From assembly GCA_034660555.1 (NCBI GenBank), contig JAYEJL010000059.1, positions 1 to 56,551 of the forward strand: a DNA stretch of 56,551 nt, written 5' to 3'. Shown in pieces: positions 1-56,551 of the stretch. Position numbers and translations under genes: made by a program. Below the pieces are notes generated by a model, which saw only the letters and a list, made by a program, of their open reading frames with translations, was not told the DNA's origin and ran no database searches. Origin of the DNA: Thermotogota bacterium. GTDB lineage: Bacteria > Thermotogota > Thermotogae > Petrotogales > Kosmotogaceae. The first letter of the stretch is position 1. The number at the start of each line of letters is the position of its first letter.

Positions 1-116
1 TTAACCTTTACTTTCTGAACATTCGGTCTCCACCATCGTTTGTTTCTTTTGTTAGAGTGACTGACAGAATTACCAGTTGTAGGTCTTTTTCCACATATTT
101 AACAGACTTTAGACAT
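1..116 (-). pseudogene. rpmB: 50S ribosomal protein L28, 5' part (runs off the window edge), with an in-frame TAA at codon 6
   Basis: Manual translation from ATG at 116 gives [37 protein letters not shown], a clear L28 signature (CxxCGK..GN.VSHS...R.W.PN.Q). Strong SD AGGAGG at 123-128. The ORF track missed it because of the stop at 99-101. Confidence 0.9.
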
Positions 117-243
117 TTGAATCCTCCTTTCATAAATACCTTAACATTATAGTTTACAAAAGATAGCTTTTCAACGGCTATTTTACTATATAATCGATTT
201 TGATTAAGAAAAACCAAAAACAAATTCTTGAAGGAGAGATAAA

Positions 244-891
244 ATGACTGCTGAAAAACTAACATACATGATTGATCTTGATGGAACACTTACCACTATT
301 GATGATGAAGATTTTGCTAGAGAGTATGTACGTCTTTTATTGAAATATAATAATGGTTTTCTGGAAGAAGAAATCCTAAAAAATGCTTTATTTAGTGCAT
401 TGAATTGCCTTTTAGAAGGTACTGAAGATTGGAAAAATAATTATGATCGATATATGGATAATTTTGCTAAAATATCCGGAATGGAAGACAAAGAACAGGT
501 AATGAATTTTTTCATGAATTTTTATGAAACGACTTATAATGAATTGAAAAATATCATAATTCCCCGAAGAGATTTAATAAAATTTGTGGATTATCTGAAG
601 GCTAAAAATAATCGACTTATATTGGCTACAAACCCTATTTTTCCAGAAATAGCTATAACAAAACGCTTGGAATGGATAGATGTTGATCCAGAGAAGTTCG
701 AATATATAACCACAATGGAAAATAGTCATTATGTGAAACCTCAAACTGATTACTACACTGAAATACTGAAAAATACAAACAGTAAGGCTGAGAAATCATT
801 GATGATAGGAAATGATAAAGAAATGGATGGAGCCTGTGAAAAAGTGGGTATAAGATTCACTGATATTTCCTTTTTACAAGAGAACCTTTGA
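244..891 (+). CDS. HAD-superfamily hydrolase
   Basis: Motif I DLDGTL, motif II ATN, motif III KP, motif IV GND...DG; SD AAGGAG upstream. Confidence 0.9.
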   Translation: MTAEKLTYMIDLDGTLTTIDDEDFAREYVRLLLKYNNGFLEEEILKNALFSALNCLLEGTEDWKNNYDRYMDNFAKISGMEDKEQVMNFFMNFYETTYNELKNIIIPRRDLIKFVDYLKAKNNRLILATNPIFPEIAITKRLEWIDVDPEKFEYITTMENSHYVKPQTDYYTEILKNTNSKAEKSLMIGNDKEMDGACEKVGIRFTDISFLQENL

Positions 892-1537
892 TCTTATCAT
901 TGAATAATTCTTCCTGTATTCCATCATATAGTGAAACCACAAAATTTCGTACCATATTAATAACACTTTCTCTATGGGGTTGATTTTCAACAAAATCATA
1001 TTTGTCTCCATTAATTATTAGTTTTTTTGCAATTCTAAAGCTGCTAAACCAGCTTTCATATAGTTCATTTAATCTTTCAAGGTAAGACCTGTTCATCTCG
1101 TTTTCAAAACCCCGGCCCCGTTTTTTTATTCTTTCATTCAATGTGTCTACTGAACATCTAATATATACAACTCCCCGAGGTTTCTTAAGGTGATCCACAA
1201 GCGTGCTGAACGTTTCTTTGTACAATTCCCAGTCTCTTTCATCGATATAATTCATAAGAAAAAGGTTTCGAGCAAATATTTCTACATCTTCGTAAATTGT
1301 TCGATCCTGAACAATTATCGTTCCCCTGTCATTGACCTTTTTCAGGAAATCGAATCTTTTAATTAAGAAGAATAACTGTGAATGGAAACTCCAGCGTTTC
1401 ATGTCATTATAAAAGTCTTCAAGATATGGATTGGTGTCAACTGCTTCATATACAGCTTCAAAACCCACTCTATCATTTAAAATAGATGTTAATGAAGATT
1501 TTCCTGCACCAATATTTCCACAGATCCCGAGTATCAT
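857..1537 (-). CDS. Deoxynucleoside kinase (dAK/dCK/dGK family)
   Basis: P-loop GNIGAGKS, NPYLEDFY, DRTIYED, lid RIKKRGR. Confidence 0.92.
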   Translation of the reverse strand: MILGICGNIGAGKSSLTSILNDRVGFEAVYEAVDTNPYLEDFYNDMKRWSFHSQLFFLIKRFDFLKKVNDRGTIIVQDRTIYEDVEIFARNLFLMNYIDERDWELYKETFSTLVDHLKKPRGVVYIRCSVDTLNERIKKRGRGFENEMNRSYLERLNELYESWFSSFRIAKKLIINGDKYDFVENQPHRESVINMVRNFVVSLYDGIQEELFNDKIKGSLVKRKYQ

Positions 1538-2163
1538 TAAAGTTTTTCCTCCAGAGCTTCAAGAATTCTTTTCTGATCTTTCTCTTTTTTTACAAAATCT
1601 ATATTGGTAGTATCAATTCTAAGGATTTTTGTACTGTTTTCACTACTGTATTTATTGAAATGATTTTCATAGGCGTCATGCAACATACTTATGTAATCTC
1701 TGCTCATTTTCCTTTCAAAGGGTCTGTCTCTTAAAGCTATTCTGCTCATAAGAATATCTATTGATGCGTAGAGATATATAATTAGATCTGGCTTTGGAAC
1801 TTGCTCATAAAGTATATTGAAAATTCTGTCGTAGAGTTTCAAGTGATCACCTTTTAGGGTCAGATGAGCAAATAACTGATCTTTTTCGAAGGTATAATCT
1901 GAAACAAGGCCTCTTCCCCTTGAGAGTATTTTTTTGAGGATTTCCTGCTGGTCAAATCTGCTTACTAAAAAAAACAATTGAGTTTGAAAACCCCATCTTT
2001 CCATGTCTTCGTAGAATTTCGAAAGGAATGGATTTTCCTCTACTACTTCCAATATCATGGGTAAAGAATATTGCTGACATAAGAATTTTGTTAGAGTTGT
2101 TTTGCCTACGCCAATTACACCATCAATTGCTATATATTTATCCCTCAATTTTTCGTAGAACAT
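1537..2163 (-). CDS. Deoxynucleoside kinase (second paralog)
   Basis: P-loop GVIGVGKT, ENPFLSKFY, QTQLFFL, RIALRDRPFE; its stop overlaps the next start (TAATG). Confidence 0.92.
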   Translation of the reverse strand: MFYEKLRDKYIAIDGVIGVGKTTLTKFLCQQYSLPMILEVVEENPFLSKFYEDMERWGFQTQLFFLVSRFDQQEILKKILSRGRGLVSDYTFEKDQLFAHLTLKGDHLKLYDRIFNILYEQVPKPDLIIYLYASIDILMSRIALRDRPFERKMSRDYISMLHDAYENHFNKYSSENSTKILRIDTTNIDFVKKEKDQKRILEALEEKL

Positions 2164-2628
2164 TTATCCTTCCTTCCACAAATCAATTAACGTTTTGACA
2201 GGCTCAATAATGGGGTCGAGAAACCATGATAAAGAACGCTTGAAACCTGGAATACATAAAACAAATGAATTACTAATGGTACCAGCTGTGCAGCGATACA
2301 AGGATAATGAACTATCGTTCTTTAATGCATTGTGTATCATTGCAACTTCAATACCGGTAGCTTGTTTGTCTATTATTGAATGTAGTGCTTCAGGAGATAC
2401 ATCTTCAAACAGCAGTCCTGTTCCGCCCAGAATAATTACAAGGTCACTTTCACGTGTGCTGTTGTAGACCATATCTTTAATAACACTCATAACAGGTTCA
2501 ACATCAAGTTTCTCAACAACTTCATAACCATTATTTTCCAAAATTTTACAGCAATTGACAACAGTATCTGATGTTTCGGCATCGTAAGCCTCTTCAAGGA
2601 CCCTAATTACAGAAGCCTTATAAGACAT
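2164..2628 (-). CDS. MogA/MoaB-family molybdopterin-binding domain protein
   Basis: GGTG..EDVSPEA and IPG motifs; SD GGAGG upstream. Confidence 0.75.
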   Translation of the reverse strand: MSYKASVIRVLEEAYDAETSDTVVNCCKILENNGYEVVEKLDVEPVMSVIKDMVYNSTRESDLVIILGGTGLLFEDVSPEALHSIIDKQATGIEVAMIHNALKNDSSLSLYRCTAGTISNSFVLCIPGFKRSLSWFLDPIIEPVKTLIDLWKEG

Positions 2629-3094
2629 TTTCTTACCTCCAAGAATTAATAACTAGTATAAAAATAAAAAAGGGGCATATTGTTTCATATCAATAAAAAG
2701 TATAACACTTGGCATTGTCTCGCTGTCGATAGACAGCTGAAGTTTTTTAACAGCTTTTAATGGATATTTCTTAAATACTTCATTTTTGTAGAAAAATACC
2801 ATTCCATTTTGTGAGTAACAAACGAAGCAATTTTTTTAGCAAATTTTTTTGTTTGTGAAGTGCCGAATCTTTATTTGTATTTTAACTACCAACGATTTCA
2901 TGTATTGATAGTAAAAGAATGTTCTTGTTACTCAAAGAAGGTAGTTTTAAACTCATTCATATAATTTATAGATATTAAAAGTATAAACGAAAGAGCTTAG
3001 TTTAGAAATTACGTGATGTGAACATAATTCCTTTTAAAATTAACTTTGCTTAATAGTATTTTCAAGATTTGAGACTGTACATTCAGAATAAATA

Positions 3095-3124
3095 TGATAG
3101 AATTAATTGATAGAAAATTCACAA
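3095..3124 (+). promoter_or_regulatory. Extended -10 promoter (TGaTAGAAT) followed by a Rex-like operator TTGATAGAAAATTCACAA (3107-3124)
   Basis: 11/14 match to the Rex consensus TTGTGAAnnnnTTCACAA with a perfect right half-site; overlaps the predicted +1 of the hydrogenase gene. Confidence 0.6.
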
Positions 3125-3157
3125 AGTCGCTAAAATATTGAATGGAGGTGCTTTTTG

Positions 3158-4909
3158 GTGCCCATAACAATTACTGTTAATGGTAAAAAGCATGAAGTTA
3201 CAGAAGGTCAAACTATTCTTGAGGCTTTAAGAGAAATAGGAATGGATGTTCCAACGTTGTGTTATCATCCTTCACTTTCAATTGTTGGTTCATGCAGGGT
3301 TTGTGTTGTAGAAGTTGAAGGTGCCAAAAATCTTAGCCCGGCGTGTTCAACATATGTAGATGATGGCATGGTTATTAAGACTAACAGTGACAGAGTAGAG
3401 AAAGCTGTTAGATTTAATCTTGCATTGTTACTTTCAAGTCATCCCAACGACTGTATGACCTGTGATGTCAATGGAAAGTGTGAATTTCAGGATCTTATAT
3501 ATCAATATGATGTTCAGGATATGTTCCCAAAAGAATTAAAAAATGAACCCTATGACGAAAGCAGCCCTTCATTATTTAGAGACATGAATAAATGTATTAA
3601 TTGTGGACGATGTGTTCGTGCATGTGAAGAACTTCAAGGACTTTCAATACTTTCTATGACAAACAGAGGGCATGATTCGTTACCCCTACCTTCTTTTGGT
3701 GCACCGATTTCTGCAACAGACTGTATTAATTGTGGGCAATGTGCTTATCTTTGTCCTGTCGGAGCAATAACTGAGAGAATGGAATTTAGACAGGTTATGG
3801 ATGAAATAAACAAGCATAACAAAGTTCTTGTTGTACAGACAGCACCAGCAGTCAGGGTTGCTCTAGGTGAGGAATTTGGAGAAAAGCCTGGTTCAATTAG
3901 TACCGGTAAAATGGTTGCAGCGTTAAGGAAACTTGGTTTTGATTATGTATTTGACACCAATTTTGCGGCAGATTTGACAATTATGGAAGAAGGATCTGAA
4001 TTGCTTGACAGAGTTAAAAATGGTGGTAAGTTTCCTATGTTTACATCATGTTGTCCAGCATGGGTAAATCTTATGGAAAAAAGATATCCAGATTTTACGG
4101 AAAATCTTTCTTCTGCAAAATCCCCTCATGAAATGTTAGGAGCAGCAGTTAAAACATATTTTGCAGAAAAAATTGATGTTGATCCTGAGGATATTTATAT
4201 TGTATCAGTTATGCCCTGTACAGCAAAAAAAGATGAAAAATTAAGAGAGCAGTTGAAGGTAAACGGTTTTGATGCTGTCGATACTGTAATAACAACACGT
4301 GAACTTGGAAAAATGATTGAGGTCAAGAAGATACCCTATGAATCACTTGAAGAAGAAGAATACGACAAGCCTCTGGGCATTTCAACAGGAGCGGGTGCGA
4401 TTTTTGGTGCTACTGGCGGTGTAATGGAGGCTGCATTAAGGACAGCTTATGAACTTTACACAGGAGAAGAATTACCAAAACTTGATTTTGATGAAGTCAG
4501 AGGAATTGAAGGAATAAAAGAGGCGACTATTGAGATGAAAGACGCAAAATTAAGGGTTGCAGTTGCTCATGGAGCTGCAAATGTAATCAGATTGATGGAA
4601 AAAATAAAAAGTGGAGAAGCAGAATACGATTTCGTAGAAATAATGGCCTGTCCTGGCGGTTGTATTGGGGGGGGTGGACAACCTTCTTCTAACGATCCTG
4701 ATATTATTCAAAAGAGAATTAATGCTATTTATGATATAGATCGAAATCTTGAGCTTAGAAAATCTCACGAAAATCCAGCAATCAAACAAATATACGAAGA
4801 CTTTTTTGGTGAGCCACTTTCACACCTTTCACATGAATTATTACATACAACTTATTCAGGAAGAAAAGATAGCGTAGTTTCAAGAATGAAAGCGGTAAGC
4901 AAAGAGTAA
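3158..4909 (+). CDS. hydA: Group A [FeFe]-hydrogenase catalytic subunit (HndD/HydA-like)
   Basis: H-cluster motifs TSCCPAW, MPCTAKKDE, EIMACPGGCIGGGGQP; N-terminal [2Fe-2S], His-ligated [4Fe-4S] (HPNDCMTC...C) and 2x[4Fe-4S]. GTG at 3158 is best spaced from SD GGAGGTG (the track uses TTG 3155). Confidence 0.96.
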   Translation: MPITITVNGKKHEVTEGQTILEALREIGMDVPTLCYHPSLSIVGSCRVCVVEVEGAKNLSPACSTYVDDGMVIKTNSDRVEKAVRFNLALLLSSHPNDCMTCDVNGKCEFQDLIYQYDVQDMFPKELKNEPYDESSPSLFRDMNKCINCGRCVRACEELQGLSILSMTNRGHDSLPLPSFGAPISATDCINCGQCAYLCPVGAITERMEFRQVMDEINKHNKVLVVQTAPAVRVALGEEFGEKPGSISTGKMVAALRKLGFDYVFDTNFAADLTIMEEGSELLDRVKNGGKFPMFTSCCPAWVNLMEKRYPDFTENLSSAKSPHEMLGAAVKTYFAEKIDVDPEDIYIVSVMPCTAKKDEKLREQLKVNGFDAVDTVITTRELGKMIEVKKIPYESLEEEEYDKPLGISTGAGAIFGATGGVMEAALRTAYELYTGEELPKLDFDEVRGIEGIKEATIEMKDAKLRVAVAHGAANVIRLMEKIKSGEAEYDFVEIMACPGGCIGGGGQPSSNDPDIIQKRINAIYDIDRNLELRKSHENPAIKQIYEDFFGEPLSHLSHELLHTTYSGRKDSVVSRMKAVSKE

Positions 4910-4925
4910 TTTAATATAAAATTTT

Positions 4926-4955
4926 AAAAAAAGAGTCCCTGTTAGGACTCTTTTT
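4926..4955. terminator. Bidirectional intrinsic terminator
   Basis: A-run GAGTCC-loop-GGACTC T-run between convergent genes. Confidence 0.85.
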
Positions 4956-5838
4956 ATTTTGAAATAATTGATCGAATAATTGCATATGGGGTTTTCAATA
5001 AACATTGAATATCCATTAAAAGAGATCTATGTTTCACGTAGTAAAAATCATAACCGGTCTTTTTGTAATATTCTTCTGCTGAAGTAGTGTATTTATAGTT
5101 AATCTGTGCCCAGCCAGTTATACCAGGTTTAACTAACAATCTCATTTCATAATTTGGCACATGTTTCGAAGCCATTCTATGAAAAGCTGGTAGTTCTGGT
5201 CTTGGACCAACGAGACTCATATGTCCTTTTAAAACATTTATGAACTGAGGGATTTCATCAATTCTTAAAGGTCTAATTATTATTCCTATTATGGTTATTT
5301 TTTTATTTTTTGATTCGTTAGAGAAAGTTCTAAATTTGTACATGGGAAATTCCTGTCCATTGAAACCTATTCTTTTTTGTACAATTAATACAGGTGAACC
5401 GGTGCTTAGTTTAATCAAGATGGCAACAATTGCTATTACTGGTGAAAATAATATGATACACAAAGAACTAATTACTATATCAATGATTCGTTTGAAATAA
5501 TCATTTGTACTTCTAACATTGGTATTATAATTCAGCACTTCAGGAGCAATGAATCTTTTCTTGATTTTCATTTTTCTCCCGAAAAAATATTTTAAAATAA
5601 TACTGAGAGAGAGAGAAATTAGCGGTAAAAAATCGTTAAAAATCGTTAAAAAAATAACTGAAAATAGAATAAAGCAAAGAGCAGAAGCTTTTATGTTATT
5701 GGCATTTAAGTAAGTTGACGGTTCATTTATTCTTGATATAAAAGAGGATATTAAGCCAGTTAATAAACAAAAGACAAACAACTTGTGATCAAAAAGTATA
5801 AATGGAAAGGCAACTGCCAAATCTACAAGATAAAGCAT
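4954..5838 (-). CDS. Polyprenyl-phosphate sugar-1-phosphate transferase (bacterial sugar transferase, WcaJ/WbaP C-terminal type)
   Basis: KRIIDI, KFRT, DEIPQFINVLKGHMSLVGPRP, KPGITGWAQ; hydrophobic N-terminus. Confidence 0.9.
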   Translation of the reverse strand: MLYLVDLAVAFPFILFDHKLFVFCLLTGLISSFISRINEPSTYLNANNIKASALCFILFSVIFLTIFNDFLPLISLSLSIILKYFFGRKMKIKKRFIAPEVLNYNTNVRSTNDYFKRIIDIVISSLCIILFSPVIAIVAILIKLSTGSPVLIVQKRIGFNGQEFPMYKFRTFSNESKNKKITIIGIIIRPLRIDEIPQFINVLKGHMSLVGPRPELPAFHRMASKHVPNYEMRLLVKPGITGWAQINYKYTTSAEEYYKKTGYDFYYVKHRSLLMDIQCLLKTPYAIIRSIISK

Positions 5839-5961
5839 TGTTTAAATCCTCCTTTTTACATATTCTTGCATATAAAAACATCTTTTTAAAGGTTTATTTG
5901 ATTATACTTTAATTATTGTGTGATGCGAACGTTATGTGATAAAATTTGGAAGGTGCAATAA

Positions 5962-7188
5962 ATGAAAAAACTTTATTTAAGCGATTTACACATAGGTAAT
6001 GGTACTACAAGAGATGCTTTTAGCTTTGATAAAGAACTTGTTGAATTATTAAATTCAGCTGCTGAAGACAACTATGATGAAATGATCATAGTTGGTGATG
6101 GGCTGGAATTCATGAGTTCTGTCAACATGAATTTAAGCGATATGGACCAATATTTTAGAAAAATTGATGATCTGGATGAGACAGTAATTGATGAGATTGA
6201 AAAGCATCATAGAGAGGTCTTTGACGCTTTCAGGAACTTTTCAAGAAGCAGCAAGATAAAGTACATAATAGGTAATCACGATTCGTATTTGCTATTCAAT
6301 GAAAAGCTTCGCAAAAGTCTTATTGAAAAACTTGGTGGTGAAGAAAGCGTTGATGTTCTTCCTTATTATTTTGATGATGAAATGAAAATTTTTTGCGTAC
6401 ATGGTAATCAGTACGATATAATTAATCGTTACACATATGACAGAAAAAATGATAAGATTCTGCCCACATTTGGAGAGTATATGTCTCACTACATGAAAGA
6501 AAACTTTGATTACTTGCTCATTGAAAAGAATGTGCCAAAAGAGGTATTAAAAGATTATCATAATGTTCATCCTACTCTGGATGTTTTTCACTGGTTTAAC
6601 TATATAAGAAATGATAAAAACATACCAATAAACCTTTTTGAAGTTTGGACAAATACTTTTGCAAATATGATTAAATCAGATTATGCAAAAAAATGGATGA
6701 AAGTAAATTATCCTGGATTACGGTTTTTAAGCAATTTTTTTGTGAATAAAATTGGTGGAATGAAATTAGGCGATTTTGTTGTAAGAATGGTTATGGCAGT
6801 TAGAACTTTGAAGAGAACCGATTATATGTATGAAATGGCCCAGAGTTTATTAGGAGCCCTAGGATTGAATGCTTTTAAAAAAGCAGTTGATGAACAGCTA
6901 TATCTTTGTTATGGTAATAGTTCTCCGACAATTGTTCCGGGGGAACTCAAGGGTTGTATTATGGGGCATAACCATAAATATTGTGCAAGGATAGTAACAG
7001 TTGATGGTGAGAAAAAATTCTACATAAATACAGGAACATGGAAACCTGTAGTAGAATTAATTGATGGGAAAAATGATAAGGGATTTGAACAAAGAATTGA
7101 GTTAACGTATGTAATAATTGAAAAAGAAGATGATAATTACAACGTTCAGACGATTCATACAAGAAAGTTACAAGGTATATCCATTTAA
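5962..7188 (+). CDS. Calcineurin-like metallophosphoesterase (LpxH-like motif pattern), substrate unknown
   Basis: SDLH, GD, GNHD, HGNQYD, GHNH, NTGTW. Confidence 0.85.
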   Translation: MKKLYLSDLHIGNGTTRDAFSFDKELVELLNSAAEDNYDEMIIVGDGLEFMSSVNMNLSDMDQYFRKIDDLDETVIDEIEKHHREVFDAFRNFSRSSKIKYIIGNHDSYLLFNEKLRKSLIEKLGGEESVDVLPYYFDDEMKIFCVHGNQYDIINRYTYDRKNDKILPTFGEYMSHYMKENFDYLLIEKNVPKEVLKDYHNVHPTLDVFHWFNYIRNDKNIPINLFEVWTNTFANMIKSDYAKKWMKVNYPGLRFLSNFFVNKIGGMKLGDFVVRMVMAVRTLKRTDYMYEMAQSLLGALGLNAFKKAVDEQLYLCYGNSSPTIVPGELKGCIMGHNHKYCARIVTVDGEKKFYINTGTWKPVVELIDGKNDKGFEQRIELTYVIIEKEDDNYNVQTIHTRKLQGISI

Positions 7189-7242
7189 TATATAATAGAA
7201 ACAAAGCTCGTAAGAGTATTCTGAGTCTGAGGAGGGATTTAC

Positions 7243-10200
7243 GTGCACAAATCCAGTCGAAAAACAGGAATGAACTATGTACTGCTGCTTATGATAGCAG
7301 CGATTATTGTGGTGGGTATTGTACTCACAATATTGCTTTGGCCAAAGCCTGAACCTGAGATAATTATTTCAGCAAATTCACCTAGGCCAAACAATGCTTC
7401 ACAGATTGCTTATTCGAAAAATGTAGAGTTATATTGGGAGGTTGAATACGATAGACCAAATGACGATTTATATGCTGATATCTGGGCAGGAACAGATGAA
7501 GATTCTCTTGAAGTAGTAGAAACTGAATTATTAGGTGAATCTTCGTCGGAAGCTGAAAGTATTTTTAAATTCAGTTATGACCTGCAGGTTGAACCACATG
7601 ATACTTACTACTGGAAGGTTAAGGTTTACAATGACGCAGAAAAAGCTGATGAAAGTGATGTCTGGAGTTTCACTTTAAAAAATTCTCAACCTGAAAAACC
7701 TACTCTAATTAATCCACAGAATAATGAAACAGATATTTCAATGGTTGGTTTTGAACTTGAATGGAATGATGCAGTTGATCCAGATGGTGATCCGGTAACC
7801 TACGATGTGTTTTTGGGTAAAAGTAGAAATCTAGGTAGTTCTGATATTATCACAGAAAACATAGATAATACGAATCTTATTGTTACAAATGAAATTTTGG
7901 ACAGAGTTCTTGATCCTGATACTACCTACTATTGGAAAGTAAGAGCGAAAGATTCAGAGAATCTGGTTAGCGAATCTAATACACAATCTTTTATTACAGA
8001 GCCATATAAAAAACTTGATATTACGCTGATTTCACCTGAAGACAACGCCACAGATGTAGTTATTCCGGTAAAATATGAATGGAAGCTAACTTCAGGAGAA
8101 TATTACTGGTCAGTAATATATGAGGTTTTTGTTGGGGAAGAAGATGGTACGCTTGATCGAGCAGGATCAGTCAGAGTAAACTATCCGGAAGAAGATAAAG
8201 AAACTGTTGAATTTATTGACGATACCCTTAAAGGGCATACAAATTATATCTGGTATGTAAAAGCTACCAATGTTGATTCCGGTGACACCAGTGAGAGCGA
8301 GAAAGCGGTATTTGCAACGAAGAATACGGCACCGGAGTTAAATATAAGTAAAATAGCAGAAGAAGATTACAGCATATTTATAAGCTGGCAGGCCACAGAT
8401 ACTGATGGCGATGAACTCCTTTATGATATTTACATGAAAAAGGCTAATGAAGAGGAAACATCTCTTGCTACTAATACTACTGAAACCTCATATACACTCC
8501 CAGAGCCTGACAGTTCTACAGAATATACATTCAGAGTAGTAGCCAGAGATAACTTTGGTAGTTCAGTGTCAAAGGTCGCTTCTTTGGTTACTGGAAACAC
8601 AGCACCAGTGATCACCTTGAAGTCACCTGATAACGGAAACCAGGATTCTGTGACACGGAATTTACGATTTGAATGGGATGCTTACGATCGAGAAGGTGAC
8701 GAGATAGAGTATACATTTGTTTTGATTCCTCCAGAGGGCGAAGAAATTGCAAAACAGCTTACTGAAAAATATTATGAAATTGAGAGTTTGAAATCGTTAA
8801 CTACATATCAGTGGTATATTGAAGCAAAAGACGCCAAAGGAGCAGAAAGTAAATCGGATGTCTGGTCATTTACTACTGGAAATACACCACCAGATGAACC
8901 TATTGCAGTATCTCCTGAAGAAGATGCGACAGATGTTACACCATATCGCTCACCTGTATTTAAATGGTTTGCTTCTGATCATGATAATGATGAACTGAGT
9001 TTCGTTCTTGAATTAGCTGAAGATTCTGAATTCAGTAGTGTTGTCGCCACTTCAACAGATTATAATTTTGAGGATCCAACATATGTGTCTACTTTAACGA
9101 ATGTTGTACTTGATACTAACAGGGAATATTACTGGAAGATAACAGCAAATGATGATCAGGCAGAGACAGCAGCTTTCTGGAAGTTCAAGACATTTGATAT
9201 ACCACCAGAGGTTCCAGAATTGATTGAACCGAAGAATGGAACTGAACAATTAAAAACTGTTAACACTCAGTTCAGCTGGGAAGCTTTCGATGAAGATGAT
9301 CCTACACTGAATACATGGATTTACCTGTTAAAAGAAGGAGAAGATGAGCCAGATGTATATGAACTTGGTTTACGTAATGCTGGTGGCAGTGAGGAAATAG
9401 CAACCATTGATGATCCACTTGATCCTGAGACTGAATATGAATGGTGGATAGTAGTAGAGGATCTATCAGGCAAAACTGCTGAGAGTGAAAAGAGAACATT
9501 TGTTACAGGTAATGCTGCACCTATAATTACATTCCCATCGGAAAAACTTCTTACAATGAAACGATATGGTGCTTCAACACCTCTTGAATTTGAGTGGGAG
9601 ATAACTGATCCTGAAGGGGAGGACGTTAGTGTTGAAGTTTACTTTAGCGATCAGAGACCACCGGTAGATGTGGAGCCAGTCGTAACCGATACTAATCTTG
9701 AAAGCTATACATATGCCGGCGAATTTGAGCCAAACAAATGGTACTATTTCTGGATTGTAGCTGAAGATGAAACTGGAGAAAAAGCTGAAATGGATACACA
9801 TTTAAACATTATTGCAGCCACAGATGAAATAACATATAACCAACCTAAATCAGAAGAATACTACTCTGACAAGGTATTTGATTGGACAGTTCAAGAACCG
9901 GTAGAAGAAGGATCCTACATTTTTAGAGTTTACGATAAATATGGTGAATTGATTGAAGAATCTGAGCTTGAAGAAGAAAGTTCATATACTATAGATAAGC
10001 GTTTAGACGGTAATAGACACTATTATTGGCGCGTTATTATACAAGAAGATGAGGAACAACGTTTTGGAAAAGCCGTTAAGTTTTATATGACCGATGTGAA
10101 GACCAGACTATTTAATCCCATTCCTGCAGATCAGTCAGAGAACATTGAATCGGATAATGTAGTTCTGAGTTGGTCATATGAAGATCCCGACAGCGAAGAA

Positions 10201-11826
10201 CTTTATTTTGACGTTTATCTTTCAGATAGAGCAGAACCTGTATTCAGCGGATTGGAGACTCCTGTTGCGACTTTAACTGAAAAGATTGATCTTGAAACTA
10301 ACAAGCGATATACATGGTATGTAGTTGCCAGAGATAATTATGGTAATGAGGCAACTTCACCAAAATGGGAATTTACCACAATTAACAATCCGCCAACTGT
10401 TGAATTAATTGAGCCCAGTAACAATGCAACAGAAGTAGATGACCCAGGTATTATCATTAAATGGGAAGGTTATGATGCTGATAACGATACACTCTATTAT
10501 GATCTGTTCATTGGTACTAATGAAGAAGATATGGAACAAAAAACGTCTTCGATCACAGATACAGAATACAGATTTGAGGATTATAAAGGAGCAACCACCT
10601 ATTACTGGTATGTAAAAGTAACAGACGAAAAAGATAGTGCTACTAGTAAGATATGGTCATTTACAACAGGTAATAAACCACCAGAATCACCAGAATTGTT
10701 CTATCCAGAAGCTGGAAGAGAAAAGGTGAATATTAAGCCCACAGTAAAGTGGAGCTGTGAAGATCCAGAAGACGATCCATTGACATTCTCTATATATCTT
10801 GGAGAAAGTTCTGATAACTTGTCATATATTGCCACTACACCGAAGGATACATATGAATATGAATTTGAAGGAATCCTTGGTGGAAACAAGACATACTTTT
10901 GGAAAGTATCAGCAGAAGATCCACAAGGAAGATTAATTGAAAGCAAAACAGCTTCATTTACCACAGTTGTAGTTACAGATAGAGTACCTTATGTTATCGA
11001 CAACGAACTCAAACTTGCTGTTTTTGTTGAAGATGAAAGTGAACCAATAACCGTTAACACCTCATACAACAATCTAAATAATGATGTTGCACCAATTATT
11101 GCAGGTGATTTTGTATATGGATTGACAGAAAATGGAGAGTTGAACACCTACCATATCAAATTAACAGGCATCGAAGTAGAAGAAACTGCAAAATACAAAA
11201 CCAATAGTTCTCCAATAACAATGTTGAAGAATGATGATGAACTATACATTCTTGATTCATATAACCTTTGTGAAATTTACAAGGTTGACCTAAACAATGG
11301 TTTACCGGCAGAAATTGACAGAGTTTATCGTTCCTGGATTGTCCCGGTTGATATGACTATCACAAGAGATCTTAAAACCATAGCCATTGCGGAGGTTCTT
11401 TCAGGTATTAAAGTGCTTACGAGACAGGATGATGGTACATATGAAGAAGTAGTATTTGATGAAGAAATCTTTGATGCAGGAATTGTTAGAACAGTGTCAT
11501 TAAGAAATCGCATGTTGTATTATGGACAATCTGGATCTGGTGGTGGACTATATGCGTTTAATCTGGATAGTCTTGACAAAAAGGCAATTGATGATTACTA
11601 CCTGAGTTCTGAGACAGCAGTAAAAGGTAATGTACTTTATGCACTAACGGATTCAGGACTTTCTGCTATTGACATCAGTGTTCCTTCAGAACCGGCTGTT
11701 GTTAAAGAAGTAGATATTTCAGGTAAGGTAATTCAGGTTGTCGTTGGAGAAAACTACATTATTTTTGTGAAAGAATCAGAAGTACAATACATAGACATAA
11801 GTAATCCATTAAGTCCAAAGGACTAA
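7243..11826 (+). CDS. Large acidic membrane-anchored protein with ~12 fibronectin type III-like repeats and a C-terminal LVIVD/beta-propeller-like region
   Basis: Single N-terminal TM helix; recurring P..P...P / W...D.DGD / Y.W.V.A.D / S..W.FTT units; C-terminal GLSAIDISVPSEP and QYIDISNPLSP. Confidence 0.85.
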   Translation: MHKSSRKTGMNYVLLLMIAAIIVVGIVLTILLWPKPEPEIIISANSPRPNNASQIAYSKNVELYWEVEYDRPNDDLYADIWAGTDEDSLEVVETELLGESSSEAESIFKFSYDLQVEPHDTYYWKVKVYNDAEKADESDVWSFTLKNSQPEKPTLINPQNNETDISMVGFELEWNDAVDPDGDPVTYDVFLGKSRNLGSSDIITENIDNTNLIVTNEILDRVLDPDTTYYWKVRAKDSENLVSESNTQSFITEPYKKLDITLISPEDNATDVVIPVKYEWKLTSGEYYWSVIYEVFVGEEDGTLDRAGSVRVNYPEEDKETVEFIDDTLKGHTNYIWYVKATNVDSGDTSESEKAVFATKNTAPELNISKIAEEDYSIFISWQATDTDGDELLYDIYMKKANEEETSLATNTTETSYTLPEPDSSTEYTFRVVARDNFGSSVSKVASLVTGNTAPVITLKSPDNGNQDSVTRNLRFEWDAYDREGDEIEYTFVLIPPEGEEIAKQLTEKYYEIESLKSLTTYQWYIEAKDAKGAESKSDVWSFTTGNTPPDEPIAVSPEEDATDVTPYRSPVFKWFASDHDNDELSFVLELAEDSEFSSVVATSTDYNFEDPTYVSTLTNVVLDTNREYYWKITANDDQAETAAFWKFKTFDIPPEVPELIEPKNGTEQLKTVNTQFSWEAFDEDDPTLNTWIYLLKEGEDEPDVYELGLRNAGGSEEIATIDDPLDPETEYEWWIVVEDLSGKTAESEKRTFVTGNAAPIITFPSEKLLTMKRYGASTPLEFEWEITDPEGEDVSVEVYFSDQRPPVDVEPVVTDTNLESYTYAGEFEPNKWYYFWIVAEDETGEKAEMDTHLNIIAATDEITYNQPKSEEYYSDKVFDWTVQEPVEEGSYIFRVYDKYGELIEESELEEESSYTIDKRLDGNRHYYWRVIIQEDEEQRFGKAVKFYMTDVKTRLFNPIPADQSENIESDNVVLSWSYEDPDSEELYFDVYLSDRAEPVFSGLETPVATLTEKIDLETNKRYTWYVVARDNYGNEATSPKWEFTTINNPPTVELIEPSNNATEVDDPGIIIKWEGYDADNDTLYYDLFIGTNEEDMEQKTSSITDTEYRFEDYKGATTYYWYVKVTDEKDSATSKIWSFTTGNKPPESPELFYPEAGREKVNIKPTVKWSCEDPEDDPLTFSIYLGESSDNLSYIATTPKDTYEYEFEGILGGNKTYFWKVSAEDPQGRLIESKTASFTTVVVTDRVPYVIDNELKLAVFVEDESEPITVNTSYNNLNNDVAPIIAGDFVYGLTENGELNTYHIKLTGIEVEETAKYKTNSSPITMLKNDDELYILDSYNLCEIYKVDLNNGLPAEIDRVYRSWIVPVDMTITRDLKTIAIAEVLSGIKVLTRQDDGTYEEVVFDEEIFDAGIVRTVSLRNRMLYYGQSGSGGGLYAFNLDSLDKKAIDDYYLSSETAVKGNVLYALTDSGLSAIDISVPSEPAVVKEVDISGKVIQVVVGENYIIFVKESEVQYIDISNPLSPKD

Positions 11827-11842
11827 GAAATTGTTTTATTTG

Positions 11843-11872
11843 AAAAGGCGGGTTAATACCCGCCTTTTTTTT
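11843..11872. terminator. Bidirectional intrinsic terminator
   Basis: AAAAGGCGGGT-TAAT-ACCCGCCTTTT plus T-run between convergent genes. Confidence 0.9.
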
Positions 11873-12410
11873 ACCATTTGTAATTCCATAGATCCCTTCG
11901 GCTGGTTGAAATCGCATTGACATGGTCTTTTAATTCGCTGATTTCTTCTGCTTTATCTACAAGCCCAGCAGCAACTATCTTTATATCCGGAATGAAATAA
12001 CGCAGTTTTGGAGCAACCTTTTTGGAGATTATTCCAGGAAGTACTTCAACTATATCAATTTTGTTACTCTCAATTTGTTCTACACCCCTATCCACTGCTC
12101 TTGAATCAAGAGCGAAAAAACGAAGAATAGATGTTAATCCCACTGAATTAGCAATGTTCCGGACCTTAAGCTTTGCTGTAATAATTCCATTTACACCAAT
12201 ATCTTTCAAAAAATGAATACCAGCTCTATCTGATCTTAAGCCTGATATGAAATCGATATCAACAAGTACCTTTTTATTGTGGTTATGGAAATTTTTGAGT
12301 CTTTCTGGAAGTTCGGTTATGCTACCGTTTAAAAAAAATACTGTTTCTGTGTCAACTTCTTCAGGTTTTACGCTACTTTCCCACAATGCTGCGATTATTC
12401 CCTTTAGCAT
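11871..12410 (-). CDS. glpP: Glycerol-3-phosphate-responsive antiterminator GlpP
   Basis: VLVDIDFISGL, GIIT, RFFALDS, EVLPG, AAGLV, AISTS...LW; divergent from the G3P dehydrogenase operon. ATG 12410 fits SD AGGAG better than GTG 12419. Confidence 0.92.
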   Translation of the reverse strand: MLKGIIAALWESSVKPEEVDTETVFFLNGSITELPERLKNFHNHNKKVLVDIDFISGLRSDRAGIHFLKDIGVNGIITAKLKVRNIANSVGLTSILRFFALDSRAVDRGVEQIESNKIDIVEVLPGIISKKVAPKLRYFIPDIKIVAAGLVDKAEEISELKDHVNAISTSRRDLWNYKW

Positions 12411-12448
12411 TTTTATCACTCCTTGCTATGATTATGAAATTATTGTTA

Positions 12449-12520
12449 TGGTATAATAATAACAGAGTTCGTGGTAGAGATGATGAGAAAACCACGCCCT
12501 TAAAGGGCGTGGTTTTTTTA
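12449..12520 (+). promoter_or_regulatory. Extended -10 promoter plus leader with mutually exclusive antiterminator/terminator hairpins (GlpP-type attenuator)
   Basis: TGgTATAAT at 12449-12457. Terminator AAAACCACGCCCT-TAA-AGGGCGTGGTTTT plus T-run (12488-12519). Upstream CGTGGT (12470-12475) can pair instead with ACCACG (12491-12496). Confidence 0.85.
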
Positions 12521-12533
12521 TAGGAGGTACATT

Positions 12534-13979
12534 ATGAAAGTAGCGGTTATTGGTGGAGGAATTGTTGGTTCTCTGTTAGCTTATGAACTATCCAAATACG
12601 ATTTAGAACTCATTCTTATAGAAAAAAATAATGATTTTGGACAGGAGGTAACAAAGGCTAACTCAGCAATTATTCATGGAGGATATGATGATCCACCGGG
12701 GTCATTGAGAGCAGAATTATGCTCTGATGGCAACAGAAAGTACGATATATTGTCAAAAGAATTGTCTCTACCCGTAAAAAGAATAGGATCACTAGTTGTC
12801 TCTGATGATACATCCGATAGTGAAAAAAGGCTTGAAGAACTATACAGAAGAGGAATTAAAAATGGTGTTGAAGGTTTATCAATTTTAAGTAGTGATAAAC
12901 TACAGTCAATTGAACCTAATCTAGATGAAAAATATTCAAAAGCATTATACTGTAAAAGCGCTGCTATAACAGAACCCTGGATGGTTGCGGTTTTGGCCGC
13001 TAAAGGGGCTGAAAAAAATGGAGCAAGGTTAATTACCGGAGATGAAGTAGTTGATTCAATCTCAAAGGGCAGAAATATCAAAAAAGTTGTACTTTCTTCC
13101 GGGGAAGAAATTGAAGTTAATCTTGTCTTAAACGCAGCAGGAGTATATTTTAACAAAGTTGCAAGAATTTTTGGTGTACGGACTCCTGAGATTATACTTG
13201 TTAAAGGACAGTATTTACTTCTTGATCATCTTGCTTCCGAATTGGTTAGCACCATTATTTTTCCTCTGCCCAGTAAAAAAGGTAAAGGAAAACTCATTGT
13301 TCCAACAATTGATGGAGGAATTCTGCTTGGGCCAACTTCTGAAGCAATAGACGGGTTCAATCCTGAAGAGTTAAGTACAACTTCGAAAGGGATAAAAGAA
13401 GTTGCAGATGCCGGTGAAGAGTTCATTCATGGAATAGCAAGACCAAAATGGTTTATAAAAACTTTCGCGGGGTTAAGACCCGAAACTCCAAACAAAGATT
13501 TTTACATAAAGTTATCTTCTGAAAAAACTAATTTTATAACCGTTGGTGGAATGAGATCACCTGGTTTAACTGCGGCGCCTGCAGTAGCGGATTATGTAAT
13601 AGAGTACCTTATTCAAGAAAAAATGGGAATAACCCTTGTTAAAAATGACAGAGTAAGGTCTATATCTCCCGGTTTGAGGATAAAGGAGCTTTCTTTTGAA
13701 GATGCTTCAAAAAAAATAGAAGAAAACAGTTCATATGGAAGAATAATATGTCAATGTAATCAGGTATCAGAAAAGGAGATTCGTGATGCTATTAGAGATG
13801 GGGCAAGAACCCTTGATGATGTGAAATTTAGGACTAGAGCAACATTTGGAAGATGTCAGGGAGGTTTTTGTACCTGGAAAATAATGAAAATTATATCAGA
13901 AGAACTTAACATTCCACTTGAAGAGGTAAAGAAAAATGATAAGGGAAGCGAGTTACTGGACGGGAAGGTGAGAAAATGA
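12534..13979 (+). CDS. FAD-dependent glycerol-3-phosphate dehydrogenase-like subunit with C-terminal BFD-like [2Fe-2S] domain
   Basis: GGGIVG, TKANSAIIHGG, FAGLRP, SPGLTAAPA, CQCN...GRCQGGFC; glpP context. Confidence 0.85.
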   Translation: MKVAVIGGGIVGSLLAYELSKYDLELILIEKNNDFGQEVTKANSAIIHGGYDDPPGSLRAELCSDGNRKYDILSKELSLPVKRIGSLVVSDDTSDSEKRLEELYRRGIKNGVEGLSILSSDKLQSIEPNLDEKYSKALYCKSAAITEPWMVAVLAAKGAEKNGARLITGDEVVDSISKGRNIKKVVLSSGEEIEVNLVLNAAGVYFNKVARIFGVRTPEIILVKGQYLLLDHLASELVSTIIFPLPSKKGKGKLIVPTIDGGILLGPTSEAIDGFNPEELSTTSKGIKEVADAGEEFIHGIARPKWFIKTFAGLRPETPNKDFYIKLSSEKTNFITVGGMRSPGLTAAPAVADYVIEYLIQEKMGITLVKNDRVRSISPGLRIKELSFEDASKKIEENSSYGRIICQCNQVSEKEIRDAIRDGARTLDDVKFRTRATFGRCQGGFCTWKIMKIISEELNIPLEEVKKNDKGSELLDGKVRK

Positions 13980-15217
13980 AAAGCCATGAAACCGATATCC
14001 TCGTAATTGGTGGTGGGGCTGCAGGTATGGCAGCATCATTGAGTGCTTCAAAACAAAATAAGCACGTGACATTATTGGAAAGAGAAAATGATACTGGAGG
14101 AGTTTTGAATCAGTGTGTTCATAATGGTTTTGGAGTGCAATTTTATCAAGAAGAACTCACTGGTCCCGAGTTTTCAACACGTCTTCATGGAGAAATGAGT
14201 GAGCAAAATGTAGAAGTTATTTGTGAATCATATGTGAGGAATCTTGATGTACACGAGAAGATTGCAGAGATATTCTCACCTCAAGGTGCTTATACTATAA
14301 AAGCCAAATCAGTAGTTTTAGCAACTGGCGCCAGAGAAAGACCTTTCGGTGCTCTGTTGATACCAGGAGAAAGACCTTCAGGAATTTTTCCAGCCGGATT
14401 AGCACAACGTTTTGTGAATCTTGAGAATCATTTACCGGGGAAGAAAGCTATTATTTTAGGCTCAGGAGATATCGGATTAATAATGGCAAGAAGGCTTCAT
14501 CTGGAAGGAATGAAGGTTATTGGGGTTGTAGAACGTCTTCCTTATGCAGGTGGGTTAACAAGAAATGTTGTTCAATGTCTGGATGATTTTGAAATTCCCC
14601 TTTATTTGTCTCATACAATAATCGAAGTGAGAGGCTCTCCGCGTCTAGAAGCTGTGAAAATGGTTAAGGTTGATGATTCACTTAACCCGATTGATGGAAC
14701 TGAAAAATGGATTGAAGTGGACACACTCATTTTATCTGCAGGGCTTATACCCCATGTGGAAGATTTTGCTGATGAAGGAGCACTGGATCATGTGAATAAG
14801 GGATTTATCGTGTCAAATACTGGTGAAACAGTTTACTCCGGTATATTTGCAGCAGGAAATAATGTTGCGATTTATGATCTTGTTGATTATGTAGCAGCTG
14901 AGGGTTGGATAGCAGGGAAAAATGCTGCTCTATATGCTGAAGGCAATTTGGACAAGACCAGGCATCTAGAGATAAGAAGAGGGAAAAACGTGAATGTTCT
15001 TGTTCCCAATAAGGTTACAACAGAAGAACACTTGAGAATTTATTTGAGATTAAAAGAACCAATAGATGAGGGAAAGATAATTATTAATGAACTGGGCATA
15101 GAGAAGGAATTTAAGTATGGTGTTCCCAGCGAAATGCTTCAGTTGACAGTTAACAAGAAGAAATTGAGTGAATTATTACATGATAAAGATAATGTAACAG
15201 TGGAAGTGATTTCATGA
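13976..15217 (+). CDS. FAD/NAD(P)-dependent oxidoreductase, partner of the G3P dehydrogenase
   Basis: GGGAAG, GGVLNQCVHNGFG, ATGARER, GSGDIGLIMARR; 4-nt overlap with the upstream gene. Confidence 0.88.
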   Translation: MKSHETDILVIGGGAAGMAASLSASKQNKHVTLLERENDTGGVLNQCVHNGFGVQFYQEELTGPEFSTRLHGEMSEQNVEVICESYVRNLDVHEKIAEIFSPQGAYTIKAKSVVLATGARERPFGALLIPGERPSGIFPAGLAQRFVNLENHLPGKKAIILGSGDIGLIMARRLHLEGMKVIGVVERLPYAGGLTRNVVQCLDDFEIPLYLSHTIIEVRGSPRLEAVKMVKVDDSLNPIDGTEKWIEVDTLILSAGLIPHVEDFADEGALDHVNKGFIVSNTGETVYSGIFAAGNNVAIYDLVDYVAAEGWIAGKNAALYAEGNLDKTRHLEIRRGKNVNVLVPNKVTTEEHLRIYLRLKEPIDEGKIIINELGIEKEFKYGVPSEMLQLTVNKKKLSELLHDKDNVTVEVIS

Positions 15218-15582
15218 AGGGTCATATAACATGTACAGTTTGTCCCGTTGGATGTAAGATTTTTATAAGTGATGAAAGTGGAGAAATTGTTATTGAAGGA
15301 AATCGTTGTGAAAGAGGATATGAATATGCAATGAATGAAGTTGTGCGTCCTAAAAGGACATTGCCAACTAGCGTTAAAGTCATTGGTGGCAGCCTGCCCC
15401 TTGTTTCAGTGAAAAGCTCGAAACCCATAGACAGAAAAAGAATTATTGATATCATGAAGAAAATTAAGAGTATCACAGTTAAAGCTCCTGTCAGAATAGG
15501 TGATGTAGTCGCAGAAGATATTGATGGTGAAGGAACATCACTTATAGCTACTAGAAACGTTAAAGAGGTGCATGAAAAATAA
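15214..15582 (+). CDS. DUF1667-type small Cys-rich protein, third component of the G3P dehydrogenase cluster
   Basis: CTVCPVGC...GNRCERG; ATGA overlap with the upstream gene. Confidence 0.85.
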   Translation: MKGHITCTVCPVGCKIFISDESGEIVIEGNRCERGYEYAMNEVVRPKRTLPTSVKVIGGSLPLVSVKSSKPIDRKRIIDIMKKIKSITVKAPVRIGDVVAEDIDGEGTSLIATRNVKEVHEK

Positions 15583-15631
15583 TTTATCCCCCTTGAAAGT
15601 TGGGAAAAACCAATGTAAAATATGATTGCTT

Positions 15632-15706
15632 TCCAGCGTGGCTCAATGGCAGAGCATCCGGCTGTTAACCGGGCGGTTGGGGGTTCGAGTCCCTCCGCTG
15701 GAGCCA
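15632..15706 (+). tRNA. tRNA-Asn (GTT)
   Basis: Acceptor TCCAGCG/CGCTGGA plus G-CCA; D-arm GCTC/GAGC; anticodon arm TCCGG-CT GTT AA-CCGGG; T-loop TTCGAGT. Confidence 0.97.
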
Positions 15707-15737
15707 AAAAAGCCCCTGATGGGGCTTTTTCTTTTTT
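15707..15737 (+). terminator. Intrinsic terminator after the tRNA
   Basis: AAAAAGCCCC-TGAT-GGGGCTTTTT followed by T-rich tail. Confidence 0.9.
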
Positions 15738-15765
15738 ATGGCAGATTTTGAGTTATAATTTAGTC

Positions 15766-16812
15766 ATGAATATCATACCAATATTTTTACCATATGCAGG
15801 CTGCAAAACAAGATGTGTATTCTGCAATGAAACAGAAGCTACAGGTCAAATAAAACCTTACAACAGCGAAGAAATAAAAGAAGTAGTCCTCAAATACAGA
15901 GGGTATTTTAATGATAAAAAAAATGTAGAACTTGCTTTCTATGGAGGTTCTTTCTTAAACCTTCCAGAAGAGTCATTAACTGAATACCGCAGGACCATTC
16001 AATATCTTTTAAACAAAGACCTCATTAGTAGTATAAGGTTTTCAACTACTCCAGAGAGTATTTCAAGGGGAAAAATTGAATTGATAAATGAAATACCGAT
16101 ATCATTGATCGAATTGGGAGTTCAATCCTTATGTGAAGATGTGCTGGAAAAATCAAATAGACCTCACAATGTGCATGATGTTTATGAAGCAGTTAAAATA
16201 CTCAGAGAAAACCAAATAGACTATGGAATACATTTAATGTCAGGATTACCAGGAGATACACAAGAGAAATCAATACACTCAGCCATGAAAACTGCAGAAT
16301 TAAGACCAAAATCTTGTAGGATACACCCCACTCTTGTACTCAAGAATACGGTTTTAGAGAATTTGTATGAAGACGGTAGCTATTTTCCTCAGACTATGGA
16401 AGAAGCGATTGAAGCAGTAATGTATATGTATGTAATCCTTGTTGCTCATAGTATTAAAGTAAATCGAATGGGTTTATGTCTTTACGGCAATCAAATTAAA
16501 AATGTCGTAGCAGGACCATTTCATGAATCTTTTGGTGAGCTGGTCAAGTCAAGACTTTCTATTGAGATTATCCGATTGATTGTAAATCAGTTGGATACAA
16601 GAGAATTAGTTCTAAATGTTGATGAGAAAGAAAAACAATTCTTTATTGGCTATAAAAAATGGGTGAAAAAGTGGCTAAATAATGAAGGAATTACATTGAA
16701 CTATTCTTTAAATGGCTACAGTATTGATATAATGGAAACAATCAGAACACTTTTCGATAAAATAAAGCGGGGAAAACGTTTTGGTTTTCCGGGGGTGAAT
16801 TATGAAGCTTGA
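15766..16812 (+). CDS. Radical SAM protein (Elp3/YhcC-like, smc-associated)
   Basis: IPIFLPYAGCKTRCVFCN (CxxxCxxC), AFYGGSF, IELGVQS, HLMSGLPG. Start moved to ATG 15766 because the track's longer ORF runs through the tRNA. Confidence 0.88.
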   Translation: MNIIPIFLPYAGCKTRCVFCNETEATGQIKPYNSEEIKEVVLKYRGYFNDKKNVELAFYGGSFLNLPEESLTEYRRTIQYLLNKDLISSIRFSTTPESISRGKIELINEIPISLIELGVQSLCEDVLEKSNRPHNVHDVYEAVKILRENQIDYGIHLMSGLPGDTQEKSIHSAMKTAELRPKSCRIHPTLVLKNTVLENLYEDGSYFPQTMEEAIEAVMYMYVILVAHSIKVNRMGLCLYGNQIKNVVAGPFHESFGELVKSRLSIEIIRLIVNQLDTRELVLNVDEKEKQFFIGYKKWVKKWLNNEGITLNYSLNGYSIDIMETIRTLFDKIKRGKRFGFPGVNYEA

Positions 16813-19800
16813 TTCAGTTTTCATAAGAGGGTTTAAAAGTTTTGCATATCCAACGAAAATTGATGTAAGTTCTGGTATTACTGCAGTTGTTGGTCCAAAC
16901 GGTAGTGGCAAATCTAATGTAGTTGATTCAATACGATGGTTATTTGGTGAACAATCAATGAAAACCCTTCGTGCAGATAGTAGAGAAGATGTTCTTTTTG
17001 TTGGTTCGGATAATCATCCTCCTTCAAATACAGTAGAGGTTAAACTTTTTTTTCAGGATGAGAATGGGAAATTCTCGGTTTCGAGAGTTCTGACCCGGGA
17101 AGGTAATTCAGAATACAGAATGAACTCAAAAAGCGTTCGACTTAAAGATATTAAAGAATTATTCAAAGGCACAGGAGTCGGTATGGATCTTTATTCTATT
17201 GTAGGTCAGGGACAAGTAGACCAGGTTGTAAGCGCTTCACCCTACGAGCTGCGAAAGCTTATAGAGGAAGCAGCAGGAACTGCGGTTTATAGAGAGAGAA
17301 AACGAGAAGCCATGTCAAAACTGGCAGCAACACAGGCGAATCTTGATCGTGTTAGAGATATCTTATTTGAACTCGAAAAGCAAAGAAAGTCATTATATCT
17401 TAAGGCGAAAAGAGCTGAAAAATATCTGGAATATACCGATACAAGAAAAGACCTCAAGCGTCTTTATTTTGGTAATATGCGAAGAATAAAGCTCGATACA
17501 CTAAACAAATACAATGAAGATAAAAATACCATGAACCAGGAATTGCAAAAAATACAGAAAGAACTCATAGAAAAAGAATCCCGATGGAGTACCCTTCATC
17601 AGGAATTTTCCAAAATGGACAAGGAAATTGAAAACTTCACACAGTTACTTGAGGAATATAAGCAAAGGCAGAGTGACTTACTGGATTTCAAGGAAATGTA
17701 TAATAGAAGACTGGGAGAAAAAGAATCCAAACTCGTGGAATCAACTACAAAATCAGATTCCCTTAAGGAAGAAATTGAGAATCTGGAAAAGAGAAAAGAA
17801 GAAGTTGCAATGATCAAGGACAATATGGATGAAAAAATAAGCAATAAGAAAAACGAGCTACAAGAGCTGGAGAAAAAAAGAGAAGAAATTGTTAAAGAAC
17901 ATAGTGAAAAGGAGAAAAACTGGTTAAAACAACAGGAAGCATTAGAGTCAATAAACAAAAGGATTTCCAAGGCAACAAATGAAATTGAAAGGCTCACAAA
18001 CAATCAAGAAGATATATCAAAACGACTTGAAATGATTAGAACTCAATTGAACTCTAAAACAGATCGTTTTAATGAACTGAAGGAAGAAATTGAGAAACTT
18101 GCCTCAAAGGGGAAAAAGAGTTCTGAAAAGCAGGAAGAAACAGAAAAAAATATAAGTTCCGTAAAAGAGAAGATTGATGCGCTGGAAAAACAATACGAAA
18201 AACTTGATGAAGAAAGACAGAAGATGAAAGATGAAATGAGAAGCAGTGAAATGGAAATGAGCACACTTTCCAGACAACTTGATGAATATCAGGGATTTTC
18301 TAGATCAGTAAGAGAGATCTTCGAGCGTAAAGATAAATTTAACGGGTTAATGGATGTTGTAGCAAATATAATAGATGTCCCTCCTGAATATGAGACAGCA
18401 ATAAGCGTTCTACTGGGTGGCAGGATGCAGGATGTAGTTGTTAAGGATTCCTTCACAGCCAAACGAATAATTGAGTATCTCAAAGGTAGCAAAACTGGTA
18501 GAATTACACTTTTGCCCCTTGACATGCTTGAAGGAAAGTTTAGCAAATATGAACCAGCTGAAAAGCACAAAGGATTTATTGGTTATGCTGCAAAGCTCGT
18601 TACCGTATCTGATGAGCTAGATGTAGTTCCCAGATATTTGTTCAGGAACTCCATTATAGTGAATGAGCTTGATGATGCAATCGATATACGAAAAAATGCG
18701 AATTTCTACGGCAGATTGGTTTCTCTGGATGGTCAACTTCTTTCAACAGGAGGAGCGATTACCGGTGGGTACATTTCTGATGATGTGCGGTCTGATTTGA
18801 TCTCAAGGAAAAGACGCATTAAGTATTTAAAAGAAAGAAAAAAGCAACTTGAGTCATCGTTAAAGGCTAAAGAAAAAGAGATACAGAGAAATAAGGATGA
18901 TATGAAAGAACTGAAGGGGTACCTAAAGGTTCTGCAGGAAGAATTGAACGAAATAGTTTCTAGCGGCGCAGCAATCAACAGAATGATACATGAATTAATA
19001 AAAAGTGCAGATGAAGTTGAAGATGAAGTAACCGAGCTAGATCAGTTGGAGAAAGATTATTCGGACAAACTGAATAATTCTGAAGAGAGAAAGAAAGAGC
19101 TTTCAGAAGAGTTAGAACAGTTAAAAAAGGAACAGCAAGAGATCAAAGGAGATCTTGAAGGTGTTTCAGAGGAGTTGAAGAATAAGAAAAATAAAATGGA
19201 AGAAATGCAGAGTGAGCTTGTTGATAGGAAGCTTGAACTTTCAACGCTTCAGGAGAAAACGGAACAGTATAATAGAGAACTTGAGGATATTGAAGGAAAG
19301 AAAGACCAGAACAATCAAAAGATTCTGGAAATGGAAAAACAAACTGAAGAAACTGAAGAGGATATTAAAAGACTAAAAAAACAGATTTCAGACATAGAAA
19401 ATGAGCTTTCGTCACTAAAAAAAGAAACAGAATCACTTTTTTCCAACATTAAATATCACAGAGAAGGTAAAGAAGAACATCTTGACAGACTACAACAACT
19501 TGAAGATGAAATTAATAATTTAAAAGATCAAAGAGAGGAGAAGAGAAACAAAATTCACCAGCTTGAGATGTTAATTCAGGAAGCTAACATGAAACTTGAT
19601 AATGTAAATAAAGAACTAGAAGAACTCGATGATGTTGAAGAAGTACCAGCATTAAGTGAAGACGAACTGAAGGAAAAGAAAAATGAACTGGATGATGTTG
19701 AGAAAAAACTCAAATTTCTCGGAACGGTTGATCTTGATACAATAGATGAATACAAAGTAGTCGACAATGATTATCAGGAACTTGATAAAGAACGTAAGGA

Positions 19801-20329
19801 TCTGGAAGAAGCCAAGGAAAAACTAAATGAACTGATTGAAAAAACAGATAAAGAGGCCAAAAAAATATTTCTTGAAACATTTGAAAAAATCAACGAATAT
19901 TTTTCTCAATACATATCAGAACTTTTTGAAGGAGGAGAAGGAGAAATTAAGCTCTTTCCTGGCGAGGATATTCTTGAAACAGGTGTAGAGATAGCCATAA
20001 AGAAACCCGGAAGAAAATTTCAAAAACTGCAACTATTCTCCGGTGGCGAAAAAGCATTGGTAGGCATTGCGCTTGTTTTTTCGTTGCTTACGATTAAACC
20101 AAGTCCATTTTATATACTGGATGAGGTAGACGCTCCACTGGATGATTTTAATGCGGAACGATTTAAAAAAATGCTTAACGGACACGCAGAAGAAACACAG
20201 TTTCTTGTTATAACGCATAACAAAATGGTCATGGAAGTTGCTGATGTCCTTCATGGAATAACTATGATGGATGGTATTTCAAAGGTTATTCCTGTTGAGC
20301 TCAGCTCAATAGAAACAATAGTAGGTTAA
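16802..20329 (+). CDS. smc: Chromosome segregation protein SMC
   Basis: Walker A GPNGSGKSN, long coiled coils, hinge (GRITLLPLD, GGAITGG), signature FSGGEK, Walker B LDEVDAPLD. Confidence 0.98.
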   Translation: MKLDSVFIRGFKSFAYPTKIDVSSGITAVVGPNGSGKSNVVDSIRWLFGEQSMKTLRADSREDVLFVGSDNHPPSNTVEVKLFFQDENGKFSVSRVLTREGNSEYRMNSKSVRLKDIKELFKGTGVGMDLYSIVGQGQVDQVVSASPYELRKLIEEAAGTAVYRERKREAMSKLAATQANLDRVRDILFELEKQRKSLYLKAKRAEKYLEYTDTRKDLKRLYFGNMRRIKLDTLNKYNEDKNTMNQELQKIQKELIEKESRWSTLHQEFSKMDKEIENFTQLLEEYKQRQSDLLDFKEMYNRRLGEKESKLVESTTKSDSLKEEIENLEKRKEEVAMIKDNMDEKISNKKNELQELEKKREEIVKEHSEKEKNWLKQQEALESINKRISKATNEIERLTNNQEDISKRLEMIRTQLNSKTDRFNELKEEIEKLASKGKKSSEKQEETEKNISSVKEKIDALEKQYEKLDEERQKMKDEMRSSEMEMSTLSRQLDEYQGFSRSVREIFERKDKFNGLMDVVANIIDVPPEYETAISVLLGGRMQDVVVKDSFTAKRIIEYLKGSKTGRITLLPLDMLEGKFSKYEPAEKHKGFIGYAAKLVTVSDELDVVPRYLFRNSIIVNELDDAIDIRKNANFYGRLVSLDGQLLSTGGAITGGYISDDVRSDLISRKRRIKYLKERKKQLESSLKAKEKEIQRNKDDMKELKGYLKVLQEELNEIVSSGAAINRMIHELIKSADEVEDEVTELDQLEKDYSDKLNNSEERKKELSEELEQLKKEQQEIKGDLEGVSEELKNKKNKMEEMQSELVDRKLELSTLQEKTEQYNRELEDIEGKKDQNNQKILEMEKQTEETEEDIKRLKKQISDIENELSSLKKETESLFSNIKYHREGKEEHLDRLQQLEDEINNLKDQREEKRNKIHQLEMLIQEANMKLDNVNKELEELDDVEEVPALSEDELKEKKNELDDVEKKLKFLGTVDLDTIDEYKVVDNDYQELDKERKDLEEAKEKLNELIEKTDKEAKKIFLETFEKINEYFSQYISELFEGGEGEIKLFPGEDILETGVEIAIKKPGRKFQKLQLFSGGEKALVGIALVFSLLTIKPSPFYILDEVDAPLDDFNAERFKKMLNGHAEETQFLVITHNKMVMEVADVLHGITMMDGISKVIPVELSSIETIVG

Positions 20330-20330
20330 A

Positions 20331-20777
20331 ATGCTAACAGGTGTTATTAACGCAAAGCCGGGTTCAATTCAATTTCATATTAGCAATGACAAACTGTTAA
20401 AAGTAGATTTAATGTTCTCGTACAATGATGAGATTGAAATAGAACCATTTTATACACAGTTCAGAGAATATTTAACAGGGATGCGCAGAGAATTTGATCT
20501 GGAATATATTTTGGAGGTTAGTGATTTTACTAAAAATGTTTTGAGCATTACCAAAAAGATTTCATATGGAAAGACAATGACGTATGGACATATTGCAAGA
20601 ATACTTGGAAAACCAAAAGCTGCAAGAGCTGTGGGACAGTCTTTAAAAATTAATCCGCTTCCAATTATAATACCCTGTCATCGAGTAGTTTCCAAGAATG
20701 GACCTGGTGGATTTAGCGCCGGGATTGAGTGGAAAAATTTTCTTCGTAACCTCGAATATTCTTCAACCGCTGAATAA
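20331..20777 (+). CDS. ogt: Methylated-DNA--protein-cysteine methyltransferase
   Basis: AARAVG, NPLPIIIPCHRVV active-site motif. Confidence 0.95.
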   Translation: MLTGVINAKPGSIQFHISNDKLLKVDLMFSYNDEIEIEPFYTQFREYLTGMRREFDLEYILEVSDFTKNVLSITKKISYGKTMTYGHIARILGKPKAARAVGQSLKINPLPIIIPCHRVVSKNGPGGFSAGIEWKNFLRNLEYSSTAE

Positions 20778-21625
20778 TTACCAGAATCATTCCTGTGGCA
20801 ACCAGGGAAGCTCCCAAGTAAAAGAAAAAGGTTGGAACATTGTTTAAAAAGACTACATCAGCAAAAACCGTGAATATTGGGATAGTATAGATCCAAATGG
20901 TTGAATATTTCCCTCCCCATAGTTTTATTCCCATTCCCCACATGAAATAACCCAGTGCTGAAGCCAGTATAGAAAGATAAAGTATCCCTGTTATTGCTCC
21001 TGGATTGAAAGATATTGGCATCTTTAGTACAAATATTTCGAATATTGCAATAGGGATAGCAAAAATCATACCCCATAGTGATATGGCGAGCGTTCCTGAA
21101 GTAGTTGAATTTGAATGCTTTTCAAAAAAATATGTGTATCCTACCCATGATATGGCAGCTCCAAAGGCAATAATATTACCAAAAATACTGGATCCTTCAC
21201 TAAATTGGCCTTCATAAATAACGAAAAAGAGTCCCACAAAAGCGCTTATACTGCCTATATACTCGATGATATTGAAATGCCGTTCGAGTAAATCGTAGAA
21301 GATTATAGCGAGTATTGGTGCTGATGAAACAATCAATGCAGCATCAGAAAGATTAGTAGGCTTTAAAGAGTAGTTTTCGAAAAAGAAATAAAGGGTAAAT
21401 CCAAACAACCCTGAAAGTGCCGCATCTTTTGATAAAAAAAGTCTCGTCTTTTCTTTTTTAAGGCTAAAAAAGACAAAATTAATGAAGCGAGAAAAAACTG
21501 ATTGAAGCCAGTGTCATGGGAGGGATGGATTGAACAGCTATTTTTGTAAAGACGTAGAAAACTTCCTAAATGACTGATGTTGATAAAAGAAAAATTAAAG
21601 CTAGAGCACTTCTGTTATTTCTCAT
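20713..21625 (-). pseudogene. EamA/DMT-family transporter disrupted by a nonsense codon and frameshifts in its 5' part
   Basis: From ATG 21625: MRNNRSALALIFLLSTSVI*EVFYVFTKIAVQSIPPMTLASISFFSLH*, with TAG at 21566-21568 where EamA has IWG. The remainder (20713-21408, ...SAPI...YLSILASALGYFMW...) is in another frame. Confidence 0.8.
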
Positions 21626-21626
21626 A

Positions 21627-22409
21627 TTATTCAGAATATAAAACCATATCTGCGTAAGCCAGGTAAACCATATTTAGAAAAACACTGTTCCTTATTGACC
21701 ATAGTTCATCTACTTTAATATTGCAGCCTGATTCTTCAAGCCAATGATTCATCGACCATAGAGTGAATTCGTAAATTTGAGCAATACCTCTTGAATAAAC
21801 TTCATTTGATATATCAGGGTTAATGCTTGTTTCTCTAGCATATGCGAGAGGATTAAATCCAGATTCAACAGCTAAAATTGCAAGAACAAGTTCAGGTTTT
21901 ATATTGGAAAGCTTAAGATTATAACGATTAACGCCAACATTGATTGTTACAACAGCACCCGAAAACTCCATAATTGCTTCATAAATTGTTTGAGATATTT
22001 TCTCTTTTGTTTCCTGATTATACATATCCAGTGAGTTAGATGTTTCAATAAGTTTATCCATTCGTTCTTTTAGCTTTGGTCTACTCAAAGTGAAGAAATG
22101 TGAAGCAAATCTTTCAACATCCTCATCACTATCGAAAATAACATCAACAGATTTATCCACAACTTTGACACCACCAGGCAGTTGTGAAGGAGTTCCCGAA
22201 CCGCTAACAAAATAGCTGTAGTATTCGTAAACTTTATCATCGTAATTGTAATCAGGATTATTTAAAAAGCTTTTGTGATCTGCTCCTATCCCTCTGTTAT
22301 AGATTATTGCCATGGTTCTGATTTGTTTTTTTTCAACCGCCATGGAATTGAACACAAACAAAGTAATCAACCCAGCAGTAGATGCAACAAATATAAGAAA
22401 AATCATCAA
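21627..22409 (-). CDS. Membrane-anchored lytic transglycosylase (SLT domain) protein; true start may be 18-21 nt upstream
   Basis: LVLAILAVESGFNPLA (catalytic Glu), SRGIAQI; N-terminal hydrophobic helix. Confidence 0.8.
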   Translation of the reverse strand: MMIFLIFVASTAGLITLFVFNSMAVEKKQIRTMAIIYNRGIGADHKSFLNNPDYNYDDKVYEYYSYFVSGSGTPSQLPGGVKVVDKSVDVIFDSDEDVERFASHFFTLSRPKLKERMDKLIETSNSLDMYNQETKEKISQTIYEAIMEFSGAVVTINVGVNRYNLKLSNIKPELVLAILAVESGFNPLAYARETSINPDISNEVYSRGIAQIYEFTLWSMNHWLEESGCNIKVDELWSIRNSVFLNMVYLAYADMVLYSE

Positions 22410-22481
22410 ATCAAATTTATCGTTGATAATCTCTCACCTCTTATTTAGTATATAACAAAAAACAATATATTATGAAGCATT

Positions 22482-22506
22482 AAAAATCGGGGATTTTATC
22501 CCCGAT
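22482..22506 (-). terminator. Intrinsic terminator of the diaphorase operon
   Basis: ATCGGGGAT-loop-ATCCCCGAT, followed by a T-run on the minus strand. Confidence 0.8.
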
Positions 22507-22522
22507 CAAATTTTTCAAATTA

Positions 22523-24163
22523 TTAAAAAAGCAACCTCGCTTTTCGAGGTTCCTTTTTACCTTTTTCGAAAACACATACTCCTGCTGGGCATCTTTCAGC
22601 ACCAACATGTTGTAAGAATTCTTCTTTGAATCTATCTAGAATGGATCTTAATGGAATGGGCACAGATTGTCCAAGTCCGCAGAAAGAAGTTTTTTCCATA
22701 TTATCTGCAATATCATATAGGTTATCTATCATTTCTCGTGTACCACGGCCTTTTGAAAGTTCTCTCAGGTAGTGAACTATCAATTTGGTACCTTCTCTAC
22801 AGGGTGTACACTTTCCACAGGATTCATGTTCAAAGAATTCCATAAGGTTTAATGCAATATCAACTGCGCAATTGGTATCGTCAATAACAAGAATAACTCC
22901 CGAACCAAGTGAAATACCGTAATTTTTGGGTGAATCAAAATCCAATGGTGTAGATAGTTCTTCAGGTGTGATAAATGTACCAGCTGCGCCACCAGTTTGA
23001 ACCATTTTCAATTTTCTTCCTTCACTTATTCCACCACCATATTTGTACAGTAGATCAGCTACTGTTACTCCCATGGGAACTTCTGTTATCCCTTTATTTA
23101 CAACGTTTCCGCACAGACAAAAGACCTTTGTCCCTGCCGATGATTCGGTACCAATTGATTTGAACCATTCTGAACCGTTATTAACGATGTCAGGAATGTT
23201 GGCAAAGGTTTCTACATTATTTACGACTGTGGGTTTTTCATACAGACCTTTTACTGGAGGATATGGTGGTTTAAGTCTAGGTCTTCCGGATTTACCTTCG
23301 ATTGATTCAATGAGTGCTGTTTCTTCACCACACACATAAGCACCAGCACCAAGTCTAACTGACAGATCAAAATTAAAGTCGGTGCCCATAATATTTTTTC
23401 CCAACAATCCATATTCGTAGGCCTGATCTATTGCAATTTTAAGGTTATTTACAGACTCAAAATATTCTCCCCTTATATAAATGTAACCTTTATTAGCTCC
23501 AACAACATATCCTGCAATTGCCATGCCTTCGATTACCGAATGGGGATCGCCTTCCATGATAAGCCGGTCTTTGAATGTACCGGGTTCTCCTTCATCTGCG
23601 TTGCAAACAACAAACTTATCTTTAGCTTTGACATTTTTTGTAAATTCCCATTTCAGTCCGGTTGGGAAACCAGCACCGCCACGACCTCTCAAGTTACTTT
23701 CTTTAACGGTTCTTAAAAGTTCATCTCTATCAGTTTTGAGAGCTTTAGAAAGACTTTGGTAACCATCCATGGCAATAAATTCTTCAATATTTCGAGGATC
23801 AATAGACCCAATTCTTTTTAATACAATTCGGTTTTCTTCCGTTCTTTCTGTTGCTTCTACAGCACCAGGAATATCAATATCTTCTATAATGAGATCGTCA
23901 ATTGGTCTTCCCTTTAAGAGTTGTTCTTCTACAAATTTGTCTACATCTTCCTTCTGCTGAAGCCCGTATATTCTGTTATCAGGTAGAAGCAAAAATAGCG
24001 GTTTATCGCCATATTTACCAAAACTTCCTGTCTCAAGTACCTCAACCATATCTCCTAAATTGTATTTGTTAATAAGTGAAAGGAGATAGTTTTTGAGATG
24101 TCTGGCACCAAGTAGTATACTATTTGAATCTACTGATACGAGTATAGTAAGTGGTTTTCTCAT
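22523..24163 (-). CDS. NuoF/HydB-like FMN/NAD(P)H-binding subunit, copy 2 (Cys-less N-terminal Trx-like domain, no C-terminal 2x[4Fe-4S])
   Basis: RGRGGAGFPTG, NADEGEPGTFKDR, GAGAYVCGEETAL, ESCGKCTPCREG, SFCGLG. Confidence 0.93.
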   Translation of the reverse strand: MRKPLTILVSVDSNSILLGARHLKNYLLSLINKYNLGDMVEVLETGSFGKYGDKPLFLLLPDNRIYGLQQKEDVDKFVEEQLLKGRPIDDLIIEDIDIPGAVEATERTEENRIVLKRIGSIDPRNIEEFIAMDGYQSLSKALKTDRDELLRTVKESNLRGRGGAGFPTGLKWEFTKNVKAKDKFVVCNADEGEPGTFKDRLIMEGDPHSVIEGMAIAGYVVGANKGYIYIRGEYFESVNNLKIAIDQAYEYGLLGKNIMGTDFNFDLSVRLGAGAYVCGEETALIESIEGKSGRPRLKPPYPPVKGLYEKPTVVNNVETFANIPDIVNNGSEWFKSIGTESSAGTKVFCLCGNVVNKGITEVPMGVTVADLLYKYGGGISEGRKLKMVQTGGAAGTFITPEELSTPLDFDSPKNYGISLGSGVILVIDDTNCAVDIALNLMEFFEHESCGKCTPCREGTKLIVHYLRELSKGRGTREMIDNLYDIADNMEKTSFCGLGQSVPIPLRSILDRFKEEFLQHVGAERCPAGVCVFEKGKKEPRKARLLF

Positions 24164-24663
24164 TTGGAAGCCCCTCTTTCTTCTTCAGTTATTTTGTCAA
24201 TAATCTTGTCTACTTTTTCCGGGGTGAGATTTCCATAAGCTTCGTCATTTATTAACATCACTGGAGAAACTCCGCATAAACCAAGGCAACTGCTCTGTTC
24301 TAATGTAAATAATCCATCTTCAGTAGTTTCACCAAAATCTATTTTCAGTCTCTTCTTTAGTTGGTTAATTACCTTTTCACCATTTGCTACATGACAGGGA
24401 AGGCTTTTACAAACCCTGATAATATATTTTCCTCGTTCTTTTGTTGACAACATTGTGTAGAATGTTAGAACCTCATTTATCCTTGATGTAGGTTTATCCA
24501 TCAATTCTGAAAGTATCTCTGCTGCTTCAAGTGGAATATAACCATCGAATTCTTTTTGTAGGGAGTGCAACGTATTCAAAAGAATATCATCATCATTTAA
24601 GCTATCTTTTTTACATTCGTTATAAGAATCAAGGACTTTTTCTTTTATTTTTTCAGTAGACAT
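24160..24663 (-). CDS. NuoE/HydC-like [2Fe-2S] subunit, copy 2
   Basis: TFYTM, CKSLPC...CLGLC. Confidence 0.93.
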   Translation of the reverse strand: MSTEKIKEKVLDSYNECKKDSLNDDDILLNTLHSLQKEFDGYIPLEAAEILSELMDKPTSRINEVLTFYTMLSTKERGKYIIRVCKSLPCHVANGEKVINQLKKRLKIDFGETTEDGLFTLEQSSCLGLCGVSPVMLINDEAYGNLTPEKVDKIIDKITEEERGASK

Positions 24664-24700
24664 CTAAACCCTCCTTTCAGCCCTTCGGAAAAGTGAGTAA

Positions 24701-26500
24701 CTAGGGTGAAACTTTGCTTATGGCATCGAATCGACATACTTCGAGACAACTGCCACAGCGAGTACATATTTCCGGATCGATCTCGTGCACTTCACGGGGG
24801 CTTCCCGAAATTGCATCAACAGGACAAACCCTTGCACATGCAGTACAACCAACACATTTGTTCTCATCTATAACAACCCTATAAAGTGATTTACAACGTT
24901 TAGCAGGGCATCGTTTTTCATTAACATGAGCGAGATATTCATCCCAGAAATATCTCATAGTAGACACGACCGGTTGAGGTGCTGTTTGACCCAAGCCACA
25001 TAGTGAATTCTCCATTATGTGTTTCCCCAGCACTTTTAGTATTTCTAGATCTTCTTCTGTTCCTTCACCATTTGTTATTTGTTCTAGTATTTCAAGCATC
25101 TTTGGTGTTCCTTCTCTACAAGGTGTGCATTTTCCGCAGGATTCTTCAACAGTGAAGTCAATGAAGAATTTGGCGACATCTACCATACAATCATCTTCAT
25201 CAATAACAATAATTCCGCCAGAACCAATAATTGTACCCAGTTCCTTCATATTATCATAAGTAATTGGAGTGTCGAGAAGGTGTTCGGGAATACAACCTCC
25301 ACTTGGACCACCAGTTTGAACAGCCTTAAGCTTTTTACCGTTGGGAACGCCTCCACCAATTTCATAAATCAACTTTTTAAGTGTTATTCCCATAGGTACC
25401 TCTACGAGTCCGGTATTTTTTACTTTTCCTGCAAGAGCAAATACTTTTGTACCCCTTGAGCCTTCAACGCCAAACTGTGAAAACCATTCACCACCATTTC
25501 TTATAATCATGGGTATATTGGCATAAGTTTCAACATTGTTATTTAGGGTTGGTTTATCCCATAATCCTTTTTCCGCAGGGAAAGGGGGTTTTACTTCTGG
25601 AATTCCGCGTTTACCTTCAACTGAGTTTATCAGAGCTGTTTCTTCACCACATACAAAAGCGCCAGCCCCGATTCTTATTTCAATATCAAAGCTGAAGTTC
25701 GTATCTAAAATGTTGTCACCCAGGAATCCCATCTTTCTGGATTCTTCAAGAGCTTTGGAAAAACGTTCAATTGCAAGCGGATATTCTGCTCGAATATATA
25801 TATAACCCTTTGTTGCTCCTATTGCATACCCTGCAATAGTCATGGCTTCAACGATATTAAAAGGATCGCCCTCCAAAATTGCCCTATCCATAAAAGCTCC
25901 AGGGTCGCCTTCATCGGCGTTGCAAATAATATATTTTGGATTTCCTTTATTATTTCTTGCGAGTTCCCATTTTAAGCCGGTTGGAAAACCTGCTCCACCT
26001 CTTCCTCTGATTTCACTTTTTTTGAGTTCATCTATAATATCTTGAGGAGTCATTTCTTTTATAGCTTTGTGTAATGAAAAGAAACCATCCTGGGCAATAA
26101 ATTCCTCTATTGAAAGTGGATCAACAACTCCAAGATTTCTTGTGGCAATTTTTACCTGTTCGGTAAAAAATGGCATTTCTTCCTGTGGTTTTTCCTTTAT
26201 TTCACCGGTATCACCTTTGAAAAGGTATTCTTTTACTATACGACCCTTCAACAAATGTTCTTCTACTATTTTTCTTGCTGCCTTTGCATCGAGTTTTTGG
26301 TAGAAAACTCCCTCTGGATAAATTACAGCTATGGGGCCCAGATCACAGGCACCCATACAGCCAGTTTCTACAACCTGAACTACTTCATTAAGAGCATACT
26401 TCTCAAGTGCGTCTTCTATTTCGTTTTTTACTGATTTTTCTCCGGCGGAAATACATGCTCCACCAGCGCAAATGAGAATTGTGTTTTCGACTGTGGGCAC
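24701..26500 (-). CDS. NuoF/HydB/HndC-like flavin subunit, copy 1 (full bifurcating-type architecture)
   Basis: N-terminal CAGGAC...GCMGAC, RGRGGAGFPTG, NADEGDPGAFMDR, GGPSGG, ESCGKCTPCREG, C-terminal CVGCTACARVCP and CTRCGSCLEVC. Confidence 0.95.
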   Translation of the reverse strand: MPTVENTILICAGGACISAGEKSVKNEIEDALEKYALNEVVQVVETGCMGACDLGPIAVIYPEGVFYQKLDAKAARKIVEEHLLKGRIVKEYLFKGDTGEIKEKPQEEMPFFTEQVKIATRNLGVVDPLSIEEFIAQDGFFSLHKAIKEMTPQDIIDELKKSEIRGRGGAGFPTGLKWELARNNKGNPKYIICNADEGDPGAFMDRAILEGDPFNIVEAMTIAGYAIGATKGYIYIRAEYPLAIERFSKALEESRKMGFLGDNILDTNFSFDIEIRIGAGAFVCGEETALINSVEGKRGIPEVKPPFPAEKGLWDKPTLNNNVETYANIPMIIRNGGEWFSQFGVEGSRGTKVFALAGKVKNTGLVEVPMGITLKKLIYEIGGGVPNGKKLKAVQTGGPSGGCIPEHLLDTPITYDNMKELGTIIGSGGIIVIDEDDCMVDVAKFFIDFTVEESCGKCTPCREGTPKMLEILEQITNGEGTEEDLEILKVLGKHIMENSLCGLGQTAPQPVVSTMRYFWDEYLAHVNEKRCPAKRCKSLYRVVIDENKCVGCTACARVCPVDAISGSPREVHEIDPEICTRCGSCLEVCRFDAISKVSP

Positions 26501-26515
26501 TACAAATCACCTCTT

Positions 26516-26893
26516 TTAAAGTTCTCCACGTTTAACAACGAGATCGGATACAACATTTCCTCCAAGTATATGCTTATCAATTATCCTTTTAACTTGTGAG
26601 GGAGTTACATGGCCGTAAATAATAGGTTCTTCTCCTTCAAGATTTACCTCTATGGTAGGTTCCACATCGCATAAACCAAAACAGCCTGACTGTACAACTG
26701 AAATATCTTCAACATTCTTTTCATCCAGGTAATTGACGATTGCACTTAATGTGTCTTTTGCTCCGGCAGCGATACCACAGGTTCCCATAGCAACAATAAT
26801 CTTCCCCTTTTTGCCGGAATCTCTCATCTTCAAACCTTTAAGTGCTTTCTCTTTGATTTTCATTAAATCGTCAAGACTTTTTATTTTCGCCAT
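26516..26893 (-). CDS. HndB-like thioredoxin-fold [2Fe-2S] ferredoxin subunit
   Basis: AMGTCGIAAGA, SGCFGLCDVEP. Confidence 0.9.
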   Translation of the reverse strand: MAKIKSLDDLMKIKEKALKGLKMRDSGKKGKIIVAMGTCGIAAGAKDTLSAIVNYLDEKNVEDISVVQSGCFGLCDVEPTIEVNLEGEEPIIYGHVTPSQVKRIIDKHILGGNVVSDLVVKRGEL

Positions 26894-27386
26894 CGTTTTC
26901 CCCCCTGTACTTATTTATTATTTTTTTTATTGCGTCTGGTGTCAAACGACCGAAGAAGTCGTCTTCACCAACCATTACTACCGGGGCCATACTGCATGCT
27001 CCAACGCATCTAACGGCATGTACTGAGAATAGTCCATCTTCTGTTGGTTCGTCGAGCTCAACTCCTAGCTCTTCCTTGAAACGTTCCAGTATTTTGTCGC
27101 CACCTTTTACATAACATGCTGTTCCAACACAAACCTTAATCTGGTATTTGCCTTTAGGTTTGGTTGAGAAGAAGTTATAAAAGGTAGTGACACCATATAC
27201 CTGGCTTGGTGGAACATTTAGTTTATTAGCAATATGTTCCTGAAGTTCAACAGGCAGATAACCAAAGAGTTTCTGGGCGTAGTGTAATACGTTGATTAAT
27301 ACTCCTGGTGTGCTCTGCATCGATTCAATGAACTCATCAAGCTTATCATATAGTTTTTGGTTATGTTCTCGAACTGCTTCGGACAA
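26871..27386 (-). CDS. NuoE/HndA-like [2Fe-2S] subunit, copy 1
   Basis: VYGVTTFYNFF, CVGTACYVKG...CVGAC. TTG 27386 follows SD GGAGGTG (the track start 27461 is too long). Confidence 0.93.
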   Translation of the reverse strand: MSEAVREHNQKLYDKLDEFIESMQSTPGVLINVLHYAQKLFGYLPVELQEHIANKLNVPPSQVYGVTTFYNFFSTKPKGKYQIKVCVGTACYVKGGDKILERFKEELGVELDEPTEDGLFSVHAVRCVGACSMAPVVMVGEDDFFGRLTPDAIKKIINKYRGENDGENKKS

Positions 27387-27405
27387 TACGTGCACCTCCC
27401 AGGGA

Positions 27406-27435
27406 ATGTTATTTATTTCACTAAGCATTATAGCA
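27406..27435 (-). promoter_or_regulatory. Extended -10 promoter (TGcTATAAT) followed by a Rex-like operator TAGTGAAATAAATAACAT
   Basis: TATAAT at 27432-27427; the 18-mer at 27423-27406 matches the Rex consensus 10/14 and overlaps the predicted +1. Confidence 0.55.
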
Positions 27436-27511
27436 TTAAATTTGAGAAATGGCAGTCGCATTGTGTTAAAATAACCGATGTTACAGCATCTGTTTTCAAG
27501 GAGGAAATGAT

Positions 27512-28024
27512 ATGAATTTAAGGGACTATGTTAGAGACATACCGGATTTCCCAGAAACTGGTGTAATTTTCAAAGATGTCACTCCAATGTTAAAAAATCC
27601 TGAAAGTTTTAAAGAATGCTTAAGGATTTTGAATGAAAAAGTGGATGACCTTGACTTCGATGTTGTGTTGGCTCCGGAAGCGAGAGGTTTCATTTTTGCA
27701 GCACCCATTGCACTCCATTTTGGTAAGGGGTTCGTTCCAGTTCGCAAGCCAGGAAAGCTTCCTTATGAAAAACATTCTGTTGAATATACCTTGGAATATG
27801 GAAAAGCAAAATTGGAGATGCATACCGATGCTGTGCTAAAAGGTGAGAAAGTTCTAATTGTTGATGATGTACTTGCTACTGGAGGAACTATGGAAGCCAT
27901 ATGTAAAATGGTTGAAAAAGCCGGTGGAAAAGTTTCTGCGATCTTATCATTGATTGAACTAACCTTCCTTGAACCAAAAAAGAAACTCAAGGACTATGAA
28001 GTAAGGACAATTATTGAATACTAG
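27512..28024 (+). CDS. apt: Adenine phosphoribosyltransferase
   Basis: IPDFP..GV.FKD, EARGF, RKPGKLP, Y.LEYG, VDDVLATGGT. Confidence 0.97.
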   Translation: MNLRDYVRDIPDFPETGVIFKDVTPMLKNPESFKECLRILNEKVDDLDFDVVLAPEARGFIFAAPIALHFGKGFVPVRKPGKLPYEKHSVEYTLEYGKAKLEMHTDAVLKGEKVLIVDDVLATGGTMEAICKMVEKAGGKVSAILSLIELTFLEPKKKLKDYEVRTIIEY

Positions 28025-28034
28025 GGGTGAACAT

Positions 28035-29396
28035 GTGCTGAAGTTCGATTTTTCCAACTGTTTTAAAGAAAATTTGGGTACAGGTTTCACAGTTAGTGAA
28101 TTATTGACTGATGCTAGTACAGTAACTCATAGTTTAAATTATATAGAAGAATCAGTTCCTGGATTTCTACGTATTCTTAAAACAGACGAATCACTTAATG
28201 AAGTAAAAAGTCTAGAAAAATGGGTTCAGAAATTTGATTCCATTGTCGTGATTGGTATAGGAGGTTCTGCTCTGGGCAATCGGGCTTTGCATAGCGCTTT
28301 GAAAGGTTTCTCCTGGAATGATCTATCAAATAATCAGAGGGAAGGAAAAGCGCGAGTTTTAGTGCTTGATAATGTGGATCCTGAATCTTTTAAAGTTATA
28401 ATTGATAAAATTAATTTTAAAAATACATTGTTCAATGTGATTTCTAAATCAGGAACAACGGTAGAAACAATGGCTAACTATCTGGTAATAAGACAGTTGC
28501 TTGAGAATCAAGGAATTCCTCCTAAAGAGCATTTTCTTTTTACAACAGATTCAAAAAAAGGTGTCTTAAGAGAAATTGCTGACAAAGAAGGTATAAGAAC
28601 ACTGAATATTCCACACGATGTTGGGGGGAGATTCAGTGTGTTGACCCAGGTAGGTTTACTTTCTGCGATGGCTGAAGGCATAAACATTGAGGATTTGTAT
28701 GAAGGTGCCAAAAAGGCAGTTAGAAAATATATCAATTGTGAAAAACCTGAAGAAAACCCGCTGGTGGTTGCTGCCTTAATATTTCACAAATCAATAAAAC
28801 AAAATAAGAATATTTCTGTTATGATGCCTTATTCAAAAAGGTTGTATGATTTTGCGGATTGGTACAGGCAGTTGTGGGCTGAATCATTGGGTAAGCGTTA
28901 TGATCTGGATGGTCGAGAAGTTAATATTGGTCAAACGCCAGTTAAAGCACTGGGTGCAATTGATCAGCATTCACAAATTCAGCTCTACAATGAGGGTCCA
29001 AATGATAAGATAATTACCTTTATTAAGGTCAATGAATTCAGCAATGAAATAAAGCTACCAGTCTATGAAAATATTCCTGATGAGCTGCAATATTTAAGTG
29101 GTAATGATTTTTCGAACTTGATAATAAGAGAATTGGAAGGAACAGCGGCGGCACTTACAAACAATGGGGTCCAGAATATGACTGTTATTTTTGATAAAAT
29201 AAATGAATCATCAATAGGAGATTTAATTGTATTTTACGAATTGCTTACAGCTGTTATGGGAAAATTGTTGAATATTGATCCCTACAACCAGCCTGGTGTA
29301 GAATTGGGGAAGAAGATCACTAGATTACTAATGGGCAAAGAGGAAGAGGATATCAATGAAAAAATTGTTAAAGCAAAGCGGAGGTATCTTTTATGA
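28035..29396 (+). CDS. pgi: Glucose-6-phosphate isomerase
   Basis: GIGGSALG, SKSGTTVET, VGGRFSVL, QLWAESLGK, DQHSQ, NQPGVELGK; GTG 28035 after SD GGGGTG. Confidence 0.97.
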   Translation: MLKFDFSNCFKENLGTGFTVSELLTDASTVTHSLNYIEESVPGFLRILKTDESLNEVKSLEKWVQKFDSIVVIGIGGSALGNRALHSALKGFSWNDLSNNQREGKARVLVLDNVDPESFKVIIDKINFKNTLFNVISKSGTTVETMANYLVIRQLLENQGIPPKEHFLFTTDSKKGVLREIADKEGIRTLNIPHDVGGRFSVLTQVGLLSAMAEGINIEDLYEGAKKAVRKYINCEKPEENPLVVAALIFHKSIKQNKNISVMMPYSKRLYDFADWYRQLWAESLGKRYDLDGREVNIGQTPVKALGAIDQHSQIQLYNEGPNDKIITFIKVNEFSNEIKLPVYENIPDELQYLSGNDFSNLIIRELEGTAAALTNNGVQNMTVIFDKINESSIGDLIVFYELLTAVMGKLLNIDPYNQPGVELGKKITRLLMGKEEEDINEKIVKAKRRYLL

Positions 29397-29650
29397 TAAG
29401 TAATGTAATAGATATGGTAAAAAGATATCCGGGTTCAGAACTCTACGTACTGGAAGGCGAAGAGATTCCCTTTTTTGCTATTATTACTGAGGATACAAAA
29501 GACGTTATTAACGAGCTAAATGATATCGAAGAACTGGAAGCAGACGTTGCGGTCCTTTCTCCAGACGAAGTTAAAGAAGTAACTGCTGGTTCAAACGAGT
29601 TTGCCAATGAAATTAGAAAGGTTCTACAAGAAGGAACAAAACTGGTATGA
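29393..29650 (+). CDS. Small acidic hypothetical protein
   Basis: SD GGAGG; 4-nt overlaps with both pgi and coaE. Confidence 0.75.
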   Translation: MISNVIDMVKRYPGSELYVLEGEEIPFFAIITEDTKDVINELNDIEELEADVAVLSPDEVKEVTAGSNEFANEIRKVLQEGTKLV

Positions 29651-30228
29651 ATGTAATAGGTCTAACTGGAAAGGTCGGTTCTGGAAAGACCATGATATCA
29701 AGAGCACTTTCAAATAAAGGATTTATATTACATGAGCTTGACAAAATTGGTCATAAAATCTTGCGTGATATACCTGCAAAATTATTGATGGATAATTTTG
29801 GTAAAGATGTTGTTAATAAAAGTGGAAAAGTTGACAGAAAAAAGCTAGGAGATATTGTATTTTCAAGTCAAGAGAAGCTTAAGCAATTGAACACTCTGGT
29901 TCATCCAAAAATATTTGAAGAAGTAAAAAAGCGGATCACTTTTTATAATGAAAGTGATCATTTAATTGATGGTGCATTACTTTTTGATGTTGGATTGTCG
30001 GAGCTGTGCAATTGTATTATCTGGATAGATTGCCCTGAAGAACTTGCAGTGGAAAGAATGATTGAAAAAGGAATATCAAAAGAGAAAACGAAAAATATAT
30101 TGAGAGTTCAGAAACATCTGGATAATTTCAAGAATCAGTGCGATAAAATATTTGTTAATAATTCGTCTCCAGATGTGTTAATAAACTCGATTATTTCTTT
30201 TTTGAAGAAAAGAGGTATAATGCTATAA
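29647..30228 (+). CDS. coaE: Dephospho-CoA kinase
   Basis: IGLTGKVGSGKT, DRKKLGDIVF, LNTLVHP. Confidence 0.93.
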   Translation: MNVIGLTGKVGSGKTMISRALSNKGFILHELDKIGHKILRDIPAKLLMDNFGKDVVNKSGKVDRKKLGDIVFSSQEKLKQLNTLVHPKIFEEVKKRITFYNESDHLIDGALLFDVGLSELCNCIIWIDCPEELAVERMIEKGISKEKTKNILRVQKHLDNFKNQCDKIFVNNSSPDVLINSIISFLKKRGIML

Positions 30229-30275
30229 TTAACTTGTGGGAAATTGCTTCAATTTTCTATAAGGGAGGTATGGTA

Positions 30276-31547
30276 ATGAAGAAACTTTTTGTTTTACTTG
30301 TATTGGTTTTTGTTTTATCTTCTTTCAGCTTTGCTGAAAAGATAAACATTGAATTCTGGCATGCCATGGGTGGTGGACATGGTGAAGCCCTGAATGAGAT
30401 TGTGGAGTTCTTTAATGAAAGTAACCCTGATATTACAGTAGAGCCCATTTACGTTGGTAACTACGGTGCATTACAGCAAAAGCTCCTTGCAAGTGCTGAA
30501 GCAGGTACACTGCCCGCGCTTTCTCAAGCCTATGGGAACTGGACAGCAAAACTAATACCAAGAGGTGTAGTGCAGGAACTTGATTCATTTATAAACGATT
30601 CCGAAATTGGCTTCACCGAGGAAGAATGGGATGCTATATGGAAACCATTCAAGGAAATGATCACTTGGGGTAATACAACTTACGCAGTTCCATTCAATAA
30701 AAGTACCTATGTGCTTTACTACAATACAGATGCATTTAACGAATATGGATTATCCGCCCCTGAAGACATGGAAGAATTGTTCTTTGATGCTATGATGCTT
30801 ACAGAAGATTTTGATGGAGATGGAGAAATCGATCAATATGGAATGGGTTTCAGAACAACAATAGACCAGTTCGTAGTGCTCCTAAGAGCCAATAAAGGAA
30901 AGATTCTAGAAATCAATCCCGATGGAAGTTTCAATATTACAATCAATTCACCTGAAGCTGAAGAAGCACTTCAATTTATGTATGATATGATTCACGAATA
31001 TAAAATTGCATACACCCAGGGTGGATATCTTGATGGAATATTTGGTGATGAAAAAATCGCTATGTTTATTGAAACGATTGCTAGTAAACCTTATGTTGAA
31101 AGAGCATGTGTTGGTAAACATGGATGGGCCTGGGCCCCTGTCCCAAAATGGGAAGTACAGGCACCTCCATTTGCAGGAACAGATTTGATTATGTTCTCAA
31201 ACATTTCTGAAGAGCAAAAGCAAGCTGCCTGGAAATTCATGAAATTCCTACTTAGCCCTGAAATTCAAGCTTTCTGGTCTGTACAGACTGGATACATGCC
31301 AGCTGTTAAAACAGCCCTTGAAGCGCCACAGTGGAAAGAATACATCAAACAGAACCCCAACGCAGAAGTTCCAATAAGCCAGATAGAATATGGTTCAGTG
31401 GATCCCAATGTTGGAGTATGGAACGAAGTAAGATATATTATCGGTCAAATGGTTGGAGACGTACTGAATCAGAAGAGAACTGTAAAAGAAGGTCTTGCCT
31501 GGGCTGAGCAGGAAATTAAAAGAGAAATAGAAGCGCAGTCACAATGA
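30276..31547 (+). CDS. ABC transporter substrate-binding protein, UgpB-like (family 1)
   Basis: Signal peptide MKKLFVLL..SFA, EFWHAMGG, GNY, PFNKSTYVLYYN, TGYMP; ATG 30276 after SD GGGAGG. Confidence 0.88.
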   Translation: MKKLFVLLVLVFVLSSFSFAEKINIEFWHAMGGGHGEALNEIVEFFNESNPDITVEPIYVGNYGALQQKLLASAEAGTLPALSQAYGNWTAKLIPRGVVQELDSFINDSEIGFTEEEWDAIWKPFKEMITWGNTTYAVPFNKSTYVLYYNTDAFNEYGLSAPEDMEELFFDAMMLTEDFDGDGEIDQYGMGFRTTIDQFVVLLRANKGKILEINPDGSFNITINSPEAEEALQFMYDMIHEYKIAYTQGGYLDGIFGDEKIAMFIETIASKPYVERACVGKHGWAWAPVPKWEVQAPPFAGTDLIMFSNISEEQKQAAWKFMKFLLSPEIQAFWSVQTGYMPAVKTALEAPQWKEYIKQNPNAEVPISQIEYGSVDPNVGVWNEVRYIIGQMVGDVLNQKRTVKEGLAWAEQEIKREIEAQSQ

Positions 31548-31568
31548 AATTGTTTTTTTGAAAAGATT

Positions 31569-31597
31569 AACCGGGAGTCTTTTGGCTCCCGGTTTTT
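31569..31597 (+). terminator. Intrinsic terminator
   Basis: AACCGGGAGTC-TTTT-GGCTCCCGGTT plus T-run. Confidence 0.85.
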
Positions 31598-31625
31598 ACT
31601 GGATTTTTTTGGGGGTAATAATAAT

Positions 31626-32810
31626 TTGAAGGGTTATTTACATAGGTTTCATATATTTGCTTTGCTGTTTTCGGTGCTTTTACACATGCTCTTATCATCA
31701 ATAAATACAAAAGCTGCGAGCTGGGATCTCTCCTATACAGTAATAGGATTAATAAACTTTCTGGGCTCTCTGATATATATTTTTGCTACATTAACGCTTG
31801 GACATCTGGGTGATCGTATAGGTCATAAAAAAATGTTGATGTATGATATGTTATATTTTTCAGTTTTTATGATAATGGGGTTTTACTGGTCAGAAGTCTG
31901 GCATCTTTTTGTTTTTTCTATGGGCATGAATCTCTTTTTTGGTATATTTTTCCCATCTCTTGAAGGCCTTCTTTCGAGTAAGGAAGAAGTACAGGGGATA
32001 AATCCCACTGCCATAACCACGAGATTTATTATTTCCTGGAGTACCGGTAATGTTATTGGATTAGCTTTTGGCCCTTATTTGATCCAAAATGTTCCCTACG
32101 TAGTTTTTTCCTTTGGAATATTTCTTTGTATATTTAGTGTGCTGAGTATTTGGAAACATATTGGAAAGTATGGCGAAAAAATACCTGGACCATTCTCAAA
32201 AAAACTATTTGGAAAATCGTTATCTTACGATATAAATAAGGGTAAGCTTTACAGAAAAACATACAGAATATCCTTTGTACTTGAAGGACTTATTTACACA
32301 GCGGTAATCACACTTTTTCCTAAACTCATTTCTCTACATAATTTAGCTCTTGAAAGGACAGGTTTTCTAGTGGTGGGAGCAAATCTAGGTGTTGTTTTGA
32401 CTTTCGTATTACTTTCAATTATCAATATCTGGATTGGTAAACCGAAAATATCCTTCCTATTTCTATCTGTATTTCCATTAACGGGAATTATTCTATTTTT
32501 ACAGCCATCAGCGTTTTTATTCTTGATTATTTCATTGTTTGCAGGCGCGAGTTATGCTGTTCCTTACACCTTTGCAATATTTTATGGTTTGCATACAGCA
32601 AAAAAAGAGCACGGAAAACAAGGAGGATTCCACGAAGCAATGGTAGGTGTCATCTTTGGATTTGGACCATTACTTGGAGGATTATTCCTTGACATGTGGT
32701 CAAATCTAAAAAGCCTGGGAATCCTTGTTTTCATACTTTTCGCAGTTGTACTCATCGTACAAATTAGTTTTCTTGGAAAGCTCACTAAATCTGGAAAACT
32801 TGCAAATTGA
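31626..32810 (+). CDS. MFS transporter
   Basis: Motif A GHLGDRIGHK; ~12 hydrophobic segments; GPLLGG. Confidence 0.88.
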   Translation: MKGYLHRFHIFALLFSVLLHMLLSSINTKAASWDLSYTVIGLINFLGSLIYIFATLTLGHLGDRIGHKKMLMYDMLYFSVFMIMGFYWSEVWHLFVFSMGMNLFFGIFFPSLEGLLSSKEEVQGINPTAITTRFIISWSTGNVIGLAFGPYLIQNVPYVVFSFGIFLCIFSVLSIWKHIGKYGEKIPGPFSKKLFGKSLSYDINKGKLYRKTYRISFVLEGLIYTAVITLFPKLISLHNLALERTGFLVVGANLGVVLTFVLLSIINIWIGKPKISFLFLSVFPLTGIILFLQPSAFLFLIISLFAGASYAVPYTFAIFYGLHTAKKEHGKQGGFHEAMVGVIFGFGPLLGGLFLDMWSNLKSLGILVFILFAVVLIVQISFLGKLTKSGKLAN

Positions 32811-32813
32811 GCA

Positions 32814-34208
32814 CTACAGATCAAAATATAATTGATATTCCGCGGGGGATGTAATATTCATAATATAATTTGCTTCTTCATATTTCTTGTTAAACCAGTT
32901 TTCGATTAATCTATCATCAAAAGCACTGCTCAAAAAGTCTTTATTGCTTTTCAGCCCATTTAATACAGTTGATAAATTTGTTGGGAAATACTGTATTTGT
33001 GCTCTTTCTTGGTCTGTCATTTCATAGATATTACTCTCTAAGGGTCCAAAATTGAGCTTTCTTGGATCAAGGTTTCTCTTAATTCCATCAATTCCAGCAA
33101 GTAACATTGCTGAAATGCCATAATATGGATTACAAGAAGCATCAATTGTTCTAAATTCTACTCTGACCTTTTCAGCTTTTTTTACATAACCTGGTATTCT
33201 TATTGCTGCGCTTCTGTTACCCCTGGCAAAGGCTGCGCAAATTGGTGCTTCGAATCCAGGTACAAGTCTTCTATATGAATTTGTAGTGGGATTTGTGAAA
33301 GCCAGCAAAGAACCACTCAGTGAATGCTGCAAAATCCCTGCCACGTAATTCAATGCCATTTCACTTAAACCACTGTACGAGTCACCGGAGAAAAGATTTT
33401 TGTCTTCGTCATAAAGGAATTGATGTATATGCATACCATTTCCAGCTTCACCATAAAGCGGTTTGGGCATAAATGTTATCCTTATCCCATACTTGTAGGC
33501 GAGATTGTGAAGCAAATACTTAATGATGATAATTGAATCAGCAGCTTTCAGTGCATCCTGGAAGTATAGTTCTATTTCATGTTGTGCTGAACTCACTTCG
33601 TGATGATGATACTTGACTGGAATACCCAGTTCAATTAGATGTTTTACAGCTTCATTTCTAAAACCTGCAAAGTAATCTGCAGGTGGCGATCTATGGTAAC
33701 CGGTTTTCTTTTCAACGATCATATTTTTTGAAAGTTCTTCACTATTCCAGTAACCTTCTTTTGCCTCTATCTCATATGAAACCTTATTGACTCCTACTGA
33801 ATAACTCACTGCGTCAAATATGTGAAATTCAAGTTCTGGAGCAAGTGATGCGCCTTTAGCGCCAATTGATTTTAGTCCTTTCAACGTGTTTATCAGCACA
33901 TTCCTTGGATATTGTTCATATAGTTTGCCATCTGAGGTCCTGTATACATTGCAGAAAAACGAAAGTGTTTTTGATTCGTAGAAAGGATCAATGAAGGCAG
34001 TTTCTTCATCCGGAACAGCAATCATATCACTGTCTTCGACAGTTGCATAGCCATAATTAGAAGCATCAAATCCAATACCTTCTTCAAAAAGCTCATCGTT
34101 CAATCTGTTACCGGGAAGTAAAATATGTCTTACTCTTCCACTTATATCAACGACCTTGAGATCAATGAATTCAACTTCTTTAGATAGTTGCTTAATATGT
34201 TCTTTCAT
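32814..34208 (-). CDS. glnA: Glutamine synthetase type I
   Basis: GFDAS, PELEF, HHHEV, TFMPKP, GNGMHIH, NSYRRLVPGFEAP, NRSAAIRIP, RVEFR. Confidence 0.96.
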   Translation of the reverse strand: MKEHIKQLSKEVEFIDLKVVDISGRVRHILLPGNRLNDELFEEGIGFDASNYGYATVEDSDMIAVPDEETAFIDPFYESKTLSFFCNVYRTSDGKLYEQYPRNVLINTLKGLKSIGAKGASLAPELEFHIFDAVSYSVGVNKVSYEIEAKEGYWNSEELSKNMIVEKKTGYHRSPPADYFAGFRNEAVKHLIELGIPVKYHHHEVSSAQHEIELYFQDALKAADSIIIIKYLLHNLAYKYGIRITFMPKPLYGEAGNGMHIHQFLYDEDKNLFSGDSYSGLSEMALNYVAGILQHSLSGSLLAFTNPTTNSYRRLVPGFEAPICAAFARGNRSAAIRIPGYVKKAEKVRVEFRTIDASCNPYYGISAMLLAGIDGIKRNLDPRKLNFGPLESNIYEMTDQERAQIQYFPTNLSTVLNGLKSNKDFLSSAFDDRLIENWFNKKYEEANYIMNITSPAEYQLYFDL

Positions 34209-34444
34209 AAAACACCTCCGATTATTTTGTTATCCTTACAATTGGATTTTAACGATTAAATGATAACTTTTCAACAACGAATTGCGTTTAGGGCATTTAC
34301 ATCCGAAATAAGGTCCATTAAACTTGTTAAGGAGAAGTGACAGTTTAAAAAAATGCTAAACTCTTTACTTAATGCTAATTTAGCAGTCAATAAGGCTGTG
34401 GTATAATTTTTTTCGAATATGAATATTCTAAAGGAGGTTCAGAT

Positions 34445-37093
34445 ATGGCTAAATACGTATATTATTTTGGAGATGGAAAAGCTGAAGGAAATGCTTCAAT
34501 GAAAGACATTCTTGGAGGTAAAGGAGCTAATCTAGCAGAAATGGTTAGATTAGGGCTTCCTGTTCCTCCTGGTTTTACAATTTCTGCAGAAGTATGTAAA
34601 TACTATAACGAACATGAAAAACAGTATCCGAGTAGTTTAAATGAGGAAGTTGAGAAATCAGTTAGAAGACTCGAGGAATCCACAGGAAAAAAACTTGGTT
34701 CAACTGAAAATCCATTACTGGTTTCAGTTAGGTCAGGAGCAAAGGTTTCTATGCCCGGCATGATGGACACAATACTGAATCTTGGTTTAAATGACGACAG
34801 TGTTGAAGGAATGGCGAAGGCAACGAACAATCCTAGATTCGCTTATGATGCTTACAGAAGATTTATTCAGATGTTTGGGGACATCGCACTTGGAATAGAA
34901 CATGCCAAGTTCGAGAGAGAGCTCAGAAATCTAAAAAAGGAAAAAGGTGTAGAACTGGATACAGAACTTGATGCTTCGGATTTACAGGAATTGATCAACA
35001 GATATAAGAGTGTATACAAGGAAGCAGGCAAAAAGTTCCCTCAGGACCCCTGGGAGCAGTTATGGGATGCAATTGATGCGGTCTTTGGTAGCTGGATGAA
35101 TAAAAGAGCAATTAAATATAGGGAACTTAACGATATCAGCGAAGATGAGGTTTTTGGGACTGCTGTGAATGTAATGACTATGGTATTTGGTAACACCGGA
35201 GAAGAAAGTGGAACGGGCGTAGCATTTACCAGAGATCCCAATACTGGTGAAAGAAGTTATTACGGTGAGTATCTTCCAAATGCTCAGGGAGAAGATGTTG
35301 TTGCTGGTATAAGGACACCAAAATCTCTTGAATATCTTGAAGAAAACATGCCGGATATTTATAAACAACTTGTCGATGTGTTTGAGAAACTTGAGGAAAG
35401 ATACAAAGATATGCAGGATGTTGAATTCACAATAGAGAACAGAAGTTTGTATCTTTTGCAAACAAGAAATGGCAAGAGAACTCCCTATGCAGCAGTTAAA
35501 ATAGCTTCTGATATGGTTGATGACGGTTTAATTTCAAAAGAAGACGCTGTAATGAATGTTTCCACAGATCATGTTGAAACACTCTTGCATCCTTATTTTG
35601 AAGCAGAGACAAGGGAAAAAGCTAATCTACTGGCCAAAGGTATAGCTGCATCACCGGGGGCTGCTTCGGGAATAATTGTTTTTGATCCTGCGGAAGCAGA
35701 AAAAGTGGTAAAAGAAGAGAAGAAAAAGGTAATACTTGTCAGACCTGAGACATCGCCTGAAGATATTGCCGGTATGGCAGCTTCAGAGGGCATCCTTACA
35801 TCTACAGGTGGAAAAACCTCACATGCAGCGGTTGTGGCTAGAGGAATGGGAAAACCATGTATAGTTGGTTGTGACGCTGCTGAGTTAAACGAGAAAGAAG
35901 GCTTTGTTTCGATAAATGGTCAAAAATATGAAAAAGGTACATGGTTCAGTCTTGATGGTACAACAGGAGAAGTCTTTGAAGGCAAACTTGAAGCTGTAAT
36001 GCCTCAAGGGCTTGAAGGTCCTCTCGCGAGAGTCTTGGAATGGGCTGATGAAATTCGTAAACTTGGAGTTAGGGCAAATGCAGATACACGAAAAGATGCA
36101 GAAACAGCGAAAAGATTTGGTGCAGAAGGAATCGGACTATGTCGAACAGAGCACATGTTCTTTGATGAAGAAAGAATACCAGCGGTTAGACAGATGATTC
36201 TTTCAAATTCCGAAGAACAGAGAAGAAAAGCACTGGATAAGCTTCTACCTATGCAGAAAGAGGATTTTGTAGGATTGTTCAAAGCGATGGAAGGTTACCC
36301 GGTGACGATTAGATTTCTTGATCCTCCATTGCATGAATTCTTACCCAAAGAAGAGAACGAAATTAGGAAACTCGCCAGGGATATGGAAGTTACGTACGAG
36401 CAATTAAAAGAAACCATAGAAGAGCTACATGAATTCAACCCGATGATGGGTCATAGAGGATGTAGATTGACTGTTTCTTATCCTGAAATTGCTGAGATGC
36501 AAACCAAAGCTATTATTGGAGCAGCAATTGAAGTGTTGAAAGACGAAGGCAAAACAGTTACACCGGAAATTATGATTCCTCTAGTTGGACATATCAACGA
36601 ACTGAAATATGTAAAAGATGTAGTGGTCAAAACAGCAGATGAGCTGATCAAAAAAGAAGGTGTGGATCTTAAGTACAAAGTGGGAACCATGATTGAGATT
36701 CCGAGAGCCTGTTTGACAGCTGACGAAATAGCGGAAGAAGCAGAATTCTTTAGTTTTGGAACTAATGACTTAACCCAGCTAACATTTGGTTTTAGCCGCG
36801 ATGATTACGGAAAATATATAGGTGAATACATGGCAAAAGATATACTGGAAGTAGACCCCTTCCAGCAGCTAGACCAAACTGGTGTAGGTCAGCTTGTAAA
36901 GATGGGTACTGATAAAGGAAGAAAAACAAGGTCAGATCTTAAGGTTGGTATATGTGGCGAACATGGAGGAGATCCTTCATCAATAGAATTCTGTCATAAA
37001 ACTGGATTGAATTATGTGAGCTGTTCTCCTTACAGGGTTCCAGTAGCAAGATTGGCTGCAGCGCAATCAGCTGTGAAAGAAATGAAGAAATAA
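34445..37093 (+). CDS. ppdK: Pyruvate, phosphate dikinase
   Basis: LGGKGANL, SMPGMMDT, GEDVVAG, TSHAAVVARG (phospho-His), SFGTNDLTQ, GICGEHGG. Confidence 0.98.
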   Translation: MAKYVYYFGDGKAEGNASMKDILGGKGANLAEMVRLGLPVPPGFTISAEVCKYYNEHEKQYPSSLNEEVEKSVRRLEESTGKKLGSTENPLLVSVRSGAKVSMPGMMDTILNLGLNDDSVEGMAKATNNPRFAYDAYRRFIQMFGDIALGIEHAKFERELRNLKKEKGVELDTELDASDLQELINRYKSVYKEAGKKFPQDPWEQLWDAIDAVFGSWMNKRAIKYRELNDISEDEVFGTAVNVMTMVFGNTGEESGTGVAFTRDPNTGERSYYGEYLPNAQGEDVVAGIRTPKSLEYLEENMPDIYKQLVDVFEKLEERYKDMQDVEFTIENRSLYLLQTRNGKRTPYAAVKIASDMVDDGLISKEDAVMNVSTDHVETLLHPYFEAETREKANLLAKGIAASPGAASGIIVFDPAEAEKVVKEEKKKVILVRPETSPEDIAGMAASEGILTSTGGKTSHAAVVARGMGKPCIVGCDAAELNEKEGFVSINGQKYEKGTWFSLDGTTGEVFEGKLEAVMPQGLEGPLARVLEWADEIRKLGVRANADTRKDAETAKRFGAEGIGLCRTEHMFFDEERIPAVRQMILSNSEEQRRKALDKLLPMQKEDFVGLFKAMEGYPVTIRFLDPPLHEFLPKEENEIRKLARDMEVTYEQLKETIEELHEFNPMMGHRGCRLTVSYPEIAEMQTKAIIGAAIEVLKDEGKTVTPEIMIPLVGHINELKYVKDVVVKTADELIKKEGVDLKYKVGTMIEIPRACLTADEIAEEAEFFSFGTNDLTQLTFGFSRDDYGKYIGEYMAKDILEVDPFQQLDQTGVGQLVKMGTDKGRKTRSDLKVGICGEHGGDPSSIEFCHKTGLNYVSCSPYRVPVARLAAAQSAVKEMKK

Positions 37094-37102
37094 ATAGAGA
37101 CT

Positions 37103-37142
37103 AAGCCGCGGCTCTAATGAAGGGTCGCGGCTTTATTTTTTT
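37103..37142 (+). terminator. Intrinsic terminator after ppdK
   Basis: AAGCCGCGGCTCT-loop-AGGGTCGCGGCTT plus T-rich tail. Confidence 0.8.
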
Positions 37143-37154
37143 GGGGGTAAAGAG

Positions 37155-38279
37155 ATGTCTCAAATGTTTTTTGGGTTCCTTAATACTACTGGTTTTGCAA
37201 TGCTAAGCTGGGAAAATCTTGTAATGTTTGTTATTGCTGGGATATTGTTTTATATAGCCATAGTAAAGGATGCAGAACCTCTATTATTGATTCCAATTGC
37301 TTTTGGGATGGTAATCGCTAACATACCGCCTGAGGTCACAGGTCTTTTTGAACCAAATGTGGGACTTATATGGTTTATACAGCAAGGTTTATACCTTGGA
37401 ATATATCCTCCATTAATTTTTCTGCAAATTGGTGCACTGACAGATTTTTCTTTCTTATTGGCAAAGCCAAAGACTCTTTTTTTGGGAGCAGCTGCACAAA
37501 CCGGGATATTTGTTACCTTTATAGTAGCAAGAAACATGGGTTTTGAGTTTCCTGATGCTGCATCTATTGCTATAATTGGAGGTGCAGATGGACCTACTTC
37601 AATTTATTTATCCACGCAGTTCAATTCACCTTATCTGGCTATTATTGCAATTGCAGCTTATTCTTATATTGCTCTTATTCCTGTTTTACAGCCACCTGTT
37701 ATGAAACTATTAACCACCAAAAAAGAAAGACGTATAAGAATGGGATTACAGCAAAGACATGTTTCAAAGCTAGAGAAAATCGTTTTCCCCGTTGCTTCTA
37801 CAATAATTATTGGTCTTATGGTACCCAGAGCACTTCCTCTTATAGGGATGCTAATGCTTGGAAACTTTTTGAAAGAAAATGGAAAGACTAAACGACTTGC
37901 AGAAGCAGCATCGAAATATATCGCTGATCCTGTTATAATTTTATTGTGTTTATCTGTTGGAGCTAGCGCAAATGGCAAAGTATTTTTGAGTGTTGAGAGT
38001 TTGAAAATCATTGGTCTGGGTGCAGGAGCATTTATTATTGCTACAGCTTCAGGAGTGATCTTTGCAAAAATTATGAATTTTTTCTCAAAGAATAAAATAA
38101 ATCCACTAATAGGAGCAGCTGGTGTGTCAGCAGTACCAGACTCAGCGAGAGTTGCTCAACGAGTAGCCAGTGAAGAAGATCCTTCAAATTTTATACTTAT
38201 GCATGCTATGGGCCCTAACGTCGCTGGTGTAATAGGTTCAGCTATAGCTGCAGGAGTATTTCTCTCAATAATAACCTGA
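37155..38279 (+). CDS. oadB: Na+-translocating decarboxylase beta subunit (OadB/GcdB/MmdB family)
   Basis: EPLLLIPIAFG, IIGGADGPT, AAYSY, GAAGVSAVP, HAMGPNVAGVIGS. Confidence 0.93.
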   Translation: MSQMFFGFLNTTGFAMLSWENLVMFVIAGILFYIAIVKDAEPLLLIPIAFGMVIANIPPEVTGLFEPNVGLIWFIQQGLYLGIYPPLIFLQIGALTDFSFLLAKPKTLFLGAAAQTGIFVTFIVARNMGFEFPDAASIAIIGGADGPTSIYLSTQFNSPYLAIIAIAAYSYIALIPVLQPPVMKLLTTKKERRIRMGLQQRHVSKLEKIVFPVASTIIIGLMVPRALPLIGMLMLGNFLKENGKTKRLAEAASKYIADPVIILLCLSVGASANGKVFLSVESLKIIGLGAGAFIIATASGVIFAKIMNFFSKNKINPLIGAAGVSAVPDSARVAQRVASEEDPSNFILMHAMGPNVAGVIGSAIAAGVFLSIIT

Positions 38280-38290
38280 GGAGGATTATA

Positions 38291-38512
38291 ATGCCTAAAA
38301 AGGGAAATTTCCATGTTTACATTAACAGAGGGTACTGTAAAAAATGTGGAATTTGTTCCTGGATTTGCCCTACAGGAACTATTATAGAGGATGAAGATGG
38401 TAAACCTGAAGTTACCGATCACAAAACGTGTATTGGTTGTTTAATGTGTGAAAGAGCATGTCCTGATTTTGCCATTGATATACAGGAAATTGAGGTGAAA
38501 GAAAATGTCTAA
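38291..38512 (+). CDS. 2x[4Fe-4S] ferredoxin-like delta subunit of a 2-oxoacid:ferredoxin oxidoreductase
   Basis: CKKCGICSWICP, CIGCLMCERACPDFAI. Confidence 0.9.
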   Translation: MPKKGNFHVYINRGYCKKCGICSWICPTGTIIEDEDGKPEVTDHKTCIGCLMCERACPDFAIDIQEIEVKENV

Positions 38513-39659
38513 ATTTGCGCTTTTACAGGGCGATGAAGCCTGTGCCCTTGGTGCGATCAAAGCAGGCTGTAGATTTTTTTCTGGATACCCAATTACGCCT
38601 GCCACAGAAATAGCGGAAGCAATGTCCAGAGAGCTGCCTAAAAAGGGTGGTACTTTTATTCAGATGGAAGATGAAATTGCCAGTATAGCCGCAGCAATAG
38701 GTGCCTCACTTGCTGGAGAAAAAGCAATGACAGCGACAAGCGGACCTGGTTTCAGCTTAATGCAGGAAGCAATTGGTTACGCTTCAATGACTGAGATACC
38801 CACAGTTATTGTGAATGTGCAGAGAGGTGGACCCTCAACGGGTATGCCTACCAAGACTGCACAGGGTGATATAATGCAGGCTCGCTGGGGGACACATGGT
38901 GATCATCCAATAATTGTTCTTTATCCTTCAACCGTGGAGGAAGTTTTCAAATATATAATCACAGCTTTTAATTATGCAGAACACTACAGAACACCTGTTA
39001 TTTTTCTAATGGACGAGATTCTGGGGCATATGAGAGAGAGCATTAGTATACTTGATGAAGAGAAATTGAAACTGATACCTAGAGTTTCTGAGTCAGAATT
39101 GGAAGAAGACGAAATATTTCATCCTTTTAAAGAAGATGACAGTATGCTGGCAGCACCATTGATGAAAATGGGGAAAACGAAGTTTCATGTTTCAGGTCTC
39201 GCTCATGATGAATCTGGTTTCCCTGTTGGTACTCCAAAGGATGTTGATAGGTTATTAAGAAGGCTTGATAATAAAATAAAGCTTCATGCCGATCAAATAG
39301 GTATTTATGATGAATATATGACTGAAGATGCAGAAATACTAGTTATAGCATATGGTTCTGCAGCTCGAAGCGCTTTGAAAGCAGTGAAATTGGCTCGAGA
39401 GGATAGAATTAATGTAGGCCTTTTTAAGCCAATAACACTTTGGCCTCTTCCCACAACAAGAATACGGCAATTGTTGAAAAAAGTTAGTGCGGTAATAGTA
39501 GCTGAAATGAATTTAGGTCAGATTGTTTATGAAGTGTCCAGATTAGATAGAAACAAAACGAAACTTGAAAAGTTAAATAAGGTTGATGGCTCACTGATTA
39601 CTCCTCAAGAAATTCTTGATTCTATTGCAAAAGTTAAATCTGAAGTTCTGGAACTTTGA
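38505..39659 (+). CDS. korA: 2-oxoacid:ferredoxin oxidoreductase alpha subunit (KorA-like)
   Basis: GYPITPATE, QMEDEIAS, TATSGPGFSL, VQRGGPSTG, EMNLGQ. Confidence 0.88.
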   Translation: MSKFALLQGDEACALGAIKAGCRFFSGYPITPATEIAEAMSRELPKKGGTFIQMEDEIASIAAAIGASLAGEKAMTATSGPGFSLMQEAIGYASMTEIPTVIVNVQRGGPSTGMPTKTAQGDIMQARWGTHGDHPIIVLYPSTVEEVFKYIITAFNYAEHYRTPVIFLMDEILGHMRESISILDEEKLKLIPRVSESELEEDEIFHPFKEDDSMLAAPLMKMGKTKFHVSGLAHDESGFPVGTPKDVDRLLRRLDNKIKLHADQIGIYDEYMTEDAEILVIAYGSAARSALKAVKLAREDRINVGLFKPITLWPLPTTRIRQLLKKVSAVIVAEMNLGQIVYEVSRLDRNKTKLEKLNKVDGSLITPQEILDSIAKVKSEVLEL

Positions 39660-39764
39660 GTTCGAGTTTTAATAATGAAAAGAAAATTGTAATGTTTTTG
39701 GAAAGCCAGCATTTATTATGGTAAAATATTCTCAACCTAACTTCAGCTTAAGGAGGCAGTCTAA

Positions 39765-40109
39765 ATGGAAGTTTTAAAGGTCAGTTCTAAATCAAATCCA
39801 AACAAAGTTGCTGGTGCTATAGCGGGGGTTCTTTCAAAAAGCAACCAGGTTGAACTGCAGGCTATAGGTGCCGGAGCAGTAAATCAGGCTGTAAAGGCTG
39901 TTGCGATTGCCTCAAGATTCTTAGATGAAAGATGCACTTCAATAAGTATGGTACCTGGTTTTGTTGAGATTGCTATTGGGGAGGAAATGAGAACAGGTAT
40001 TTCTTTCAAAGTCGCTGCAGATAAGAAAGAACAGAGAGAAAGTGAAAAAACCGAAGCGCCAAAGGAGGCGCAGGTAACAGAACAGGAAACAGAAGAAGAT
40101 CTAGATTAG
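39765..40109 (+). CDS. spoVS: SpoVS-family protein with acidic C-terminal tail
   Basis: MEVLKVSSKSNPNKVAGAIAG, QAIGAGAVNQAVKAVAIA. Confidence 0.95.
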   Translation: MEVLKVSSKSNPNKVAGAIAGVLSKSNQVELQAIGAGAVNQAVKAVAIASRFLDERCTSISMVPGFVEIAIGEEMRTGISFKVAADKKEQRESEKTEAPKEAQVTEQETEEDLD

Positions 40110-40137
40110 TATAATAATTAAAAAGAGTTTTCCGATT

Positions 40138-40158
40138 GGGGCTAAATGCCCCTTTTTT
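40138..40158 (+). terminator. Intrinsic terminator after spoVS
   Basis: GGGGC-TAAAT-GCCCC-TTTTTT. Confidence 0.75.
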
Positions 40159-40250
40159 ATTACGAAATAATTTGCTCTACATTTCATAATTCCTTTAAGC
40201 GATAGGATTGATCACGTGTTATAATTTTTCAAAGCTTTGGGAGGGTAAAT

Positions 40251-42848
40251 ATGGACAAGATTGGAACAAGATACGATCCTAGGAATTTAGAGAAAAAATG
40301 GTATAAAATTTGGGAAGAAAAGGGCCATTTTAAACCTTCTGGTGAAGGAGAGCCTTATACTATTGTTATTCCTCCACCTAACATAACTGCACAACTTCAT
40401 ATGGGTCATGCATTGAATATTACACTGCAGGATATATTAATCAGATATAAGAGGATGCGGGGATATAATACCCTCTGGATTCCTGGAGAAGACCATGCAG
40501 GAATAGCCACACAAAATACTGTGGAGAAAAAACTTGCTGAAGAAGGAATACATAGAAAGGACATGGGGCGTGAAGAATTTCTGAAAAAAGTTTGGGATTG
40601 GGCAGGTGAATATAGAAAGAGAATCGTAGAGCAAATAAAAGCCATAGGAGCTTCCTGCGATTGGTCACGTGAGCATTTCACTCTCGATGAAAACCTGAAT
40701 AAAGCAGTACGAAAAGCGTTCGTTTCGCTTTACAAAGAAGGATATATATATCGAGGAAAATACATAATTAACTGGTGTCCCCGATGCGGCACTGTACTTT
40801 CGGACGAAGAAGTGGAACACGAAGAACTTGAAGGTAAATTTTACTACATTAAATATTATTTTTCAGATAGTGACAAGTATATAACCATAGCAACAACCAG
40901 ACCGGAAACCATGCTGGCTGATACAGCTGTGGCCGTTCATCCTGGAGATGATCGTTTCAAGCATATTATTGGTAAAGAAGTAATATTGCCCTTAATGAAT
41001 AGAAAATTGAAGATAATCGGTGATCCCTATGTAGATCCTGAGTTTGGTACCGGTTGTTTAAAGGTCACACCTGCTCATGATCCCAATGATTTTCAAATAG
41101 GGCTCCGAAATGATCTTGAACTGATCGAGGTTATAGATGAGAATGCAAAAATAAATGAAAATGGTGGAAAATATGCGGGACTGGATCGTTATAAAGCAAG
41201 AGAGGCTGTAGTAAATGATTTAGAAGAAAAAGGCTATCTTGAAAAAATTGAAACCATGCAACACTCTGTCGGAAAATGCTACAGATGTGGCACAATTGTT
41301 GAACCTTCACTTTCTGACCAGTGGTATGTGAAAATGAAGCCACTCGCAGAGAGAGCTAAACTTGCAGTTCAGAGCGGAGAGGTGGTTTTTCATCCTGAAC
41401 GCTGGGAAAAAGTCTACATCCATTGGTTGGATGAAATAAGAGACTGGTGTATTTCGAGACAATTATGGTGGGGCCACAGAATTCCTGTATGGTACTGTCA
41501 AGATTGCGGAAAAATAATAGTTGAAGAGGAAACGCCTGAAGAATGTCCCGACTGCCAATCTAAGAATTTGAAGCAGGATGAGGATGTCCTTGATACATGG
41601 TTTAGCTCCCAATTATGGCCATTTACTACCCTTGGCTGGCCGGATGAAAATGCTGATCTTGAAAAATATTACCCAACATCCGTGCTTGTTACCGCATTTG
41701 ATATTATATTTTTTTGGGTGGCAAGGATGATCATGGCTGGCTATCATTTCAAAGAGGATAAACCATTTTCTGATGTATATATTCATCAATTGATAAGGGA
41801 TCGAAAAGGGCGTAAAATGTCAAAATCTCTTGGTAACGGGATAGATCCGCTTGAGGTCATTGAAGAATATGGGGCTGATCCTATGAGATTCACCCTTGCA
41901 ATACTTGCAGCTCAGGGTAAAGATATCAAGCTTGATACACGTTTCATTGATGCCTATCATAAATTCGCCAACAAAATCTGGAATGCGACAAGATTTGTCC
42001 TTATGAATATCGAAGATTATGATGGAACTAAACTTTCAGAAGGAGATTTGAAACTTGAAGACAAATGGATATTATCAAGACTTCAGAAAACGCAAAGCAT
42101 TGTTTCCAATGCTATTGATAGTTATGATTTTAATATAGCTGCCAAATCAATATACAACTTCTTTTGGAGTGAATTTTGTGACTGGTATATAGAAAGTGTA
42201 AAACCTAGGTTGAACAGCGATGAAAGAACCATTGTACAGAATGTACTTATTTCAGTACTGGATAGCTCGTTTAGATTGCTTCATCCTTTTATGCCATTTA
42301 TTACGGAAGAACTCTGGCAGAAGCTAGATGTAGAAGATGGGGAGATTATTGCAAGTAGCTGGCCTGAACTGAAAAAGGAACTCTTGGATGAAGATGCTGA
42401 AGAGAAGTATTCGCTGTTAATGGATAAGGTAAGAGGTATTAGGAATGTGAAAGCTGATTTGAATATACCACCAACAAGCAAGGTGCAGGCCTATTTTACT
42501 GGTTCAAATCCTGATAACGAGACGAAATTTCTTATAGAAACGCTAGCAAATTGTGAAGTTATGGAATTTCAGCAGAATAAGCTGTCAAATAGTGTAACAG
42601 CATATGCTGAAGAGAAATATACTATCTATGTAAAACTTGTTGAGATAGATGTTCAAAACGAGATAAAAAGGTTGGAAAAAAAGTTAAATAAGAGTGTGAA
42701 AGAAGTAGAACGTTTCAGGAAAAAACTTTCCAATGAGCAGTTTCTGAAAAACGCTCCTGAAGAGATCATTGAAGAAACAAAGGAAAAATTGCAGGACGCG
42801 ACCACTACCAAGGAAAAATTGGAAAGATTAATTGAAGATCTAAAATGA
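40251..42848 (+). CDS. valS: Valine--tRNA ligase
   Basis: PPPNIT..LHMGH, DWCISRQLWWGH, KMSKS, C-terminal coiled coil. Confidence 0.98.
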   Translation: MDKIGTRYDPRNLEKKWYKIWEEKGHFKPSGEGEPYTIVIPPPNITAQLHMGHALNITLQDILIRYKRMRGYNTLWIPGEDHAGIATQNTVEKKLAEEGIHRKDMGREEFLKKVWDWAGEYRKRIVEQIKAIGASCDWSREHFTLDENLNKAVRKAFVSLYKEGYIYRGKYIINWCPRCGTVLSDEEVEHEELEGKFYYIKYYFSDSDKYITIATTRPETMLADTAVAVHPGDDRFKHIIGKEVILPLMNRKLKIIGDPYVDPEFGTGCLKVTPAHDPNDFQIGLRNDLELIEVIDENAKINENGGKYAGLDRYKAREAVVNDLEEKGYLEKIETMQHSVGKCYRCGTIVEPSLSDQWYVKMKPLAERAKLAVQSGEVVFHPERWEKVYIHWLDEIRDWCISRQLWWGHRIPVWYCQDCGKIIVEEETPEECPDCQSKNLKQDEDVLDTWFSSQLWPFTTLGWPDENADLEKYYPTSVLVTAFDIIFFWVARMIMAGYHFKEDKPFSDVYIHQLIRDRKGRKMSKSLGNGIDPLEVIEEYGADPMRFTLAILAAQGKDIKLDTRFIDAYHKFANKIWNATRFVLMNIEDYDGTKLSEGDLKLEDKWILSRLQKTQSIVSNAIDSYDFNIAAKSIYNFFWSEFCDWYIESVKPRLNSDERTIVQNVLISVLDSSFRLLHPFMPFITEELWQKLDVEDGEIIASSWPELKKELLDEDAEEKYSLLMDKVRGIRNVKADLNIPPTSKVQAYFTGSNPDNETKFLIETLANCEVMEFQQNKLSNSVTAYAEEKYTIYVKLVEIDVQNEIKRLEKKLNKSVKEVERFRKKLSNEQFLKNAPEEIIEETKEKLQDATTTKEKLERLIEDLK

Positions 42849-44164
42849 ATTATGATGAAGCATTAGATTATTTATATAATTCACGTCCGTACGGAAAAAT
42901 CAAGTACGGGCTTGATCGTATAATAGAACTTCTTAATCGCCTCGATAACCCGCAGAATAACTATCCAATAATACATATTACCGGTACTAATGGAAAGGGT
43001 AGCGTTGCTGCTATGTTGAGTCACTTGTTCAGAGAACATGGTTTTAACACTGGATTGAATATTTCACCTCACATAGTTGATTTCAGAGAAAGAATACAGA
43101 TAAACAATAAATTTGTGTCGAAAGAACTGGTTGTAGATACTCTTGAACAAATAATCCCGGTACTTAAAGAAATGGATTCTCAGGGAATTGAATGCGCTCC
43201 AAGTTATTTTGAAGTTGTTACTGCTTTGGCATTCAGCATCTTCAAAGCTCAGAAAGTTGATATTTCAGTCATTGAAGTTGGACTTGGAGGTAGATTTGAT
43301 GCGAGTAATATTCTTGAAAAACCTTTAGTTTCGGTAATAACAGGTGTTAGCCTTGACCATACCAGAATATTGGGTTCTTCAGAAGAAAAAATAGCCACAG
43401 AAAAATCTCAGATAATTAAATACGGAAGACCCCTTGTTAATGGTGTTACCAGACCGTGTATAAGGAAGATAATCGAAGAAAAATGCGCTGAAACAAAGTC
43501 TTCTTTCTGGACATTTTGGAAAGATTTTAATTTCAGTAATACAAAAATGGGATTAAACAAGAACGAATTCAATTATCATGGTGATAAAGTCTATAATAAA
43601 ATAAACCTGGCATTGAATGGTGAACAACAGTTCAAAAATGCAGCGATAGCCATAAAAGCATTTGAATTGAGTGCAAGGGAACTAGGTTTTTTGGTGAATG
43701 AAGAGAAATTGAGAAGAGCATTAGAAATGGTTAGGTGGCCTGGCCGTTTTGAAGTTTTTAATTATTCAGATAGAATGATTATACTTGATGGTGCGCATAA
43801 TCCAGATGGAGCAGTTCGTTTTAGAAGCAATCTCGAAACGTATTTTGGAAACAAAAACATTTTCCTTTTATATGGTGGACTTGATGACAAAGATCACAAA
43901 ACCACTGCACGTTATATTTCACCAGCTGTTGAAAATGTTGTTGTCACCAGAGTACCTAGCCATAGGAATGTTTCCCCTGAAAAAATATTTAAAGAATGGA
44001 AAAGTGCTAAAAAAGACGTTGCTTATATAGATAATTATAAATCTGCACTTGATTATCTTATTGAGAGTTCAAATAAAGATGATGTAATAATATGCACGGG
44101 CTCTCTTTATTTGGTTAGTGCATTGAGATATTATATAAGTGGAGGAACGGATAATTATGATTGA
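42845..44164 (+). CDS. folC: Folylpolyglutamate synthase/dihydrofolate synthase
   Basis: HITGTNGKGS, SPH, EVGLGGRFD, WPGRFE, DGAHN; follows valS. Confidence 0.96.
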   Translation: MNYDEALDYLYNSRPYGKIKYGLDRIIELLNRLDNPQNNYPIIHITGTNGKGSVAAMLSHLFREHGFNTGLNISPHIVDFRERIQINNKFVSKELVVDTLEQIIPVLKEMDSQGIECAPSYFEVVTALAFSIFKAQKVDISVIEVGLGGRFDASNILEKPLVSVITGVSLDHTRILGSSEEKIATEKSQIIKYGRPLVNGVTRPCIRKIIEEKCAETKSSFWTFWKDFNFSNTKMGLNKNEFNYHGDKVYNKINLALNGEQQFKNAAIAIKAFELSARELGFLVNEEKLRRALEMVRWPGRFEVFNYSDRMIILDGAHNPDGAVRFRSNLETYFGNKNIFLLYGGLDDKDHKTTARYISPAVENVVVTRVPSHRNVSPEKIFKEWKSAKKDVAYIDNYKSALDYLIESSNKDDVIICTGSLYLVSALRYYISGGTDNYD

Positions 44165-44726
44165 GGCTATAGAAGGAAAAATTGCTGAAAAAACTGAGAA
44201 TACTCTTTTAATAAAAGCGGGGAGCTTTTTTATTAGCGCATTCTGTACCCCCTGGACGCTGCAAAAAATCTCTGTTGGGCAGGAAATAAAACTTTCAACA
44301 TTTCTATCTTTTCCTCAGGATAAAGCGCCAGAAATGTTTGCCTTTTATGAGCGAGACGAAATGGAACTTTTTAAAATACTGATAGGAGTTAACAAAGTAG
44401 GACCAAAGATGGCACTGAAAATACTAGGTGGTGCCCATTATACTGAAATTAGAAACTACATTGCAACCAGAAACGTGATGGGGCTTTCAAATTTGCCAGG
44501 ACTCGGTAAAAAAACCGCAGAAAGACTCATAGCCGAACTTAGTGATTCCATTGAAGATATTTCAGGTTTTACTGTTGCAGTTGGTACTGATAATGATGCC
44601 GTTGATGCTCTGACTTCGCTTGGATTCGACAGATACAGTGCTGAAAAGGCTGTAAGGAAAGTTACAAAAGAGGGAGTTAGTGGAACCCAGGCAATTGTGA
44701 AGAAAGCACTTAAAGAGTTGCAGTGA
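44157..44726 (+). CDS. ruvA: Holliday junction branch migration protein RuvA
   Basis: VGPKMAL, PGLGKKTAERLIAEL, ALTSLGF; ATG 44157 after SD GGAGG. Confidence 0.93.
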   Translation: MIEAIEGKIAEKTENTLLIKAGSFFISAFCTPWTLQKISVGQEIKLSTFLSFPQDKAPEMFAFYERDEMELFKILIGVNKVGPKMALKILGGAHYTEIRNYIATRNVMGLSNLPGLGKKTAERLIAELSDSIEDISGFTVAVGTDNDAVDALTSLGFDRYSAEKAVRKVTKEGVSGTQAIVKKALKELQ

Positions 44727-44742
44727 AAAGGGGGTGAACTAA

Positions 44743-46101
44743 ATGATTGCGATAGTTCTTGCTGCTGGTTTAGGCAAAAGAATGAAATCTGAGAAACCTA
44801 AGGTTATGCACGATATTCTTGGGGTTCCCATGGTTTTATGGGTTTTGAAATCATTGAGAAATGCTGGAATAGATTATAGCAATATATATGTTGTAACAGG
44901 TTACAAATCAGAACTGGTGAAAGAAATATTGCCTGAAGGCGTTAATAGTATAGAGCAGAAAGATCAACTTGGTACCGGTCATGCTGTTTTAGTTGCACTG
45001 GAAGAAATAGATAAAAACGAGGACATTCTTGTTTTAAACGGTGATGTTCCATTAATAAGACAAGAGACAATAATGGAGTTGAAAAACATGCTGGAGTTTA
45101 ACAAGCAAGATGCTGTCGTACTTACCATGAAACTGGATGAACCATCCGGGTATGGGAGAATACTAAAATCTGGAAAAGGATTAAAAATAATTGAAGATGC
45201 TGACGCAGATAGCAAAACAAAAAGAATAAATGAAGTTAATGCAGGTATATATGGTTTCAAGTATGAATTTATCTCTGAAGCGATTAAACAGGTTGATAAT
45301 AACAATGAACAGGGTGAATATTACCTGCCTGATGTGTTCAATTTTTCAGGTAACGCATCAACATTGATTATCGGAGACAATTCAGAGGTTTCTGGTATTA
45401 ATAATAGAGTGCAGCTGGCTGAAGTACAGAAGATAGCTCAGAAGAGAATAAATGAAAAGCACATGTATAATGGAGTTACAATAATCGATCCTGAAAATAC
45501 ATATATAGGTCCTGATGTGAAAATCGGTAAAGATTCAATAATTCAACCGATGACATTTATTTCAGGATGTACGGAAATTGGAACCGGATGTTTAATAGGA
45601 CCTATGACAAGAATTAATGAAAGTTTCATAGATAACGAAGTTGAAATTATTCGATCGGAAGTCGATAAAGCGACAATTGAAAAAGGGAGTAAAGTTGGAC
45701 CTTATTCAAGGCTTAGACCGGGAGCATATTTACAAAAGAATGTGAAGGTTGGTAACTATGTTGAGATAAAGAAATCAAAACTTGGAGAAGGCAGCAAAGC
45801 ACAACACTTGACATATCTTGGTGACTCCGAAATTGGGAAAGATGTTAATATTGGAGCAGGAACAATAACCTGTAATTATGATGGAGTAAACAAGCACAAG
45901 ACTGTAATTGAAGATAACTCATTCATTGGTAGCAATAGTTCAATTGTTGCGCCAGTAGTTATAGGTAGAAATTCAGTAGTGGGTGCAGGTTCAACCATTA
46001 CTGAAAATGTAGAAGCGTATTCGCTGGCACTTGGAAGAGGACGCCAGGTAGTTAAGAAAGGACGTTACCGCAAAGATAAATCGGAAGAAGGTGAGAAATA
46101 A
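44743..46101 (+). CDS. glmU: Bifunctional UDP-GlcNAc pyrophosphorylase/glucosamine-1-phosphate acetyltransferase
   Basis: [23 protein letters not shown], hexapeptide repeats, NYDG. Confidence 0.97.
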
Positions 46102-47051
46102 TGCCTTTGAGAACCAATGAAATGAAAGTTTTCGCTGGTTCATCGAATGTTGAGTTATCTAGAAAAATTGCTAAATATCTTGGGTTGAATCTTGGAAGGT
46201 GCAGGGTGGAGAAATTTGCGGATGGAGAAACAAATATTAAAATAGATGAAACGGTTAGAGGACATGATGTTTTCATTATTCAACCAACATGTCCACCTGT
46301 TAATGAAAGAACAATGGAATTGCTTGTGATGATAGATGCGTTTAGGAGAGCTTCTGCAAATTCAATTGCTGTTATCATGCCTTATTATGGTTATGCCAGA
46401 CAGGATAGGAAAGCAAGAGGAAGAGATCCCATTTCTGCAAAATTAGTGGCTAACTTGATTACTGTGGCTGGAGCAAGCAGGGTTCTTACAGTCGATATTC
46501 ATGCAGGACAGATTCAGGGGTTTTTTGACATTCCTATGGACAACCTCTTGAGTTTCCCGGTATTTTCCAAACATTTGAGAGAGCTGGGTGGAATAAATAT
46601 CGATGATCTTGTTGTTGTATCTCCAGATATAGGGGGAGTTAAAAGAGCCAGTAAATTTGCGGGTAAACTTGGTGTTTCACTGGCAATACTTGATAAGAGA
46701 AGACCCACTGATAATGAGGCTGAAATGGTAAATCTAATTGGTGACGTTAAAGACAAGACAGTAGTAATCATAGATGATATAATTGATACAGGTCATTCTT
46801 TGGTAGAAGCCTCAAAGATGTTGCATAAGAAGAAAGCAAAGAAGATTTTCGTGTGTGTAACACATGCAATATTGTCTGGTGATTCTAAACATATGCTATC
46901 AAAATCACCTATTAAAAAGATATTTGTAACAGATACGGTACCACAGGATGGTTTGCCTGAGAAATTTGAAGTTGTCAGCATTGCTCCTCTAATTGGGGAG
47001 GCGATGATGAGAATCAGAAAAAATCTGTCAGTTAGTATATTGTTTAAATAG
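46101..47051 (+). CDS. prs: Ribose-phosphate pyrophosphokinase
   Basis: FADGE, YARQDRK, DIHAGQIQGFF, SPDIGG, DDIIDTG. Confidence 0.98.
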   Translation: MPLRTNEMKVFAGSSNVELSRKIAKYLGLNLGRCRVEKFADGETNIKIDETVRGHDVFIIQPTCPPVNERTMELLVMIDAFRRASANSIAVIMPYYGYARQDRKARGRDPISAKLVANLITVAGASRVLTVDIHAGQIQGFFDIPMDNLLSFPVFSKHLRELGGINIDDLVVVSPDIGGVKRASKFAGKLGVSLAILDKRRPTDNEAEMVNLIGDVKDKTVVIIDDIIDTGHSLVEASKMLHKKKAKKIFVCVTHAILSGDSKHMLSKSPIKKIFVTDTVPQDGLPEKFEVVSIAPLIGEAMMRIRKNLSVSILFK

Positions 47052-47064
47052 AGGAGGTATTTAG

Positions 47065-47736
47065 ATGCCGGATTTAGTTTTTTCGGTTTCGAATCGAGAG
47101 AAAAAGGAAAAAGCCAAAAATCTTATCAAACGTGAGAAGATTCCTGCTGTAGTTTACGGACCAGGACGAGAGAATATGGATATCATGCTTGATAAAAGTG
47201 ATGTACTTAAACACCTAAATAGGATTGCTGAGACAACGCCTATTACACTTAAACTTGATGGCAATGAGATGCATGGGTTTTTAAAAGGCGCCCAGAGGGA
47301 TAAAATAACAGATAACATCATACATCTTGATTTCTACATTTCTTCTGAGGGTCATAAAATGGAGATCCATATTCCGCTTACCTTTGTTGGAGAGCCAGCA
47401 GGTATTGAGCATGGTGGGATAGTACAGGAAATCATAACCGATCTTCCCGTTCAAACACTACCCAAAGATATTGTTGAAACCATTGAAGTAAATGTAGAAG
47501 AATTAGAAATCGGAGATGTTATAAGGGTTAAGGACCTGGATTTGCCTGAAGGAATTAAACCACTTATTGATGAAGATAGAGCTGTTTATGTTGTTGAATC
47601 ACCGAGATCGATGACCATAGAAGAAGAGGAAGAACTATTAGCAGAAGCTGAAGAGGAAGAAGAAATGGAAGCTGAAGTCATTGAAAAAGGTAAGGAAGAG
47701 GAAGAAATACCTGAAGGAGAAGAAGAAAAGGAATAA
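47065..47736 (+). CDS. rplY: 50S ribosomal protein L25 / general stress protein Ctc
   Basis: IPAVVYG, HLDFY, long form with acidic tail; prs-rplY-pth synteny. Confidence 0.95.
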   Translation: MPDLVFSVSNREKKEKAKNLIKREKIPAVVYGPGRENMDIMLDKSDVLKHLNRIAETTPITLKLDGNEMHGFLKGAQRDKITDNIIHLDFYISSEGHKMEIHIPLTFVGEPAGIEHGGIVQEIITDLPVQTLPKDIVETIEVNVEELEIGDVIRVKDLDLPEGIKPLIDEDRAVYVVESPRSMTIEEEEELLAEAEEEEEMEAEVIEKGKEEEEIPEGEEEKE

Positions 47737-47742
47737 TACATA

Positions 47743-48333
47743 ATGAATGTATTTGTTGGCTTGGGTAATCCCGGCCCACGTTATGTACTGAGCCGTCATA
47801 ACGTGGGTTTTCTTTTCATTGAAGAATTTTTGAAACACGCTGAATTATTGGGAAAAACGAAAAAAACAGCATACGAAATGTTCAGAGTTAACTATGATGA
47901 TAATGAGGTTCTTCTGGTTAAACCCCTAAAATTCATGAATGCTAGTGGTATTGCTATAAGAAAATTTCTTGAAGATTGTAATGACATCAAGATAAAGAAT
48001 ATGTACGTTGTTTATGATGATCTGTGGATACCGTTGGGAAAAATTCGAATAAGATTTCAGGGAAGTGATGGCGGCCACAACGGTGTAAAATCTATTATTG
48101 ATCAACTTAATACAAAACAGTTCCCACGAATTAGGATAGGTATAGGACCCATTTCAGAACAAGAAAACATGGTAGATTATGTTTTAGGAGAATTCACAGA
48201 TAATGAAATAAATGTGGCCTTCAAATCTATTCGTTTTGCTACAAAGGCAGCTATGGATCTATGCAAGTATGATATGAAAAAAGTGATGTCGCATTATAAT
48301 GGTGTTGAGGTGACTGAACTGAATGAAATTTGA
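47743..48333 (+). CDS. pth: Peptidyl-tRNA hydrolase
   Basis: GLGNPG, RHNVGF, FMNASG, GGHNG, RIRIGIG. Confidence 0.97.
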
Positions 48334-50308
48334 ACTCAAAGCACCCTATTCTCCAAGGGGAGACCAGCCTAAAGCTATTGATGAACTGTGTAAAGGTTTG
48401 AAAAATAAAGAACGCTTTTTGACGCTTTTAGGCGTAACAGGTTCGGGAAAAACATTTACCATGGCTAGTGTGGCTGAACAACTTCAAAGACCTGTTCTTG
48501 TGGTATCTCCAAACAAAACACTTGTTGCACAGTTATACAGGGAGTTTAAAGAATTTTTTCCTGAAAACAGGGTTGAGTTATTCATAAGCTATTATGATTA
48601 TTATCAACCTGAAGCTTATATTCCAGCGAAAGATCTTTATATAGAAAAAGATGCTCAGATTAATGATGTATTATCCCGAATGAGGGTTTCTGCATTGAAA
48701 TCAGTTTTAACCAGAAAAGATGTGATCGTCGTGGCAAGCGTTTCTGCAATCTATGCCAGCGGTGATCCAAGAGATTTTCAGAATCTAAATATTGAACTCG
48801 AAACGGGTGAAGTAATAAAACGACAGGAACTTGCTAGAAAACTTTCCTCTATACAGTACAGACGTTCAGAAAATGTCAGTGTGGGTGGGGTGTTTCATAT
48901 GAAAGGTGATATTTTTGAAATTTATCCACCCTATGAAGATTACGGATTACGTTTATATTTTTTTGATGATGAAATAGAACGCATTGTTAGCATAGATCCA
49001 CTTAATAGAAACAAGATAGAAGAATTCGATAAAGTAATAATATATCCAGCCAAAGAATTTGTCACTACAGAAGTGAAGATTTCAAAGGCAATAAAAGAGA
49101 TAGAACACGAACTTGGAGAACAGGTTCGAAAGTTCGAGAAAGAGGGAAAATATCTTGAAGCACAGCGACTTAGACAAAGAACAATGTATGATATCGAAAT
49201 GCTTGCAACTCTAGGTTATTGCTCTGGTATAGAAAACTATTCTCGTTTTTTTGATAGCAGAAATCCTGGAGATCCACCATATACATTGCTTGATTATTTC
49301 AACAAAGAGGAATTTATCGTATTTATTGATGAATCTCATATTGGTGTTCCACAGATCAGAGCAATGTACAAGGGTGATCATTCAAGAAAGAAAAGCCTTG
49401 TTGAATATGGTTTTAGAATACCTTCAGCCTTTGATAACAGACCGTTGACTTATGAAGAATTTCTTGAAAAAACAGGTCAGATAGTATTTGTTTCAGCTAC
49501 ACCAACGGATTACGAACTTGGAGTTTCAGAGAGAGTCGTGGAACAGTTGATTAGGCCCACAGGACTTATTGATCCAAAGGTTGAAGTAAGAGCTACTGAC
49601 CATCAGGTAGATGATTTTATAGATGAAATGAAAAGAATAAAAAGTCGTGGCGAAAGAGCCATAGCAACAGTACTGACAAAAAAATCAGCGGAAATGCTTA
49701 GCACTTACCTAAATGAAGTCGGTGTAAAATCTGAGTATCTTCACTCGGAACTTGGGGCCATTGAACGAGTTGAGGTCTTGAAAAAACTGCGTGATGGTAC
49801 TGTTGATGTGGTTGTTGGAGTTAATTTACTAAGAGAGGGACTGGATTTGCCAGAAGTTTCGCTTGTTGCGATAATGGATGCTGATAGGGAAGGTTTTCTA
49901 AGGTCTGAAACCACACTGGTTCAGACAATTGGAAGAGCAGCACGAAATGTGAACGGGAAGGTTCTCCTTTACGCAGATCACATTACGGGTTCGATGAGAA
50001 GAGCCATAAGAGAAACAAATAGAAGAAGAACAAAGCAGATGATGTTCAATAAAGAACATAATATAACACCTGAAAGCATTGTAAAACCATTATATGATAG
50101 TATTTTTGCAGAATACTCAGACAAAGATAAAGAAGAAAAGGCTAAGAATGAATATGTTGGCGGGATACTTGCACTAAAGGAATCGCTTGATACAGAAGGA
50201 TATCTGGCAGTACTCGAAGAAGAAATGTTAAGAGCAGCATCCGAATTGAGATATGAAGATGCTGCAGTCCTCAGAGATGAAATGAGATCAGTAAAAAAAC
50301 GGAAGTAA
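48323..50308 (+). CDS. uvrB: Excinuclease ABC subunit B
   Basis: [43 protein letters not shown]. Confidence 0.98.
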
Positions 50309-50328
50309 AAAATGATGGAGAGATAAAT

Positions 50329-50772
50329 ATGAAAACAATTGCAAAAAACAAAAAAGCGAGACATCTGTATCATTTTCTGGAGAGTTATGAAGCTGGAATA
50401 CAATTACTTGGTACCGAGGTAAAATCATTAAGACAGGGAGCCGTTTCGATAGTAGAATCTTACTGTAGATTCATAAATGGTGAGCTTTACCTCATAAACG
50501 CTAACATAGGGCAGTACAGTCATGGAGCTCAATGGAATCATGATCCGATGAGAGAAAGGAAGCTGTTGCTTCATAAAAAGGAACTAATAAAGATTTACCA
50601 GAAAGTCAGAGAAAAGGGACTAACCATAGTACCCACAAAAATATACTTCAACGATTCGGGAATTGTCAAAGTAAAAATCGTACTTGCAAAGGGTAAGAAA
50701 CTTTATGATAGAAGAGAAGACATGATTAAAAGAGAGCAGGAAAGGCGAATTAGACGTAAAGAGGATAGATAA
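50329..50772 (+). CDS. smpB: SsrA-binding protein
   Basis: NKKA, EAGIQLLGTEVKSLR, RKLLLHK, KGKKLYDRR. Confidence 0.97.
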   Translation: MKTIAKNKKARHLYHFLESYEAGIQLLGTEVKSLRQGAVSIVESYCRFINGELYLINANIGQYSHGAQWNHDPMRERKLLLHKKELIKIYQKVREKGLTIVPTKIYFNDSGIVKVKIVLAKGKKLYDRREDMIKREQERRIRRKEDR

Positions 50773-51098
50773 TGCATCATGTAGCAATAATACTACTTCT
50801 TTTCTTCTTACTTTTTCCTTCAAGCACATTTTTTGCAAACAGTCTCGAACATGACAAATATCTCCATTTCTCTATAGGCTTTTCACTGAGTATTACTTCT
50901 AATTACTTTTTTGGTTTCCATGGGGACATTCTTGCTTTTGGTATAGGTATATTTAAGGAAGTATATGACTACTATGATGAAGATGGAGTAGCTGATTTAG
51001 AAGATATTTACTCCGATTTAATCGGTGTCTTATCTGCCAAGATATATATTAAAACGTTTGACAGAAAACCTTTAATTGGTTTCTGTTTGTTTTTTTAA
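50772..51098 (+). CDS. Small membrane protein, YfiM-like
   Basis: DKYLHF...G..KEVYD...D...DLIG pattern; coupled to the smpB stop (TAATG). Confidence 0.6.
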   Translation: MHHVAIILLLFFLLFPSSTFFANSLEHDKYLHFSIGFSLSITSNYFFGFHGDILAFGIGIFKEVYDYYDEDGVADLEDIYSDLIGVLSAKIYIKTFDRKPLIGFCLFF

Positions 51099-51110
51099 AG
51101 GAGGTTCCTA

Positions 51111-51923
51111 ATGAATGTAAAGAATAAAGTAGTCATAGTAACAGGTGGTGCCGGAGGAATAGGTAGTTCAATAGTGAAGGTATTTTCAGAAAATTCAGCA
51201 AGAGTTGTTTTCCTTGACATTGATGATGAAAAGGCAAAAGAATTAAAGAATTCTTTAAAGAATAGAGTAAGCTTCATACATTGTGATTTAAGAAAAGAAG
51301 ATGAAATAAAACATACGGTACAAACTATAGTTGATAACGAAGGTACGATAGACATTTTAATAAACAATGCTGCTATATGCTGGACAGGAGATATTTATTC
51401 ACGGTCGATAAAAGAATGGGACGAAGCTTTAACGATTAATCTAAGAGCTCCCTACATAATGAGTAAGTATTGCGCCCCTTACCTTTCTAAAGGGAAAAAG
51501 GAAAACGATGAGCATGATGAGCATATTGAAGAATTAATAAAGGACGATTACAATGTTAAAAATCAGGGAGTGATTATAAATATTGCTTCCACCAGAGCAT
51601 TTATGTCAGAACCAAATTCAGAACCTTATTCAGCTGCTAAGGGCGGTTTACTTGCATTAACCCATTCCCTTGCAATTAGCCTTGGACCCTGGGTAAGAGT
51701 AAACGCAATAAGCCCGGGATGGATTGATGTTTCAAAGCATAAAACAGGAGTTCAGGAAGAATTAAGGAAAGTAGATCATCTTCAGCACCCTGCTGGAAGA
51801 GTGGGAAGATCGGAAGATATTTCAAATATGTGTCTTTATCTGGCATCAGAAAAAGCTGGTTTTATAACAGGTGCCAACATTGTAATAGATGGGGGAATGA
51901 CCGTAAAAATGATTTATGAGTAA
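51111..51923 (+). CDS. Short-chain dehydrogenase/reductase
   Basis: TGGAGGIG, NNAA, YSAAK, VNAISPGWI, DGGM. Confidence 0.95.
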   Translation: MNVKNKVVIVTGGAGGIGSSIVKVFSENSARVVFLDIDDEKAKELKNSLKNRVSFIHCDLRKEDEIKHTVQTIVDNEGTIDILINNAAICWTGDIYSRSIKEWDEALTINLRAPYIMSKYCAPYLSKGKKENDEHDEHIEELIKDDYNVKNQGVIINIASTRAFMSEPNSEPYSAAKGGLLALTHSLAISLGPWVRVNAISPGWIDVSKHKTGVQEELRKVDHLQHPAGRVGRSEDISNMCLYLASEKAGFITGANIVIDGGMTVKMIYE

Positions 51924-51930
51924 AACTTTT

Positions 51931-52135
51931 AGAAAACGGGATCAGAGATCCGAGATCGGAGATCCGACTTCTTAAGAAAACGAGAACCGAGAAAAACCAA
52001 AGAGACAAGAAAGACCGAGAAAGCGAGATAAAAGTCATATGTACACCTTTACACTCCTTTGCAGTTACCTTCTTCGAAGAAGGATTCATAAAAGACGAGA
52101 ACTAGAAACGAGAATCCGGGAATTCGAGAGAAAAA
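51931..52135. repeat. Degenerate heptamer-repeat patch with an internal 16-bp palindrome
   Basis: CGGGATC AGAGATC CGAGATC GGAGATC (51937-51964), several CGAGAA(C/A/T) units, and CCTTCTTCGAAGAAGG (52068-52083). Confidence 0.7.
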
Positions 52136-52196
52136 CTTTCTATAACATGATTGGATATTTAATAATGAATATCAGCAAAAATTCTTTGATAATAAT

Positions 52197-52224
52197 AAAA
52201 AAGGCCGGCAGGTGGCCTTTTTTT
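52197..52224. terminator. Bidirectional intrinsic terminator
   Basis: AAAAAAGGCC-loop-GGCCTTTTTTT between convergent genes. Confidence 0.8.
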
Positions 52225-52252
52225 GTTAATAAGACTCTTGTAATCATGCAAT

Positions 52253-53353
52253 TTATGTTTTTGCTTCAACAAGATAATCATCAAGCCATCTAGCTTCCGG
52301 ATTCCGATTGAAAATCATGAACTTCTTGTAGTTTTCAGGATTTGCAGCTCTATGATATCTCATAAATATGTTTTCTTCGTTTAAACCCACAATTTCAATC
52401 TTCCCGGTAGCGTGTGACATAACAAATCTTGCTCTTTTTGCAAGTCCAGATACTTTCGATATTGCTTCGCTAAATAGTTTATAACCTTTTTCAATTGGCA
52501 CAGAAAATGTGAAGTTGCCTTTTGTGGGTCTACACTGGAAAACGTAATAGGGTGGCACACCTATAAAAGAGAGTTTTTGAAATAGCTTAACAAGCGCGTC
52601 AACACTATCGTTCACTCCAGCAATTAAAGGAGTCTGGTTACACAGTTCAGCACCGGCCTCTTTTAACATCTGAATAGCTTTAATTGATTCAGGTGTGATT
52701 TCTTTGTGGCTGTTAATATGTGCCATCACATATATCTTCTTTTCGATAGTACTGTATTTGTTAATTATCTGAAGTAATTTTTCATCGTTGATAATCCTGA
52801 AGGGATTGAACATCACCATTTTTGAACCCAATCTGATTATCTTAACGTGTTCGATCTTTCTCAATTCAGTTAATATCCATTCAAGCATATCTGTAGCAAT
52901 GATCAGTGAATCTCCTCCTGTGAGGAGTACATTAGTTATTTCGTCATGCTTGCGAATATAATCAAATGCTGGTTCATAGTCCTTTCTTGTAAGAACCTCA
53001 CTGCTGTAATACTTTTTGAACAGCCTTTTCCTAAAACAGAATCTACAAATACTTCCACAAACCTTTGAAACTAAAAACAATGCTGTATCCGTATATTTAT
53101 GCTCTAATCCTTTAGCAACTGTATATTTACTTTCTGATGATGCATCGAGATCACCCCAATCATCCAATTCATCCAGTGACGGAATGATTATCCTTCTGAT
53201 TGGGTCTTTAGGATCATCCCAGTTAATTAAGCCCAGATAATAATTGTTGGCTCTAAACATATACTCGTTTGTTACCTTTTTGAGCTTTTCTTTCTTTTCA
53301 TCACTAAGTTGGGCTATTTTATTAATATCAATGATATATTTTGGAGTGGTCAT
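52253..53353 (-). CDS. KamA-family radical SAM enzyme (lysine 2,3-aminomutase-like)
   Basis: DPIRR, GLEHKY, CGSICRFCFRKR, LLTGGD, NQTPLIAGVND, PYYVFQ, GKI. Confidence 0.9.
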   Translation of the reverse strand: MTTPKYIIDINKIAQLSDEKKEKLKKVTNEYMFRANNYYLGLINWDDPKDPIRRIIIPSLDELDDWGDLDASSESKYTVAKGLEHKYTDTALFLVSKVCGSICRFCFRKRLFKKYYSSEVLTRKDYEPAFDYIRKHDEITNVLLTGGDSLIIATDMLEWILTELRKIEHVKIIRLGSKMVMFNPFRIINDEKLLQIINKYSTIEKKIYVMAHINSHKEITPESIKAIQMLKEAGAELCNQTPLIAGVNDSVDALVKLFQKLSFIGVPPYYVFQCRPTKGNFTFSVPIEKGYKLFSEAISKVSGLAKRARFVMSHATGKIEIVGLNEENIFMRYHRAANPENYKKFMIFNRNPEARWLDDYLVEAKT

Positions 53354-53498
53354 CTTTCATACCTCCTTGATTGAAATTTCTCTTTGGATTCAAAATATGA
53401 ATTGTTAGTAATGTGTTTGGTAAAAAAGAGGAGTCAACGATTGATTCGTTAAAACAACTATATTATACCATGAAGATCAACTAAGACTTAATGATGGG

Positions 53499-54317
53499 TT
53501 ACGCCTTCACTGAGCCGGCTAGTAAACCCCTCAAGAAGTACTTTCCAAGTACGATGTAAACTATCAACGTTGGAAGAGCAGCGATAATCGCTCCTGACAT
53601 CTGTACATTCCAGTGTACAACCTGACTTCCAGCTAAATTGACGAGCGCCACTGTAATTGGTTGGATCGAGGGATCGTTGGTAACAGTTACAGCAAAAAGG
53701 AATTCATTCCAGATGTTTGTAAATTGCCATATCATAACCACAACAAAACCAGGGATGGAAATGGGAAGGAGTACTTTAATGTATGCCTTGATCAGACCTG
53801 CACCATCTATATGTGCAGCTTCAATAAGTTCATTTGGCACTTCAGCATAATAATTTCTGAATATTAACGTTGTTATTGGAAGTCCGTATATTATATGTGT
53901 TACTATAAGGCCCCATAAAGAACCATACAGTCCAATATCCTGCAAAAAACTTATAAGTGGAAACAATATACTTTGATATGGAATGAACATTCCAAAGAGA
54001 ATTAAAGTAAACAGCATGTTAGATCCTTTAAACTGCACCTTTGAAAGAATATAACCATTAAGAGAACCGACGACAGCTGAAATGAGAGCAGCTGGAATTA
54101 CAAGAAAAAAGCTGTTTTTTAGGTTGGGGCTCAGTCTATTGAAAGCTTCAACAATCCCGCTCAGTGAAAAATCTTTTGGAAGGAACCACATTCTCTGCAT
54201 ACTAACTTCCTGAAAGGATTTGAAGCTAGTTGATAACAAAACATATATGGGCATAAGAAATAAAATTGAAAATATGCCCAGCAATATGTAAGTAGTGATT
54301 TTTTTCCTTAATTTCAT
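53499..54317 (-). CDS. Carbohydrate ABC transporter permease (MalG-like)
   Basis: EAA loop ELIEAAHIDGAG, WNEFLFA. Confidence 0.95.
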   Translation of the reverse strand: MKLRKKITTYILLGIFSILFLMPIYVLLSTSFKSFQEVSMQRMWFLPKDFSLSGIVEAFNRLSPNLKNSFFLVIPAALISAVVGSLNGYILSKVQFKGSNMLFTLILFGMFIPYQSILFPLISFLQDIGLYGSLWGLIVTHIIYGLPITTLIFRNYYAEVPNELIEAAHIDGAGLIKAYIKVLLPISIPGFVVVMIWQFTNIWNEFLFAVTVTNDPSIQPITVALVNLAGSQVVHWNVQMSGAIIAALPTLIVYIVLGKYFLRGLLAGSVKA

Positions 54318-55252
54318 CGGGCCACTTCCCTTCTAAGGGCATAGTACAGATAGGGAATCATGATGACAGCCACCATAACTAACATAATGATTGCTATTGC
54401 AGAGCCAGTGGCGTATTTATTTGACCTAAACGTTGATTCAAACATATATATTGCAGGTACGTCAGTTACATTGTTTGGACCACTTCCGGTCATCGAGTAA
54501 ACAAGAGCAAATATCTTCAAAGACATATGTCCAAGCACGATCATTGCACTCAATGTTATAGGCCTTAATATAGGCAGCTTTATTTTCCATAAGACCTGCC
54601 AGTCAGTTGCACCATCAACCTTTGCAGCTTCTATTAGTTGTACTGGTATTCCCCTTAAACCTGCCAGATACATGGCCATGGTGTATCCCGAAAGTTGCCA
54701 GATAGCAGCAATAATAACTGGAATTAATGCCACATTAAAATTAAATATAGAAAAAGTACTCGTATACCATTTCCACTGAAATGTTTCCAGGCCAAATAAA
54801 CCAAATAAAAGGTTTAAGCCCTGTGGATTCTTTGGAAAATTACCGGGAGCAAAAATCCAGCTCCATACTGTTCCTGTTACTACAAAAGATACAGCCATTG
54901 GAAAAAGAAAGATATTCTGAAAAATCCTCGAGCCTTTAAGACTTCTGTCTATAAGTAGAGCCAGGATTACGCCGATTGTCAAACATCCACCAATAAAAAA
55001 GATGGTGAAATAAAGTGTATTCCAGAGATCAGTTTGAAAACGCGGGTCAGAAAATAACTTCAAATAATTACTGAAGCCGACAAATTTGTATTCTCCTTTT
55101 AATAGGGCTGTAAAACTGTTCCAGTTTGAAAAAGAAACACGGGTTGTCCAGCCAATAAAAATATATACAAAAATACCCAATGCAACTACCGTGGGTGAAA
55201 GAATTATAAAACCGAGTATTTTTTTCTTAGTTCGACCTTTTATTATGGGCAC
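54314..55252 (-). CDS. Carbohydrate ABC transporter permease (MalF-like)
   Basis: YLAGLRGIP..LIEAAKVDGA; GTG start after SD GGGAGG. Confidence 0.95.
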   Translation of the reverse strand: MPIIKGRTKKKILGFIILSPTVVALGIFVYIFIGWTTRVSFSNWNSFTALLKGEYKFVGFSNYLKLFSDPRFQTDLWNTLYFTIFFIGGCLTIGVILALLIDRSLKGSRIFQNIFLFPMAVSFVVTGTVWSWIFAPGNFPKNPQGLNLLFGLFGLETFQWKWYTSTFSIFNFNVALIPVIIAAIWQLSGYTMAMYLAGLRGIPVQLIEAAKVDGATDWQVLWKIKLPILRPITLSAMIVLGHMSLKIFALVYSMTGSGPNNVTDVPAIYMFESTFRSNKYATGSAIAIIMLVMVAVIMIPYLYYALRREVAR

Positions 55253-55265
55253 CTCCCGCTTTAAT

Positions 55266-55296
55266 AAAAACCTGAGCCCTTATCCAGGGCTCAGGT
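55266..55296 (-). terminator. Intercistronic hairpin/partial terminator between the binding-protein and permease genes
   Basis: ACCTGAGCCCT-loop-AGGGCTCAGGT followed by TTTT on the minus strand. Confidence 0.75.
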
Positions 55297-55312
55297 ACTA
55301 TAAACTGGTTTT

Positions 55313-56548
55313 TTAAAGATTTTCTTCAGCTGCTTCAATGATTGAGTTCCATGCTTCATCAACATTACCTGTTGCTATGAACCTGTTTATAATGTCGTTA
55401 AGAGCAGTTGTAAAGGCTTCAGGTGCTGCTGAGCCGTGTGCAATTGATGGACATAGTGCATTTGTTTTAAAATCTTCCATTGACCATCTTAAATACACAT
55501 CGTAAAGTTCAGGATTCGCGTCTATTCTAGCGGGTATAGAACCTTTGATTGGATTGAAAGCATCCTGACCTTCAACTGACGATATTACTTTCAACCATCT
55601 AATTGCATTGCTTCTATTGGGGGCATTTTTTGGAAGCCCAAAGGTATCACTTACTATCATGAAAGATCCTCTGGTGCTCGGTAATGCCATCCAGCCAAAG
55701 TTTTCTTCAGGTTTCCAGCCAAGGGTCTTCAGATATCCTTCAGCCCAGTCGCCCATGACATTGAATGCAGCTTGCTTTTCATAAAGAAGCCTTGTTGCAT
55801 CCTGCCACGCAAGTGCTGAATGATCCTCGTTTACATAGTTCATGAGTTCTCTGAATACCTCAAGGGCCTTTTTAACACCTTCATTTTCAAAGGATACTCT
55901 TCCATCCCAGAGCCCATTGTACTGGTATGGGCCAAGTATACCTAGAAGAACACTTTCAAACAAATGAGCTGCAGTCCATTTGTTTTTGTCACCTAGTGCG
56001 AGAGGTATGTAACCAGCATTCTCAATTTCCTTCAGGGTATCTATAAACTCAGGCCATGTAGTAGGTAGGGTTTCTATCCCGACGTCTTCTATTATTTCCT
56101 TGCTGTAGAACATAACGTTACCTCTGTGAATATTGACTGGAACTGAATACACTTCACCTTCATAACTACAAATGTCAAGAATATCTTTCGGGAATTTGTC
56201 CATTATTCCCCATTCTTTGAAGAACGGAGTTATAGGTTCCATCAGTCCAGTAACAACATAGGTATCATTCATTTCTGCTCCTGCATGTACCTGAAATGAA
56301 TCAGGCGGATTTCCTCCAATCATTCTTGTTTTTAATACAGCTTTAGCGTTTGTTCCTGCTCCACCAGCTACTGTTGCGTTAATAATTTCTACATCAGGAT
56401 AATTCTCGTGAAAAACATCATAAAGAGCGAATAAGGCGTCTTCCTCGCCTCCAGCTGTCCACCAGCTGAATATCTCAAGTTTACCTGAAGCAGATAAAAC
56501 CATCAGACCTGTTAATAAAAATACAGATAATACAAGAAGTTTCTTCAT
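55313..56548 (-). CDS. Sugar ABC transporter substrate-binding protein, glucose/mannose-binding type
   Basis: KLEIFSWW, GGAGTNAKAVLKTRM.GG.PPDSFQVHAG, MGDWA, FNPIKGSIPAR, resembling Thermus glucose-binding protein as I recall it. Confidence 0.88.
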   Translation of the reverse strand: MKKLLVLSVFLLTGLMVLSASGKLEIFSWWTAGGEEDALFALYDVFHENYPDVEIINATVAGGAGTNAKAVLKTRMIGGNPPDSFQVHAGAEMNDTYVVTGLMEPITPFFKEWGIMDKFPKDILDICSYEGEVYSVPVNIHRGNVMFYSKEIIEDVGIETLPTTWPEFIDTLKEIENAGYIPLALGDKNKWTAAHLFESVLLGILGPYQYNGLWDGRVSFENEGVKKALEVFRELMNYVNEDHSALAWQDATRLLYEKQAAFNVMGDWAEGYLKTLGWKPEENFGWMALPSTRGSFMIVSDTFGLPKNAPNRSNAIRWLKVISSVEGQDAFNPIKGSIPARIDANPELYDVYLRWSMEDFKTNALCPSIAHGSAAPEAFTTALNDIINRFIATGNVDEAWNSIIEAAEENL

Positions 56549-56551
56549 ATA

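Follow-up and report, generated by a model that had tools for sequence, protein, structure and literature searches.

The window analysed in the present study, a 56,551-nt contig (JAYEJL010000059.1) of a Thermotogota bacterium of the family Kosmotogaceae, carries an operon in which genes for two different NuoEF-type flavoprotein modules stand in one row and a catalytic gene is absent. Which enzyme might these modules serve, and would both serve the same one? HydABC and related Bfu-family bifurcating hydrogenases are an active mechanistic field, and the characterised members have one flavoprotein per catalytic subunit in the accessible text of the literature found. A literature search found no biochemical study of paired modules and no paper on a second NuoF or NuoEF together with an [FeFe] hydrogenase; the accessible part of the Schuchmann 2018 review holds no passage on a second flavoprotein, and the literature on TM0010, TM0011, TM0012, TM0201, TM0228 and TM0229 yielded the TM0201 Rex operator but no information about flavoprotein genes. 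Similar Thermotogota gene sets had already been noted, as the original prediction stated: the available text of a 2018 Mesotoga preprint (10.1101/322537) records the cluster, and high transcription is described there for all the orthologues in Mesotoga prima (Theba_0461-0465, with Theba_0443 as the only hydrogenase).

Operon layout and control signals

Five co-directional genes for E1, the HndB-like protein, F1, E2 and F2 occupy positions 22523-27386 of the minus strand in the open reading frame listing, with a promoter-like site 5' and two terminator hairpins 3'. The order nuoE1-hndB-nuoF1-nuoE2-nuoF2 followed by a terminator was thus read correctly from the letters, and a hydrogenase, formate dehydrogenase or GltD gene is indeed lacking among the five frames. 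Flanking the operon are a gene with an SLT domain and a divergently oriented gene for a phosphoribosyltransferase.

27427..27455, minus strand: promoter-like site CTGCCA-17-TATAAT with TG ahead of the -10 hexamer, a consensus match only (10/12)
27406..27423, minus strand: weak Rex-like box TAGTGAAATAAATAACAT, 4 nt past the -10 hexamer and 19 nt 5' of the E1 start
26871..27386, minus strand: E1, NuoE/HndA/HydC-like [2Fe-2S] subunit, 171 aa from TTG 27386 (PF01257, 2.6e-50)
26516..26893, minus strand: HndB-like small thioredoxin-like [2Fe-2S] protein, 125 aa (PF01257, 24.4 bits, cut-off 24.8)
24701..26500, minus strand: F1, flavoprotein of predicted HydB/HndC/BfuB type, 599 aa (Pfam, motifs, HydB matches)
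24160..24663, minus strand: E2, second NuoE-like [2Fe-2S] subunit, 167 aa (PF01257, 1.8e-46), overlapping F2 by 4 nt
22523..24163, minus strand: F2, flavoprotein of predicted non-bifurcating type, 546 aa (Pfam, motifs, alignment)
22486..22551, minus strand: two terminator-like hairpins (22551-22533 and 22506-22486), the first overlapping the last F2 codons

The intergenic spacings are, in gene order, -23, +15, +37 and -4 nt. The open frame of E1 reaches over 26871-27461, and TTG 27386, with the ribosome-binding site GGAGGTG, is the likelier start because the promoter-like site falls inside the longer frame; shuffled sequence would give 16.0 promoter-type consensus matches in 6 kb, and 22 were counted. 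A Rex-like box ahead of the operon is proposed tentatively: TAGTGAAATAAATAACAT has four mismatches to the Rex consensus, and about 27% of random 303-nt genome windows score likewise. One other family has a better box at this distance from the start (locus L006, two mismatches, 18 nt). RNA-library contigs 90-99% like the stretch were observed over 22400-27600 in 30 of 30 bins (X1), 28 (X2) and 20 (X4); these come from oil-field samples and a close relative, and they show presence, not transcription.

Two flavoproteins of opposite type

First, F1 carries every mark of the electron-bifurcating HydB/HndC/BfuB type, to which its sequence assigns it. Pfam finds an N-terminal 2Fe-2S_thioredx portion, Complex1_51K, SLBB, NADH_4Fe-4S and two Fer4 domains, with sites for an N-terminal [2Fe-2S] cluster, FMN/NADH, a [4Fe-4S] cluster, the B2 ligands and a C-terminal 2x[4Fe-4S]. 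The BfuB cluster set B1-B5 of Schut et al. 2022 is therefore complete (FMN/NADH domain, B1, B2 including its His, B3/B4, B5), and the motif cysteines and H-x5-C-x4-C are intact in F1 and in 14/14 aligned orthologues. The best matches are the HydB proteins of A. mobile (3e-238) and A. woodii (3e-237). Non-bifurcating marks, used as a control, are not found: F1 has A-x-M, GGPSG and Phe at the diagnostic site, the last in 23/23 rows of its family. The motifs DEGDPGAFMDR and GGPSGG and the terminal clusters listed in the original prediction were recovered in the translation and the Pfam domains.

Second, F2 has all published marks of the non-bifurcating, NADH-only beta-subunit type and is assigned to it on that basis. 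According to the accessible text of Losey et al. 2020 (PMC7311640), in such subunits positions 232/234 (T. maritima HydB numbering) are occupied by Thr/Ser and Lys/Ser/Ala and position 367 by Tyr, and both GGPSG and the extra cluster domains are lacking. F2 has DEGEPGTFKDR, GAGAYVCGEE (Tyr276) and QTGGAAGTF, only Complex1_51K, SLBB and NADH_4Fe-4S among Pfam domains, and Tyr in 19/19 rows of its family. The earlier distinction between A-x-M (bifurcating) and T-x-K (non-bifurcating) is among these published criteria, and F1 and F2 are opposite on each one tested; the translation likewise bears out DEGEPGTFKDR, GGAAGT and the missing ferredoxin tail of F2. Starting at residue 25, F2 can be aligned to A. 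woodii HydB as far as CPAGVC at its end. The N-terminal thioredoxin-like domain is kept, with all four cluster cysteines replaced (LVSVDSNS, ETGSFGKY), and the chain ends 15 residues past the B2-site motif CPAGVC. Of the Bfu set, F2 thus has B1 and the B2/Zn-site ligands Cys...His-x5-Cys-x4-Cys, whereas the B5 cysteines are gone and B3/B4 are absent. The B2/Zn ligands are present in 13/15 phylum orthologues and lost in genomes with F2 only. Against protein representatives the best match of F2 is 42-52% identical, these being distant relatives with no F2 orthologue representative among them. An origin of F2 as a recent duplicate of F1 was considered and rejected, as trees put the two in different clades.

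Third come the small subunits. The genome has four PF01257 matches, all within the operon. The best NCBIfam match of E1 is HoxE and that of the HndB-like protein a 2Fe-2S ferredoxin (4.7e-11), both under the cut-off; the HndB-like gene keeps its position in 10/10 five-gene loci inspected. The E2 cysteines C85, C90, C126 and C130 are invariant in 18 homologues, and the E2/F2 cofactor residues over 18-19 homologues from five phyla.

Each module has a characterised counterpart. In the Hnd enzymes (S. fructosivorans HndABCD and the Caldanaerobacter subterraneus tetramer), HndA/HndB/HndC correspond to E1/HndB-like/F1 in order and domains, including all BfuB cluster motifs of F1, and a sister family retains the full E-B-F-HydA operon (L016). 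The operon in the window, known from genes alone, differs in having a second E/F pair instead of a catalytic gene. The marks of F2 (T-x-K, Tyr, no GGPSG, no extra N- or C-terminal clusters) match the published descriptions, as far as their accessible text goes, of the beta subunits of the non-bifurcating Syntrophomonas wolfei Hyd1ABC and Syntrophus aciditrophicus HydAB (Losey et al. 2017, 2020) and of "sub-type II BfuABC" (Zheng and Huang 2024), and E2 corresponds to the gamma subunit. Unlike in those systems, E2F2 is co-transcribed with a complete bifurcating head, with a single hydA common to both, and F2 has the Cys-free N-terminal remnant and B2-site His/Cys ligands, the latter missing from non-bifurcating homologues according to the available part of Schut et al. 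2022 (PMC9304861). The solved HydABC enzymes of T. maritima, A. woodii and T. kivui (PDB 7p5h, 7q4v, 8a6t), the best matches of F1, F2 and HydA among solved structures, differ in having one flavoprotein per HydA. F1 may belong to BfuB clade 57, which contains the predicted Rub-Bfu and BfuA-less "Type 4" enzymes with a BfuBC core and no adjacent BfuA, as here; the accessible supplementary text of Schut et al. 2022 does not name Thermotogota. An F1 orthologue followed by rubrerythrin, as in 13 clade members in the available text of that paper (PMC9304861), occurs in genome G138, whereas E2F2 takes that place in the window.

A single [FeFe] hydrogenase in the genome

3155..4909, plus strand: HydA, catalytic [FeFe] hydrogenase of M3 type, with GTG 3158 just as plausible a start
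3107..3124, plus strand: Rex-like box TTGATAGAAAATTCACAA, 30 nt 5' of hydA

HydA has the H-cluster domain (PF02906, 1.3e-100) and the small-subunit-like C-terminus (PF02256, 3.3e-26) of a catalytic [FeFe] hydrogenase, with the H-cluster motifs TSCCPxW, MPCxxK and ExMxCxxGCxxG; across 19 homologues there is no variation at T297, C299, P301, W303, M353, P354, C355, K358, E495, M497, C499 or C503. Its matches (T. kivui HydA1, 8e-190/635 bits; A. woodii HydA1, 3e-172/577; CpI, 4e-154/517) place its sequence nearer to the HydA of bifurcating enzymes than to monomeric CpI. In this genome (95.5% complete), HydA is the single PF02906 match and contains the sole match to PF10588 (NuoG iron-sulfur), the marker of the domain where such flavoproteins dock. 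HydA is the only candidate docking partner for the heads in the genome. The three PF01512 matches are F1, F2 and a 448-aa frame on contig C77, presumably RnfC.

Because hydA lies 17.6 kb from the operon on the opposite strand, its link to the operon is drawn from this census and from other genomes. The gene at 3158, offered in the original prediction as a hydrogenase partner, gains weight on both counts, being the sole [FeFe] hydrogenase and the sole PF10588 match, with homologues of both modules standing in one row with HydA in other phyla. The box before hydA is similar to TTGAGAAATTTATCACAA, the T. maritima TM0201 operator that was co-crystallised with Rex according to the accessible text of PMC8836258; in four other family genomes an identical or nearly identical box is found 30-50 nt 5' of hydA, and a Rex homologue is encoded in the genome. 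Over the whole window the Rex consensus has 9 matches against 8.44 expected, which is not significant, so the weight of this box lies in its position and conservation before hydA.

Known identities can be set aside briefly: complex I NuoEF by the sole PF10588 match within HydA and by the preference of F1 and F2 for HydB chains (1e-164 to 1e-238) over NuoF chains (about 1e-117); Nfn-Bfu/StnABC by the absence of a GltD-like NADPH/FAD domain from the five operon proteins, the one Fer4_20/GltD-like (GltD/NfnB-like) gene lying on another contig; and an HndABCD-type operon by E2, not an HndD/HydA gene, directly behind F1.

Conservation of the pairing

The linkage of nuoE2F2 to nuoE1-hndB-nuoF1, on which the original prediction hinged, proved common rather than rare. 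F1 and F2 stand in tandem in 83 of the 98 phylum genomes where both were listed, and are unlinked in 15, two of these being contig-end cases. The order E1-B-F1-E2-F2 was found in 10/10 tandem loci inspected, from eight families (one cut by a contig end before E1), and the pairing is retained in 8/11 phylum families. The trimeric HydCBA operon of other phylum families (L018, L019) is a third paralogue set, absent here.

Outside the phylum, homologues of both modules and HydA are co-directional: E1-(HATPase)-B-F1-E2-F2-HydA in one row in a Caldisericota (L022) and a Cloacimonadota (L040) MAG, and E1-F1::GltD-E2-F2-HydA in a Verrucomicrobiota MAG (L021). Given enough flank, a hydA or fdhA-like gene always lies behind the paired cassette there, the latter, a formate dehydrogenase gene, at L023. 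An F2-type gene was found at 23 metagenome loci. In 17 of them an F1-type gene lies on the same strand, and in 14 hydA, whole or truncated, is adjacent; contigs of at most 3.3 kb account for four of the rest, and most loci are of one lineage (57-98% identical to the query) and thus not independent. Pairing of the modules is common in anaerobes, and service to the one HydA is their most likely role here.

Two proposed heads for one hydrogenase

Herein, we propose that both modules probably feed the same HydA (3155-4909). In the sister family f2, where F2 is lacking, at least 11 genomes have hydA straight behind the F1-like gene (e.g. L016), which favours HydA as the partner. Head 1 (E1, HndB-like, F1) would be the Hnd/HydABC-type, Bfu-family bifurcating core; together with HydA it would reversibly link H2 to the joint turnover of NADH and reduced ferredoxin. 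Head 2 (E2, F2), a cluster-poor pair of the kind in NADH-only [FeFe] hydrogenases, would link NADH directly to H2, toward H2 only at very low H2 pressure. Each head would dock on the NuoG-like N-terminal domain of HydA, and the hydrogenase would run in either of two modes according to H2 pressure and redox state, with possible control by Rex. Both heads would use NAD(H): NADH rather than NADPH is predicted from a single position of DEG(D/E)PG, taken to select NADH and exclude NADPH, which is acidic in F1 and F2. Two genomes that encode F2 and HydA without F1 (G026 and G028; 96% complete) suggest that E2F2 works without head 1. Since each module occurs alone with HydA somewhere and both flavoproteins would, by homology, dock at the same place, a pair of alternative assemblies is as likely as one six-protein complex.

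A fixed hetero-oligomer is a less likely reading, in which head-1 and head-2 HydA protomers would be paired through a HydA-HydA contact, with two flavin sites, the second head being a gated extra NAD(H) site that alters bifurcation stoichiometry or direction. The solved HydABC enzymes are reported to be protomer dimers electrically joined through HydA (Furlan et al. 2022). Strict co-transcription, the conserved order and the single hydA, in the phylum (83/98) and across phyla, favour such pairing, as does the loss of the F2 B2/Zn ligands in F2-only genomes, as if needed only beside head 1. Against it, each head also occurs alone with HydA, nothing was found that enforces mixed pairing, and an NADH-only and a bifurcating head on one iron-sulfur chain would be expected to short-circuit energy coupling, which argues against one mixed particle. 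This argument leaves the strict co-transcription of the heads unexplained, which counts against our preferred reading. A "two-gear" hydrogenase, one oligomeric particle with both heads electrically joined via HydA, is unlikely to the same degree; with its subunit set unchanged, it would alternate between H2 turnover coupled to ferredoxin and turnover linked straight to NADH, or alter the NADH:ferredoxin:H2 stoichiometry, and on this reading the cassette would also serve formate dehydrogenases (L023).

Improbable, in our view, is a BfuA-less (Type 4) enzyme, a soluble NADH/NAD(P)H/ferredoxin transhydrogenase of the five proteins with E2F2 as third-substrate module and HydA as an independent ferredoxin-dependent enzyme. 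The slot behind F1 does vary: it holds hydA in family f2 (L016), rubrerythrin with a 4-nt overlap in G138 (L011, the sole F1 locus of genus g45 inspected), and E2F2 here; and the accessible text of Schut et al. 2022 (PMC9304861) describes a BfuA-less clade with third substrates unknown. Outside the phylum, however, the cassette was never seen without a hydA or fdhA-like gene behind it where the flank sufficed, HydA resembles multimeric-enzyme HydAs more than CpI, and the genome has a separate GltD/NfnB-like gene. The acidic residue (D or E) that F1 and F2 keep in DEG(D/E)PG would exclude NADPH, and we know of no electron route from the [4Fe-4S] cluster of one NuoF-type protein to another. The NADH/NADPH/ferredoxin transhydrogenase suggested at the outset is disfavoured on the same grounds.

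An Hnd-type tetramer of head 1 and HydA, with E2F2 a stand-alone diaphorase or the partner of an unrecognised protein, co-transcribed for redox regulation, is just as improbable: genera g44 and g45 and most of family f7 have E2F2 apart from head 1, and at F2-only loci (L015, L020) E2F2 adjoins genes for a MalK-like ABC ATPase and DnaJ, not hydA, but the genome has no second PF10588 match, F2-type genes directly precede hydA in other phyla, in seven g44/g45 genomes it is E2F2, and not head 1, that lies 24.6-24.7 kb from hydA, and non-bifurcating HydA-beta(-gamma) enzymes with an F2-type beta subunit have been purified, according to the accessible text of Losey et al. 2020 (PMC7311640).

Implications

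Database annotations of the operon genes as NuoF, NADP oxidoreductase or HndC mask the difference between F1 and F2. Behind these names, one transcript unit would supply a lone hydrogenase with a bifurcating-type and a non-bifurcating-type head, and the pairing is seen again in other phyla. Should both heads prove to bind HydA, the textbook division into "bifurcating" and "NADH-only" H2 producers would fail for these organisms. The pairing would then bear on NADH disposal in Kosmotoga and Mesotoga, which are without the trimeric HydABC, and would provide a natural system for the role of the extra BfuB clusters, with F2 as a natural deletion variant beside the intact form.

Organization of the operon

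Five consecutive open reading frames were found on the minus strand from 27461 to 22523 in the ORF listing of the window, and the five-gene arrangement and motifs quoted in the original prediction were correct according to the reading frames, the Pfam and NCBIfam assignments and the translations. The genes encode two heads, consisting of E1, an HndB-like protein and F1 (head 1) and of E2 and F2 (head 2).

Features of the operon (22523-27386, minus strand), in order of reading
27455-27427, minus strand: promoter-like site CTGCCA-17-TATAAT (consensus match)
Before TTG 27386, minus strand: ribosome-binding site GGAGGTG
E1, minus strand: NuoE-like protein (Pfam and NCBIfam)
HndB-like, minus strand: small thioredoxin-like [2Fe-2S] protein (Pfam 24.4 bits, just below the cut-off of 24.8)
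F1, minus strand: NuoF-like protein of 599 aa; [2Fe-2S] part at the N-terminus, two Fer4 motifs at the C-terminus (Pfam/NCBIfam)
E2, minus strand: second NuoE-like protein (Pfam/NCBIfam)
F2, minus strand: NuoF-like protein of 546 aa with FMN, SLBB and [4Fe-4S] domains only (Pfam/NCBIfam)

The promoter-like site and GGAGGTG jointly favour a start of E1 at TTG 27386, as originally proposed. The spacings between the genes are -23, +15, +37 and -4 nt in gene order, two terminator-like hairpins lie downstream of F2, and the flanking genes are unrelated to the operon. RNA libraries of oil-field samples (runs X1, X2 and X4) contain contigs, 90-99% like window 22400-27600, that cover a close relative's copy of the operon; one of these contigs ends at 27421, approximately at the predicted transcription start, a position that contig ends cannot show.

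Elsewhere in the window, a glycerol-3-phosphate antiterminator gene is divergent from a trio encoding an FAD oxidoreductase with a BFD-like [2Fe-2S] domain, a pyridine-nucleotide-disulphide oxidoreductase and a DUF1667 protein (11871-15582), and this trio resembles the gene set of an anaerobic glycerol-3-phosphate dehydrogenase. A 1527-aa protein (7243-11826), containing fibronectin type III, Big_5 and Rha78A-like Ig domains, is presumably a large surface protein.

Two classes of flavoprotein

The accessible sections of Losey et al. 2020 (PMC7311640) divide the bifurcating from the non-bifurcating NADH-dependent beta subunits by Ala/Glu and Met versus Thr/Ser and Lys/Ser/Ala at T. maritima HydB positions 232 and 234, by Phe versus Tyr at position 367, and by the presence versus absence of GGPSG. 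In addition, extra cluster sites are described as missing from the non-bifurcating forms in the available text of Schut et al. 2022 (PMC9304861) and of Zheng and Huang 2024 (PMC11406978). In translation and alignment, F1 carries DEGDPGAFMDR, GAGAFVCGEE, GGPSGG, both extra cluster domains and the ligands of the B2 site, one of the cluster sites of this flavoprotein family, whereas F2 carries DEGEPGTFKDR, GAGAYVCGEE and GGAAGT and is without both extra cluster domains. Judged by sequence, F1 and F2 are thus opposite kinds under the published criteria, and the contrast of A-x-M with T-x-K drawn in the original prediction places them on opposite sides of the division of Losey et al.

The N-terminal thioredoxin-like domain of F2 is kept, but other residues stand in place of its four cysteines (LVSVDSNS..., ETGSFGKY...), and the C-terminus lies 15 residues past the last B2/Zn-site cysteine (CPAGVC), the point where the ferredoxin domain would begin. 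F2 also retains the B2/Zn-site set Cys...His-x5-Cys-x4-Cys. Since the B2-site His is reported as missing in non-bifurcating homologues, in the part of Schut et al. 2022 (PMC9304861) available, F2 is no textbook case of either class. The best solved-structure matches of F1 and F2 alike are A. woodii HydB and A. mobile NiFe-HydB (2e-164 and 3e-163 for F2, compared with only about 1e-117 for NuoF chains).

Flavoprotein-core trees were built with FastTree (180 rows) and with an IQ-TREE quick search under LG+G4 (75 rows). The F2 orthologues form one clade (support 100), apart from F1 and beside T-x-K proteins of other phyla (SH-aLRT 90), while F1 groups with HydA-linked HydB/HndC proteins (92). The trees separate the two NuoF copies; the root is not relied on, because the outgroup does not fall on one side of a branch.

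HydA and its possible partners

In the assembly (188 contigs, 95.5% complete), the sole [FeFe] hydrogenase is HydA, at 3155-4909 of the window. Its full M3 architecture includes the single match in the genome to the NuoG-type iron-sulfur domain PF10588, and its H-cluster cysteines are invariant across 19 homologues. HydA scored higher against the bifurcating HydA proteins of T. kivui (635 bits) and A. woodii (577) than against monomeric CpI (517). All four NuoE-type matches in the genome fall within the operon, and the three Complex1_51K matches are F1, F2 and, on a different contig, a frame of 448 aa, which we take to be RnfC.

A Rex-like box, TTGATAGAAAATTCACAA, is located 30 nt upstream of hydA, and four further genomes of the family have an identical or nearly identical box 30-50 nt upstream of hydA. 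This box resembles the T. maritima TM0201 operator, which was crystallised with Rex according to the accessible text of PMC8836258. A Rex homologue is encoded in the genome. The box before the operon is weak, with 4 mismatches, a level reached by about one quarter of random windows, so that a Rex-type redox control common to hydA and the operon is at most plausible from these sites.

Conservation within Thermotogota

A search of 151 Thermotogota genomes from 11 families was performed with F2, F1 and HydA. The closest proteins are those of Kosmotoga, Mesotoga and Kosmotogaceae (70-74%), followed by Thermotoga, Fervidobacterium, Thermosipho and Pseudothermotoga, and this ranking places the window in a genus of Kosmotogaceae. 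Among the matches listed, F2 orthologues (at least 54% identity) were present in 107 genomes and F1 orthologues (at least 61% identity) likewise in 107, counts that leave out the F1-like rows of the sister family f2 (56-62%), a third paralogue from the trimeric HydCBA operon of other families (49-51%) and the second partial F2 piece of one genome (G043). Both orthologues were found, among the same matches, in 98 genomes, and in 83 of these F2 comes after F1 on the same strand, no more than 1.5 kb away; the linkage of nuoE2F2 to nuoE1-hndB-nuoF1, at issue in the original prediction, is accordingly the usual condition in the phylum. The 15 non-tandem genomes comprise all of genera g44 and g45 (8), five of family f7 and two contig-end cases. 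The order E1-B-F1-E2-F2 (B, the HndB-like gene) was observed in all ten tandem loci inspected, from eight families, one being cut before E1 by a contig end. The available text of a Mesotoga preprint (10.1101/322537) places a similar genomic context only in Mesotoga and Kosmotoga; the five-gene order is far wider.

The position of hydA varies. In f2, which has no F2, hydA directly follows the F1-like gene in at least 11 genomes (as at L016), and in some f7 genomes it adjoins E1-B-F1 divergently (L013). The gene and the cluster are 9-23 kb apart in 12 other f1 genomes, and in seven g44/g45 genomes 24.6-24.7 kb separate hydA from E2F2. Several f7 genomes have F2 and HydA without F1 (among them G026 and G028, both 96% complete), and F2 of the f7 genomes without F1 has lost the B2-site ligands too. 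In the g45 genome G138, a rubrerythrin gene (L011, 1706-2134) shares 4 nt with the end of the F1 orthologue, in the slot taken by E2F2 in most of the phylum, an arrangement matching the Rub-Bfu predicted in the accessible part of Schut et al. 2022 (PMC9304861). The E2 orthologue of the same genome (L012, 1988-2466) is in two frames of 76 and 83 aa, split at a conserved KPxGKY stretch; E2 is a single open frame of 162-194 aa in five sister genomes, and either a frameshift specific to this strain or an error in sequencing accounts for the split.

Loci in other phyla

At four loci retrieved by a contig search with P0003, the nearest distant relative of F2, a catalytic gene lies in one co-directional row with homologues of both heads.

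Loci of other phyla with both heads and a catalytic gene
L022, Caldisericota MAG: E1-HATPase-B-F1-E2-F2-HydA
L040, Cloacimonadota MAG: E1-HATPase-B-F1-E2-F2-HydA
L021, Verrucomicrobiota MAG: E1-F1::GltD-E2-F2-HydA
L023 (3248-10743), Anaerolineaceae MAG: E2-F2-E1-HATPase-B-F1, then a molybdopterin FdhA-like gene

The FdhA-like gene of L023 has a NuoG-like N-terminus and stands in place of hydA. L021 (3432-6473) encodes a 1013-aa fusion of the F1-type subunit with a GltD-like NADPH/FAD module, with E2, F2 and HydA still next in the row; such an enzyme would have three nucleotide-binding flavin sites. A HATPase_c gene for a small histidine-kinase-like ATPase (178-192 aa), absent from the window's operon, lies between or before E1 and HndB at L022 (4008-4544), L040 (3734-4303), L023 (6032-6610) and the f7 locus L013 (6334-6897). 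Cloacimonadota-like loci have an upstream gene for a sensory-type hydrogenase-like protein of 425-440 aa.

A metagenome scan with the Cloacimonadota F2 gave 80 loci, 23 with an F2-type gene; an F1-type gene is on the same strand in 17 and hydA is adjacent in 14 (13 directly after F2, one between F1 and E2), counts that indicate recurrence rather than independence because these loci are mostly of one lineage. The six without a recognised F1-type gene are four contigs of 3.3 kb or less, one with an unclassified fragment, and L141, where B-E-F2 precedes a cut hydA-like gene and there is no F1. In 56 of the remaining 57 loci, the matched gene is F1-type in an ordinary E-B-F1(-HydA) row. At the last, L136, three flavoprotein genes follow one another, each paired with a NuoE-like gene: the first is of the normal bifurcating type, the second a 612-aa hybrid with T-x-K and a Cys-free N-terminus yet a 2x[4Fe-4S] tail, and the third of the A-x-M type.

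Proposed roles of the two heads

Parts of this system have been described before. In the accessible text of the Mesotoga preprint (10.1101/322537), the cluster is given as "all Hnd subunits except HndD", highly transcribed with the sole hydrogenase, and the available sections of Losey et al. 2020 (PMC7311640) list Candidatus Cloacimonas among genomes with a predicted non-bifurcating enzyme. Our literature search, covering some sources in part, found no description of one operon pairing bifurcating and non-bifurcating heads with a single catalytic gene, and no biochemical study of the paired-head cluster.

Based on the observed sequence classes, conservation and linkage, and on the lack of another partner in the genome, the best-supported explanation, and in our judgement a fairly probable one, is that both heads serve HydA. 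We consider a single particle mixing both protomer types rather unlikely. The strict co-transcription with a single hydA speaks for it; against it, bifurcation should be uncoupled if an NADH-only head shared the iron-sulfur chain. That the five proteins form a transhydrogenase is improbable, and this reading fits the cross-phylum loci poorly.

We infer the binding of both heads to HydA, their nucleotide choice and their physiological role. NADH use is suggested by the acidic residue in DEG(D/E)PG, which we take, from work on E. coli NuoF, to be the NADH-selecting position. HydA with E1, HndB and F1 would constitute an Hnd-type bifurcating enzyme. HydA with E2 and F2 would constitute an NADH-only enzyme, for which we propose a likeness to the NADH-only enzymes of Syntrophomonas and Syntrophus.
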